Shown here piece after piece: positions 1-53,375 of a DNA stretch of 53,375 nt. Within the stretch, counting starts at the first letter, position 1. Each line of letters starts with the position of its first letter. A model generated the notes under the pieces. It did no database searches. It was not told the origin of the DNA and saw nothing but the letters and a program-made list of their open reading frames with translations. This DNA comes from a bacterium (GTDB taxonomy: Bacteria > SZUA-182 > DTGQ01 > JAFGSM01). Location of the stretch: contig JBLIRP010000005.1 of assembly GCA_049472355.1 (NCBI GenBank), positions 1 through 53,375 of the forward strand, read 5' to 3'. Both the position numbers and the translations under genes were made by a program.

Positions 1-254
1 AATAGTGTGAGACAAGAGGTGAAAATTATTTTGGAATATGCCTTAAATTCATCTTTGCTTAATAAAATACTTTTATTCATGATAAATTTTATTAATATAA
101 ACATGATGTTATATTTATTAAGCCATCCTTCGTTCGGTGTGAGCCGGTCTCATGAATTGTCGTGCTCATTGAACCGGAACCATTCGATGCATTGGAAAAG
201 GGAATACGTACGTCCTCACATCGGATATTGAGCGATTGCATCAAACCTTTCCCC

Positions 255-2528
255 TCAGTACCTGTTGACCAGAAGCAGGCTGAGGCCGATACCCCCGGTG
301 AGTGACAGGACCCCCAGGGTGGCGACGATCCCGAAGAGGGGGACGAGGAAGCTGCTCGCCAGGATCGCGCCGCATGCCGACCCGATAAGGTCGAGCCCGT
401 ACAGGAGTCCTGCCTGTCCCTTCCATTGCTGGGTGCTGGAAAGGAAGAGCCTCGTTGCCAGCGGAAACTGGAATCCCCCCAGAAATCCTGCCATGAAGGC
501 CAACAGGGTAAAAAGAAATTCTACCACAATAACCGGCCAGGGCGCCATAGCAACCGTAGTGATACTGGAGAAGATGAATATTGTGAAGAGCGGATAGAGG
601 ATATAGGCGATCTGAATGCCGCAGTACCAGGCATAGGCACGCTGTAGCCTGTCCATGATCCGGGTCATCAGGGCGCTGCCAATGGTAAGGCCTACCATGA
701 ATGCGGTGATGATAATGCCAAGCTGCAGGTAGGCGTATCCATAGAAGACCTGAAATCCGAGGATGAGCAGGAATTCCAGCACGATTTCCACGAATCCGCC
801 AAGCAGGACCACGGTGCCCACGGTGAGCCGTTTCCCCCGCTCCCGTTCCGATATCCTGATCAGCACTGCCAGCATCACCGCGCCGATCATGAGCAGCAGC
901 ACGAGCAGCCTGCCGTCGGTTTTCTCCGCCTTCTCCAGGAGCCCTCCGGTAAGGGGTGAGAAGTAGCGGCCCCACAGGATGAGGTCATAGAAGTAGCAGA
1001 TGGGCCTCAGGTCCGTGTTTATCCGAACCTGTGCCGTATCGCTCACCACGTCGTGTATCGCCTGGGTCCTTTCCTCGCTGAACAGGGAGGGGATGTACCA
1101 CTCGGAAAAGAATTGGGTTTCGATCCCTCGGGCCGAGAGCCGCTGCAGAATGAGGTCGGGATCAAGACTCAATGCGCCCTGCCTTTTCCCTGCCAGGAAA
1201 TAGGCGGTGTCTCCCGGGGTCACCAGCACCGCGGGAAAGACCGTACCGAGGGTCTTGTGGATGCACCGCAGGAAGTCCCCGAGTTGGGGGCCTATGTAGT
1301 TTTCCGAGGAGGTGACGGCGAATGCCACCACCCCATCCGGGGAGAGCGTGCGGGAGACGAGATCGAAGAACTCGGCGGTGTACATACGGTTCAATTGCGC
1401 GGTCTTCGGATCGGGCAGCCCCAGCATGACCACATCATAGGTGCAGGGGCTTTCCTTGAGAAAGAGCCTGCCGTCGGTGTGGATGGGATGCACCTTCGGG
1501 TGGGTGAGCAGATTCGTGTATTCCCTGGGGCAGTATCGGGAAGCCAGGGTAAGGGCGGTGGGATCGAGCTCGATGTAGTTGATGAGCACAAGGCTTTGGT
1601 GTTTCACCGCCTCCCTGAGGCTTCCGATGCCGGTCCCGATGAGCAGGGCGGTTTTCGGCTCCGGATGCTGCACCAGGGGGAGGTGCACGGTCCACTCCTC
1701 GCTCCAGGCATTGGGGATGGTGCTGGTGAGGACCCCATGCTCGTAGAAGCTGTATTCGCCGCCCATGCGGGTGAGGGCGATCCTGCCGAAGATGGAATCC
1801 CTGCACGCAAGGAGGTCGAATCCCTTCCACTGCATCGAGTAGATGAGAAAGTCGAGGCGGAGCACGGGGGATGCAAAAAACACGGCCAGGATGAGCAGGC
1901 AGAGGGCCCCTGCTGCAAAGGCCCCTCCCCGGTTCTGTCCGGGCGCCATCAGAAACACGAGGGTGGCGGCCAGGAGATTCACCAGGCCCAGGAGGAGGCA
2001 GATCTGGAAATGGCTCATGATGCGGATGAGGAGGAAGCTGAACAGCACGCCCCCTGCACCCGCGCCGATCGCCTCCAGGACATACACCCATCCCACCCTC
2101 CGGGCAGGGGAGAGGTGGGGGAGATTGAACCACTGGTAGCCCAGGCTGAACATGATGCCCAGCATGAGGCAGAGCGGGGCGAGAAAGAGGAAGGAGACCC
2201 AGAATATGGGCGCCATGCCCACGGTTGCCAGGGGGGGAAGACGAAGGATGATCCTGGACCAGCGTATGGCCACCACCTGGAGGATGAGCACGAAGGGGAG
2301 GGCGGTCTGGAGGAGGGCGAAGCGGTTCCGGAGCACGATCTCGTCCCTTCCCCTCCATCGTCCGCCGATGGTGCTGCCCAGGGCCACCCAGAAGAACCAG
2401 GAGGCGAGCACGAACCCCATGGTGAGCTCGTTTCCCGAAAAGACGGCGATGATCTCCCGTATGAGGATGATCTGGCTGCAGATTGCGTTGACCCCGATCA
2501 GGGATATTGACAAATAGAGGCGTTTCAT
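255..2528 (-). CDS. Membrane-fused spermidine synthase-like protein (MFS-like TM domains flanking an aminopropyltransferase/SAM-binding domain)
   Basis: 757-aa ORF. The N- and C-terminal regions are multi-TM (SQIILIREIIAVFSGNELT, VYVLEAIGAGAGG, LYGLDLIGSACG). The central domain is SpeE-like (HLPLVQHPEPKTALLIG, IELDP, DGRLFL, YDVV..LPDP, NRMYTAEFF, NTDLRP). Confidence 0.85.
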   Translation of the reverse strand: MKRLYLSISLIGVNAICSQIILIREIIAVFSGNELTMGFVLASWFFWVALGSTIGGRWRGRDEIVLRNRFALLQTALPFVLILQVVAIRWSRIILRLPPLATVGMAPIFWVSFLFLAPLCLMLGIMFSLGYQWFNLPHLSPARRVGWVYVLEAIGAGAGGVLFSFLLIRIMSHFQICLLLGLVNLLAATLVFLMAPGQNRGGAFAAGALCLLILAVFFASPVLRLDFLIYSMQWKGFDLLACRDSIFGRIALTRMGGEYSFYEHGVLTSTIPNAWSEEWTVHLPLVQHPEPKTALLIGTGIGSLREAVKHQSLVLINYIELDPTALTLASRYCPREYTNLLTHPKVHPIHTDGRLFLKESPCTYDVVMLGLPDPKTAQLNRMYTAEFFDLVSRTLSPDGVVAFAVTSSENYIGPQLGDFLRCIHKTLGTVFPAVLVTPGDTAYFLAGKRQGALSLDPDLILQRLSARGIETQFFSEWYIPSLFSEERTQAIHDVVSDTAQVRINTDLRPICYFYDLILWGRYFSPLTGGLLEKAEKTDGRLLVLLLMIGAVMLAVLIRISERERGKRLTVGTVVLLGGFVEIVLEFLLILGFQVFYGYAYLQLGIIITAFMVGLTIGSALMTRIMDRLQRAYAWYCGIQIAYILYPLFTIFIFSSITTVAMAPWPVIVVEFLFTLLAFMAGFLGGFQFPLATRLFLSSTQQWKGQAGLLYGLDLIGSACGAILASSFLVPLFGIVATLGVLSLTGGIGLSLLLVNRY

Positions 2529-2544
2529 CCCGTGGGCATCATTT

Positions 2545-4569
2545 CTATTCGATGAACCTCAGGTAGTAATCCTCGGACCCGATCCCATCCCTGAGCTCCG
2601 AGCGGCTGTATTCGCGGGGCTCGGTCCCCCTCTGGAAGACCTCCATGAAGCGGTTCGGAAAGGACCCGGTGACCCGCAATCCGTTTTCAGGGTCGATGGG
2701 CACCTCCACAACATCATTCGGTTTTTCGAAGTCCCGCCTGGGTCTGCCCTGGTGATAGGATTGCATGAACGTGGTCCAGATGGGGCATGCCGCCCGGGAG
2801 CCGGTTTCATTCCTGCCCAGCGTGATCTTCTGGTCGAATCCCACCCACACCCCGGTGACAAGGTAGGGGCTGAACCCGATGAACCAGGCATCGGTGTAGT
2901 TGTCCGTGGTGCCGGTCTTCCCCCCCACCGGCACCCCCACTTCCTTGGCCCTCCTTCCGGTGCCGCGTTCCACAACGCCCTGGAGCAGGCTTGCCATGAT
3001 ATAGGCGGTGGAGGGACTGATGACCTGCCGTTTGAGCGGCATGGACGAATAAATGTTTTGGCCGTTGTGGTCGGTGACGGAACGGATATAGATCGGCTGC
3101 ACCCTGAACCCGTTGTTTGCAAAGGGCACATATGCCGCGGTGATCTCCTCAAGGCTCACCTCAAAGGCCCCGAGGGCCAGGGAGAGATAGGGCTTCAGGG
3201 GGGATTCGATCCCCAGCATGCGGGCATAGTGGATGGCATTGGTCACCCCGATCTTGTTCATGAGCTTTACCGTGGCCACGTTCACGGATTTTTCCAGGGC
3301 AGTCCTCAGCCGGATGGGTCCGTAGAACTTCTGGCGGAAATTCTGCGGCTTCCAGGGCTTCTGTCTTCCGGGTATCTTGTAGATGACCGGCGCATCCATG
3401 ATGATGTCTGCGGGGGTAAACCCGCTTTGTATGGCAGCGGTATAGATGATGGGCTTGAACGCGGAGCCGGGCTGGCGCTTTGCCTGCACCGCGCGATTGA
3501 ACTTGCTTTCGCTGAAGTCCCTTCCCCCTACCTGGCAGATCACATGGCCGTTGTGGGGGTCGATGGCGATCAGTGCGGCCTGCACCGGGAGGTCCTCCCG
3601 CGTGGTAAGCCCGCTGTGAGCCCTCCGTTTCTCAAGCTGGGCGAGTTCTGCGGCCACCGCCCTCTCCGCGGCCTCCTGGGCATCGAGGTCAAGGGTGGTG
3701 TATACCTGGAGGCCGCCCCGGTAGAGGAGATTCGGCCCCAGTTCGCGTTCGAGATCCTGCCGGATCTTTTCCACAAAATAGGGGGCCGAGGGGAGGGATT
3801 CGGCGGCATTCACTACCCCGATGGGGGCATTGATGGCCTCGGTGAATTCCTGCTGTGTGATATACCCCTCATTGCGCATCCTCTCCAGGACGTGCGAGCG
3901 TCTCATCAGCGACCTGTCCGGGAAGGAGAGCGGGGAATACAGGGTGGGTGCCTTGGGAATACCGGCAATGAGCGCACACTCGGTGAGGGTGAGGTCCCAG
4001 ACATCCTTGCCGAAGAAGGTCTGGGCAGCGGCCTGGACCCCATATGCCCCATTGCCGTAGTAGATCTGGTTCAGGTACAGGTCGAGGATTTCCTCCTTTT
4101 TGTACATCCGTTCGATCTGTATGGCCAGCAGGGCCTCCTTTGCCTTCCGGTCGAAGCTCTTTTCCGGGGTCAGGAAGAGGACCTTGGAGAGCTGCTGGGT
4201 GATGGTGCTCCCCCCCTGGAGGATTCTGCCTGCCTTCAGGTTGACGATGGCGGCCCGCAGGATGCCCAGCCAGTCGAGCCCCTCGTGCTCAAAGAAGTGC
4301 TGATCCTCCACTGCGATGGTGGCCTGCTTGAGAAGGGGAGGGATACGGTGGAGGGGGACCGGGGAGCGACGTTCGATGAACCACTGGGTGATGAGGCGGT
4401 CATCGCGGGAAAAGACCTTGGTGGCCATGAATGGCCGGAAGTCCTCCAGGGTGCGTATCTCGGGAAGCCCATGGAGCACGGAGAGAAACACGCCCGCCAG
4501 AACCCCGCCCACAATAAAGGCGAGGACGATGAACCAGAAGAGGATGTTTTTTCGATACCTGCTCTCCAT
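2545..4569 (-). CDS. mrcA: Penicillin-binding protein 1A (class A transglycosylase/transpeptidase)
   Basis: N-terminal TM anchor, GT51 motifs (EDQHFFEHEG, GGSTITQQL, LYLNQIYYG) and transpeptidase motifs SAFK, SVN and KTG. Confidence 0.93.
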   Translation of the reverse strand: MESRYRKNILFWFIVLAFIVGGVLAGVFLSVLHGLPEIRTLEDFRPFMATKVFSRDDRLITQWFIERRSPVPLHRIPPLLKQATIAVEDQHFFEHEGLDWLGILRAAIVNLKAGRILQGGSTITQQLSKVLFLTPEKSFDRKAKEALLAIQIERMYKKEEILDLYLNQIYYGNGAYGVQAAAQTFFGKDVWDLTLTECALIAGIPKAPTLYSPLSFPDRSLMRRSHVLERMRNEGYITQQEFTEAINAPIGVVNAAESLPSAPYFVEKIRQDLERELGPNLLYRGGLQVYTTLDLDAQEAAERAVAAELAQLEKRRAHSGLTTREDLPVQAALIAIDPHNGHVICQVGGRDFSESKFNRAVQAKRQPGSAFKPIIYTAAIQSGFTPADIIMDAPVIYKIPGRQKPWKPQNFRQKFYGPIRLRTALEKSVNVATVKLMNKIGVTNAIHYARMLGIESPLKPYLSLALGAFEVSLEEITAAYVPFANNGFRVQPIYIRSVTDHNGQNIYSSMPLKRQVISPSTAYIMASLLQGVVERGTGRRAKEVGVPVGGKTGTTDNYTDAWFIGFSPYLVTGVWVGFDQKITLGRNETGSRAACPIWTTFMQSYHQGRPRRDFEKPNDVVEVPIDPENGLRVTGSFPNRFMEVFQRGTEPREYSRSELRDGIGSEDYYLRFIE

Positions 4570-4659
4570 ATGGAACCATTATAGGGGAAAGCGAGGGCAT
4601 TATAAAGGTATTGATCAGTTTACACGGCGGGACACTTACTCAATATCGATAATCGTTTA

Positions 4660-4689
4660 TTGACAAGAGGAAGGGGAAAATTATACAAT
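4660..4689 (+). promoter_or_regulatory. Sigma70-type promoter of tRNA-Gly
   Basis: TTGACA at 4660 and TACAAT at 4684 (18-nt spacer), directly upstream of the tRNA. Confidence 0.6.
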
Positions 4690-4703
4690 TGATCCCTGAT
4701 TGA

Positions 4704-4779
4704 GCGGGCGTAACTCAGTCGGTAGAGTACGAGCTTCCCAAGCTCGGAGTCGCGGGTTCGAATCCCGTCGCCCGCTCCA
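4704..4779 (+). tRNA. tRNA-Gly (anticodon CCC)
   Basis: 76-nt cloverleaf: GCGGGCG/CGCCCGC acceptor stem, CGAGC-TTCCCAA-GCTCG anticodon arm, GGTTCGAATCC T-loop and encoded 3' CCA. Confidence 0.97.
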
Positions 4780-4801
4780 TTTTTTTAATCAGGGCGTATT
4801 C

Positions 4802-5827
4802 CTACAAACTCACCCCGGCGATGGGTGCGCCGCAGTGCATGCACTTCCCCTCCTTTATACGGTAGTGGTGTATGGTGTAGCCGAAGCGTTCCACCGCCAC
4901 CTGGCCGCACGAGGGGCAATAGGTGCTTTCCCCGGGGTCACCCGGGACATTTCCTGAATACACGTACTTGAGCCCGGCCTTGAGCCCGATCTCCCGGCAG
5001 TGGCGGATGGTTGTTATGGGGGTGGGAGGGAGGTGCTTCATCTTGTAGGTTGGCCTGAACCTGCTTATGTGCCAGGGGATTTCAGGGTTGACCTCCATGA
5101 GGAACCGGGCGATTCCTTCCATTTCCTCGTCCGAATCGTTGAGGGTGGGGATGAGCAGCGTGGTGACCTCCACCCATATGCCCATAGAGACCATTGCCCT
5201 GATGTTGTTCAGGACCGGCTCCAGGCTGGCCCCGCATATCTCCTTGTAAAAACCGTCGGAAAGGGATTTCAGGTCCACGTTTGCCGCATCGATGAAGGGC
5301 GCCGCATCCCGCAGGGCCCCTTCACCGATGTATCCGTTGGTGACCAGGCAGTTCCTTAGCCCCGCATCTCTTGCCAGGCGAGCGGTTTCATGGACGGTCT
5401 CGAAAAAAACGGTTGGTTCCGTATACGTGTACGATATGCTCGAACAGTTGGAGGATTGTGCGAGCTCCACGATCTCCGCCGGGTCGATTTCGGACCCGGG
5501 GATGGAACCGTTCCCCTGTTTCGGCTGTTGAGATATCTCGAAGTTCTGACAGTGCTTGCACGTCATATTGCATCCCACGGTGGCGATGGAGTAGGACTTG
5601 GAGCCCGGATGGAAGTGGAAAAGGGGTTTTTTCTCGATGGGGTCGATGTGGTGCGCTACCAGCTTATGGGACACCAGGCTGTACAGTGTCCCCTCCCTGT
5701 TGAGACGGACCCCGCACCGGCCGGTTTTCTCGGGGAGAATGAGGCAGAAGTGATTGCAGAGCTCACACCTCACCCCTTTATCGGAGAGGGGCTGATACCA
5801 CGATGCAGTATGGTTCGGGTCGGACAT
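4802..5827 (-). CDS. amrS: AmmeMemoRadiSam system radical SAM enzyme
   Basis: N-terminal CELCNHFC...GRCGVR, DPIEKKPLFHFHPG, radical SAM CNMTCKHCQN, YTYTEP, and C-terminal CPSCG/CMHCG. Confidence 0.9.
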   Translation of the reverse strand: MSDPNHTASWYQPLSDKGVRCELCNHFCLILPEKTGRCGVRLNREGTLYSLVSHKLVAHHIDPIEKKPLFHFHPGSKSYSIATVGCNMTCKHCQNFEISQQPKQGNGSIPGSEIDPAEIVELAQSSNCSSISYTYTEPTVFFETVHETARLARDAGLRNCLVTNGYIGEGALRDAAPFIDAANVDLKSLSDGFYKEICGASLEPVLNNIRAMVSMGIWVEVTTLLIPTLNDSDEEMEGIARFLMEVNPEIPWHISRFRPTYKMKHLPPTPITTIRHCREIGLKAGLKYVYSGNVPGDPGESTYCPSCGQVAVERFGYTIHHYRIKEGKCMHCGAPIAGVSL

Positions 5828-5920
5828 TTTCCCTGCTCTTTAGGACGATGGAATGGGTCCGATGGAACTAACGATAACGTTAGTTGAGGATGGTGAGGGA
5901 TGGGAGGAGCAACCCCATCA

Positions 5921-6229
5921 CTACTTCCCCTTTTTCGAGGGGTGAAATTTCCCCCTTACGCCACCGATGCTCTTGCCTTTTTTCAGGATCGGATTGGGGC
6001 CCTCTCCCTTCATGAGTTTTTGGGAGAACCCCTTGAACATGCTCCTTTCCCGCTTTCGTATGGCCTTCTTTTGCTCTCCCCATTCCTCTTTCTCGATTTC
6101 CTCCTGGACCTCGTGGGCATCCTTCATGGCTTCCACGGTGGAAGAAATCTCCGTGGGAACGGTGGGTGAGATTTCTGGCGGGAGGGTATGATCAGGCGCT
6201 TCCTGATGCTTGTCCCGATCCTTTTTCAT
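5921..6229 (-). CDS. Hypothetical small protein (acidic N-half, Lys-rich C-half)
   Basis: 102-aa ORF with a strong SD (AGAGGAGGTG) upstream, co-oriented directly after galT. Confidence 0.6.
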   Translation of the reverse strand: MKKDRDKHQEAPDHTLPPEISPTVPTEISSTVEAMKDAHEVQEEIEKEEWGEQKKAIRKRERSMFKGFSQKLMKGEGPNPILKKGKSIGGVRGKFHPSKKGK

Positions 6230-6245
6230 AAAAACACACCTCCTC

Positions 6246-7268
6246 TTATGTTACCGTCTTGAGAAATTCGGCCGCTTCCTCAGGCAAGACGGGGTTTATA
6301 TAGAACCCTGATCCCCATTCGATGCCTGTTTCCTTCAGGAGCCTGGGAATGATTTCGATGTGCCAGTGAAAGTCGAGCTGCAGCGTGTCCCAAAGGGTTT
6401 CCTTAGAGAGGTGGTTCGGACAGGTGTGGAGGACGAAATTGTAGGATGGCCCATTCAGCCCTTTATGTATCCTCCAGAGCAGCGATTTGAGTATCTTGCT
6501 CAGGTCCATGGCCTGTTCCTTTGAGATGGTGCTGAAATCATAGCTGTGCTCCTTGGGCATGATGGAGATCTCATAGGGAAAGCGGGCGGCAAAGGGGACA
6601 AAGGCGGCGAAATGTTGATTTTCTTCCACCATCCGGTCCTTCATGCTTGTTTCCTGGCGGATGATGTCACAGTACACGCACCGTTCCTTGTAGCAATAGT
6701 GCGTCTTGGCCCCATCCAGTTCCTCCTTTACCGACTTGGGGATAACAGGGGTGGCGATAAGCTCGGAGTGGCAGTGGCTGATCCTGGCGCCGGAATTCCT
6801 CCCATGATTTTTAAAGATGAGGATGTACCGGAAGCGATCATCCTTCTGGAGGTCCATGATGCGATCCCGATACGCCCATAGTATATTTTCCACCTGGCTG
6901 TCGGACAGATCGATGAGGCTCTTCTGGTGGTCCGGGGTCTCCACGAGGATCTCATGGGCGCCGATCCCGTTTATCATGTCGAACATTCCCACTCCCTGTC
7001 GCCTGAGATTCCCTTCGATGTGCAGGATCGGCGTCCGGTTGGCGAATACCCTGATCCACCAGCCCGGTTTATCCCGTCCGGTCTCCGGGGGGCGGAAGGC
7101 AAGGATTTCAGGAGGGGTCATTGCCTCATTCCCTTCGCAGAAGGGGCATGTTGCCTTATCGGTAACGAAGGGTTCGCTTGATTCAAAAAAGTCGGAGGTC
7201 CTGTTCTTACGCTCAGGATCGATCACCACCCATCGCCCGACGATGGGATCTCTTCTCAATTCGCTCAT
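6246..7268 (-). CDS. galT: Galactose-1-phosphate uridylyltransferase (GalT/HIT family)
   Basis: MSELRRDP start, CPFCEGNE, GAHEILVETPDH, FKNHG..SGARISHCHSEL (variant of the HPH motif) and HWHIEIIPRL. Confidence 0.88.
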   Translation of the reverse strand: MSELRRDPIVGRWVVIDPERKNRTSDFFESSEPFVTDKATCPFCEGNEAMTPPEILAFRPPETGRDKPGWWIRVFANRTPILHIEGNLRRQGVGMFDMINGIGAHEILVETPDHQKSLIDLSDSQVENILWAYRDRIMDLQKDDRFRYILIFKNHGRNSGARISHCHSELIATPVIPKSVKEELDGAKTHYCYKERCVYCDIIRQETSMKDRMVEENQHFAAFVPFAARFPYEISIMPKEHSYDFSTISKEQAMDLSKILKSLLWRIHKGLNGPSYNFVLHTCPNHLSKETLWDTLQLDFHWHIEIIPRLLKETGIEWGSGFYINPVLPEEAAEFLKTVT

Positions 7269-7287
7269 GTCATCTCCATGGAGGCAC

Positions 7288-7659
7288 TTATGATTTGTTC
7301 AATGCCTTGCTGATTACACGACGCAGTTCGTCCAGTTTTATCGGCTTATTCAGATATTCGAAGGCGCCGAGCGTCATTGCCTTGAGATAGGAATTGACCT
7401 CCCCGTATGCGGTGACGATGATGACCCCGATATCCGGCTTGTTTTCCCTGATCTTTTCAAGCACATCGATTCCCGATATCTCGGGCATCCTCAGATCGGT
7501 GATGACCAGATCAAATTCCTGCTTTTTTGCCTCCGCCAGGGCGGTCTCCCCCGACTCGGCAGCCACGACATCGTACCCCTCCTTTATCAAGATCTTGGTC
7601 AGCCCTTCTCGTGAATTCTGTTCGTCATCCACCACTAAGATCCTCTTCTTCTCCATCAT
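7288..7659 (-). CDS. Stand-alone response regulator receiver protein
   Basis: ILVVDDE, DLVITDLRMP, IIVTAYG and YLNKP motifs, with no output domain. Confidence 0.92.
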   Translation of the reverse strand: MMEKKRILVVDDEQNSREGLTKILIKEGYDVVAAESGETALAEAKKQEFDLVITDLRMPEISGIDVLEKIRENKPDIGVIIVTAYGEVNSYLKAMTLGAFEYLNKPIKLDELRRVISKALNKS

Positions 7660-7713
7660 CCCCTCCTGGCCAAACACGCTTCCCCGATGCTTGCCGTCCT
7701 TTGGTTATACGGA

Positions 7714-9111
7714 TCATTCCCCGATTGCTTGAGAAACCTCTCGTACCAGTTCTTCCATCTCCTCGTCGGATATGGAGGTAACCCGACCGTGCTCGTATTC
7801 CTTCTGTATCTTCTCCCACAGGGCCACCACCAAGCGATCCTGTTTGCTGAGCCTTTGCCCCTCCTTAACCTTCTGGTGATTTTCCAGCCAGTGAACGATA
7901 CCCGCCAGCCCGGATTTGTCGGTGATGGATACCATTGAAGGCCGGTTCAGGATCTTCCTGGTATCGAATATATTGTAAATCTCCGGATCTTTCAACAACC
8001 CGTCCGCATGGATACCCGCCCTGGTCACATTGAAATCACGGCCTACCAGGGGGGTGCTGGGAGGTATCTGGATGCCCACCTCCCTTTCCAGATAGTCGCT
8101 TATTTGGGTGATGACCTCGAGGTTCATGCCGTTTGGGGTGCCGAAGAGCTGGCAGTATTCGATCACCATCCCCTCGAGCGGTGAGTTGCCGGTCCTTTCT
8201 CCAAAGCCCAGGAGGGTGGTATTCACGGCCGAACACCCGTAGAGCCACGCAGTTGCCGCGTTGACCTGCGCCTTGTAGAAGTCGTTGTGTCCATGCCACT
8301 CCAGCCATTCCGGGGGGAACTCGGCGTATGTCCTCAAGCCGTAAATGATGCCCGGCACACTCCTGGGCAGGGCCGCACCGGGGTAGGGGACCCCGAGCCC
8401 CAGGGTGTCGCATGCCCTGATCTTGATGACGCGATTGGCATCTTTGGCGAGCTTCATCAATTCCTGGGCAAAGGGGACGACAAAACCGTAGAAATCCGCC
8501 TTGGTGATATCCTCAAGATGGCAGCGGGGAATGACCCCCGCATCGAGACTGTCCTTGACGACTCCCAGATAGAGGTCCAATGTCTGGGAACGTGTCTTTT
8601 GCAGTTTATTGAATATATGATAATCCGACACCGAGGTAAGAATCCCGGTCTCCTTGAGCCCCATGCGCCTTACCAGGTCGAAGTCCTTTTTCGAGGCCCT
8701 GACCCAGCCGGTTATCTCGGGGAATTCGAAGCCTAGGTTAAGGCACGCGTCGACCGCCTTTTTGTCGCGCTCCGAATAGAGAAAGAATTCGCACTGGCGG
8801 ATGATTCCCCGCGGTCCTCCCAACTCGTTGAGGAGCGTATACAGGGTGCGTATCTGCTCGACCGTGTAAGGAGGGCGTGCCTGCTGTCCATCCCTGAAGG
8901 TGGTGTCGGTGATCCAGATCTTGTTGAGGCTCGGGGTGTTCATGGGAACATGCCGGTCGTTGAAGGGCACCTTGGGGATCGAGGTGAAGGGATACACCTC
9001 CCGGAACAGGTGCGGCTCCTCGACATCATCGAGCACCATATGCTCGGCTGCCGCCCGAAGGCGATGGGTGTCGGGATTGAGGGTAATTCTTCCTCGTTGG
9101 ACTGGGTCCAT
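7714..9111 (-). CDS. DRE-TIM metallolyase, probably Re-citrate synthase (LeuA/homocitrate synthase superfamily)
   Basis: ITDTTFRDGQQARPPY, HLEDIT, CDTLG, EWHGHND, GFGERTGN and AGIHADG motifs; no LeuA allosteric domain. Confidence 0.75.
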   Translation of the reverse strand: MDPVQRGRITLNPDTHRLRAAAEHMVLDDVEEPHLFREVYPFTSIPKVPFNDRHVPMNTPSLNKIWITDTTFRDGQQARPPYTVEQIRTLYTLLNELGGPRGIIRQCEFFLYSERDKKAVDACLNLGFEFPEITGWVRASKKDFDLVRRMGLKETGILTSVSDYHIFNKLQKTRSQTLDLYLGVVKDSLDAGVIPRCHLEDITKADFYGFVVPFAQELMKLAKDANRVIKIRACDTLGLGVPYPGAALPRSVPGIIYGLRTYAEFPPEWLEWHGHNDFYKAQVNAATAWLYGCSAVNTTLLGFGERTGNSPLEGMVIEYCQLFGTPNGMNLEVITQISDYLEREVGIQIPPSTPLVGRDFNVTRAGIHADGLLKDPEIYNIFDTRKILNRPSMVSITDKSGLAGIVHWLENHQKVKEGQRLSKQDRLVVALWEKIQKEYEHGRVTSISDEEMEELVREVSQAIGE

Positions 9112-9234
9112 AAGAGTATCTCGGATAAGTTGTTATAAAAAAACGTTTAACCGGTAACTTACTCTATAATAATATCTTCTTGTGATCATTGTCAAGCGGG
9201 ATTGTGCGATGCTATCATCCCACAACCGAAGAAT

Positions 9235-9367
9235 GACGGCCTCGTAAAAAGTCGCCAAACCTGTCACTCCGGCGAAGGCCGGAGTCCAGAACTATTCGAA
9301 GACACTGGATTCCGTGTCAAGCACGGAATGACAGAATAGGGTACAATCGATTTTTTACGATTCCATC
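9235..9367. mobile_element. MITE-like element, copy 1 (carries a REP-like double hairpin)
   Basis: Imperfect terminal inverted repeats GACGGCCTCGTAAAAAGTCG / CGATTTTTTACGATTCCATC, flanked by the direct repeat AAGAAT (9229-9234 and 9368-9373). Confidence 0.75.
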
Positions 9368-9405
9368 AAGAATGTCAGGAAAATTATCACAAAAATCCCG
9401 TCAAT

Positions 9406-9434
9406 TTGCAATGATATATGGTCCGGGGTATACT
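9406..9434 (+). promoter_or_regulatory. Sigma70-type promoter of the yggS-proC operon
   Basis: TTGCAA-N17-TATACT just upstream of yggS. Confidence 0.55.
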
Positions 9435-9448
9435 TACTGGGGTTTTGT

Positions 9449-10138
9449 ATGGGTGATATCAGGGAACATATCGCTGCCGTCAAGGAACGGATAGCTGAGG
9501 CTGCTTTGCGCTCGGGAAGGAATCCCGATGGGATAACCTTGGTGGCGGTGACCAAAACCATTGAAACGCATCGCATCCGTGAGGGAATAGCTGCGGGTCT
9601 TACGGTGTTCGGAGAGAATCGCGTGCAGGAGGCGGAGGGAAAGATTGGCGAGATCGGGCATGGGGTGCGGTGGCACATGATCGGACACCTGCAGACCAAT
9701 AAGGTGAAACGGGCCGTGGAACTGTTTGACCTGATCCAGTCGGTCGATTCCCTTCATCTTGCCGGAGAGATCGAAAAGCGTGCCTCCGCCGTCGGAAGGC
9801 GTATCCCCGTTCTCCTTCAGGTGGATCTGGCGGGTGAGGAGACAAAGTTCGGGTTCACCCCTGAAGAACTCCTTCGTGATCTGCAAGGGATTGCAGGGTG
9901 TTCCCATATCGAGGTTTCCGGTCTCATGACCATCCCCCCGTTTTCCCCTGATCCTGAGAGATCACGCCCCTATTTCACGCGACTCGCCCATCTCGCAGAG
10001 AGGATTAAGGAGCAATGCCCCGGAGATGTCAGCATGGATATCCTTTCCATGGGGATGAGCCAGGATTATGAGGTAGCGGTCGAAGAGGGCGCAACAATGA
10101 TAAGGATCGGCACAGCCCTGTTTGGGGCGCGGCATTGA
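9449..10138 (+). CDS. yggS: Pyridoxal phosphate homeostasis protein YggS/PLPBP
   Basis: LVAVTK, FGENRVQE, WHMIGHLQTNK, GLMTIP, LSMGMSQD and IRIGTALFG motifs. Confidence 0.95.
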   Translation: MGDIREHIAAVKERIAEAALRSGRNPDGITLVAVTKTIETHRIREGIAAGLTVFGENRVQEAEGKIGEIGHGVRWHMIGHLQTNKVKRAVELFDLIQSVDSLHLAGEIEKRASAVGRRIPVLLQVDLAGEETKFGFTPEELLRDLQGIAGCSHIEVSGLMTIPPFSPDPERSRPYFTRLAHLAERIKEQCPGDVSMDILSMGMSQDYEVAVEEGATMIRIGTALFGARH

Positions 10139-10145
10139 AAAGGGG

Positions 10146-10958
10146 GTGGCGACCATTATAGATGACAATATCACCTTTATCGGCGGGGGAAACATGGGGG
10201 AGGCCCTTATCAGGGGAATGCTCCAGGCAGGTTGTGTCTCTCCTGAAAGGATCGTCGTTGCGGATGTTCGTGAGGATCGGTTATCCTCCCTTGCCTCACA
10301 GTACAAGGTAAGGACCGTCACCGATAACCGGAAGGCGCTGGAAAAGGCACGGGTGGTGATGCTGGCGGTAAAACCTCAGGTGATTGCCTCGGTTGCCGAG
10401 GAGATCGCCCCATGCCTTGACCCCGAAAGGGTCATCATCTCCATTGCCGCGGGCGTCACCCTTTCCCGGTTGAGGGACCTCCTGCGCTCCTCCCGCATCA
10501 TTCGCGTCATGCCCAACACCCCTGCCCTGGTCCTTGAGGGGATTACCTGCATCTGCCAGGATGGGGCACGTTCGGAAGACCTTGATGTTGCCCGGGAGAT
10601 CTTCAGCTCCGTGGGCAGGGTGGTGGTCACGGAGGAGCGTCACATGGATGCGGTGACCGGCCTGAGCGGAAGCGGGCCTGCCTACTGTTTCATGGTGATC
10701 GATGCCCTGGCTGACGGCGGGGTGAAAATGGGGCTTCCCCGGGCCATGGCATTGGAGCTTGCCATTCAGACCATGCGCGGTGCAGCCGCCCTTGCCGAGG
10801 GAGGCACCCATCCCGGTGCATTAAAGGATATGGTCGCCTCACCGGGCGGCACAACCATATGCGGTATACATGTCCTGGAGAAGAGGGGGATGCGCGCGGC
10901 GTTTATGGATGCGGTGGAGAGTGCGACCCTCCGCTCCAGGGAGTTGGGCAAGGCATAA
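10146..10958 (+). CDS. proC: Pyrroline-5-carboxylate reductase
   Basis: FIGGGNMG, LAVKPQ, ISIAAG, RVMPNTP, TGLSGSGPAY and VASPGGTT motifs. The GTG start is inferred. Confidence 0.95.
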   Translation: MATIIDDNITFIGGGNMGEALIRGMLQAGCVSPERIVVADVREDRLSSLASQYKVRTVTDNRKALEKARVVMLAVKPQVIASVAEEIAPCLDPERVIISIAAGVTLSRLRDLLRSSRIIRVMPNTPALVLEGITCICQDGARSEDLDVAREIFSSVGRVVVTEERHMDAVTGLSGSGPAYCFMVIDALADGGVKMGLPRAMALELAIQTMRGAAALAEGGTHPGALKDMVASPGGTTICGIHVLEKRGMRAAFMDAVESATLRSRELGKA

Positions 10959-11005
10959 CGAGGAGGCGCGGTATCGATCGTTTCCTTTCAGACACGGCGG
11001 AGGGG

Positions 11006-11263
11006 ATGCTTCTCACCATCAAGGTCTCTCCCAATGCCGGCAAGAGCGAAATCGTCGACGTACACGGGGATTGCCTTCGGATAAGGATTGCCGCCGCCCC
11101 TGAGAAGGGGAAGGCGAATAAGGAATGCGTGGGGCTGCTTGCCTCGTTCTTCCGGATAAAGAGGTCCCAGGTGGTGGTACAAAAGGGCGAGACCACAAGG
11201 CTGAAAAAGGTGCTTCTCAAGGGAATCACACGGGAAGATGTGCTCAAGAGGCTTCATGATTGA
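11006..11263 (+). CDS. yggU: DUF167/YggU family protein
   Basis: LTIKVSPNA, LRIRIAAAPEKGKANKE and GETTRLK motifs, in the usual yggS-proC neighbourhood. The start may lie further upstream. Confidence 0.85.
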   Translation: MLLTIKVSPNAGKSEIVDVHGDCLRIRIAAAPEKGKANKECVGLLASFFRIKRSQVVVQKGETTRLKKVLLKGITREDVLKRLHD

Positions 11264-12314
11264 GCCGATTCGGTGGACCGACCAAGGGGTCCGGATACTG
11301 GATCAAACCCTGCTGCCGGCCACACTACGCTATATCACCTGTACGAATTATCAAGAGGTTGCGGACGCCATACGCTCGATGAGGGTTCGGGGTGCGCCTG
11401 CCATAGGCATTGCCGCTGCAATGGGTGTTGCCTGGGGGGCGCTCGGCATGAAAACGGACGAACAGGCCCGTTTTTTCTCCGGGCTTGAGAAGATCTGCAA
11501 CGTTCTTCTTGCCACGCGACCTACCGCGGTGAATCTTGCCTGGGCGATCAAACGCATGAAGGGGGTCGCACACGGGCATGAAGATGCTGCCGTATCGGAG
11601 ATCAAGGGCTTGCTGCGGGAGGAGGCGGAGCGAATCCTGCAGGAGGATGTCCGGATGAACCGCCGTATCGGCAGCCACGGCGAGGCCCTTGTCGGCGACG
11701 GCCACAGGATTCTCACCCACTGCAATGCAGGGGCCCTGGCCACCGGGGGGTATGGCACGGCATTGGGAATCATCCGGGCGGCGTGGGAAAAGAAGAAGCG
11801 AATCCATGTGCTGGTCGATGAGACGCGGCCGGCGCTGCAAGGTGCCCGGCTTACCGCCTGGGAGCTTCTCCAGGAGGGCATTCCCTTTACCCTGATAACG
11901 GACAACATGGCAGGCGACTGCATGCGCAGGGGAATGGTGGATATGGTGCTGGTCGGTGCCGATCGGATAACCGCCCGGGGGGATGTGGCGAACAAGATCG
12001 GGACATATTCCCTGGCGGTCCTGGCAAATGCCCATGGTATTCCTTTCTATGTAGCCGCACCGTCATCCACCGTCGACCTCGCCCTTTCCTCTGGCGATGA
12101 GATACCTATCGAGGAGCGCACCCCTGATGAGGTGATCCTTCTCAACGGGAGCAGGATCGCCCCCGAGGGGGTGGCGGTGTTCAACCCATCATTCGACGTG
12201 ACCCCTCACCATCTGGTGAGCGCGATCATTACCGAGCATGGCGTCATCCGGCCCCCCTTTTCCGAATCCATTGGTGAGGTGTTCTCACCGGGAGGGAAGA
12301 GCGATGGCGCATAG
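11256..12314 (+). CDS. mtnA: S-methyl-5-thioribose-1-phosphate isomerase
   Basis: LDQTLLP, MRVRGAPAIG, TRPTAVNL, LTHCNAGALAT, DETRP..QGARLT, GDVANKIGTY and NPSFDVTP motifs. Confidence 0.95.
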   Translation: MIEPIRWTDQGVRILDQTLLPATLRYITCTNYQEVADAIRSMRVRGAPAIGIAAAMGVAWGALGMKTDEQARFFSGLEKICNVLLATRPTAVNLAWAIKRMKGVAHGHEDAAVSEIKGLLREEAERILQEDVRMNRRIGSHGEALVGDGHRILTHCNAGALATGGYGTALGIIRAAWEKKKRIHVLVDETRPALQGARLTAWELLQEGIPFTLITDNMAGDCMRRGMVDMVLVGADRITARGDVANKIGTYSLAVLANAHGIPFYVAAPSSTVDLALSSGDEIPIEERTPDEVILLNGSRIAPEGVAVFNPSFDVTPHHLVSAIITEHGVIRPPFSESIGEVFSPGGKSDGA

Positions 12315-13299
12315 GGACCTTGTGGGTATCGTCCTTGCCGCAGGGGATAGCACCAGGATGAAGTCGGGAACCCCAAAGGTGCTCCACCCCCTCCTGGGAC
12401 GCCCCATGCTCGAGTATGTGATCAGGGCCGTGCAGGGAAGCGGGGTATCCAGGTTGCTGGTGGTCATCGGTTTCAGACAGGAGATGGTGGTGGAGGCGTT
12501 CAGGGGATTCAAGGTGGACTTCGTCATCCAGGAAGAACGCCTGGGCACCGCCCATGCGGTGCTTCAGGCGGCTTCCTGCCTGGAGGGATTCGAGGGTGAC
12601 TGTCTCATCACCTGCGGTGACACCCCATTGCTCAGCGAGCAGACCCTCGATACGTTCCATCGAAGGCACAGTGAGGAATCTGCGGATGTGACCCTGCTGA
12701 CCGCATTTTTGGACAATCCCTTCGGGTATGGGCGCATCATACGGGACGAGGGAAAGGGAATCGTCGGTATCATCGAGGAGAAGGATGCAACGGAGGAGCA
12801 ACGACGGATCAGGGAGATTAACACCGGGGTATACTGCTTCAAGGGATCGGTCCTTTTTGACCTTTTGCGACGAATCGGCAAGGAAAACCGTCAGGGTGAA
12901 TACTATCTGACCGACTCGATCTCACTGGCGCGGGAGGCGGGGCTCAGTATTGCCAACCATGTGCTGCAGGACCCGGAGGAGATCCTCGGGGTGAACAGCA
13001 GGATTGAGCTTGCCCGCGTCACCGCTTTGATCAAAAGGCGGAAGATGGAGGATCTGATGCTCAACGGGGTAACGATTATCGACCCCGGTGCGACCTATAT
13101 CGAAAGCGATGTGAGCATCGGAAGGGATTCCGTTATCTACCCCTTTGTGGTGATTGAAGGCAAAACCGTTATCGGCAAGGAATGCATCATCTATCCCTTC
13201 ACCTACATCAAGGATCTGTGCGTGGGGGACGGGGAGTGCGTCGGAAACGCCGCCCTTGGTCCGTTTGACAGTTCCGTCTCAGGGGCATACAATGAGTGA
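12304..13299 (+). CDS. glmU: GlmU-like UDP-GlcNAc pyrophosphorylase, C-terminally short (331 aa; only the start of the beta-helix)
   Basis: LAAGDSTRMKS..PKVLH, QEERLGTAHA, GYGRIIR, EINTG, NRQGEYYLTD, GVNSR and GVTIIDP motifs. The protein ends shortly after GPF. Confidence 0.85.
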   Translation: MAHRDLVGIVLAAGDSTRMKSGTPKVLHPLLGRPMLEYVIRAVQGSGVSRLLVVIGFRQEMVVEAFRGFKVDFVIQEERLGTAHAVLQAASCLEGFEGDCLITCGDTPLLSEQTLDTFHRRHSEESADVTLLTAFLDNPFGYGRIIRDEGKGIVGIIEEKDATEEQRRIREINTGVYCFKGSVLFDLLRRIGKENRQGEYYLTDSISLAREAGLSIANHVLQDPEEILGVNSRIELARVTALIKRRKMEDLMLNGVTIIDPGATYIESDVSIGRDSVIYPFVVIEGKTVIGKECIIYPFTYIKDLCVGDGECVGNAALGPFDSSVSGAYNE

Positions 13300-13388
13300 A
13301 ATATTCTTGAATAATAGATTTGCAGAGGGGCATGAATATACCCACAAGGGGTTTTTAGGTGAAACGCACATGAGCCGGATGAAACTGC

Positions 13389-13423
13389 GAATGTCGAATG
13401 TAGAATATAGAATGTAGAAGTGA
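13389..13423. repeat. Degenerate heptanucleotide tandem repeat
   Basis: GAATGTC-GAATGTA-GAATATA-GAATGTA-GAAGTGA. Confidence 0.7.
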
Positions 13424-13632
13424 AACGCAGATGAGACTTCGGCTCACAAAGAGGCATGAAAATCCTGGGGGATTTTCAGATAAAACATTCCGGTCAATCG
13501 TTCCCAGGGATTCGAGAGGGCTTGGTTAGGGGTGATGCCATCGAAAAAAACGATTACCTGAAACTGGAACAGCCGATATAATTTATAGGTATATACAGAA
13601 AATTCAATATATTTTACAGGTAAGAGATCCCT

Positions 13633-14205
13633 ATGATCCGTGAGGTGGAATACTTCGATCAACCGGGGCGGGTGAACACACCACGATGTGTGGAAATCTG
13701 CCGGACTATGGTAGATGAAGGATTTACCGATCTGGTTGTTGCCTCAACCACCGGAGATGTAGGTGTGCAAATGGGCCGTGCATTGTCACAGGCCCCGGGG
13801 ATCAATCTCGTGGTGGTGAGCCACTCCGCAGGATTCAAGGAAAAGGGGGAGCAGGAGTTCACAGTGAGGAACAGGGAGGAGATCGAATCCCTGGGGGGGA
13901 GGATTCTGACGGCGACAATCCTCACCCATTCGTTGGAAACCGCCCTGGCCGGCCAGCATTCGGGTGCATATCCAACGATTATCATCGCCCAGACATTGCG
14001 GAGGCTGGGGCAGGGGATGAAGGTATGCTGTGAGATCGTCATGGAGGCATGTGATGCAGGCCTCATACCGGAAGGGAAGGATGTCCTTGCGGTGGGCGGC
14101 ACGGCCTATGGCGCGGACACCGTGTGCATCGTCAAATCAGCAGCCTCCAAGCGATTTTTACAGCTTCAGGTCAGGGAACTACTTGCCAAACCGAGAGAAT
14201 GGTAA
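13633..14205 (+). CDS. Pyruvate kinase C-terminal alpha/beta domain-like protein (MTH1675-like)
   Basis: YFDQPGRVNT, LVVASTTG, VVVSHSAGF, LRRLGQGMKVCCEI..ACDAGLI and GGTAYGADT motifs. Confidence 0.8.
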   Translation: MIREVEYFDQPGRVNTPRCVEICRTMVDEGFTDLVVASTTGDVGVQMGRALSQAPGINLVVVSHSAGFKEKGEQEFTVRNREEIESLGGRILTATILTHSLETALAGQHSGAYPTIIIAQTLRRLGQGMKVCCEIVMEACDAGLIPEGKDVLAVGGTAYGADTVCIVKSAASKRFLQLQVRELLAKPREW

Positions 14206-14207
14206 TA

Positions 14208-15173
14208 ATGGAAAGCTTCATCAAGCAACAAAATCTCTGGGCAGTCGGCGGCGGCAAGGGGGGCACGGGGAAGAGTATTATTGCCACCAATATCGCGGTT
14301 CAACTGGCAAAACGCGGGAAAAAGGCGATCATCATCGATGCGGACCTGGGGGGAGGGAATCTTCACACCTATATGGGCATAAAGCCTCCCTCGGTGAGTC
14401 TTGCCGATTTTCTCTTGAACAGGAATTGCAGCCTTGCCCAGGTGATGGTGGATACCCCCTTTGAGAACCTGAAGTTAATAAGCGATGCCAATGATGTGCT
14501 CGGTCTCGCCAATACGAGTTTCATGCAGAAAGAGCGTTTCATCCGGCATATAAGGGAGCTTCCCTTTGATTATGTCATCATCGATCTGGGTGCGGGAACA
14601 GCGTATACCATGCTGGATTTTTTTCTTATCTCAAACAGCGGGTTTCTTGTTTCCATACCGGAGCCGGCGGCAATCGAAAATGCCTATCGGTTCATTAAAT
14701 CCGCAGTCCATCGAAAGCTTCTGCGCAGATTTAACCGGCAACCGATCAGGGGGTTGATCGAGCAGTCCATGTATCCGCGAAACGGCATCAAGACGGTGTA
14801 TGAACTGGTGGAGCGGGTTTACGAGATCGAGCCCTATGCCGCAGAAAAGATGGTCCAGGAGATCATGGGCTTCAACCCGAAGCTGATCATGAATCAGGTT
14901 CGCTCGGAAAGCGATATTTCCCTTGGTGAGTCGATCAAAGACGTTGTTCGCAAATTCCTGGGGGTCAACCTGCAGTATATCGGCTACGTAAGCTATGATG
15001 AACGCCTTAAGATGGCATCAACGCGAAGGTTGCCCCTGTTTACCGAGTTTCCCAACTGCGGGGCGGCCATCTGTATCCGCAATCTGGTAAACAGATTTCT
15101 GGAAGATGATGAACGTCCTGTTGGCTATAGAAGGGGGGAAGGTTATAAACATGAAAAGGGTTACGGAGCTTAA
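14208..15173 (+). CDS. MinD/FlhG-family P-loop ATPase
   Basis: Deviant Walker A GGGKGGTGKS, IDADLGGGNLH, IIDLGAGT and PEPAAIENAY motifs. Confidence 0.88.
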   Translation: MESFIKQQNLWAVGGGKGGTGKSIIATNIAVQLAKRGKKAIIIDADLGGGNLHTYMGIKPPSVSLADFLLNRNCSLAQVMVDTPFENLKLISDANDVLGLANTSFMQKERFIRHIRELPFDYVIIDLGAGTAYTMLDFFLISNSGFLVSIPEPAAIENAYRFIKSAVHRKLLRRFNRQPIRGLIEQSMYPRNGIKTVYELVERVYEIEPYAAEKMVQEIMGFNPKLIMNQVRSESDISLGESIKDVVRKFLGVNLQYIGYVSYDERLKMASTRRLPLFTEFPNCGAAICIRNLVNRFLEDDERPVGYRRGEGYKHEKGYGA

Positions 15174-15741
15174 TCATTATGAAGTGCTTGATCTGAAGCC
15201 GACTGCAACCAAGGCCGAGATACAGCAATCCTTCAGCAAGCTTAAAAAGACCTATGATACCGACTCCTTGGCGGTCTATTCCATTCTATCCGACGAGGAA
15301 CGCGAATACATGCTTGTCAGGGTTGAAGAGGCGTACAAGATATTGATCGATGAAGAGAAAAGAAAAAAATACGATGAATCAATCGGATTCAAGCCTTTTG
15401 AAAAGAGGCAGGAGACCGAGGAGGCACGGCCCCCCCTTCCAAAGCAGGCAAAGAAAAGGGAGTCCAAAAAGGAAGAGCCGGTCCAGGAGGCAGAATCCAT
15501 AGACCCCCTGTGCAAGGAATTTCTGAAAAAAACCCGCGAGATCAAAGGAGTTTCCCTTACCGAGATATCGGAGGCCACCAATATCAAGTCCCATTTCCTC
15601 TCCTCACTGGAGAACGGCGATTACGGCGAACTGCCGGGTCGCGCTTATGCAGTCGGTTTTCTGAGGGAATATGCAAAGTATGTCGGGCTCGACTACCAGG
15701 TCGCCAAAGAGCACTTGGAGGTATGGGGTAAGTGGAAGTAA
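15151..15741 (+). CDS. J-domain-like + RodZ-type helix-turn-helix protein
   Basis: NHYEVLDL...EEAYKILIDEEKRKKYD (J-like, no HPD) and C-terminal LKKTREIKGVSLTEIS..LENG..LPG..GFLREYAKYVGLD (HTH_25-like). Confidence 0.8.
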   Translation: MKRVTELNHYEVLDLKPTATKAEIQQSFSKLKKTYDTDSLAVYSILSDEEREYMLVRVEEAYKILIDEEKRKKYDESIGFKPFEKRQETEEARPPLPKQAKKRESKKEEPVQEAESIDPLCKEFLKKTREIKGVSLTEISEATNIKSHFLSSLENGDYGELPGRAYAVGFLREYAKYVGLDYQVAKEHLEVWGKWK

Positions 15742-16106
15742 AGCAATATCTGTTCACTCCAAAGCGGCAAGTGCCTCACTAAAACTTCCGGTGGACAAAC
15801 ATCTTCAGATGGCACCGAAAAATCATCCTTTCCATGCCTTACCCATGCAGAGAGACGTTGGACCCTTGCGATTCACCCTCTCGCTCGAATTCAACGCTTA
15901 TACGTTCAAACCGAATCGAATCCTTTCATCATTGCCGATTTGAACGTTGCATGCCCTTAACGCTCAAATCCCTATAAGACCGATATCGGTTCGAATACCT
16001 CAGGTGAAGTAAATATCCGTTTCAGATGATCCCATGGCTTCTCTGACCGTTTTCGAGTGTCTTATATTGCGATGAGAAAAAAATGTCAGTTTCTTATTCA
16101 AACCTT

Positions 16107-16227
16107 GATGGCACCGCAAAAAGTCATTTTGGATTGACAAAAGGGATAATTTCCTAAAAATAGCTCAATTGAATTTATACTCTATAACGGATAATTCCCG
16201 GCGGTTCAGACTTTTTGCAAGACCATC
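16107..16227. mobile_element. MITE-like element, copy 2
   Basis: TIRs GATGGCACCGCAAAAAGTC / GACTTTTTGCAAGACCATC, flanked by the direct repeat AACCTT (16101-16106 and 16228-16233). Same TIR family as copy 1. Confidence 0.75.
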
Positions 16228-16280
16228 AACCTTGCTTCTGAACGTATTTTAATCCTTTTTCGGTGGATATCGGTTATATG

Positions 16281-16304
16281 GACTACGATAGCGACTACGA
16301 TAGC
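16281..16304. repeat. Perfect 12-bp tandem duplication
   Basis: GACTACGATAGC x2, upstream of the flippase gene. Confidence 0.8.
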
Positions 16305-16504
16305 GTACTGGCTTTTTTTAGTCCGTTACGGTATCCTTCCCTATGGACTGCGTACTCCCTTTGGGTTGATATAAGGTGAAATTAATTGAAGTTATTCAAA
16401 ATGGTTCACTATCTTCTTTTTTTAAAAAAATATTCTTAAAAGATTTCCCCGCATTTGAATTTATTTTGCTGTTATTCATAAATTTTATAGAAAGATATTG
16501 AATT

Positions 16505-17773
16505 ATGAATGAGTTGAGTGGAATTCTTGCATTTATAAAAAGATATCAACAACAGGGGGTTAATTTTTTTTGGTATTCTTTTCAGACTATTGGTACTATG
16601 CTCTTATCGGCAATAATATTCTTTGTTGCCGCTAAATTATTAACACCAGAAGTATTTGGAAAATACAACTATTTATTGGCGTTAGTTTCATTCTTCGTTT
16701 TGTTTGGCAATTTTGGATTGAGTGCTTCAGTAAGTAAATATGTTGCAGAATATAAAGTAAAAGATGAAAAAAAAATAAATTCTATTGTTTTTTCATCTTT
16801 GTTGATATGTCTTATATTATGCTTATTAATTATCGTATTTATTGTGCTATTTGGAAGAATTTTATTTAAAGAAAATTATAAGTATTTCAAATATATAATA
16901 CCTTTAATATTCTTAATCGCTTCCGTTAATATTTTTGACGGTTTTTATAGAGGATTAAAAGAGTTTAAAAAACTTTCCATTGTATCAATAATTTCGGGTT
17001 TGACAACTCTATGCGGCATTTTTTTTCTGATTAAGTATTTTTATTTAATAGGTGCTATATTATCTCAGATTTTATATTATGGTTTATTTTTTATCTTATT
17101 ATTTATTTTCATCCCCAAGAGGCATTCTTCTTTTGATAAAGAAATATCAATACAAGTTTTTACATATTCAATGGTCATTGGTGTGTCCGGAATTTCATAT
17201 TTTTTATACACTCGCGCAGATATACTAATTTTAGAATATTTTGGATACGTTGTTGAAATCGGTTATTATGAGATAATTAATAAGTTGTTCAGGTTGCTAT
17301 ATATCCCCTTTGCTATCTTGGGTTTGGTTATTGCTCCTGATATAACAAGATTGATGGCTGAGCATAAATATCATAAATTACGCTATTATTTTAACAAGTT
17401 GTATTATGTTTTTTTTATAGGAATATTAATGAGTATTCTTACATACTTATTCTTTCCACAAGTTATGAGATTGATGTTGTCTGAGTATTTAAGCGAAAGT
17501 TTTCTAAAAATATTGAATATCCTTTTAATATTACTACCCTTCAAGGTGGCAGGTACTTTATTAACGAATGGTTTTATAGTCCCTTCCGGTTTTGCAAATA
17601 TAATTGCATATTTGACTATTATTGGAGGCATTGTTAATATAGTATTAGATTTTGTTTTTATAAAATATTATGGGTTTATTGGTGTCTTTTACGTAACGGT
17701 TTTAGTACATGGCATAGCCGATATTTTAACATTTGTCATTTACGGTATTGTTTTTCGAAAAAGGCATTTATAA
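16505..17773 (+). CDS. wzx: Oligosaccharide flippase (Wzx/RfbX family)
   Basis: About 12 TM segments, with AKLLTPEVFGKY, NFGLSASVSKYVAE, LYTRADILIL, EIGYY and IVNIVLDFVFI motifs. AT-rich. Confidence 0.85.
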   Translation: MNELSGILAFIKRYQQQGVNFFWYSFQTIGTMLLSAIIFFVAAKLLTPEVFGKYNYLLALVSFFVLFGNFGLSASVSKYVAEYKVKDEKKINSIVFSSLLICLILCLLIIVFIVLFGRILFKENYKYFKYIIPLIFLIASVNIFDGFYRGLKEFKKLSIVSIISGLTTLCGIFFLIKYFYLIGAILSQILYYGLFFILLFIFIPKRHSSFDKEISIQVFTYSMVIGVSGISYFLYTRADILILEYFGYVVEIGYYEIINKLFRLLYIPFAILGLVIAPDITRLMAEHKYHKLRYYFNKLYYVFFIGILMSILTYLFFPQVMRLMLSEYLSESFLKILNILLILLPFKVAGTLLTNGFIVPSGFANIIAYLTIIGGIVNIVLDFVFIKYYGFIGVFYVTVLVHGIADILTFVIYGIVFRKRHL

Positions 17774-18486
17774 TGAAATTAAGTAAATCATGTGCGAAAA
17801 TTATTAATTATATAGAGAAGAAATATATTATTTCTCATTATTATTTTTATAGACATGAAATTGGAAATAAAATAAGAATGATTCTGCAGTATAGTGAAAA
17901 TGATATAGGTTTAGGCTCAAAGGATCAAGAAGAAAATGCACTGCCGGGATTCCAGAAATATATGAATTCAAATTATTATAAATATATGATTGCAAGATAT
18001 CTTTACTCTATAAAATATATTAAAAATAAGGCAGTATTGGATTCAGGGTGCGGATTTGGATGGGGGGCCTTTTTGATAAGTCATTATCCAAGAGAGATTG
18101 TTTCAATAGACAGGGACCAAGGCGCATTAGATTTTGCAGTTGCGCATTGGAGGGATAAGAAAATAATCTTTAAAAACCACTCCGTTTTGGATCTGGATTC
18201 GCTCGGCAAAAGGTTTGATGTTATATTAGGGTATGAATTAGTCGAACATCTTACCTTCGAGCAGTGTCTGATTTATCTAGCCCAGGTTTTTACCAATCTC
18301 AAAGAAAATGGGATGTTGATTATGAGCTCATATTTTCCGCGGTCTAAAAACCATACGGAAAAATTACAGGAAAACAAATATCATCTCCACATATTCACCC
18401 AGGAAGAAATAAAAAATATAGGCAAAAAAATTGGATTCTCAAAGGTGCGTTTTTGGGGTGATTTTATGGTGGTAATAAGAAAATGA
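17773..18486 (+). CDS. Class I SAM-dependent methyltransferase
   Basis: ARY...VLDSGCGFGWG, FDVILGYELVEHL and LKENG motifs; coupled to wzx by a TAATG overlap. Confidence 0.85.
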   Translation: MKLSKSCAKIINYIEKKYIISHYYFYRHEIGNKIRMILQYSENDIGLGSKDQEENALPGFQKYMNSNYYKYMIARYLYSIKYIKNKAVLDSGCGFGWGAFLISHYPREIVSIDRDQGALDFAVAHWRDKKIIFKNHSVLDLDSLGKRFDVILGYELVEHLTFEQCLIYLAQVFTNLKENGMLIMSSYFPRSKNHTEKLQENKYHLHIFTQEEIKNIGKKIGFSKVRFWGDFMVVIRK

Positions 18487-19805
18487 AAAGAAAAAAGAAT
18501 ATACTTTTTATGACGTCCGCAGCTCCAAAAATTTCGCCATTTTCAACCTCAGAAAAGAGGCCCCCCCTTGGTCTAGGTTTTCTGATGGCAATAGTGGAAG
18601 AGGCTGGTCATACTATATTTTTCAGTGACGAATATCTAAAACCCTCGAGAATCATCGAGAACGGTTTTCTACAGAAGAATAACATCGACTGCGTAGGAAT
18701 ATATACAAATACTATATGTTTTAATGGGGCCATGGAGGCTTTGAGAAAGCTCCAGGAATTGAGAAGAAGGGGAAAGTGGGACGGTAAGGTAATGGTCGGC
18801 GGTCCACATGCATCCATCAGACCGGAAGATTTTGTGGACTATTCAGATTACATTGTGATAGGAGAAGGAGAAAAGGTTGTTTTGGATATCATTGAGGAAA
18901 ATGTAGCAAATAAGATCCTGCAAGGGGAAAAAATCGAAGATCTGGATTCGTTACCAAGACCTGCCTGGGATAAATTTGTAAGATTACCCTACGACTGGGG
19001 GGATAAATGGGTTAATTCTTATCCAATTTTCACATTGAATACCAGTCGGGGGTGTCCATTCAATTGTAAATTCTGTTCAGTGAAAGGCATATGGGGAAAA
19101 GATTATAGGAGTATGTCTGCAAAGAGAATATACAATGATATTCTGCATTTAAAAGAAAATTACAGGGCTGAATGTATATACTTCAGAGAAGATAACTTTA
19201 CTTTAAATAGGGAGAGAATCGTAGCCTTATGTAATATGTTAATCAAAAACTATATAGATGTTGATTGGATATGTGAGACAAGGGCTGACAGCCTGGTTGA
19301 TTCTAAATTTGTGTCATTAATGGCCAAAGCCGGGTGCAGGGCTTTTTATATTGGTGTTGAAAGCGGCAGTCAAAGAATGCTGGACTTTATGAAAAAGGGT
19401 ATAACCACAGAACAAATAATAAAGGCATTTGAAAATGCCCATCGAGCGAATATAAAAACATATGCCAGTTTGATATATGGAGTTCCTACGGAAACAAAAA
19501 AAGATATTGAACTAACGAACAAATTAATAAAAAAAATTAAACCGGATTTTATAGGGAAAAATGTCTTTGTAGGCTTACCTGGATCGGAGTTATATGAGTA
19601 TGTTAAAAAGAATAGACTGTATGAATATCAAGATGAGAAGGGTTTATTATTCTTGAAAGGCCATAATGCTCGTGTTAATAAATACTATAAATTTAATCCA
19701 TATTTTAAAATCCCTTCCAGGGTAGTAAAATATGAATGTATATTTTATAATTTGTTTTCTAAGATATTAAAAGGGCTAAGATTTTGGATCAGGAAAGGAA
19801 CATAA
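18483..19805 (+). CDS. Cobalamin-binding radical SAM protein
   Basis: PPLGLGFL, VGGPHAS and IGEGE (B12-binding domain), TSRGCPFNCKFC, FREDNF and IGVESGSQRML. Confidence 0.9.
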   Translation: MKRKKNILFMTSAAPKISPFSTSEKRPPLGLGFLMAIVEEAGHTIFFSDEYLKPSRIIENGFLQKNNIDCVGIYTNTICFNGAMEALRKLQELRRRGKWDGKVMVGGPHASIRPEDFVDYSDYIVIGEGEKVVLDIIEENVANKILQGEKIEDLDSLPRPAWDKFVRLPYDWGDKWVNSYPIFTLNTSRGCPFNCKFCSVKGIWGKDYRSMSAKRIYNDILHLKENYRAECIYFREDNFTLNRERIVALCNMLIKNYIDVDWICETRADSLVDSKFVSLMAKAGCRAFYIGVESGSQRMLDFMKKGITTEQIIKAFENAHRANIKTYASLIYGVPTETKKDIELTNKLIKKIKPDFIGKNVFVGLPGSELYEYVKKNRLYEYQDEKGLLFLKGHNARVNKYYKFNPYFKIPSRVVKYECIFYNLFSKILKGLRFWIRKGT

Positions 19806-19843
19806 AAGGGGAATCAAGCTTATGCCTTGTCACCCTTGGCCTA

Positions 19844-20803
19844 TTATGAATAGAAGAGCTTTCTATAAATTCGGTAAACGAAAGGAAGTGTTACAGAAAT
19901 TTTATACGCCGTAAGGCGAAAAGGATTAATTTCTTCCAATTTATTATATTCCAATAAATGTAACCGTGCATCGTCATATCTCCCGGTTCTTAAATAGAGC
20001 TCTATTTTTTTTCTCAACAGTATTCTCTCCGGGTTCAAATTGTTCTTATTGAGGATCTCATTCGGGTCAAAACTATCATAGTCATCACTACCTTTATTCA
20101 TTCTTTGAATATAAAAAGTTTTTGCCTTTTTTGCGAACAGTTCCTGTTGTGAGTTTTTCTCAAAGGAGATGGCATGCAAATTAAAGCGTGACTTAACCAG
20201 TGCTTCGTTCAACACTGCGATGTTATGTCCCATTGTTAGAAGATTCAAATACAGATCATAGTCCTGGGAATATTTGAATTTGTCACGATAAAATATATTT
20301 TTGTTTCTGAACATTATTGAGAAATGAATAAGGCAATTACCTCGTCTTAATCTTTTTTTTATCTGTGATGTATCGGATAAATAATCTGTTTTTGCTAAAA
20401 CATTTTCATTGTCATCAATGATAATTGCCATAGTCCCACATAAAAAAATATTTCTATTTTTTTCCATAAAAAAATATTGTTTTTTCAATCGATCAGGAAG
20501 TGATATATCATCTGCATCTTGACGTGCGATATAGTTACCTCTCGCAAGTCTTATACCGATGTTAAGAGATTTAGTAAGACCAATATTAGAATCATTTTCG
20601 ACAGTTATAATTCTTTTGTCTTTTTGGACAAAAGTTTTGATTATTTCATCTGATCTGTCAGTTGATGCGTCGTTAATAATAATAAATTCAAAATCGGTAA
20701 CACTCTGGTCAAGAATAGATTGGATACTTTTAGCTAAATATTTTTCGCCATTATATACTGACATTATAATAGATATTTTTGGTCTTGTTTTGTTTTGTAT
20801 CAT
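19844..20803 (-). CDS. Glycosyltransferase family 2
   Basis: ISIIMSVYNGEKYL, INDASTD, GLTKSLN, IARQDADD and QDYDL motifs. Confidence 0.92.
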   Translation of the reverse strand: MIQNKTRPKISIIMSVYNGEKYLAKSIQSILDQSVTDFEFIIINDASTDRSDEIIKTFVQKDKRIITVENDSNIGLTKSLNIGIRLARGNYIARQDADDISLPDRLKKQYFFMEKNRNIFLCGTMAIIIDDNENVLAKTDYLSDTSQIKKRLRRGNCLIHFSIMFRNKNIFYRDKFKYSQDYDLYLNLLTMGHNIAVLNEALVKSRFNLHAISFEKNSQQELFAKKAKTFYIQRMNKGSDDYDSFDPNEILNKNNLNPERILLRKKIELYLRTGRYDDARLHLLEYNKLEEINPFRLTAYKISVTLPFVYRIYRKLFYS

Positions 20804-21185
20804 AAATCTACATTAAAAAGTAGTAGAATACATTGTATAAAATAATAATATGATTTTTCCATGGATAGTATATCCATACCTTAAAATGATTTATATTTAA
20901 TTTTTTGGTACATGATTTTATCATATATATAATCTTTTTCAATCATGATAATACTATAAAATGAAGATTGAGGCAAACAGTACGTCAAGGCGGTTTTAAA
21001 TAGAATTGGATACTATCAAATGAGCGCCTCGCACGGGCCTTGTTCAATATATTAATGATTATCTGATTTATAGAACATTATACTGATACTCTTTTGAAAA
21101 AGGGTTAGGTTGGACCCATATTTGACATTACAAGACTGAGAATGAGGTCGAGAGAGAGAGAAAAGGATATGATAGATGGGGCCGA

Positions 21186-22139
21186 TTAAAAAACTGGCCG
21201 GATCTTGAGAAAGATATCGTTTCTTACCCTTCTGCTTTTTTGAATTTGGCGCCGTGCTTTCAAGGTTGAAGGAAGATTAATGATAAAGAGTCTTATGGAA
21301 AAAAGCAATGTTGTGAAAGGACCGAGCGATTTGTATTGAAGCGCCCTTTTAGCGGTTTTAATAAGTATAAAGCCGACAAAGAAAGGGTATCGAATGACAA
21401 TATTAACCCATCGATAATTCTTCACCATCATACGGCTTATTCCGGAAAAATAAAAGCGGTACTGCCACAGATACACCTTCGGGTCCTCTCTGTTTCGTGA
21501 TCCGATGTGTAAAAAGTATGTCTTGTTGAAGATGCGCAATGTAAATCCCCGGAGCCAAGCCCGGGGGCCGAGATCGAAGTCATCCAGATTGAAGGGCTGA
21601 TTTTCGTCGTAGCCGCCAAGCAAATGCCAAAGATTTTTTTTGAAAAAAAGGGCACCGCCATTTGCCCCAAAGGGACGGATGTCACCCTTATATTGTAAAA
21701 TCCTTTTGATATCAATTGGTTTGTTTTCCCGAAGGCCGTAAAATGATGGATAAGAACCATAATATTTGGTGCGGGTTTCTCCCTCATTGAGCAGTGTAAT
21801 CGTTAATAATTCATTTTCTCTGTAATCAACAAGGAGCTTTTGCAGAATGTCCTTATCTTCTATCAAAATATCATTATCAAGGAGCAGAATATAATCTCCC
21901 GCCGCATTTTCAATAGCGCTGTTTTTGCCTCTTGAATAACCGAGGTTTGTGGTTTGATTAATAATATGTATCTGTTTGAAAGATTTTAAATACATTGTGC
22001 TCCCATCAGTAGAACCATTTTCTAGGACTACTATTTCGTAATCATTAAAATCCAGAGCAATAAGCGCTGGAATTATTCTCTGTAGATAAAGAAGTCCATT
22101 GAAATTCAGGATAACAATGCTCACTATGGGATGTTTCAT
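21186..22139 (-). CDS. Glycosyltransferase family 2 (WbbL/rhamnosyltransferase-like)
   Basis: VSIVILNFNG, ENGSTDGS, NLGYSRGKN, LLLDND and LGGYDE...DDFDL motifs. Confidence 0.88.
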   Translation of the reverse strand: MKHPIVSIVILNFNGLLYLQRIIPALIALDFNDYEIVVLENGSTDGSTMYLKSFKQIHIINQTTNLGYSRGKNSAIENAAGDYILLLDNDILIEDKDILQKLLVDYRENELLTITLLNEGETRTKYYGSYPSFYGLRENKPIDIKRILQYKGDIRPFGANGGALFFKKNLWHLLGGYDENQPFNLDDFDLGPRAWLRGFTLRIFNKTYFLHIGSRNREDPKVYLWQYRFYFSGISRMMVKNYRWVNIVIRYPFFVGFILIKTAKRALQYKSLGPFTTLLFSIRLFIINLPSTLKARRQIQKSRRVRNDIFLKIRPVF

Positions 22140-23122
22140 TATAAAGGAAGCTCTCTATATAACGAACTATTCTTTATCAATGTTGAAAAAAGAAGTTTAC
22201 GAATCATTCTATTTTTGGATGCCAACAGAATAACCTTCATTCTTGGATCCAAGGTAATTGATATGTATTCCCTTTTGTAATTCGTTTTAAAATAATGCGT
22301 TATATTGTTACTTTGGTTTGGAAATTTGCAGATAATCTTGGCGAAATGTCTTTTGAACATACGTATTTTCCATTTTTTCAATACGTTTAATGGGTAAAAG
22401 CCTTTTGTGATTGCGAACTCATATGGTGATTCAATATATCTGAGATTAAGAAGGTGTTTTTCTAACTCTTGCGTCTTGCTTTCATTTGAATCGTGTTTAC
22501 GCCATACTCCAACACATTCCTTCACAAAACCTACCTTATTTTTCATCATCAGTCTTAGTACGGAGTCCCAATCAGAACTGAGTATATCTTCTTTATAATA
22601 GTTGATTTCCATGGCTTGCTGTCGATTGTAGAGAGTGGTAAGGTGAGGTATAGAGTAACCTTTAGGATAGTCCAGAAAAAGTCTATCTCCGTCCATTAGT
22701 GACGGAAGATTATCATTCATTTTGTCCTCAATGAAATTGCCTTCCTTCTCAAAGAAGACCTTCTGTTTGGCAAAGGACATGGCAAGGTCATTTTTTTGGA
22801 TAAGATAGACAGCTTTTTTGATATAAGTGCTGTCAATTAAATAATCATCTCCGTCCAACATCAAGGCCAAATCACCGGTTGCATATTCGTACAGGGATTT
22901 CCGATAATTGGCCACCCTGCCGATGCGAGTTGGATTTCTAAAATATTTGACTTCGCTTTTATGCGAGAATGAACGGAGAATTAAATCTGTTTCATCATCG
23001 GAAGAGTCGTCGCTTACAATGATTTCTATATTCGGATAATCTTGGGTAATGGCCGATTTGATAGCTTGAGCCAAATATCGTGCTTGATTGAATGCTGGAA
23101 TGATAATGGAAACCTTCATCAT
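22139..23122 (-). CDS. Glycosyltransferase family 2
   Basis: VSIIIPAFNQARYL, QDYPNIEIIVSDDSSDD and LDGDDY motifs. Confidence 0.9.
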   Translation of the reverse strand: MMKVSIIIPAFNQARYLAQAIKSAITQDYPNIEIIVSDDSSDDETDLILRSFSHKSEVKYFRNPTRIGRVANYRKSLYEYATGDLALMLDGDDYLIDSTYIKKAVYLIQKNDLAMSFAKQKVFFEKEGNFIEDKMNDNLPSLMDGDRLFLDYPKGYSIPHLTTLYNRQQAMEINYYKEDILSSDWDSVLRLMMKNKVGFVKECVGVWRKHDSNESKTQELEKHLLNLRYIESPYEFAITKGFYPLNVLKKWKIRMFKRHFAKIICKFPNQSNNITHYFKTNYKREYISITLDPRMKVILLASKNRMIRKLLFSTLIKNSSLYRELPL

Positions 23123-23264
23123 GTCTCAAAAACTTCATTCATTACAAGTTGATTTTATGAAAATTATTCTCGTAAAGGTACAAAAATTGGAAAGAAATAT
23201 TCTGACGATTAAAGTCAAAAAAATGAGTATTGTCACTTAGCTTCGTATAAAAATCCTCTCCTTC

Positions 23265-24137
23265 TCAGCCACTTCGCTTATCAATCATGTCTGCTAATAG
23301 GGCAAACAATGCCGTATTAAGGGTAAACATCAGGAGAATAAGTGTCTTATCAGTCAAATTGTTTAATAAAATAATATCATAAGAAAGGCTCCCCAAAAAA
23401 GATATTGATAGCAAAAGCACGAGAGGCAGAAAAACCCTTAATGGCGCAAAGTATATTCCAGTCCTTAAGATCAGCTCCATAAACCTAAGAGTGTCTCTTA
23501 CGGGTCTTATTTTGGATTTTCCTATACGTGGATAGTAATCGATCGGTACAAATTCGACCTCATAGTTGTTTCTGATCATTGCAAGGGTTATAGTAGTCGT
23601 AAAACTGAAGCCGTCCGGAAGGATATTCAAAAATCTTTCGGATATCGATCGTTTAAATACGCGCAGACCGGAATTCATATCAGGGACCTCTTGTCCGGCG
23701 AGCCACGAGACATATCTTTCGAGAAATAGTTTACTGATCTTTCTTGTTAGAGGATATGTCACGTTTTCACTCGTTCGGGCTCCCACAACCATGTCGGTGT
23801 TCTGGGCGATCTCAACCAATTCTTTGATCCGTACATTCGGATAGGTGCCGTCTGCATCCGTGATTACAATAATATCGGATGATGCATGACGAATGCCGGA
23901 TTTAAGAGCGGCTCCGTACCCGCGATTTGTTTTATGAGTTATGATATGAAGTTCGGGATCCTTTTCGGTCTCTTCCCTTAGGATTTCGGACGATCCATCC
24001 ATTGATCCGTCGTCCACCACTATTAACTCATAAGGCTGGGCACTCTGCAGGGTGCTTCGCAAGGAATGAATGGTCTTGAGAATCGCCTTTTCTTCGTTGT
24101 AGCACGGGATGATAAGAGTAAACCGAGGAGAAGGCAT
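23265..24137 (-). CDS. GT2 polyprenol-phosphate glycosyltransferase (DPM1/GtrB-like) with two C-terminal TM helices
   Basis: IIPCYNEE, VDDGSMDG, NRGYGAALKSG, TDADGTYP, DMNSGLR and RIGKSK motifs, plus a hydrophobic C-terminus. Confidence 0.85.
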   Translation of the reverse strand: MPSPRFTLIIPCYNEEKAILKTIHSLRSTLQSAQPYELIVVDDGSMDGSSEILREETEKDPELHIITHKTNRGYGAALKSGIRHASSDIIVITDADGTYPNVRIKELVEIAQNTDMVVGARTSENVTYPLTRKISKLFLERYVSWLAGQEVPDMNSGLRVFKRSISERFLNILPDGFSFTTTITLAMIRNNYEVEFVPIDYYPRIGKSKIRPVRDTLRFMELILRTGIYFAPLRVFLPLVLLLSISFLGSLSYDIILLNNLTDKTLILLMFTLNTALFALLADMIDKRSG

Positions 24138-24360
24138 TAACCCTCCTTATCTAAGATTTTGTTGAATGAATTAGTTCTCAGAAAGAAAAAATATATTAGA
24201 TAATCATGGATTTTGTCAATACGTTAAGCAGATCACAGTAAATTCGCAAATGGAGCCATGATCTATATAATGCAGTGAAATATTTATTATTTGTAATTTG
24301 ATATATAGAATGCTATCATTTCCAGCGCTGGAATTTCCTTATCGGAGAGGGTAGCTCACT

Positions 24361-26067
24361 ATGCTAAAAGAAAATAGGAAGACATTCATTACAGTCCTTC
24401 TCATGATTGGCATCGCCCTTATGGTTCGCCTGTGGGGAATAAATTATGGATTACCGGAGATAAAGTATATTGATGCTGAAAAGACCTTGCTGCCTGCCAA
24501 AAAGATTGCTCTCAATATCTTGACCGGCAACTGGAATATCGATCCGCAGAAGTATCAATATCCTACGGTTTATATTAATCTCATGGCCATTGAATTTATT
24601 GCCTATGGAGCGATTTATGGAGTCATAAACACCCATCTGGGAAGACATCGTTCATTTAAAGAGGCCATTCAAGCCCTTTATACGGCGCCGGAGCGGGGCT
24701 ATTTATACCGGGCCGTGCCGAGCGCCTTTCATCTCCTGGCGCGGATCACAAGTGCGATCGCCGGTGCGCTGACCGTCCTATTTGTTTTTTTAATAGGGAA
24801 AACAGCTTTTGAAGACAAAAGGATAGGTCTTGTCTCAGCCCTTTTTCTCGCATTTATGTTTGGCCACGTCAAGGATTCGCGATTTCCCATGACCGATGCC
24901 ACAATGTGCCTTCTTGGTATTATAGGGCTCTATTACTTGAGCAGGATAAGTGTTGATGATCAATTGAAGGATCATGTACTTTGTGGAGTATTTATCGGCC
25001 TTGGTATTTCCACCAAATATTTTCCGGGATTTTTCATAATAACCTATTTAATCATAATTGCCCCCAAATTGTTGGAGGGTTTAAAAAACAAAAAAGCGAA
25101 TCTTATGTATTACAAAAAACCACTGGCGGGATTCTTGATGATATTCGTCTTTTTCCTGGTGGGAACTCCGATATTTTTGGTCAGGTACAACAAATATCTC
25201 GGCATTGGTACCGGTGGGGTTGTCTCCGAATTGCAGTCGCAAGCAGGAGGAAAGATAGGCTACACTCAGAATTGGTATTTTGACCTTTTATTCAGTAGAT
25301 TTCCTATTAATAACGAACCTCTTGCAGCCCAGTCTCATTTATCTGTAATGGGAGGCCCGCTTCTTTTTTTCCTTATCTGCGGAATCATTTATGCCTTATA
25401 TTTAGTGCTGACAAATAAATCAAAGAATCGGTGGTTTGATATCGGAATCTGCATCACGGTTATTCTTTTCTATATGTTTTTAGCTGGTGAGGGAAAAAAG
25501 AAGCTTATTCGTTATTTCTATTTTCTCTATCCAGTGTATACGGTTATTGCTGCCAGATTTATTACCGAAATGGTGGATTTTTTCTTTAAAGAAAAGAGAT
25601 GGAATAAGTCCGTATTAGTCGTAGCGTCAATCGTTTTCGTCTTTCCGACAGGTATGCGTACGGTCAGACTTAATTACTTGCAGTCTCATATTGATTCACG
25701 TTTGATTGCAGGGAAATGGTTTGAGAGGAATATTCCACAGGGAAGTAAGGTCTTCGCACCGATACTCTATCCACCCATTATATCTACTGTCAAATATGAT
25801 GTGAGCTACTACAGGGGAGAGTCAATGAGGGATCTCAACCCTACGGTTGCTTTACTTAAAAGGGCAGGATTTGAATATATCATTACTTCTTCCTATGATA
25901 CGAGTGTATTTTATAGCCCGGACGCTATGAAACATAACCCGGAATTGACATTCAGGTGGAGAGGTTTTTATGACTCTTTAGATGATGACGCCGAACTGAT
26001 AATGCGTTTTGAGAGCAATCTCATAGATAAACCGGGTCCTGAAATCAAGATTTATAGGGTACCGTAG
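24361..26067 (+). CDS. GT-C fold membrane glycosyltransferase (ArnT/PMT_2 family)
   Basis: RLWGINYGLP, LARITSAIAG, SRFPMTD and GLGISTKY motifs, many TM segments and a C-terminal extracytoplasmic domain. Confidence 0.8.
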   Translation: MLKENRKTFITVLLMIGIALMVRLWGINYGLPEIKYIDAEKTLLPAKKIALNILTGNWNIDPQKYQYPTVYINLMAIEFIAYGAIYGVINTHLGRHRSFKEAIQALYTAPERGYLYRAVPSAFHLLARITSAIAGALTVLFVFLIGKTAFEDKRIGLVSALFLAFMFGHVKDSRFPMTDATMCLLGIIGLYYLSRISVDDQLKDHVLCGVFIGLGISTKYFPGFFIITYLIIIAPKLLEGLKNKKANLMYYKKPLAGFLMIFVFFLVGTPIFLVRYNKYLGIGTGGVVSELQSQAGGKIGYTQNWYFDLLFSRFPINNEPLAAQSHLSVMGGPLLFFLICGIIYALYLVLTNKSKNRWFDIGICITVILFYMFLAGEGKKKLIRYFYFLYPVYTVIAARFITEMVDFFFKEKRWNKSVLVVASIVFVFPTGMRTVRLNYLQSHIDSRLIAGKWFERNIPQGSKVFAPILYPPIISTVKYDVSYYRGESMRDLNPTVALLKRAGFEYIITSSYDTSVFYSPDAMKHNPELTFRWRGFYDSLDDDAELIMRFESNLIDKPGPEIKIYRVP

Positions 26068-26132
26068 GTCGTATCAAGATTTTTTTGGAGCCTATACCAG
26101 AATGTATCAGATGCAGGAGTATCGAACTTCGG

Positions 26133-27332
26133 TTAACAAAGAATGTCTTCGTTGTGATGAGGTTCACCTGTCCCAAGAATCCTCGACACATGATTCTCAA
26201 ACGAGATTGCAGTTGTTGTCCAGCTAAAGCCCTCCGCCAATTTCCTCGCTTCGGTCTGCATCTGCTGTCTGATATCGCGGTTTTGTCCAAGAGTGAATAG
26301 CGCATCTCCGATGTTTTGAGGGGTGATCCGGTCGAGCCGAATGCCTGCCCTTTTCCCTCCCAAGACATCCTGAGAGGCGGTGTCGGAGGTAACGACGCAG
26401 AGACCGGATGCCAACGCCTCCAATAGGACATTGGAAATCCCTTCAGCTCGGGATAAGAGAATCAGGACATCATGGCGCTGGTATAATTCCGGCATCCTAT
26501 CTCGTTCCACGGGCCTCATGATGTGTATCCGGATTCTGTCCTGGATCCGGCTTGCACGGGCCTCGATTTCGGGACGGAGTGGCCCGTCTCCAACTATGGT
26601 CATTTCCGCAGACACCTCACGTCCTGCAAGCCATTCAATGCCTTCGAGCATCTCAATACATCTTTTTCGCCCAATCAGTTGACCAACAAAAAGGATCCTC
26701 ATGTGATTATCCGTATGACGCCGCATCGGAGGTTGATATATGTCGGTATCGACTCCGTTGGGCAGATTGAACACCTTTCCTGTCCGTATGAATGTATCCG
26801 CCAGATAGAGGAGCCTGTTTCCATTTGCGAGCAGCAGATCCGCCTGCTTCCATACGGGCCGCAACAACGTGGTCCGGATGAAACGGAAGATGCCCCATCG
26901 GGCGTCGGAAAAGCCTGGTACATCGGATCCTCTCAGAGAAACGATTAATGGTATGGTGAATCGCCGTTTCAGGGCAATTGCAGCATGTCCGGATGGAAAG
27001 GCAAAGAATGCGGTCAGGGCATCCGGTCTGAAGCTGCGTACAAACGGAACAGAACTGTAGCGGAGGACCAGGTAGGAACGGAGCAATTCCCATGCAGATG
27101 GCGCCATGATCCTTCGGCGGCCGCAGGCGAAACGTATAATGACCCTGTCGAATCGATCCTTTTCATGGGTAGTCTTTTCATCCATGCCAATGGCCAGGAT
27201 CTGGATTGAATGGCCCCTCTGGGCCAATTTCTTGGTGAGGGCATCGAGTGCGGAAGACGCTCCCCCTCCGATCGGTGGAAATTCATGACTCAAAAAACTC
27301 AGATGCACTACATATCCTCCCGGATCTCCCAT
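26133..27332 (-). CDS. Glycosyltransferase family 4
   Basis: HEFPPIGGG, LRGSDVPG, PNGVD, LFVGQL..RK, VGDGP and EGISNVLLEALASG motifs. Confidence 0.9.
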   Translation of the reverse strand: MGDPGGYVVHLSFLSHEFPPIGGGASSALDALTKKLAQRGHSIQILAIGMDEKTTHEKDRFDRVIIRFACGRRRIMAPSAWELLRSYLVLRYSSVPFVRSFRPDALTAFFAFPSGHAAIALKRRFTIPLIVSLRGSDVPGFSDARWGIFRFIRTTLLRPVWKQADLLLANGNRLLYLADTFIRTGKVFNLPNGVDTDIYQPPMRRHTDNHMRILFVGQLIGRKRCIEMLEGIEWLAGREVSAEMTIVGDGPLRPEIEARASRIQDRIRIHIMRPVERDRMPELYQRHDVLILLSRAEGISNVLLEALASGLCVVTSDTASQDVLGGKRAGIRLDRITPQNIGDALFTLGQNRDIRQQMQTEARKLAEGFSWTTTAISFENHVSRILGTGEPHHNEDILC

Positions 27333-27386
27333 GAGACGACGGGCGGTGGTTTCAGGGATTGACCATCTTTCATTTTTTTTAGAACC

Positions 27387-29252
27387 TTATATGGAAATGT
27401 TGAACAATGTCATCCATCGAGCCAGGGTATAGATGCCCAATAGCTGTTTGGATGCATCCCGTCGCAGCGCCCGGTGTTCGGTAAGCAATTGCTCAATAAA
27501 TTTTACATTAAAAAGATTTGATAATGTACCTTGGGTTACAACATCCCGGAGGGAATCACCCAGGGTGCCACGAAACCATTGACCAACTGGGCTTTCAAAA
27601 CCATGCTTGGGACCCCTTGCGATCTCTTTGGGCAGGCATTCCCTGGCAAGGCGTCTGAGAATGACCTTCTTTTCCCATCCCTTAATCTTGAATGCCGACG
27701 GGAGTGAAAAGGCAAATTCAGCGAGATCTATATCGAGAAACGGCACCCGGACTTCCAGAGATGAAGCCATACTGGTGCGATCAACCAGAACGAGATAATC
27801 ATCTGCCATCATGGTGGAGATATCAGTCCATATTGCCCGTTGGAGGGAGTCAAAACCCGGTGCAGCATTAAAGACATTAATCAGCACATCATCTTTTGGA
27901 TATTCGAGACCAGGTATGAGGATGCCGATTTCCTTTGGTGAAAAGAGACCTACGGCAGTGGCATGAGAAGTGGCAGGTGATTCATTGGCGGTTTCCAGGA
28001 ATCTTCGAGCGCGTGAAACGAGAGATAATTTTTTGCCTCCCGCCGGGAGGGATTGCGCAATAGGCAAAAAGATTCGCGAATGATTGCGGATCGCAGCAAG
28101 GATCGCCGGAGGCCGGATTGCGAAGTAACGGTCATAGCCACCGAAAAGCTCGTCAGCACCGCTGCCATTCAGCGCAACCTTGACGTAACGGGCTGTTACC
28201 CGGCTGAGCAAAAAATTGGCAGGTATACTCAGGTTAGCGAATGGTTCGCCGAAGAGTTCAACCTGGGAATCGATCACCGATGCGTCCATCGGGGGGGATT
28301 TTTCGATATGGTGATATACACCCAAGTGTTTTGCTGTCCTTGCTGCACGGATCGATTCGTTGAATGATGCATCGTTGAACCCAACGGTATAGGCGTCCAC
28401 GGATTTTCCATTGGATGCCCGCTGTGATGCCCAGAGAAGAAGCCCGCTATCGATACCACCGCTTAGGAAAACCCCGACGGGGACATCGCTGATCATCTGT
28501 CTTCGTACCGATGCAACTATCAATCCGCGCAGTCGTTCTTCCGCTTCAGGTGCATTGATTTCCATCGGCTTGATCCGGAGGCGCCAAAAGGTTTTGGAGG
28601 AGGTAATTTCACCGTGGGTATCGATACTCATCCATGTGCCTGGTTCCAGTTTGCTCACTTCCTTTATGAAGGTGTGTGGAGCTGGGACATATTTGTACGC
28701 AAGAAAGGTGTGGAGGCATTGCAGATCAAGGGTCCTGGAAACACCGGGGAGGCCGAGAATCGGGAGGGGCTCGGAGCAGAAGGCGAAGAGTTTTTCATTA
28801 CTGCAGTAGTAAAGGGGCTTGATGCCGAAATGATCGCGCGCGATAAATATCCTATTCTCCATGCGATCATATATGGCAAAGGCAAACATACCATTGAGAT
28901 GTTCAACGACCATCTCTTTCCATTCTCTATAACCATGCAGAATGACTTCGGTGTCGGATCTGGTTCGGAACATATGACCGCGGGCGGACAACTCCCTGCG
29001 AAGTTCAGGAAAGTTATAGATTTCACCATTATACACGAGGATCGTTTGACCATCGGAACTTAGCATAGGCTGATGACCACTCTCAAGGTCGATGATACTC
29101 AGCCTGCGCATCCCGATAGCAACGCCGGGTGCTATGTAGTAACCCGAATCATCGGGCCCCCGGTGCCTGATTGCATCGAGCATCCCATCGAGCAGATCCT
29201 TCATTGTTGATGATGGGAGATGCGATGAAATGATGCCTGCAATTCCACACAT
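27387..29252 (-). CDS. asnB: Asparagine synthase (glutamine-hydrolysing) family amidotransferase, probably glycan-amidating
   Basis: MCGIAG, HRGPD, RRLSIIDL, NGEIYN, RDHFGIKPLY, LSGGIDS, GADELFGGY and EVRVPFLD motifs. Confidence 0.93.
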   Translation of the reverse strand: MCGIAGIISSHLPSSTMKDLLDGMLDAIRHRGPDDSGYYIAPGVAIGMRRLSIIDLESGHQPMLSSDGQTILVYNGEIYNFPELRRELSARGHMFRTRSDTEVILHGYREWKEMVVEHLNGMFAFAIYDRMENRIFIARDHFGIKPLYYCSNEKLFAFCSEPLPILGLPGVSRTLDLQCLHTFLAYKYVPAPHTFIKEVSKLEPGTWMSIDTHGEITSSKTFWRLRIKPMEINAPEAEERLRGLIVASVRRQMISDVPVGVFLSGGIDSGLLLWASQRASNGKSVDAYTVGFNDASFNESIRAARTAKHLGVYHHIEKSPPMDASVIDSQVELFGEPFANLSIPANFLLSRVTARYVKVALNGSGADELFGGYDRYFAIRPPAILAAIRNHSRIFLPIAQSLPAGGKKLSLVSRARRFLETANESPATSHATAVGLFSPKEIGILIPGLEYPKDDVLINVFNAAPGFDSLQRAIWTDISTMMADDYLVLVDRTSMASSLEVRVPFLDIDLAEFAFSLPSAFKIKGWEKKVILRRLARECLPKEIARGPKHGFESPVGQWFRGTLGDSLRDVVTQGTLSNLFNVKFIEQLLTEHRALRRDASKQLLGIYTLARWMTLFNISI

Positions 29253-29276
29253 GATTCAGATATTCACACCCGAGGA

Positions 29277-30968
29277 TTAAAATTTCCCTGACCGCAGGAT
29301 GGATATCACCAGCCCCAGTCCCATGATCCCCGCCGAAACGAAGCCCAGCACCCCCAGCACCGGATAGCCGTAGATGGCGGGGCCGGTTTGCAGCGACATG
29401 ATTATGGAGGAGCCCACGATGAGTGAGGAGATGATCAGGCCGAAGGCGATGCGGTTGCTGGACCGATCGATCTCTTTGATGAAGGTGTCCAGGCCCACAT
29501 GCTCGAATTCGATCTTCAATTCACCCTTGATGAGTTTCTTGATCAGGGTGTTGACCTGGCCGGGAAGGTACTTGAGGATCTTGGAGAGATTGGAGATGTT
29601 TTTCAGGGCATCCCTGATGATGCGCTTGGGCTGGAACCGCTTCGTGAGGAGCCGCTGGGCATAGGGTTGCGAAATCTCCACGATGTTGAGGTCGGGATCG
29701 AGTTGCCGCCCCACTTCTTCGATAAAGAGGAGCGCCTTCCCCAGGAGCATGAGGTCCACGGGGACCCGCATGTTGTGCTTCAGTGCCATGTCGAGGGATT
29801 TGTTGAACACCTCGCCGATGACGATATACTTGAGGGGACGTTCATAGTATATATCGAGCAGGTCGATGAAATCGCGCTTGAACGAGCGCAGGTCGGTGTT
29901 GTCGGTGAGAAATCCCAGGCTGATATATTCCTCGATGAGGCGATCATAGTCCTTGTTCATATAGGCAAAGAAGATCTGGGCGCAGCTCTCGCGCACCTCC
30001 TCGTCCAGCCTTCCTACGATGCCGAAATCAAGAAGCCCGATGACCCCGTCATCCACCACCAGCATATTCCCGGGATGCGGATCACCATGAAAAAGGCCGA
30101 ATTCGAGGAATTGCTTGAGAAATATCTGGCTGCCGTTTTGGGCGAGCAGCTTTCGGTCCCATCCCCTGGCATCGATCTTTTCGACGTCGTTTATGGGAAT
30201 CCCGGTAAGCTTCTGGAGGATCAGGAGTCGTTTGGACGTCAGGTCCCAAAAAACGTTTGGTATGACCACCCTTGTGTCTTCATCGAACAGGGTGTTGAAC
30301 TTTTGCGTATTGCTTGCCTCGAGGGTGAAATCCAATTCCCGGTGGATGGACCTGGAAAACTGTTCCACCAGGCCGACGGGGTCATACACCCGGCTTTCCG
30401 GGATGTACTTCTCGAGCAGATGGGCGATATGAAAAAGGATGTTGATGTCGGTATCGATCTGCTGTTCGATCTTTGGCCTCTGGACCTTGATCATCAGAGG
30501 TGTGCCGTCCGTAAGGGTCGCTTCGTGTACCTGGGCGATGGATGCGGAGCCGGCGGGAAGCTCATTGATGGTGAGAAAAGCCTCGCCTGAAGGGGAGCCC
30601 AGTTCCTCCTCGATGGCCCTCTGAATAACAGGGAAGGGGAGGGGAGGGAGGCTGTCCTGGAGCTTCCTGAACTCCTCGATGAATTCCTTGGGAACGATGT
30701 CCGGTCTGAGGGAAAGGAGTTGGCCGAACTTGACGAAGGTGGGTCCCAACTCCTCGAACACGCGCCGTGCCCTGACGGGCATGGAGACCTTGCCCCTGGG
30801 CTTACCCAGGGGAGGGCGGAAGGTCACCACCCTCATCCCCATGGAGAGAAAGTCCTGCAGGTGGAGCTGTTCGATAATCTGGCCAAACCCATGTTTTATG
30901 AAGACATTGATGATCTGGCGGAGGCGCTGGATATTTTTATAGGTTTGACCGATTTTGTAAAAGGGCAT
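29277..30968 (-). CDS. ABC1/AarF/UbiB atypical kinase family protein
   Basis: ELGPTFVKFGQ, SASIAQVH, KVQRP, ELDF, FHGDPHPGN and LDFGIVG motifs, with C-terminal TMs. Confidence 0.92.
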   Translation of the reverse strand: MPFYKIGQTYKNIQRLRQIINVFIKHGFGQIIEQLHLQDFLSMGMRVVTFRPPLGKPRGKVSMPVRARRVFEELGPTFVKFGQLLSLRPDIVPKEFIEEFRKLQDSLPPLPFPVIQRAIEEELGSPSGEAFLTINELPAGSASIAQVHEATLTDGTPLMIKVQRPKIEQQIDTDINILFHIAHLLEKYIPESRVYDPVGLVEQFSRSIHRELDFTLEASNTQKFNTLFDEDTRVVIPNVFWDLTSKRLLILQKLTGIPINDVEKIDARGWDRKLLAQNGSQIFLKQFLEFGLFHGDPHPGNMLVVDDGVIGLLDFGIVGRLDEEVRESCAQIFFAYMNKDYDRLIEEYISLGFLTDNTDLRSFKRDFIDLLDIYYERPLKYIVIGEVFNKSLDMALKHNMRVPVDLMLLGKALLFIEEVGRQLDPDLNIVEISQPYAQRLLTKRFQPKRIIRDALKNISNLSKILKYLPGQVNTLIKKLIKGELKIEFEHVGLDTFIKEIDRSSNRIAFGLIISSLIVGSSIIMSLQTGPAIYGYPVLGVLGFVSAGIMGLGLVISILRSGKF

Positions 30969-30996
30969 CAGATGACCTCAGGGGTGAGGCCTCCCA

Positions 30997-31329
30997 TCAC
31001 TGTTTCTGTTTCTCGATCGCTGCAATCCGTTTTTCAAGGGCCTCGATCTTCTGCTCAAGCTTGTGAATGTCCTCCTTCGTGCTGAGGTTCTCCCGGGTCA
31101 CATACCGCTTGACCAGTTCGGAAACCTTGGCCTCGAGCTCCTTGCCGGTGAGCTCCAACTTTTCGAGCATGTTTTTCAAAAGCCCTTCGCCCTCACGCGT
31201 GGTGATCTCACCCCTCTTCACCAGTTCATTGATGAACGTCTTGGTCTTTTCCTCGGACAGGGCGATGAATCCCAGGCCCGCATTAATCATTTTCTGCAAA
31301 AAATCTGAGAACTTGTGCTCCTCATTCAT
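30997..31329 (-). CDS. Phasin-family / coiled-coil protein associated with UbiB
   Basis: AGLGFIALSEEK...ELVKRGE and TKEDIHKLEQKIEALE; this family commonly lies next to UbiB-family genes. Confidence 0.75.
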   Translation of the reverse strand: MNEEHKFSDFLQKMINAGLGFIALSEEKTKTFINELVKRGEITTREGEGLLKNMLEKLELTGKELEAKVSELVKRYVTRENLSTKEDIHKLEQKIEALEKRIAAIEKQKQ

Positions 31330-31343
31330 GGTTGCTCCCCCTT

Positions 31344-33998
31344 CTAAGTGTTTATTCGTAATAATCCCTTGATGGCTTCAGGTACGGATGCAAGGGCATC
31401 GGGGATGCCCCCGGGATTATTCCCTCCTGCCTGGGCCATGTCTGGACGACCTCCGCCTGATCCTCCCACGTGTGCAGCCACCTTCCTGACGAGATCGGGG
31501 GCCTTTATCGTGTGCGTGAGATCCTTGCTCACCTTGATAAGGATATGGGCCTTCCCCTTCACCTCCACCGCCAGGGCAACCACCCCGGACCCCAGCTTGT
31601 CGGCAAGCATATCCGCCATGCTGCGCAGGGCCTCCATATCCATGCTGGGACCGGTGGGGTTATACGCGAGCACCTTGATCCCGTCCACCTCCTGGGCCCT
31701 CTCCAGGATTCCCCCGATCTCCTGATGAGCACATTGGTTTTTAAGTTCCCTGATCTCCCGTTCCTGGTCCCGCACCTGTTTGAGAATACGCTCGATCCTT
31801 CCCTTCACCTCCGTCTCCGGTGCCTTGAGCATCTCTGCAATAGTCGCCACATCCGTCCGCATCCTCCGTACATATTCGTATGCACCCCTGCCGGTGAGGG
31901 CCTCGATCCTCCTGACCCCTGCTGCAATCCCGGTCTCGGAGAGGATGAGAAAGAGCCCGATCTGTCCGGTGCTCTCGGAGTGGGTGCCCCCGCACAGCTC
32001 TATGCTGACATCGGAGATCTGCACCACCCGCACCTGTTCCTGATACTTTTCCCCGAACAGGGCCATGGCGCCCGAATCGAGTGCCTTCTGCAGCGCCATT
32101 TCCTGGGTGCTCACCGGTATATTCTGCCGGATCTGTTCATTGACGTGCGCCTCGATCCGTTCAATCTCCTCGGGGGTGAGGGGGGCGAAATGGGTATAAT
32201 CGAACCGGAACCGGTCTGCAGCCACCAGCGAGCCTGCCTGTCTGACATGGTCCCCCAGGATCTCCCTGAGTGCCGCATGCAGGAGGTGGGTGGCCGTATG
32301 GTTTATGGCGATAGCGGAGCGCCGGTCCCCGTTCACCTCGAGATACACCTGATCACCGGTTCCGACCACCCCTCGCTTCACCATGATTCGATGCACCATT
32401 AAATCAGCCATGGTGTAGGTGTCGGTGACCTCGGCAAAAAAACCATCACCCTTCATAATCCCGCTGTCTCCAACCTGGCCGCCCCTTTCCGCATAGAAGG
32501 GGGTCCGGTCCAGGATGACCTCGGCCTCATGTCCCTCCCCGACCTTGTCCACCCTTTCCGATCCGCTTATCACCGCGAGGACCTGGCCGGTGTCCGACAC
32601 GGCTTCATATCCTGAAAACAGCGTCCGGGGAAGCTGCGTTGCCAGGTCCCTGTAAACCCCCTTGACCTCCTTCGCCCCGGAACCCTGCCAGTGCCTTCTT
32701 GCCTGTTCCCGTTGCTGCGCCATGGCATCCTCGAATTCGGCCTGGTTGAACCCAAGGCCCTGCTCTGCGAGGATCTCCTGGGTGAGGTCCAGGGGGAAGC
32801 CATAGGTGTCGTAGAGGCGAAAGATCTCCCTTCCGGGGATCTCCTTTTTCTTCGTCTTTTTGGATGATTCGATGATCTCGTTGAGCAGTGAGAGCCCGCG
32901 ATCAAGGGCGTACTGGAAGCGATCCTCTTCCTGGCTGGTGATGGTGGCGATATAGGTGCGGTTGTCCTCGAGTTCAGGGTAGGGGCCGTGCATGGCCTCC
33001 GCAACCGCCGGGACGAGCCTGTGCAAAAAAGGCCTGTCGATGTTGATGAGCGTCCCATGCCGGGCGGCCCTTCTGATGATACGCCTCAGCACATACCCCC
33101 TTCCCTCGTTTGAGGGGAGCACGCCGTCCGCGATGAGAAAGGTGATTGCCCTCAAATGGTCCGCGATGACCCGGAACGAGATATCTGCGTCATGCTGCAG
33201 CCCATACCGCTGATCGGTCTCAGTCTCGATCGCCTTGATGATGGGGGTAAACAGGTCGGAGTCGTAATTGGATTTTCCCCCCTGGAGGGCGGTGGTGATC
33301 CGCTCCAGACCCATGCCGGTGTCGATGCTCGGTTTGGGGAGCGGCGACATTGTCCCGTCATCATGGCGTTCGAACTGCATGAACACGAGATTCCAGATCT
33401 CCAGGTACCGGTCGCACTCGCACCCCACCCTGCAGTCCGGCCTGCCGCAGGAAAATTCCGGGCCCTGGTCGATGATGATCTCGGAGCAGGGACCACACGG
33501 CCCGGTGTCGCCCATGGACCAGAAATTGTCCTTTTCCCCCATGGCCACGATTCGTTCGGCAGGGACGCCGATCTGTCCGCTCCATATATCGGCTGCCTCC
33601 TGATCCTTGTGAAAGACCGTGACCCACAGAGGTTCTTTGGGCACCCCGATGCGGACGGTCAGAAACTCCCAGGCCATCCGGATGGCATCCCTTTTAAAAT
33701 AATCCCCGAATGAGAAGTTTCCCAGCATCTCAAAAAAGGTGTGATGCCGGGCGGTATAGCCGACGTTTTCCAGATCGTTATGCTTGCCCCCTGCGCGGAC
33801 ACACTTCTGGCAGGTGGCCGCGCGGGAATAGGGTCGTGTTGCCTGGCCGGTGAAGATGTCCTTGAATTGGACCATTCCTGCATTGGTGAAAAGGAGGGTG
33901 GGATCATGGGCAGGCACCAGGGAGGAACTGGGAAGAATGGTGTGCCCCTTTTCACTGAAGTAATCGAGAAAGGCCTGTCTGATTTCCGCCCCCTTCAT
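31344..33998 (-). CDS. alaS: Alanine--tRNA ligase
   Basis: LLFTNAGMVQFK, HHTFFEMLGNFSFGDYFK, DTGMGLER, HTATHLLH, ELCGGTH and GGGGRPDMAQAGG motifs. The start MKGAEIR overlaps the nadA stop. Confidence 0.98.
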   Translation of the reverse strand: MKGAEIRQAFLDYFSEKGHTILPSSSLVPAHDPTLLFTNAGMVQFKDIFTGQATRPYSRAATCQKCVRAGGKHNDLENVGYTARHHTFFEMLGNFSFGDYFKRDAIRMAWEFLTVRIGVPKEPLWVTVFHKDQEAADIWSGQIGVPAERIVAMGEKDNFWSMGDTGPCGPCSEIIIDQGPEFSCGRPDCRVGCECDRYLEIWNLVFMQFERHDDGTMSPLPKPSIDTGMGLERITTALQGGKSNYDSDLFTPIIKAIETETDQRYGLQHDADISFRVIADHLRAITFLIADGVLPSNEGRGYVLRRIIRRAARHGTLINIDRPFLHRLVPAVAEAMHGPYPELEDNRTYIATITSQEEDRFQYALDRGLSLLNEIIESSKKTKKKEIPGREIFRLYDTYGFPLDLTQEILAEQGLGFNQAEFEDAMAQQREQARRHWQGSGAKEVKGVYRDLATQLPRTLFSGYEAVSDTGQVLAVISGSERVDKVGEGHEAEVILDRTPFYAERGGQVGDSGIMKGDGFFAEVTDTYTMADLMVHRIMVKRGVVGTGDQVYLEVNGDRRSAIAINHTATHLLHAALREILGDHVRQAGSLVAADRFRFDYTHFAPLTPEEIERIEAHVNEQIRQNIPVSTQEMALQKALDSGAMALFGEKYQEQVRVVQISDVSIELCGGTHSESTGQIGLFLILSETGIAAGVRRIEALTGRGAYEYVRRMRTDVATIAEMLKAPETEVKGRIERILKQVRDQEREIRELKNQCAHQEIGGILERAQEVDGIKVLAYNPTGPSMDMEALRSMADMLADKLGSGVVALAVEVKGKAHILIKVSKDLTHTIKAPDLVRKVAAHVGGSGGGRPDMAQAGGNNPGGIPDALASVPEAIKGLLRINT

Positions 33999-34936
33999 GT
34001 CACATCCATCATTCTTTGCAGGGCCTTCCGGGCCTTTTTGCGAATCTCTTCGGGGATTTCGATTACCGTTTCCATGGTCTCCAAAGATGCGGCCAGTCGC
34101 TCCAGGGTGATCAGTTTCATGTGTTCGCATATCATTCTATCGGAAACCGGATAAAATGTATACCCGGGGAAATCCTTCCGAAGCCGGTAGACCATCCCCA
34201 CCTCGGTGCCCACGATGAATTCCTTGGCCCCTGATTCCCTTACATATCGTGCCATTCCGGCAGTGCTCGAGACGCAATCCGCCAGTTCCAGGACCTCCGG
34301 CCTGCACTCGGGATGTGCAATGAACCGCGCACCGGGATGTGCTGCGGTGACCCTGAGCGCATCCTTTCGGGTGAGGAGGTGATGGGCGCTGCAATAGACA
34401 TCGGCACAATGGACCGTTTTGTCCGTATGCAGGCTGACGTAGTGGCCGAGATTATGATCCGGCACAAAGATGATTTCATTGTACTCCTTGAGGGAGTTGA
34501 CGACCTGGATCGCATTGGCGGACGTGCAGCATATGTCGCTCTCCGCCTTAATCTGTGCGCTGGAATTGACGTAGCAGACCACTGCCGCACGGGGATGCCT
34601 GGCCTTTAATGCCTTCAGGGTGTCGAGGCTCAGGTCATCCGCCAGGGAGCAGCCTGCCTCCGGAGCAGGAAGGATAACCCTCTTTTCAGGGCAGAGGATG
34701 GCCGCGCTTTCCGCCATAAACCGAACGCCGCAAAAACATATGACCTCCGCCTCGGATGCGGCGGCCGTGCGGCACAGGCCCAGTGAATCCCCCAAATGGT
34801 CGGCAATGTCCTGTATCTCGGGTCGTTGATAGTTATGCACCAGGATGATCGCGCTGCGCTCCCGTTTCAGGCGATCGATTTTTTCAGCGAGCTGTATGTC
34901 CGCTGTATTGGTAACGGTTTTCGTATCAATGGACAT
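33995..34936 (-). CDS. nadA: Quinolinate synthase
   Basis: HNYQ, GDSL, CGVRFMAE, AGCSLA, YVNSSA, CTSANA, PDHNLG, AHPEC and CEHMK motifs. Confidence 0.96.
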   Translation of the reverse strand: MSIDTKTVTNTADIQLAEKIDRLKRERSAIILVHNYQRPEIQDIADHLGDSLGLCRTAAASEAEVICFCGVRFMAESAAILCPEKRVILPAPEAGCSLADDLSLDTLKALKARHPRAAVVCYVNSSAQIKAESDICCTSANAIQVVNSLKEYNEIIFVPDHNLGHYVSLHTDKTVHCADVYCSAHHLLTRKDALRVTAAHPGARFIAHPECRPEVLELADCVSSTAGMARYVRESGAKEFIVGTEVGMVYRLRKDFPGYTFYPVSDRMICEHMKLITLERLAASLETMETVIEIPEEIRKKARKALQRMMDVT

Positions 34937-35044
34937 TGCGGTCACCCCCGAAAAGTCGTTGAATTTCTGAACCCGGAACGTTCGTGAACCTTGATTCACC
35001 AGTGATTATGAAAACACGCAGAGGGCGATTTTCATGTGAAGGAA

Positions 35045-35887
35045 TCATGTCCATAGAATATCCCTTATACGTATGTGATCAGGATATACCTTTTTCATGA
35101 TATGGCCGGTGTTGGTACGAACAAAATTTCTTTTAAGATGATGCGCACGAATCGATACGGCGCAGTTATCCTGAACAGCGAGAATGAGGTATGCATGGAG
35201 ATATTTATGTTTTTCGCGCGAGTAGTTCATCGTAGGTACTGAAACCACGCACGGCTGGCTCACCTCGATCTCCTTGTCCAGTTCCAGGTCGATCCTCTTT
35301 ATGCCGATGCCGTTTCTTGTCTGCATCCGGAATTTGTGATCGTGGGAGGCGAACACCGGTTTCGAAATCATATTATGCATCAGGTACATCTCATTACTGT
35401 ATCCATTGTTCGAGTAGAATGGTTTTGCAGCGCAGCAATGCACCAGGTCGAAACATTCCGTCTCTATTTTGTCAGGGAACCTGAGGAGATTTTCGTACAG
35501 GTCGGGTTGTTCCTTCAGGGACCGATTAAGCCGTTTGTCGAATTCATTAACCCTCCGGGAATATCGGTGCTTGGTGTCACACTGCAGCACCTTTCGACAA
35601 TGATTCCCTCGTATGGCCATGATGTTGTGCGCTATGGTGAATCTGAGGCAATCGATGCAATCCTCCACTGACGTTTGTGTCCCGAACATGTCCCCGAGAT
35701 GGAATATTCCTTTTATGTCCTCATGTGTTTCGAGGATCTCGTGGACGGTTTCCCTATAAACGTCCAGATAGCCATGATTATCCGCAATAAGGGCATATCT
35801 TCCCAAGGGGATATCCAGCTTCCACAGAATGCTCTGTCTTCGTAGCCTCTTTGTCACCCTTATACGTCTATCTCTGAGAAAGAACAT
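35045..35887 (-). CDS. Divergent calcineurin-like metallophosphoesterase
   Basis: IADNHG, HLGDMFG, RGNHC, LVH and SHDH motifs in the expected order. Confidence 0.7.
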   Translation of the reverse strand: MFFLRDRRIRVTKRLRRQSILWKLDIPLGRYALIADNHGYLDVYRETVHEILETHEDIKGIFHLGDMFGTQTSVEDCIDCLRFTIAHNIMAIRGNHCRKVLQCDTKHRYSRRVNEFDKRLNRSLKEQPDLYENLLRFPDKIETECFDLVHCCAAKPFYSNNGYSNEMYLMHNMISKPVFASHDHKFRMQTRNGIGIKRIDLELDKEIEVSQPCVVSVPTMNYSREKHKYLHAYLILAVQDNCAVSIRAHHLKRNFVRTNTGHIMKKVYPDHIRIRDILWT

Positions 35888-36240
35888 GATAGTTCACTCC
35901 TTCTCATAATGGATTATAAAATAAAAGATAACCCTTATCAACTCATTCCCGTCAAGGGAAGAAGATGTGAGAAGCGGTGAAGGAAAAAAGGCTCTTGACA
36001 AGACAAAAAGGGTATCACGTCGGAATTATATATGAACGAATAACTGCAAAAAAAAGACACCAAATCCCCCCCCATAGAAAACGTCCATCAAGAGAGAATC
36101 TGATGTCGCAGAGGTACTATAGCATATTTCCCGATCTCATACCATAGCGCACGAAGTCCAAACGCGAAAGCTGCAGCGGAGGAAATTCACGACATCCGGT
36201 GCACGGAACCTGCTGTTTGGGGAGGTTTACAAGGAAGGTA

Positions 36241-37551
36241 TCAGCTTGGAAGGCTTTCCATCCGGATACAGAGGGTGCTGTCGAGCACCATGGGGAGGCG
36301 ATCAATCTCTGCAAGGGCATTCTGAAGATCCGACTCCAGTGCCTCGTGGGTCATCATAATGATGGGCACCCCGCCTTTTTCCCCTCTTCCCTTTTGTATA
36401 ACGGACGCAATACTGATATTGTGTTCACCGAGAATCCCCGATATGGCGGAGAGGACCCCCGGCCGGTCCATGGCGGAGACGCGCAGATAGTATTCGGATC
36501 GTATATTGCGGATGTCCTGCAGATGTTTGTCCTTGGATTTGAGGGCATGGTGAATGGCGGGGGTAACCCTCCCCGGGGTGGAGTAAAGCACATCCCGTGC
36601 GATTTCCATTACATCGCTCAATACCGCGTTGGCGGTAGGCAATTCCCCGGCGCCCTGTCCATAGAACATGGTTGGGCCGGTGTAGCCCCCGATGAGATAG
36701 ATGGCATTATACACCCCATCCACCGATGCGAGCATGTTATCCTGAGGGATCATGGTGGGGTGCACACGCACCTCCAGTCCGTCCTCGTCGTTTTTTGCCA
36801 GGGCCAGGAGCTTGATCCTGTATCCCAATTCCGCTGCAAAGGCGAGATCGAGCAGGGTGATCCGATCGATTCCCTCGGTGTATATCTCCTTCAGTTGTAT
36901 CCCCCTGCCGAAGGCCAGGGCGCTCAGGATGGCCAGTTTGTGTGCCGTATCGAGGCCCTTGATGTCATAGGAGGGATCGGCCTCCGCATATCCCAACCGC
37001 TGCGCCTCGGCCAGCACCTCGTCAAAATCCCTTTTCTCCTCGAACATCCTGGTGAGGATAAAATTGGCCGTACCGTTGATAATCCCGTAGATGGCATGGA
37101 TCCGGTTTGAGACGAACCCTTCGGTTATCGCGCGAATGATGGGGATACCTCCGCCCACGCTCGCCTCGAAGCCGATGTCCACGCCCTTGGTCCGGGCCCG
37201 TTCGAATATCTCCGCGCCATGCTGGGCAAGGAGTGCCTTGTTCGCCGTGACTACCTGTTTGCCCTGATCGATGGCCTTGAGGATAAAGGAGCGGGCCGGT
37301 TCGATCCCGCCGATCAATTCGATGACGATATGTATCTCCGGATCATCCAGGATCTCGTTCGCATCCTGGGTAAGGCGGTCGCCGGGGATACGCACATCCC
37401 GCGGCGTGGTGATGTCGAGATCCGCAATCCGCCTGATAATGATTTCCGCGCCGAGGCGCTCGGACAGGGATGCGGAAGACTGTTCCAGGATCTTGGTCAC
37501 GCCGACACCAATGGTGCCCCATCCGATCAGCCCGAGATTGATCTGTTTCAT
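36241..37551 (-). CDS. hom: Homoserine dehydrogenase with ACT domain
   Basis: [46 protein letters not shown] and DRPGVL motifs. Confidence 0.97.
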
Positions 37552-38714
37552 AGTATCTGCTTGATGCCCCTTATGGCCTGTCTTGTTCTGTGCTCGTTTT
37601 CAACCAGGGCGAATCGGACGAACTGGTCACCGCCTTCCCCGAATCCGATGCCCGGTGAAACGGCAACCTTGGCCTTTTCGATGAGCATCTTGGAAAATTC
37701 AAGGGAACCCATGGAAAGGTATTGATCGGGTATCTTCGCCCAGACGAACATGGTGGCCTTGGGTTTTTCAATCTTCCACCCGATCCGGTTCAGACCGTCA
37801 ACCAGCACATCCCTGCGGCTTCGGTAGACCTCGCGTATCTCTTCCACACAATCATCCGGGCCATTGAGTGCGATGATGCCCGCGATCTGTATGGGCTGGA
37901 AGATGCCGTAGTCAAGGTAGCTTTTAATCCGGGTCAGGGCGGCGACGATTTCGGGGTTCCCCACGCAGAAACCGACCCTCCATCCCGCCATATTATAGCT
38001 CTTTGAAAGGGTGACGAATTCCACCCCCACATCCTTGGCCCCGGGCGCCTGGAAGAGGCTGGGCGCCTCGTACCCGTCAAACACGAGATCCACATAGGCA
38101 AAATCATGGATGAGGATGATGTCATGTGCACGTGCCAATTCCACCGCCTTGCGGAAGAATTCGAGATCCACTACCCTGGTGGTCGGATTGTGGGGAAAAC
38201 TCAGGATCATCACCTTTGGCTGCGGCCAGGTGAATTTCAGGGCCTGTTCCAATTCCTCGATAAAGTTATTCGACTGGGTCAGCGGGATGCTGCGCACATC
38301 GGCTCCGGCGATAATGGCACTGTAGGCATGGATGGGGTAGGTGGGGGTGGGAACGAATGCCACGTCGCCCGGCCCCATCATTCCGAGAATGAGGTGCGAG
38401 AGCCCCTCCTTTGCGCCGATGGTGACGATGGCCTCTTTCTCCGGATCGAGCTCGCACCCGAACCGTCTCGCGTACCAGTCGCATATGGCGAGCCGGAGCT
38501 TGTAGATCCCCTTTGATGCGGAATAGCGGTAGTTGCGGGGGTTTCTTGCCGCCTCGCACAGCTTTTCCACGATATGAGGCGGGGTGCACCCATCGGGGTT
38601 CCCCATGCCAAGGTCGATGACATCCTCGCCCTTGTGGCGGGCATCCATCTTGAGCTGATTGATGATGTTAAATACGTACGGCGGCAGTCTCTTTATACGC
38701 GGGAATCGTTCCAT
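37548..38714 (-). CDS. Class I PLP aminotransferase (AlaC/YfdZ-like)
   Basis: [37 protein letters not shown] and KSYLDYG motifs; upstream of hom. Confidence 0.88.
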
Positions 38715-39597
38715 GTTCCGTGCTTCCTGTTCTTCTGTCCTTCACGGTACCGATCAAAAAGGGTTCAACATTATATGAACTGCGGACAAAGGGTGCGGAC
38801 TCCACGCGGCGAAAGCCCATCCGCAGCCCCTGCTCCTTCCATGCCACGAATCGTTCGGGGGTGATAAACCTGTCCACCGGTATATTGTCCCGCGTCGGCT
38901 GCAGGTATTGACCAATGGTCAGGATATCACACCTGTTGAGCATCAGGTCCCTCATCACCGCCAACACCTCATCCTCGGTTTCGCCCAGTCCCACCATCAA
39001 ACCGGATTTGGTGATGACGTTCGCATTGATCCTTTTCGCCGTCTTCAGCACCTTGAGGGACTTTTCATAGTTGGCCTTGTACCGCACCTTCGAATACAGC
39101 CGCGGCACCGTCTCGATGTTATGGTTAAAGATGTTTGGATTGGCATCGAGCACGGTATGTATGGATTTTCTGCACCCGTTGAAATCGGGGACCAGCACCT
39201 CTATGGTTGAATTCGGATGCTGTTTGGATACCTCGTAAACCGTATGGGCAAAAAGGAGGGCCCCGCCGTCGGCCAAGTCATCGCGGGCCACTGAGGTGAT
39301 GATGGTATGCTTGAGCCCCATCATCCTCGCGGCCTGCGCAACCTTCCGTGGTTCGTCGAAATCCACCTTGCTGGGTTTTCCCTTTTCCATTGCGCAGAAG
39401 GTGCAACTCCTGCTGCACACATTGCCCAGTATCATAAAGGTGAGCGTCGGCTTCGAAAAACACTCGCCGATATTGGGGCATTTGGCAGCCTCGCATACCG
39501 TGTTGATATTCAAATCACGCAAAATTGCCTTGATTTCATATACCTTCTCCACCGCGATCTTTTTTTTCGTCCGTACCGGGAAACGCTCGGTTGCCAT
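38668..39597 (-). CDS. lipA: Lipoyl synthase
   Basis: [12 protein letters not shown] (CX4CX5C), [22 protein letters not shown] and RSSY motifs. Confidence 0.96.
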
Positions 39598-39799
39598 AAG
39601 AGTGCCCTTTGTAGAATCGCCAAGGTGATGATGAATACAGCAGGTCTCGTAATGGAGGAGATCGCTCCTACGTAACAGGCCTTTAATGTAATGAATTATA
39701 TATTAAAAATATGATATAGCCCAACGCGATGCAGTGGGACGAAAGCAACCAATCAAAGGGGGGTGTGTGCCTCCTTGAATCACTGATATATGAATTTTA

Positions 39800-39828
39800 A
39801 TGATAGACAGATTCCCGAAGATTGTCAA
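39800..39828 (-). promoter_or_regulatory. Sigma70-type promoter upstream of lipA
   Basis: The minus strand reads TTGACA-N17-TATCAT, implying a leader of about 195 nt. Confidence 0.6.
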
Positions 39829-40337
39829 GGTATCTATCTCCCCCCGCAACAAGGGTCGAGTCGATCCTCGTTCCGCGACCCATCGGATTTTCAACAGGGA
39901 TCCACTCCCCCGGTGATTGATCTCTCTGTGAACCTATTGTTCTCTGGGGTGAAGAAAGTCAGTTTTGACCGTGTAAGATATAGTATTGACAGCGGTTGGG
40001 CATGGTCACTTACGCCTTTCTGCTCAGGGTTTTTTCCCGGGGTTATATAAGAATGATCCAGCAACCTCTTGTTTTATTTGTTTTAATACTTCGTTGTGAT
40101 CGGTAGATCATGCCGGTTTAGCCCGATGATGCCGGTAGGGCATATTTGTATGGTTATATGGATTGTCGCTTCCTGGGCATCATGAATAACGTGCTGCAAT
40201 GCAGCCTGTACATGGCAAAGACACAGGAAACCACCCCTTTCTTCAAGCCCATATCTGGACAGGAGAGAAAAAGTATGATAAAAACTATCAAATTGATGCG
40301 TTATCAGGCACTGAATCGGTAAGGAGTTAGCGCACGG

Positions 40338-41291
40338 ATGGCCGCAGCAGCACACAAGCAATGGGAGTTGCTCATCATCGGCGGAGGTCCCGCCGGGCTT
40401 ACGGCCGGGATTTATGGCACCAGGAGTGGTCTTAACATCCTCCTGATTGAAGGATCATGCATCGGGGGACAGATTATCAAGACCGATCGGATAGAGAATT
40501 ATCCCGGTTTTCCCCATCCGGTAAAGGGGGCCGAGCTCATGGACGGCATGAGACAGCAGGCGGAGGGGTTCGGATTGCAGGTGCGGGAGTTTGCCAAGGT
40601 CGTTTCCATTGCTGCAGGGAGCGGATTCACCGTGGGCCTGGAAAACGGAGAAACACACCGGTCCGATGCGATTGTCGTGGCCACGGGCACCGAGTACCGG
40701 GACCTTGAGGTCCCTGGCGCAGAACGGTTGATGGGGAGGGGTATTTCCTATTGCGCGACCTGTGACGGGCCCTTTTTCAAGGATGAACCTATCCTGGTCG
40801 TGGGCGGGGGAAATGCAGCCATAGAAGAGGCCATCTATCTGACCCGGTTCGCCTCCGTCGTATATGTCGCCCATCGAAGGGACAGGTTGAGGGCGGATAA
40901 GGTGCTTCAGGACAGGGCCTTCGCCGAGAAAAAGATAACAATGCTTTGGAACAAGGTGGTTCATGAGGTGGTCGGAGCCGAGAGGGTGGAAGGGGTGGTC
41001 CTTGAGGACGTCGTCACTGGGGAGCATTCCGAGCTTTTGGTTTCCGGGGTGTTCGTCTACATCGGAACCACTCCCAACACGGGATTGTTGAAGGGTATTG
41101 TGAAACTCGATGATCAGGGGTATATTATCACAGATCAGCAGATGGCCACCTCCTGCAAAGGGATCTTTGCAGCAGGTGATTGCAGGCAGAAGTCCCTTCG
41201 GCAGGTTGCCACTGCAGTGGGAGAAGGTGCCCTGGCAGCGACCGCTGCATATGAGTATATACAGGAACGTCAGGGGGATCGGGGGCGATGA
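40338..41291 (+). CDS. trxB: Thioredoxin-disulfide reductase
   Basis: GGGPAGL, IENYPGF, SYCATCDG, GGGNAAIEEA, HRRD and IFAAGD motifs. Confidence 0.96.
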   Translation: MAAAAHKQWELLIIGGGPAGLTAGIYGTRSGLNILLIEGSCIGGQIIKTDRIENYPGFPHPVKGAELMDGMRQQAEGFGLQVREFAKVVSIAAGSGFTVGLENGETHRSDAIVVATGTEYRDLEVPGAERLMGRGISYCATCDGPFFKDEPILVVGGGNAAIEEAIYLTRFASVVYVAHRRDRLRADKVLQDRAFAEKKITMLWNKVVHEVVGAERVEGVVLEDVVTGEHSELLVSGVFVYIGTTPNTGLLKGIVKLDDQGYIITDQQMATSCKGIFAAGDCRQKSLRQVATAVGEGALAATAAYEYIQERQGDRGR

Positions 41292-41376
41292 TCACGTGCC
41301 CAGTGCGGGAAGTCGTGAATGCATTGATCCACGACGGCGTAGTCCCTTTAACATTTTTATCAGGAAAGATGTGATC

Positions 41377-42381
41377 ATGGAACAAGAAGCGACAAAGGCA
41401 GCCCTTACGATGCCCGATTGCGTGAATGAACTCATCGGCCACAAGCTGAGTCAGGTCGAGGAATGCATATGTACCTTACTCAAATCGAAGAATCCCCTCC
41501 TCACCAGGATAGGCTCATATATATGCTGCAGCGGCGGTAAACGGATCCGGCCGATTTTTCTCCTCCTTGCCGCTCAAGTGTCGGGATATGAAGGGGATCG
41601 GGATGTTTTTTTGGCCAGCATCATCGAATGTATTCATGCCGCGACCCTTTTGCACGACGATGTCGTCGACCATGCCGCATTCAGGAGAAAGAGCCCGTCC
41701 GCAAACAAGCTGTGGGGGAATCAGCTCCCGGTATTGGTCGGTGATTACCTCTACGCCAAATCCTTTTACTGGCTTGTTGATGACGGCGATTATGCCGTCA
41801 TGTCCACGGTTTCATCCGCAACCGCCAACGTAACGGACGGCGAGATATTTCAACTCCATAAAACGGGGGTTGCCGATCTTTCTGAAGAGGAATACATGTA
41901 CATCATCACCAACAAGACCGCCTCCCTTATTGCGGCATGCTGCAGGATAGGGGGAATATTGGGCGGACTGAGCAGCGCCATGGTGGAGACATTGGAATTG
42001 TTCGGCACTCAGGTGGGGATCGCCTTTCAATTGGTGGACGATGTCCTGGACTTCCTTTCCCATGAAGAGAAACTGGGTAAGCCCACCGGAAACGATCTCC
42101 GGAGCGGGAACGCCACGCTCCCCCTCATCCGTACGCTTTCCCTCGTCGGTAAGGAGGATCGGGCCAGGGTCAGGGAATATATGAAGGAACCGCCCATGAA
42201 CCGTACGAATCTGGAATGGACCCTCAACCTGGTCAGGGAACACAGGGGCGCTGAATATACATTGGAACGGGCCCGTCAGTATATAAGGAACATAAAAAAG
42301 GCCCTCGTCGATTTTGAGGATTGTGCGGCAAAAACGGCGCTCTTGTCGGTTGCAGATTACATTGTGGAAAGAGATTTTTAA
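41377..42381 (+). CDS. Polyprenyl diphosphate synthase
   Basis: GGKRIRP, LLHDDVVD, KTASL, FQLVDDVLD and GKPTGNDL motifs. Confidence 0.93.
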   Translation: MEQEATKAALTMPDCVNELIGHKLSQVEECICTLLKSKNPLLTRIGSYICCSGGKRIRPIFLLLAAQVSGYEGDRDVFLASIIECIHAATLLHDDVVDHAAFRRKSPSANKLWGNQLPVLVGDYLYAKSFYWLVDDGDYAVMSTVSSATANVTDGEIFQLHKTGVADLSEEEYMYIITNKTASLIAACCRIGGILGGLSSAMVETLELFGTQVGIAFQLVDDVLDFLSHEEKLGKPTGNDLRSGNATLPLIRTLSLVGKEDRARVREYMKEPPMNRTNLEWTLNLVREHRGAEYTLERARQYIRNIKKALVDFEDCAAKTALLSVADYIVERDF

Positions 42382-42388
42382 CCGGTTC

Positions 42389-43441
42389 GTGCACAGGTCC
42401 GTTCGTGTAACCCTATCTCGCCTGCTGTATCCAGCCTTGTTCGTACTGTTTCTTCTCTCCTCATCCCTTTCGTGTCTCAACCGAGATCCCTCGAACGGAA
42501 TCCACCGCCGAACCCAGTTTCTTCTGGGAACCGTGGTGGAGGTCACCGTGGTGTCCAGGGACCCGCTTGTTGCAGATTCGGCAATCAGTTCCGCCTTCGA
42601 ACGAATAAGGGAAATCGAGGCCGAAATGAGCGCCAGGCTCCCCGGAAATCAGGTGGATAGCATCGGCAAGCATGCAGGGGAGGGTCCCGTGAGGGTTTCC
42701 AGGGAATTGCTTGCGCTGATCGAGACATGCCGGCGCTATTCCGCACTCACCCATGGAGCCTTTGATATCTCCATTGCTCCGGTAACCAGGTTATGGAAGT
42801 TCGACGCCCCCACAACCATGATCCCCTCCGCAGAAGAGGTGAATGCCGCCCTTTCACTGGTGGGATTTGAAATGATTCATCTCGATCGCAACGAGGGAAC
42901 CATATCGCTTGATCGTCCGGGAATGGGACTGGACCTGGGGGGGGCCGCCAAGGGATATGCGGTGGACGAGGCGGTGCGGAGGCTCAAGGAGTCGGGGATT
43001 ACGGCAGGGATCGTCAATGCAGGTGGAGATCTGAGGTCCTTCGGCATGAAACCTGATGGTACGTCCTGGCATATCGGCATCCAGGACCCGCGGCACCAGG
43101 ACAGGATTATCGGTTCCATCCTCCTCGACGATACGGCATTGGTGACCTCCGGGGACTACGAGCGGTACATCGTCCATGAAGGGGTGCGGTATCATCATAT
43201 CATAGATCCGAAGACGGGCTGGCCTGCAAGGGGATGCATGAGCGTTTCCGTTGCATCCGCCTCGGCATTGGATGCGGACATACTGTCAACCGCGATCTTT
43301 GTCCTCGGCCCGCAGGAGGGAATGGAACTCCTCGAACGTCTTTCCGGCATTGACGGCATGATTGTGGATGCCGACGGCCGGGTTTCCGTCTCATCCGGGT
43401 GGGAAAAAAGACTCAAACTCCACGGCGGTCCTTCGCCATGA
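42389..43441 (+). CDS. apbE: FAD:protein FMN transferase ApbE (lipoprotein)
   Basis: Lipobox-like LSC, LGTVV, GAFDISI, LDLGGAAKGYAVD, NAGGD, TSGDYER, YHHIIDPKTG and ADILST motifs. The start codon is uncertain. Confidence 0.93.
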   Translation: MHRSVRVTLSRLLYPALFVLFLLSSSLSCLNRDPSNGIHRRTQFLLGTVVEVTVVSRDPLVADSAISSAFERIREIEAEMSARLPGNQVDSIGKHAGEGPVRVSRELLALIETCRRYSALTHGAFDISIAPVTRLWKFDAPTTMIPSAEEVNAALSLVGFEMIHLDRNEGTISLDRPGMGLDLGGAAKGYAVDEAVRRLKESGITAGIVNAGGDLRSFGMKPDGTSWHIGIQDPRHQDRIIGSILLDDTALVTSGDYERYIVHEGVRYHHIIDPKTGWPARGCMSVSVASASALDADILSTAIFVLGPQEGMELLERLSGIDGMIVDADGRVSVSSGWEKRLKLHGGPSP

Positions 43442-43833
43442 GCGGCGCCGCCATCGGGTTCCTAAGGAAAACCCTTACCCGGGCGGACCTCGCCGTGATC
43501 ATACTGTTTTCAATCGGCACCCTGTTGAGTTTTTCATTATGGTCTACGAGGGAGGCGGGGCACAGGGCCGTGATTGTGGTTGATGGACAAGAAACAGGGA
43601 CCTTTTCGCTCGATGCTGGTCACACGACGATGCGGTTCGAGGGGGCGGAGGGGCCCTTTTCCATTGAAATAAAGGATGGCAGGGTGAGAATGAAGGATTC
43701 GACCTGTCCGGGCAAATACTGCGTAAAGACGGGGTGGATCGGACGCGAGGGCCAGATGGTCTGCTGCGTCCCGAATCGCGTGATTATAAAAATTATCGAC
43801 GGCACGGAGGCGTACGATGCCCTGGCACGGTGA
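43438..43833 (+). CDS. NusG domain II-containing membrane-anchored protein
   Basis: N-terminal TM, IEIKDGRVRM, STCPGKYCVKTGWI, CCVPNRVII and YDALAR motifs. Confidence 0.88.
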   Translation: MSGAAIGFLRKTLTRADLAVIILFSIGTLLSFSLWSTREAGHRAVIVVDGQETGTFSLDAGHTTMRFEGAEGPFSIEIKDGRVRMKDSTCPGKYCVKTGWIGREGQMVCCVPNRVIIKIIDGTEAYDALAR

Positions 43834-44395
43834 ATCGCATGTGGCTGCCGCATGGAACCAGAGGCATCAAAGGCTGGTGTTTCTCTCCATGATGGTTGCC
43901 TTGGCCATGGTCCTCCAGATACTGGAGAGCGTTCTCCCCAATCCTGCCCCCTGGATTCGACTGGGGCTCGCCAATGTGGTGATCCTGATCGTTCTGAGCA
44001 TCTATGGGATACGAGAGGGGCTCATGGTGACAGGATTGCGGGTAGTCCTCGCTGCAATCCTTCTCGGTACGATTTTCGGTCCAACCTTTTGGCTCAGTCT
44101 CAGTGGCGGCATTGCCAGCACCATCGTCATGGGGACGGCACTCCTTCTTTTTCCACGAGCCTTCAGTCTTATAGGGGTAAGCGTCATCGGCTCCTATACC
44201 CACAACCTGGTTCAATACGCCGTCGCCTCCCTGTTCATCATCCGTCAGCCTGAATTGAGGTATCTCCTGCCGGTCCTTCTTGTCACTGCGCTTGTTGCGG
44301 GCATAACCACCGGCGTCGCGGCGTGTTTGATCCTGGGCATGCTTGAAAGACACTCCATCCGGCATTTTCCATTTTTTATGAATAGTAAGAATTAA
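43817..44395 (+). CDS. Gx transporter / heptaprenyl diphosphate synthase component I-like membrane protein
   Basis: ILESVLP.P.PWIRLGLAN, LSLSGG and SLIGVSVIGSYTHN motifs; typical partner of NusG-II and ApbE. Confidence 0.85.
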   Translation: MPWHGESHVAAAWNQRHQRLVFLSMMVALAMVLQILESVLPNPAPWIRLGLANVVILIVLSIYGIREGLMVTGLRVVLAAILLGTIFGPTFWLSLSGGIASTIVMGTALLLFPRAFSLIGVSVIGSYTHNLVQYAVASLFIIRQPELRYLLPVLLVTALVAGITTGVAACLILGMLERHSIRHFPFFMNSKN

Positions 44396-44427
44396 AATAT
44401 ATAATTAAAATATATAATCGATAGTTA

Positions 44428-44456
44428 TTGACATTTTTCTATTTTTATAATAAAAT
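44428..44456 (+). promoter_or_regulatory. Near-consensus sigma70 promoter
   Basis: TTGACA-N17-TAAAAT with an AT-rich upstream region; predicted TSS near 44463. Confidence 0.75.
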
Positions 44457-44462
44457 TATAAT

Positions 44463-44711
44463 AAAGATCGGTGTACGCCGAATCGTTCCATAGTTTAATC
44501 TCTAAGGGTCTGATTCCCCAAGGTATGTTTCGATACACTAAAACCCTCTGGTGATACCATGAGGGTGCTGCAGGGAGGCTCCCTTGCGAATGAGGTTATC
44601 GTTTTTCCACCTTTGATAAGAATTGAAGCATACACATACTATTGAATATCAGAGAGAGGTTAGAGGGGCTTATTAAAGCGATTGACAGTTGCCTGACAGT
44701 GGCGTAGCGCC
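44463..44711 (+). ncRNA. Candidate structured non-coding RNA of unknown family
   Basis: Five nested long-range helices with several G-U pairs close a junction carrying three hairpins. It starts at a predicted TSS and no ORF covers it. Confidence 0.65.
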
Positions 44712-45051
44712 TACATTATGCAATAGATAGGGAACCATGCAATGTATCCACTATGTGTACCGGAGATGTCATTGACCTGACGTTCCCCGGTCTCCCGAAT
44801 TCCTTCCCAGGCTTTACCAGTCAGTAAGCTCTATGAGAAACCCTTTAACATTCTCCACGGTGTCCGATTACGGCCATGAAGAATAGTCTCTTGTTCGCCG
44901 GATGAATAATCCCTTTTTGATTATTGCCCGTGTCTTCGCGGGCGGTAAGGGCAGGAGGTGATATGCCGGATAGATTGCTCGACAAAAGAGGTTTGGTCGG
45001 ATTGTAATCCAGCGATACATTGGTTTAAGAAATCCAGGGAGGTGGAATACC

Positions 45052-45423
45052 ATGAAAGGCAATGTATTAGCAGCAATTATGGGATCCATTGTAATTATTG
45101 TCCTTGTTTTTGCTTTTGCTGTCCCTTGTTCATCCCAGTTTATCCCTTATCCGTTCTGGATGCCGATAAATCCGTTTTTCTCGCCCACCTTCGGGCTGTT
45201 TCCGGCTGTTTCTCCGGTGACGGCATTTTTTCCTGCATCGTTCAGCCCGGTGCTGGGTCCTTACACCGCATTGCCTTCGTTTGCAAGCAGAAATGCGGCA
45301 GCGACTCTCGTCGTGCTGCCGCCGGCTGCACCTGCGGTGACCGCCTATGCACCCTTGGGTACGCTCAATATCACGCCGTCCAGCCTGGTGTTGCTGATAC
45401 TCTACTTGACACTTGCGGAATAG
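45052..45423 (+). CDS. Secreted hydrophobic Pro/aromatic-rich protein, array member 1
   Basis: SD GGAGGT; signal peptide ...PCSS|Q; RNAAAT motif; only 2 charged residues in the mature part. Confidence 0.8.
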   Translation: MKGNVLAAIMGSIVIIVLVFAFAVPCSSQFIPYPFWMPINPFFSPTFGLFPAVSPVTAFFPASFSPVLGPYTALPSFASRNAAATLVVLPPAAPAVTAYAPLGTLNITPSSLVLLILYLTLAE

Positions 45424-45565
45424 GCGGTGGAGGAATGCACATGGGACGGAAATTCCCATCCATACATAACAATGTTTCAGCCCCTTGTTTGTCCATACTC
45501 ATACGAGGTGATGGGTGAGCCTGATAATGCTGAAATGGACATGCGTTATTGAGAGGTGATTGATA

Positions 45566-46117
45566 ATGAAACCGTCTAAGGGTATTCTGGTTTTTTGTAT
45601 TTGCATCGTGTTTTGTTGGGGGGGGCTGCCCCAAACAGGAACCGCTCAGGGCCTGTTTGGGCCATGGGGGGCTCCGTGGCTGAGTAATCCCTTCTATTCC
45701 CCATTTTCCCTGTACGGTGGGGCATTTCCGCCCTTTTTCGGCAGGAACCCGGGATGGGGTTATCCCTTGCAGCCTGTCATACCCCCCGCTGCAGCGATCC
45801 TTTCTCCTTACCAGCGCAGGCCGAACGCGACCATCATTTTTACTGCCCCCACATTGACGGCCGTGGGCGGGACCGCCCCGGGAGTGATCCTTATCGGCGC
45901 AACAGGGGTGCTGGGTGCAACTGCACCCGTGGTGGCCCCTGCAACGGCGGTCGCCGCATCGGTGCCTCCCAGCCTCATAACCGCAGCCGCCCCGGCCCCT
46001 GCTCCGCTATTGAGCATACTATCGGTGCTGTATGCCAGCGCCCTTCTTGACGGAAAGGCATTGCTTTCCACGGCGAATCCGCTCCTTTTCGCCTATCTCA
46101 CGACGCTGGTTTTATGA
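45566..46117 (+). CDS. Secreted hydrophobic Pro/aromatic-rich protein, array member 2
   Basis: SD GAGGTG; signal peptide ...TGTA|Q; RRPNAT motif; C-terminus paralogous to member 3. Confidence 0.82.
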   Translation: MKPSKGILVFCICIVFCWGGLPQTGTAQGLFGPWGAPWLSNPFYSPFSLYGGAFPPFFGRNPGWGYPLQPVIPPAAAILSPYQRRPNATIIFTAPTLTAVGGTAPGVILIGATGVLGATAPVVAPATAVAASVPPSLITAAAPAPAPLLSILSVLYASALLDGKALLSTANPLLFAYLTTLVL

Positions 46118-46172
46118 GGGACCGCTTTTAACATTGGAGATATATGCATTTGACTGGTAGGAGGTGTCATTC

Positions 46173-46631
46173 ATGATGCGACATGATCGAGAAATCGTGG
46201 TGCTTTTTTGTGTGCTTTTCGTGTGCCTGGTATTCGGTATGTGCGGAAGCTCATCCGCCCAGTATCCGTATCCTTTCAACCCGTTTTTCGCCTACAATCC
46301 CTTTTATTATCCCTATCCGCCGGCGCCCTTTTCCTTTTCTCCGTTGATTCCGACCTATCCCTTTCCGGCTTCTCCGTTGATTTCCCCGTTGTCTTATCCT
46401 GCTCCGCGCATTGGTGCCGCGACCATCATTCTCACCAATCCGACCGCCGGGACGGTGAGCGTATTAAATCCGACTGTTGCTTCGGCACCCGTTTTGAACA
46501 CGGCGGTGACGGCTTCTCCGCCGCCATTGCTCTCTATCCTGGGGATCATTTACACCAGTGCGCTCTATGAGGGGGCATTGAGCACGGCGAATCCCCTGCT
46601 TTTCGCCCTGCTCCAGAGTCTTTTCCTGTGA
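46173..46631 (+). CDS. Secreted hydrophobic Pro/aromatic-rich protein, array member 3
   Basis: SD AGGAGGTG; signal peptide ...SSSA|Q; RIGAAT motif; LSTANPLLFA shared with member 2. Confidence 0.82.
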   Translation: MMRHDREIVVLFCVLFVCLVFGMCGSSSAQYPYPFNPFFAYNPFYYPYPPAPFSFSPLIPTYPFPASPLISPLSYPAPRIGAATIILTNPTAGTVSVLNPTVASAPVLNTAVTASPPPLLSILGIIYTSALYEGALSTANPLLFALLQSLFL

Positions 46632-46699
46632 CATGGGGGGCAGTCGTTTCGAGTAGCATGACATAGGTATTGCCATGGAATGCGAGAAAGGTAGGTCAG

Positions 46700-47497
46700 A
46701 TGGCAATGAGAAGACATAGATGGCTTTATTTCTTCATGATCGTTGTATTGTGTATCTGTATTGGGATTTTCAGGCCAATCCCGCTTGGATCGCAGTTTTC
46801 CGGTTTTACTCTCGCGCCTCCCAATCCTGCGGTGGGATACGGCGGATTATTCAATCCCTATGTGTTCCTGCCGGGCCTCGGTTTAAAGGCTGCGGCATCC
46901 ACCTATTCGCTGAATTCACTTCTTCCGTTTGCCTATGGGGGGTTGGGATTCGGGAATTCATTATTCGGACGCCCGGCAACGGCCATCGGATTATTCAATC
47001 CCTTGTTTGGTTTCGGCACCTCATGGGGACGTACACCCTTTGTGGGGACCTCCTTTGGCACCCCGTTTTCCCTTCCTGGACTCACCTCCGGGATTTCACC
47101 GATTTCCGCATCAGTGCTGCCTGCGGTGAGGGGTGCGGCACAGTCAGGCACCTGGACCGGCAGTTGGCAGAGCACCTATATCGCCTTTATTGTGCTCTGG
47201 AACAGCGGTCCCATGTATCTGAATATCGTCGAGGACCCGCTGCTGGGGGTGGTGACCGGTACCGCCGCGCTTCAGGGAAGCCGGTACGCGAGCATACCCT
47301 TTGCGGTAGACGGGGTCCTGGTAAACGATACCATAAACCTGACGGGATTTCTTGGAACCGGCTATGATATAATGCTCACCTGCATTTTGACCTCGCCAAC
47401 CACCATGACCGGTTTTTATACGGTGTTGGGAACCACCATTCCGGTCATGGATGAGGGGATCATCAATCTCACCATGAATCCCCCTGTTTTATTGTAA
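46700..47497 (+). CDS. Secreted protein, array member 4, with a Gly/Phe-rich tract and a probable C-terminal beta-barrel domain
   Basis: Signal peptide ...PLGS|Q; RGAAQ motif followed by GTWTGSW and alternating beta-strand patterns. Confidence 0.8.
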   Translation: MAMRRHRWLYFFMIVVLCICIGIFRPIPLGSQFSGFTLAPPNPAVGYGGLFNPYVFLPGLGLKAAASTYSLNSLLPFAYGGLGFGNSLFGRPATAIGLFNPLFGFGTSWGRTPFVGTSFGTPFSLPGLTSGISPISASVLPAVRGAAQSGTWTGSWQSTYIAFIVLWNSGPMYLNIVEDPLLGVVTGTAALQGSRYASIPFAVDGVLVNDTINLTGFLGTGYDIMLTCILTSPTTMTGFYTVLGTTIPVMDEGIINLTMNPPVLL

Positions 47498-47632
47498 ATC
47501 CTGATGGTTTGGTTCAGGTAGAGGTGATATGCGCAACGATTGGATAATCATCGAGAGGTTTGCAGGACGATCCCCTTTGAAATGCGCTCATAAGAAGAAA
47601 CAAGGGATGTTTCAGAGCGGAGGTTGATTGGT

Positions 47633-48037
47633 ATGAAGGTTTCACTAATGCTGTTTCTTGTTTGCACAATTTTGTTCATGTGGGTGATGGTATATCCGAT
47701 GCTTGTACATGCACAATTCCTTCCCCCGCTGTTACCCTTTTTTCCGTATCCCCCCTGGTACGTAAACCCGTTTCCTTTCTATCCGTTCGGATATTTCGGG
47801 TTCCCGGTGGTCCCCCGCATTGCCGCCTCACCCCTTCTGGTGGAGCCCAGCCTGAGGTTTGCCAATGCCCCGGTCACCATAACGGTGCCGTCGCTGACCG
47901 TGACCACTCCACCCTTGACCGCAATCGTCAATCTGCTCGATCCTGCGGTCGTGGCAAGCAACATTGCGATACTGACCACCAATTTTCCGCTTTTGTACGA
48001 TGCATTGCTCACCACCTTTCAGTTGCCCGTTATTTAG
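47633..48037 (+). CDS. Secreted hydrophobic Pro/aromatic-rich protein, array member 5
   Basis: SD GGAGGT; signal peptide ...VHA|Q; RIAAS and RFANAP motifs. Confidence 0.82.
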   Translation: MKVSLMLFLVCTILFMWVMVYPMLVHAQFLPPLLPFFPYPPWYVNPFPFYPFGYFGFPVVPRIAASPLLVEPSLRFANAPVTITVPSLTVTTPPLTAIVNLLDPAVVASNIAILTTNFPLLYDALLTTFQLPVI

Positions 48038-48053
48038 GAATGGAGAGATATAT

Positions 48054-48593
48054 ATGAAACGAAGTTTTGCGGCCTTGATGCTCATTGTACTGCTTCTTTG
48101 TGTGAGCACAGTGGCAGGGGCTCAATTTCCCTTCCGGCTGGGATATCCGTATCCCTTTGCGTATTCAATGCCATTCTGGGGTGTCTTTCCCCCTCTCCTG
48201 CCTGCAGGCCCATTTTTTTCGTTCGGGGCCGCACCTCGTCCGCTGTTCCCGGCGCTTGCCCCTCCCGCACCTATGTTACGGCGGGCAAGGGCCACGGTGA
48301 CCATCCTTTTTAATCCGGCCCTGTCGGTTATCCAGGTCACCGTGCTTCCCTTGAGTCCCATCGTACCTGTGGTACCCACGGCCCTAGTGGCACCCACGAC
48401 CACCATTGCACCGGCGCTTCCGCCTTCCGCGCTCCTGCTGCTCCCCTTGCTTTCGGGGCTTGGCACATCAACGCAACCCAACCTCAATTTCAACAGCACC
48501 AGCACGGTGGCTACCCCTGCACCGGCTCCGGTGGTGAACAGCACAAGCAGCGTCGGTCTTACCGGCCTTACCGCACTCCTGCCGTTTATATAG
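48054..48593 (+). CDS. Secreted hydrophobic Pro/aromatic-rich protein, array member 6
   Basis: SD GGAG; signal peptide ...AGA|Q; RRARAT motif; no acidic residues. Confidence 0.82.
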   Translation: MKRSFAALMLIVLLLCVSTVAGAQFPFRLGYPYPFAYSMPFWGVFPPLLPAGPFFSFGAAPRPLFPALAPPAPMLRRARATVTILFNPALSVIQVTVLPLSPIVPVVPTALVAPTTTIAPALPPSALLLLPLLSGLGTSTQPNLNFNSTSTVATPAPAPVVNSTSSVGLTGLTALLPFI

Positions 48594-48608
48594 GGAGAGG
48601 AAACGAGT

Positions 48609-48645
48609 CCCGGCCTCGAACCTTCGTGGAAGGTTCCAGGCCGGG
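48609..48645 (+). terminator. Strong hairpin closing the six-gene array
   Basis: CCCGGCCTCGAACCTT-loop-AAGGTTCCAGGCCGGG, 15 nt after the last stop codon. The U-tract is weak. Confidence 0.6.
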
Positions 48646-48818
48646 TATGCACGGTCATTTCATTGGTGCAACGAGTGAAAAATTCTCTCAGGAAAGCCGA
48701 ACCACCGGTACATGGAAACGCAACATCCAGGGAGTAAACTATGCCACCGCACGCAGCGGGGTATCAAAAGAAATTTTTTCAAACCACCCCAAGGAGCGGG
48801 GAATTAAATCCATAGGGA

Positions 48819-49679
48819 TTAAAGCCCCTTGCCCCAGTCCTCGATTTCGGCCTTCTGGTACCCCTCCTGCTGGAGCGTCATGTCCAGGTTGATGACCAGG
48901 CCTGATTGCCTCTTCAACTCATCGTCCTTGGCGAGTTTGCCATGGCGGGCCAGGGCCGCCGAAAGATCCTCCACCGCCTTTATCAAGGCCTTTTCCAGGG
49001 ATTGGTGGGGTATGATCGTCCCCGGGTTGAACCGGGGTGGAACCCCCCCATCCTCGGCAATAGGCTCAGAGAAGTGAGCAATATGGCGCATCTTCTTCAT
49101 GGCCTGGTCCATGAGCTGCCAGCCGATCTTGCCCTTTTTCTGAAATACCCACGAGGAGCGGATGTGCTGCAGCATCTCGGTGTATTTATTGGTTACTTCA
49201 GCCTGGAGCGTGGTGACGAATCCTTCAGGCAGTTCACCCTGTTGTTCAGCCAACCCCGCCTTCTGTTCAGGGCTCAGCTTGCTCAGTTTGCGTGCAAACT
49301 TCCTGGCATGTCCGGCGGATTCCCAGGCCTCCCTGTGGAGTACCCGCTTTATATGGGGATCATCCACTGTATCCGCCTCGCTGTTGTAGTGGGGAATCAG
49401 GTTCTCTTCATATTGTATATAGGATGTGAGGATCGTCTCACGACTGGTGGGGTCATAGGGATACGGCGCAGGGGCCAGATTCGGCTCCCCCCCGAGATCT
49501 CCTACGATCATTCCCAGCCAATGCATATGCCACATCTCTTCCCGTGAGATGGAGATAAGGCTTGAACCCAGGGGGGTATCCTCTCCCTCGATCCATCCAT
49601 GAACAAGATACCGTATGATCGCGGCATGTTCCTCCGCCATATCCCTGTTGAGCATATCGATCAGGGCCTGTCGTTCCAT
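48819..49679 (-). CDS. Tandem ferritin-like (bacterioferritin/rubrerythrin-type) domain protein
   Basis: The first domain has EEHAAIIRY, EEMWH and ESAGH diiron-type motifs; the second repeat is degenerate (KKMRH). SD GGAGGTG. Confidence 0.78.
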   Translation of the reverse strand: MERQALIDMLNRDMAEEHAAIIRYLVHGWIEGEDTPLGSSLISISREEMWHMHWLGMIVGDLGGEPNLAPAPYPYDPTSRETILTSYIQYEENLIPHYNSEADTVDDPHIKRVLHREAWESAGHARKFARKLSKLSPEQKAGLAEQQGELPEGFVTTLQAEVTNKYTEMLQHIRSSWVFQKKGKIGWQLMDQAMKKMRHIAHFSEPIAEDGGVPPRFNPGTIIPHQSLEKALIKAVEDLSAALARHGKLAKDDELKRQSGLVINLDMTLQQEGYQKAEIEDWGKGL

Positions 49680-49894
49680 GATCACCTCCCGTAATAATTA
49701 TTGGTTACATATTCTTAAGGAATATTCACTATTGTACTGACCGGCGGTCCGCCAAGCAAATTACTATATCAGAAAGTAAGGGAATGATGAAATACCCCGA
49801 ACGTGGACAGCAATTCTGAGATGCATCCATATCGGGAATAAGATATTCATATACAACAAGGGGATTGAAGGGAGAACGCCGTTTCGGATAAATG

Positions 49895-49931
49895 AAAAGA
49901 CGCAGGGGGGCATCAGACACCCCCCTGCGTC
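49895..49931 (-). terminator. Rho-independent terminator of the hydrogenase operon
   Basis: 12-bp stem GACGCAGGGGGG/CCCCCCTGCGTC followed by TTTT on the minus strand. Confidence 0.8.
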
Positions 49932-50097
49932 GAATATTCATCCCGCCGGATTCAGGGAGGACTTCATCAGAGGTTTTTGTCCTCATTGTTCTCGATAAAG
50001 GAGCAAATCCTCACGTCTGGAAGCCTGATCTCGAAGCCTCCTTGAAGACCGTATGCGTCTATTTCACCGCCACTTCGAAAGATATTGCGCTGGTATC

Positions 50098-50814
50098 TTA
50101 ACCCTTTTTGAACTCCTGTTCCGATGCCTCCTCAAAGAAGTGTCCGTTCACGATGGATGAGATGGTTCCCTGTCTGAATACCGCGTCATACCAAAAGGCC
50201 AGATAGGTATGGATCAGGATGAAGATGATAAAGAGCCACATGAGTACACCGTGAATGAATCGCGTCCCTGCAAGACCACCGAAGATCCCCCTCTGGATGG
50301 GACCAAGGACCGCGGCGGAAAACTTGGCAAGCCCGGCCTGGTGGAGCGATCCGTAAAGGACCATGCCGGTCACTGCCTCGATGGACGTAATGACAAAAAG
50401 GAAGAGATACGCAGCGGATTGCAAAGAGCCATAGAGCCCGCAGTGCTCGGGCGGATCGGTCGAAATCAGGGTATAAAACTTGACCGCCTGCCACGTGCAC
50501 TTGAGGTTGGTCCATGCGTAGAAATCCTTCCAGTCCGCATGGAAACGCGAGAAGAAGGCGAGGTAGATCCTCCAGAGGAGCAGGGCGACCAGCAGGAGGC
50601 CGAAGATGAGGTGGATGAAGCGCATATTGGCCATCAGGAACTTCTCGGTGGTCACGCCCGCACCGACGGTAAACGGCTTTGCAATATAAAATCCGGTAAC
50701 AATGAGCAGCACGATGTCGATGGCCATGGCCCAATGGTTGACGCACATGGCCACCGACCAGTGCTTGATTGCCTTATACGGCAATCGCTTTGGAGCAGGG
50801 CTTTCCTTTGCCAT
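50098..50814 (-). CDS. [NiFe]-hydrogenase b-type cytochrome subunit
   Basis: NHWAMA..LIVTGFYI, RFIHL, RFIHG..W and IHTY heme-ligand His residues, 4 TMs and an ISSIVNG tail. Confidence 0.92.
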   Translation of the reverse strand: MAKESPAPKRLPYKAIKHWSVAMCVNHWAMAIDIVLLIVTGFYIAKPFTVGAGVTTEKFLMANMRFIHLIFGLLLVALLLWRIYLAFFSRFHADWKDFYAWTNLKCTWQAVKFYTLISTDPPEHCGLYGSLQSAAYLFLFVITSIEAVTGMVLYGSLHQAGLAKFSAAVLGPIQRGIFGGLAGTRFIHGVLMWLFIIFILIHTYLAFWYDAVFRQGTISSIVNGHFFEEASEQEFKKG

Positions 50815-50828
50815 GGTGGTTTCCTCCG

Positions 50829-52502
50829 TTATTGAATTTTAAACCTCTTGATCTCGTTCGTCCTCGGGTCGATGATGTGGATGGCACAGGCCAGACATGG
50901 ATCAAAGGAGTGGATGGTCCTGATGATCTCCAGGGGTTGATCGATGTTGGCCATGGTGGTGCCGATGAGCGCCTCCTCGTACGGCCCTCTCTGTCCCTTG
51001 TCGTCCCTCGGGGAGGCGTTCCATGTCGAAGGAACCACTGCCTGGTAGTTGGCGATCTTCTTGTTCTCGATGCGTATCCAGTGGCCCAGGTCTCCTCGGG
51101 GCACCGCAGTCAATCCCCGTCCCTCGGCGGAGTTCGGGATGTCGCAGCGTGTCCAGGTGCGCTCATCTCCGCCCTTGATATTGGTCACCAATTCGGTCAC
51201 CCATCCCTCGACGTTCCGGGCGACCAGGATGCCTTCGATGCAGCGGCCTGCTGTTCTTCCCAGGGTGGAGAAGAGGGCACTGGCCGGGATCTGTGCGGCA
51301 TCCAGGGCGAACTCCACAAGGGGCTTGATCCTTGTGTCACCCTTTGCATATCCGATGATCATGCGGGCCAGAGGGCCGACCTCCATGGGTTTTCCGTCGT
51401 ACCGCGGCGCCTTCACCCAGGAATATTTCTCGTCTCCCTTGACAAACCCCTCAGGACCGAATCCGGTGTAGTGGGGCTCGGTCACGCCGTCGGAGGGATG
51501 CAGGCTGGCATTCCCTTTGTACCATGAGTGGGTGACATTCTCCGTGATCTTGGTCTCATCGAGATCGTCTACCTTGTTCAGATTCCCGTTCATCACGATG
51601 CCCTTGGGAAGGAGGGTCTCATTCCAGTCGTCGTCCAGGGGAAATCCGCCGTAGGCGAGGTAGTTCTTGGTGCCCGCGCCGATGTTCGCCGCGCCCTCAT
51701 CCTTGTAATACTGGGCGGCGAGGAGGACATCGGGGAGATAGGCGGTCTCGAAGAACTTCTTTACCTCCTTGAGACGGTAAAGGTACTGGCCAAGCCGGTG
51801 CGCATCCAGGGCATCCATGACGCTGGTCACCCCTCCGACCACCAGGCTTTGCGGATGCGGATTCTTCCCACCGAAGATGGCCATCATCTGCGCTGCAACC
51901 CGCTGTACCGCCAATGCATCGAGATAGTGAGAGGCGATCACCAGGTTTGCCTCCGGGGGGAATTTGTATGAGTCATTTCCCCAGTAGGCATGGGCAAAGG
52001 GACCCAGCCGGCCTGATTTGACGAAGGTGTTGAGCCGCTTTTGCACCGCCTGGTAGTGGGAGACGGAGCAGTTGTACGGATCGTCGGAGAAGCTGCGCGC
52101 GAGATCCACCGCCTTCTTGGGATCGGCGGAAAGTGCGCTCACGATGTCCACCCAGTCAAGGCCGTGAAGATGATAGAAATGGACTATTTTGTCGTGAAGG
52201 TACTGAGAACCCTTTATCAGGTTCCGTATGAGCCGGGCATTTTTGGGCGGGGTCACCCCGATGGCGTTTTCCACCGCCAGGGTTGCCGCCTCATAGTGCG
52301 AATAGGTACACACACCGCAGAATCGCTGGGTCATCAAACCGGCATCCCGGGGGTCCCTCCCCTGGAGAATAACCTCGATCCCCCTCCAGAGGGTGGCGGA
52401 ACTCCATGCATTGGTAATGCGGTTTGCATTATCCACCTCCACCTCGATCCTGAGATGACCCTCGATACGTGTAATAGGATCCACAATAAGCCGTTTTGCC
52501 AT
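50829..52502 (-). CDS. Group 1 respiratory [NiFe]-hydrogenase large subunit
   Basis: DPITRIEGH, L1 motif RFCGVC, HFYHLH and L2 motif DPCLACAIH followed by a cleavable tail. Confidence 0.97.
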   Translation of the reverse strand: MAKRLIVDPITRIEGHLRIEVEVDNANRITNAWSSATLWRGIEVILQGRDPRDAGLMTQRFCGVCTYSHYEAATLAVENAIGVTPPKNARLIRNLIKGSQYLHDKIVHFYHLHGLDWVDIVSALSADPKKAVDLARSFSDDPYNCSVSHYQAVQKRLNTFVKSGRLGPFAHAYWGNDSYKFPPEANLVIASHYLDALAVQRVAAQMMAIFGGKNPHPQSLVVGGVTSVMDALDAHRLGQYLYRLKEVKKFFETAYLPDVLLAAQYYKDEGAANIGAGTKNYLAYGGFPLDDDWNETLLPKGIVMNGNLNKVDDLDETKITENVTHSWYKGNASLHPSDGVTEPHYTGFGPEGFVKGDEKYSWVKAPRYDGKPMEVGPLARMIIGYAKGDTRIKPLVEFALDAAQIPASALFSTLGRTAGRCIEGILVARNVEGWVTELVTNIKGGDERTWTRCDIPNSAEGRGLTAVPRGDLGHWIRIENKKIANYQAVVPSTWNASPRDDKGQRGPYEEALIGTTMANIDQPLEIIRTIHSFDPCLACAIHIIDPRTNEIKRFKIQ

Positions 52503-52586
52503 TGTATTAGCCCCCTTTTAATCTATTGATTTGCCTGAGCAAAATCGAACATTCATGCTGCCTGAGACCTGCCGGTGAAGCTATTC

Positions 52587-53375
52587 CTATTTACCGGGTT
52601 GTCTGATGGCGCTTCCGATGGCATGGATGGCGATCCCTGCCACGGTCACCGCAGTCAGGGCGATTCCCACCTTGTCCGCGGTTGCCTCGATTCCACCAAA
52701 GGGGAGTACGGCTCCCTCATGGATGGGTTTTTCCAAAGGTGCCATCTTATCCCAGAAATCGGGCTCGGTGCAGCCGATACACCCGTGTCCCGCCATGACC
52801 GGCCATGACGTCGCCTGGTTGAATCGCACCTGGGGGCAATTGGCGTAGGTATAGGGCCCTTTGCACCCCATCTTGTAGAGACACCATCCCCTTTTGGCAT
52901 ACTCGTCGCCCCATTCCTCGACAAACTCACCAGCATCGTAGTGGGGACGCCGCTCGCAGAAGTCGTGAATGCGTTTTCCATATGCCCATACCGGCCGTCC
53001 CAGGCCATCCAGACCGGGAAGGGACCCGAAGAGGATGTAGTGAAGGATGGTGCCCACAAAATTGATGCCGTTGGGCGGGCATCCGGGGATATTCACGGTG
53101 CTGATCCCGAGGGCGTCACCAATCCCTTTGGCGTTGGTGGGATTCGGATGGGCTGCCGGGACATTCCCGAAGGCGGAACATGAGCCGATGCATATGACCA
53201 TGGCGGCCTTCGATGTCACCTCCTTTGCAATCTCATAACCGGTCTTGCCCTTGGCCCCTATGGTGAGGAACTTTCCGTCCATGCCCATGGGAATGGCCCC
53301 TTCGATGACGCATACGAACTGGCCGGGAAATTTCTCCAGCGCCTCCTCAAGACAGGCCTCTGCCTGATGCCCTGC
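52587..53375 (-). CDS. [NiFe]-hydrogenase small subunit (5' end beyond the window)
   Basis: GSCSAFG, PGCPP, IHDFCERR, WCLYKMGCKGP and GHGCIGC motifs plus a C-terminal TM anchor. The frame is open to the window edge. Confidence 0.96.
   Translation of the reverse strand, partial: AGHQAEACLEEALEKFPGQFVCVIEGAIPMGMDGKFLTIGAKGKTGYEIAKEVTSKAAMVICIGSCSAFGNVPAAHPNPTNAKGIGDALGISTVNIPGCPPNGINFVGTILHYILFGSLPGLDGLGRPVWAYGKRIHDFCERRPHYDAGEFVEEWGDEYAKRGWCLYKMGCKGPYTYANCPQVRFNQATSWPVMAGHGCIGCTEPDFWDKMAPLEKPIHEGAVLPFGGIEATADKVGIALTAVTVAGIAIHAIGSAIRQPGK

Follow-up and report, generated by a model that had tools for sequence, protein, structure and literature searches.

Several described systems of exported proteins resemble, each in part, the gene array analysed here. 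The chaplins and rodlins of Streptomyces, the fungal hydrophobins and BslA, which are thought to self-assemble as surface coats, share with the array proteins a small size, Sec export, strong hydrophobicity and an occurrence as several paralogues; chaplins carry two conserved cysteines and hydrophobins eight. Type V pili of Bacteroidota (FimA/Mfa) are likewise encoded by an ordered operon of differentiated paralogous subunits with an Arg between the N-terminal part and the body and with conserved hydrophobic C-termini; type V pilins are lipoproteins of two beta-sandwich domains, whose conserved Arg, after which they are cleaved in maturation, lies where the N-terminal part meets the polymerising body. 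Curli (CsgA/B) and Fap are also formed from unfolded, Sec-exported, beta-prone subunits whose operons encode accessory proteins as well and whose monomers are poorly modelled, curli being rich in Gln, Asn and Gly. Finally, PEP-CTERM/exosortase systems with PrsT similarly combine many low-complexity, signal-peptide-bearing paralogues per genome with conserved C-terminal tags and a large TPR protein.

The array was found in a window of 53,375 nt, the whole stretch of DNA analysed, from an uncultured anaerobic bacterium. As a sequence-only reading had reported, six co-oriented ORFs (m1 to m6) are present on the + strand at 45052-48593, and they are best explained as one operon. Starts were chosen on Shine-Dalgarno (SD)-like motifs and the lengths of orthologues, and with these starts no genes overlap (Table 1). 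A clear SD had been claimed for most genes; this was true of m1, m2, m3 and m5 (GGAGG/GAGG type), but the motifs before m4 (AAGG) and m6 (GGAG) are weaker. The array had also been placed between a promoter and a hairpin, and both elements were recovered, but the promoter-like site lies far from m1 and the hairpin lacks a U-tract. The scan of the region for promoter-like sites returned 9, versus 4.5 ± 2.0 in shuffled sequence, and the sister genome G009 conserves the first hexamer region of the site. The sequence between this site and m1 is closely conserved between G000 and G009, retains only short blocks and the RBS in G008, and had no Rfam match at E ≤ 1. The hairpin was equalled in folding by 2 of 200 shuffles; since it has no U-tract, it does not qualify as a canonical intrinsic terminator. 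Beyond it, a gene of ferritin size and place adjoins the window-type array in all five genus g1 loci. Pfam verified the Ferritin-like match in the window, G008 and G011, and the copies of G009 and G010 were identified from their place and length only; inherited synteny may therefore be all that the pattern reflects. The ferritin-like gene is a conserved neighbour whose functional link to the array is doubtful.

Table 1. Features of the array and its flanks, with the likely gene starts; dN/dS is against G009, and charged residues are D+E+K+R counts of the mature proteins.
Feature	Coordinates	Strand	Description	C-terminus	Charged	dN/dS
Promoter-like site TTGACA-17-TAAAAT	44428..44456	+	11/12 consensus positions; 596 nt 5′ of m1
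Long 5′ leader or intergenic region before m1	44457..45051	+	conservation, RNA contigs
m1	45052..45423	+	123 aa, mature ~95 aa	LTLAE	2	0.31
m2	45566..46117	+	183 aa; conserved SPYQRRPNATIIF block and LSTANPLLFAYL module at C-terminus	TTLVL	5	0.27
m3	46173..46631	+	152 aa, mature 123 aa; paralogue of m2	QSLFL	2	0.25
m4	46700 (or 46706)..47497	+	~265 aa; Gly/Phe/Pro low-complexity tract, then predicted beta-barrel	NPPVLL	12	0.27
m5	47633..48037	+	134 aa	QLPVI	5	0.47
m6	48054..48593	+	179 aa; conserved ATVTILFNPALSVIQVTVLP block	LLPFI	5	0.93
GC-rich hairpin 3′ of m6	48609..48645	+	-35 kcal/mol for a 77-nt stretch, z = -3.46
Ferritin-like protein	48819..49685	-	288 aa, no signal peptide; PF00210 match

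Proteins of such composition could be encoded by non-functional ORFs, either arisen by chance or left by gene decay in DNA of unusual composition. Low complexity does inflate similarity scores among the array proteins, and the near-neutral ratio of m6 points the same way, a value obtained from just 8 synonymous and 19 non-synonymous differences from G009. Against this, the dN/dS values of the other five genes lie at 0.25-0.47 and, judged from these comparisons, m1 to m5 are under purifying selection; orthologues with the invariant residues are kept across two GTDB families, m6 itself having an orthologue in another GTDB family (37% identity, E 3e-11); and SD motifs are present. RNA-library (metatranscriptome) contigs from four runs of one study also cover parts of the array and of the region 5′ of m1, two of them placed at 44542-44912 and 44883-45339 and another spanning 46163-46822 without any differing letter; these are assembled contigs from which strand and expression level are not readable and in which DNA carry-over is possible. 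Overall, m1 to m6 look like real genes, and a non-functional origin of the ORFs is very unlikely.

The shared architecture was measured on a family alignment of 81 sequences, which bore out the plan proposed from the window: each of m1 to m6 has a signal-peptide-like N-terminus, a Gln at the predicted mature end, an uncharged tract rich in Pro and aromatic residues, the invariant Arg and, C-terminal to it, a hydrophobic part. The Gln stands at +1 of the predicted signal peptidase I site in 79 of the 81 sequences, preceded at -1 by A, S, C, G or T in all 79 and at -3 by G, V, C, A or S in 75 of them, a pattern that fits signal peptidase I cutting directly before the Gln. The tract from Gln to Arg (median 56 aa) consists of 21% F/Y/W and 23% Pro with a median of one charged or His residue, and carries the conserved motifs Q-[FY] and NP[FY]. 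The part after the Arg (median 89 aa, median one charged residue) is made of beta-branched residues broken by Pro or Gly. Among the 871 residues of the six mature proteins there are 2 Lys and a single Cys, the latter in m4; the count also confirmed that mature m1 and mature m3 hold only two charged residues each.

The motif Arg, invariant in 81/81 sequences, lies at the exact border of the two compositional halves and usually has a Pro at -3, which would suit pre-pro-proteins cut at this Arg to release hydrophobic C-terminal peptides or domains with a signalling, antimicrobial or surfactant role. Pre-pro-peptide precursors had been raised in the sequence-only reading, but nothing else was found in favour of this idea: no protease gene was linked to the arrays in the Pfam scan of flanking genes, the Arg motif of m4 leads straight into the first strand of the modelled folded domain, and the released parts, at 70-120 aa, would be large for peptides of this kind. 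The conserved motifs of the N-terminal tract further argue that it is not a throw-away pro-region, and processing at the Arg has a slim chance of being correct.

Regarding relatedness, the six had been called paralog-like. m2 and m3 are the only clearly similar pair (35% identity, E 3e-22, or 2e-13 after composition correction); for the remaining pairs the E values were 1e-6 to 1e-9 before this correction and 7e-4 to 0.3 after it, and m4 had no significant BLAST similarity to the other members. What ties m4 to the others is the common motifs and its place in the operon. Consistent with the earlier remark that no known family was recognised, Pfam at E ≤ 1 returned no family for m1, m2, m3, m5 and m6 and only a chance-level NCE101 match for m4, and NCBIfam, PDB sequence profiles and the ESM Atlas yielded no relative. 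Searching 1.84 billion proteins with a profile returned 72 family representatives, and the family is present in 11 of 20 genomes of its own phylum, all in one order. m1 to m6 are thus best explained as differentiated members of a new, lineage-restricted, Sec-exported and almost charge-free family. A characterised family, missing signal peptides, or a lack of homologues and of expression had been named in advance as grounds for abandoning this idea, and none of these was found.

Compared with the systems above, the array differs from each. In contrast to chaplins (PF03777) and hydrophobins, m1 to m6 have no Pfam match and only the one Cys; relative to these proteins and BslA they are also larger, have a long Pro/aromatic tract, the invariant Arg, six ordered subtypes and a link to a sulfatase-fold/TPR protein (see below), and come from a diderm anaerobe. 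Unlike type V pilins, the family has neither a lipobox Cys nor a conserved Cys after the h-region, no Pfam match, and no beta-sandwich in the AlphaFold2 (AF2) model of m2. No curlin or Fap repeat was found by Pfam or NCBIfam, and the composition is Pro/aromatic/Ala/Thr/Val rather than that of curli; no CsgG- or FapF-type pore occurred among the scanned flanks of 11 family loci, several of whose neighbours lack any Pfam match and may include a novel pore. The C-termini have no PEP motif, TM helix or basic tail as in PEP-CTERM proteins; the linked TPR region scored 235.4 bits against PrsT (TIGR02917), short of the cut-off of 312.2, and, unlike PrsT, is fused to a sulfatase-fold domain.

Conserved arrays in relatives had been named as what would support novelty, and such arrays exist. 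The subtype order m1, m2/m3, m4, [SULF-TPR], m5, m6, where SULF-TPR denotes a periplasmic sulfatase-fold/TPR protein, is kept at 11 loci in eight genomes of two GTDB families; 9 of the 11 begin with the m1 type, and m5, where present, lies directly 5′ of m6, after SULF-TPR or after m4. The flanking genes vary between genera, and a fixed order despite differing flanks favours subunits that are not redundant, such as those of multi-subunit fibres. In 7 of the 11 loci SULF-TPR follows m4; the window array lacks it, and a second operon of the same genome, on contig C17, has a copy. In the favoured reading, the ancestral operon had SULF-TPR between m4 and m5. The PF00884 Sulfatase domain was detected in nine scanned SULF-TPR proteins (E 1e-44 to 1e-54). 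Unlike formylglycine-dependent sulfatases, however, they lack the C/S-x-P-x-R motif that is converted to formylglycine: T-L-P-S-H occupies the expected place in all seven examined proteins, its Thr aligning with the Cys and its His with the Arg of sulfatase 4upl. In a quick maximum-likelihood tree of 45 sulfatase domains, the 11 family-adjacent copies grouped together with one more, whose own neighbours were not examined (SH-aLRT 97), and copies beside other arrays of uncharged proteins fell into other groups.

These other arrays reflect a larger class. Of 2653 scored ORFs in the genome, 65 are signal-peptide-like, free of TM-like stretches and at most 6% charged; these ~65 uncharged exported proteins belong to several unrelated families and often adjoin sulfatase-TPR paralogues, the window array being one of many such arrays. 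The many arrays, the ordered differentiated subtypes and the SULF-TPR of the ancestral operon had escaped the sequence-only reading. An [AS]Q in the c-region window occurs in 32 of 59 uncharged exported ORFs, as against 88/440 other signal-peptide-like ORFs and 90/1160 controls. A Q-rule has been described by which signal peptidase I substrates carry Gln at +1 and glutaminyl cyclase turns it into pyroglutamate (PMC5837995, PMC10653852); the rule is stated to be specific to Bacteroidetes (PMC5837995). The array family is alike in its Gln after the predicted cleavage site, but in this genome the pattern is strong only within the uncharged class, and plant-type glutaminyl cyclase was not found (PF05096 profile only, genome 87.5% complete). 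The genome encodes four Omp85 homologues, LpxC and secretins, so the organism is a diderm, in which Sec export alone ends in the periplasm; no path onward to the cell surface was recognised, and the Pfam scan of flanking genes linked no pore, usher or sortase-like gene to the arrays.

Structure models were made of two members, m2 and m4. The AF2 model of m2 (mean pLDDT 54.8) showed only C-terminal helices and no fold, and the ESM pLDDT was 0.39; m2 is predicted to be largely disordered. For m4, AF2 predicted a C-terminal eight-stranded beta-barrel that follows R-G-A-A-Q, behind a 120-aa low-complexity tract. Nine of the eleven full ten-residue blocks over 161-270 average pLDDT 77-87, with 171-180 at 57, and 37 of the 40 invariant columns in the m4 alignment A3 lie at or beyond the motif Arg (R154), within the C-terminal domain. 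By Foldseek the barrel matched avidins and de novo barrels (E 6e-5 to 5e-4, probability 1.00, target-normalised TM 0.56-0.70); the best VIA matches were likewise de novo barrels and avidins (Z 12-14.2, rmsd 2.0-2.5 Å, nearly the whole target covered), avidins themselves at Z 11.7-12.4 and rmsd 2.0-2.4 Å. The m4 domain would thus be an eight-stranded up-and-down barrel like those of the avidin/calycin and OmpA types, but its surface is almost uncharged and it is fused behind a low-complexity tract. Membership of the avidin family was considered and rejected: the fold agrees, but there is no Pfam match and identity in structural alignments is 11-22% (~10-15% to most avidin/OmpA barrels, at most 22%, to bradavidin).

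Two further readings turn on this barrel. The proteins may stay within the envelope, with m4 and other proteins that bear a barrel forming small eight-stranded outer-membrane barrels of OmpA/OmpX/OmpW size, and with their uncharged, low-complexity N-terminal tracts and the other subunits forming a periplasmic gel or tether layer rather than an external fibre. The VIA-align wide search placed the OmpA TM domain, the OprF N-terminal barrel, OmpW and PagL at Z 10.9-12.1, near the ~12 of avidins; loops in the m4 model are longer at one end (10, 9, 5 and 7 residues, versus turns of 5, 2 and 4 at the other), as in outer-membrane proteins; and a diderm with four Omp85 homologues, whose arrays lack a linked surface-export route, would suit such a layer. 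However, the best matches are the soluble barrels, each strand spans only 7-10 residues, there is no Pfam outer-membrane-protein match, and the C-termini read P-x-[IL], whereas the outer-membrane protein signal usually ends in a terminal aromatic residue. This location is rather unlikely, though it keeps some weight. Alternatively, the proteins might be hydrophobic sorbents or carriers that, in the periplasm or on the cell surface, bind or solubilise a hydrophobic substance (elemental sulfur, polyprenyl/quinone lipids or hydrocarbons, for example), with the m4 barrel as the ligand pocket. The extremely hydrophobic, uncharged composition, the avidin/calycin size class of the barrel, which is that of ligand binders, and the upstream neighbours in genus g1 (polyprenyl synthase, NusG_II and Hpre_diP_synt_I genes) are consistent with this; but other genera have different neighbours, most of each protein is predicted to be disordered, and six differentiated, ordered subunits with dozens of paralogues are unexpected for a carrier, which makes such a function improbable.

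We therefore favour, tentatively and at somewhat less than even likelihood, m1 to m6 as subunits that build a charge-neutral material in the envelope or outside the cell. The sequence-only reading, which drew the chaplin analogy and proposed a self-assembling coat, sheath or fibre, is supported in part. The predicted disorder of m2 and the confidently modelled m4 barrel would fit a material of folded nodes and cohesive chains, and the aromatic/Pro-rich composition, almost without Lys and Cys, fits one that is cohesive, protease-poor and charge-neutral. Against it count the lack of a linked pore, usher or sortase-like gene and of a surface route, the dN/dS of m6 and the missing SULF-TPR in the window array; Pfam, NCBIfam and PDB sequence profiles revealed neither a fold nor a repeat of the kinds that characterise known fibre subunits. 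In the proposed scheme, signal peptidase I would cleave each protein directly before the Gln, which could cyclise to pyroglutamate and so remove the N-terminal charge too. A Pro/Phe/Tyr-rich disordered tract would follow, then an Arg-x-Ala-Ala-Thr/Gln motif starting a beta-strand, then a subtype-specific hydrophobic C-terminal module. SULF-TPR, of a Thr-nucleophile type, would most likely mature, modify or chaperone the subunits, the window array using the copy of the second operon. The six proteins would then be complementary subunits of a self-associating sheath, coat or matrix of the cell envelope or surface, with m4 as a folded beta-barrel node and the others as cohesive, unfolded or beta-prone chains, in a genome whose ~65 uncharged exported proteins represent a heavy investment in this class.

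The six co-oriented ORFs claimed by a sequence-only reading (m1 to m6) were present on the + strand from 45052 to 48593, and because of the likely starts listed in the table, none of these genes overlap. The promoter reported for the array was recovered as a near-consensus promoter-like TTGACA-17-TAAAAT at 44428-44456, about 600 nt upstream of the array, and the reported hairpin was indeed strong and GC-rich (48609-48645, -35 kcal/mol, z = -3.46) but lacked a U-tract. A single contig from the metatranscriptome run X2 connects 48643 directly with 48815, leaving out 171 nt from the hairpin end onward. The 650-nt leader (44396-45051) is conserved between the window's own genome (G000) and the sister genome G009 about as well as coding sequence, and RNA-library contigs cover 44542-44912 with a depth of up to 23 in X2. 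An Rfam search with the leader gave zero matches at E <= 1, and a tRNA was the only Rfam match in the whole window; the leader may be a regulatory RNA.

The architecture said to be shared by the six proteins was assayed on a family alignment of 81 sequences, comprising the six proteins, relatives from ten fetched loci and public homologues. An Arg was invariant (81/81), and the Gln noted right after the predicted cleavage site was found in 79 of the 81 sequences, being preceded by A, S, C, G or T in 79/79 and carrying G, V, C, A or S at position -3 in 75/79. These -1 and -3 residues follow the signal peptidase I pattern, and therefore the mature proteins should begin with Gln, which is predicted from sequence to be exposed by signal peptidase I and could then cyclise to pyroglutamate. 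In the parts of the literature consulted on the subject, the nearest precedent for the N-terminal Gln is the Bacteroidetes Q-rule (PMC5837995, PMC10653852), and in this genome the similar preference for Gln is concentrated in the uncharged class of exported proteins. A plant-type glutaminyl cyclase was not found in G000, an incomplete genome. The tract from Gln to Arg has a median of 56 residues, is 21% F/Y/W and 23% Pro, holds a median of one charged or His residue and embeds a conserved NP[FY] motif. Directly after the Arg follows x-[APG]-[AN]-[AQ]-T-[IV]-[IT], and then a C-terminal stretch with a median of 89 residues, mostly Ala/Thr/Val/Pro/Leu, and a median of one charge. Exactly two charged residues occur in the mature part of m1, and likewise in that of m3, as had been stated, and the six mature proteins together contain Lys at only 2 of 871 residues and one Cys in all. 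The description of the six as paralogue-like held strongly for m2 and m3 (35% identity, E 3e-22), whereas the other pairs were weak by BLAST and their similarity dropped further under composition correction; m4 showed no significant BLAST similarity to the other five, and is called paralogue-like because of the common motifs and its operon position.

No known family matched the proteins, as had been supposed. Pfam and NCBIfam searches matched nothing, PDB sequence profiles gave no match at E <= 1 for the family alignment and three chance-level matches (E >= 0.17) for the m4 alignment, and for m2 and m6 the ESM Atlas yielded no usable look-alike. Searched with m2, a word index returned 41 proteins, every one a 'hypothetical protein' from unclassified MAGs, and of 1.84 billion representatives compared with a full HMMER profile only 72 matched at E <= 0.001. 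Within the phylum, the family was present in 11 of 20 species genomes, namely in 6/6 of one GTDB family (including G000), 5/6 of a second and 0/8 of the others. In a limited literature search, neither proteins of this kind nor sulfatase-TPR fusions came up. By every search in this analysis, both the family and this type of operon are new.

Across 11 loci in 8 genomes, family members were each classed by best match to m1 to m6. The order was the same everywhere: m1 in one to three copies, m2 and/or m3, m4 in one to three copies, then m5 and m6. The array, first read as one shared architecture, is also an ordered series of subtypes that make up a conserved operon. At 7 of the 11 loci, m4 is followed by a gene for a periplasmic sulfatase-fold/TPR protein (SULF-TPR) of 945-1017 aa, which combines a signal peptide with a PF00884 sulfatase domain and a long TPR region. 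In G010 and G011, this gene lies between m4 and m5 of the orthologous array; the arrays of the window, G009 and G008 are without it, and a second, paralogous operon on contig C17 of G000 has kept it. Flanking genes differ between genera, the one exception being a ferritin-like gene found after the window-type array in the window's genus. In G009, a 572-aa ankyrin-repeat protein (L027:13029-14747, C10) is encoded between the ferritin-like gene and a NiFe hydrogenase operon, and the window has no counterpart at the corresponding place. At a single locus, G007:C103, transglutaminase-like and ABC transporter genes adjoin a short array.

That SULF-TPR has stayed linked to the array in two GTDB families with changing flanks is an argument for a functional pair. 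In its sulfatase domain, T-L-P-S-H stands in place of the C-x-P-x-R of formylglycine sulfatases, and in the alignment this Thr falls on the catalytic Cys of 4upl. In the alkaline-phosphatase superfamily, a Thr nucleophile goes with phosphoryl or related transfer rather than classical sulfatase chemistry. Sulfatase-TPR paralogues occur in all 13 genomes of the order at 5-14 copies per genome, with seven matches in G000 out of about 120 sulfatase domain matches in the phylum; in the 7 other phylum genomes, the sulfatase domain had one weak match (G019, E 1.9e-31). An FGE-sulfatase domain protein is encoded at C58:30259-31767, near the C58 sulfatase-TPR gene. A quick ML tree was built from 45 sulfatase domains, picked from the top of the domain-match list and labelled by neighbour; in it, the 11 copies adjoining the m1-m6 family and one of unexamined neighbourhood formed one group (SH-aLRT 97), and those adjacent to a second family of uncharged exported proteins, named PPYN after its motif, fell in two other groups; inherited synteny contributes to this pattern. 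Within G000, 12 of 65 uncharged genes lie within 10 kb of sulfatase-TPR genes against 1.7 expected, a count that includes clustered genes, and counted as arrays they amount to only three, not significant alone. The argument for the pairing is carried by the cross-genome linkage.

The m1 to m6 genes appear functional. Compared with the syntenic G009 array, dN/dS was 0.31, 0.27, 0.25, 0.27 and 0.47 for m1 to m5, respectively, and 0.93 for m6, the last from few sites only (8 synonymous and 19 non-synonymous differences); m6 can still be recognised in a different GTDB family (37% identity, E 3e-11). Five of the seven metatranscriptome runs listed, from two studies, contain part of the stretch, the best with 0.67 of the sampled words. 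Contigs on the array and leader came from four runs of one study, several with zero differing letters; such contigs are blind to strand and expression level, and DNA carry-over is possible. Gaps in coverage, such as those at 42617-44155 (all four runs) and 47747-48772 (X1), carry no evidential weight. Downstream, on the - strand, a NiFe hydrogenase operon (50098-53288; small subunit, large subunit, cytochrome b) had good contig coverage, including one 2953-nt contig in X1.

Structure prediction distinguished m4 from m2. The AF2 model of m2, from a 51-sequence alignment, was of low confidence (mean pLDDT 54.8), showing no more than the signal helix and, towards the C-terminus, two or three helices over a very conserved LLSILxVLYASAL...LSTANPLLFAYL module; a four-copy complex model of residues 80-185 (score 0.01, mark 0.42) bears neither way on self-association. 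In m4, a conserved 120-residue domain follows the Arg motif, and 37 of the 40 invariant columns of a 14-sequence m4 alignment lie at or past the Arg. This domain was modelled as an eight-stranded up-and-down barrel; among the full ten-residue blocks of residues 161-270, 9/11 average pLDDT 77-87 and block 171-180 averages 57. Its best fold matches were de novo barrels and avidins (Foldseek E about 1e-4; Z 12-14 and rmsd 2.0-2.5 A by VIA). Small outer-membrane barrels (OmpA, OprF, OmpW, PagL) reached VIA Z 10.9-12.1, and therefore the fold alone leaves it undecided whether the m4 barrel is soluble or membrane-embedded.

The fixed order of the subunits, their cohesive and disorder-prone composition, the presence of a folded barrel in one of them and the scale of the genomic investment fit best with a structural role, in which the proteins would be subunits of a charge-neutral, putatively self-associating material of the envelope or surface and SULF-TPR would be a maturation or assembly factor. 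The sequence-only observation stands and was extended, and its interpretation is supported in part: of the two readings first offered, the structural one is favoured and that of pro-peptides is weaker, as is a role as carriers. A layer in the periplasm, or one anchored in the outer membrane, is a serious rival, since the cell is diderm and a route across the outer membrane was not found linked to the arrays.

The m1-m6 proteins are part of a larger uncharged exported class, defined as ORFs of >= 100 aa with a signal-peptide-like N-terminus, no TM-like stretch and mature D+E+K+R <= 6% (genome-wide median for whole proteins, 23%). In G000, 65 of 2653 scored ORFs qualified, in several unrelated groups: Gly/Tyr/Leu/Met repeat, PPYN, Tyr/Thr/Pro and the m1-m6 family. 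Six examples from the other groups, among them the Gly/Tyr repeat protein C58:36590-37084, had no Pfam match. PPYN proteins (about 190 aa, uncharged, exported; Q-x-W-x-ALPPYNxLWPLWSP...LPVQP...NPWPPS) carry the motif ALPPYNxLWPLWSP; G000 has 34 copies, and G012 gave 67 matches. Their genes often lie in arrays next to sulfatase-TPR genes, as on C82 (nine PPYN genes, then the enzyme) and C52 (three) in G000 and at many places in other genomes; on C58, one sulfatase-TPR gene adjoins Gly/Tyr genes. The PPYN family and the m4-type barrel each occur in all 13 genomes of the order and in 0/7 other phylum genomes, the barrel in 16 ORFs of G000, mostly behind Gly/Tyr/Leu repeats. The repeat proteins (YGGLYGG, SPYGYSGYGY, GMYGSGYG), which are numerous across G000, have a signal peptide and 0-2% charged residues, most with AYY or similar (AY[YFS]) directly after the hydrophobic signal-like segment. 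The Tyr/Thr/Pro family (about 130-155 aa, Tyr/Thr/Pro/Phe-rich) shows FPTSYYYT...PYFGSPYQTTFPYTTLPGTPIPYARF and the end ...YLSWVLLQ.

Coordinates of the array genes, with likely starts in the window, and of related genes on other contigs (C-numbers) of G000
Feature	Location	Strand	Basis of start
m1	45052	+	SD-like motif and orthologue lengths
m2	45566	+	SD-like motif and orthologue lengths
m3	46173	+	SD-like motif and orthologue lengths
m4	46700 or 46706	+	SD-like motif and orthologue lengths
m5	47633	+	SD-like motif and orthologue lengths
m6	48054	+	SD-like motif and orthologue lengths
Sulfatase-TPR paralogue	C17:2251-5298
Sulfatase-TPR paralogue	C58:39380-42526
Sulfatase-TPR paralogue	C82:659-2875
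Sulfatase-TPR paralogue	C52:4030-5340
Sulfatase-TPR paralogue	C13:25913-27220
PPYN (examples, among others)	C82:3676-10787, C52:1293-3173, C27:5589-7407, C116:57289-59818
Tyr/Thr/Pro family	C20:1363-1752, C127:311-757, C129:16291-16689, C2:45428-45898
Gly/Tyr/Leu/Met repeat (examples)	C56:23052-23825, C58:34914-37084, C74:12797-13291
Gly/Tyr/Leu/Met repeat (examples)	C116:26302-27153, C57:13982-14854, C104:14911-15618

A C-terminal P-[FILVPA]-[IL] was common to unrelated uncharged families, ending 18 of 65 uncharged ORFs vs. 18 of 2647 others (about 40-fold enriched), at least 8 of these others being of the same uncharged class. It also ended 71/120 public PPYN homologues, and a similar P-x(1,2)-[ILVF] ended 25/28 m4 homologues. 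The other subtype C-termini were conserved as well (m1 ...TLAE, m2/m3 ...TL[VIL][LF], m5 ...LPVI, m6 ...LLP[FLI]I). TPR domains are known readers of C-terminal peptides, and P-[FILVPA]-[IL]-COOH may be a sorting or recognition tag. A wider proposal, which we consider rather unlikely, is that this one order of an uncultured phylum has evolved a charge-free protein material, outside the cell or in its envelope, from dozens of exported proteins per genome, of at least four families, with tag-reading partners of the SULF-TPR type. The material would consist of Sec-exported low-complexity proteins of the m1-m6, PPYN, Gly/Tyr-repeat and Tyr/Thr/Pro families, and each family would have a separate clade of periplasmic Thr-type alkaline-phosphatase-superfamily/TPR proteins as partners. 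The TPR domains of these partners would recognise conserved C-terminal tags, for example P-x-I-COOH, in the manner of PEX5 with SKL, and their catalytic domains would act on the subunits by modifying or coupling them; the six-gene operon of the window would then be one complete subunit set.

Elsewhere in the window, a low-GC island (16001-26000; 27-42% GC vs. 50-61% in most of the remainder) holds about ten ORFs, with glycosyltransferase and asparagine synthase genes just downstream (26133-29252), and is probably an acquired surface-polysaccharide cluster.

If the structural reading is true, m1 to m6 represent a new bacterial way to build an envelope or matrix, from building blocks that avoid charge altogether: Lys, Asp and Glu are nearly absent, and formation of pyroglutamate could block the N-terminus. 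In their aromatic- and Pro-rich chemistry, they resemble the cohesive low-complexity or elastomeric proteins of eukaryotes more than the known fibres of bacteria. Neither salt nor pH would affect such a surface, which would offer few protease sites and be poor at mineral nucleation in sulfidic, metal-rich sediments. The lineage devotes about 2-3% of its genes to protein families without any annotation, and the recurrent sulfatase-fold/TPR pairing points to an undescribed maturation enzyme, which gives a handle for biochemistry.
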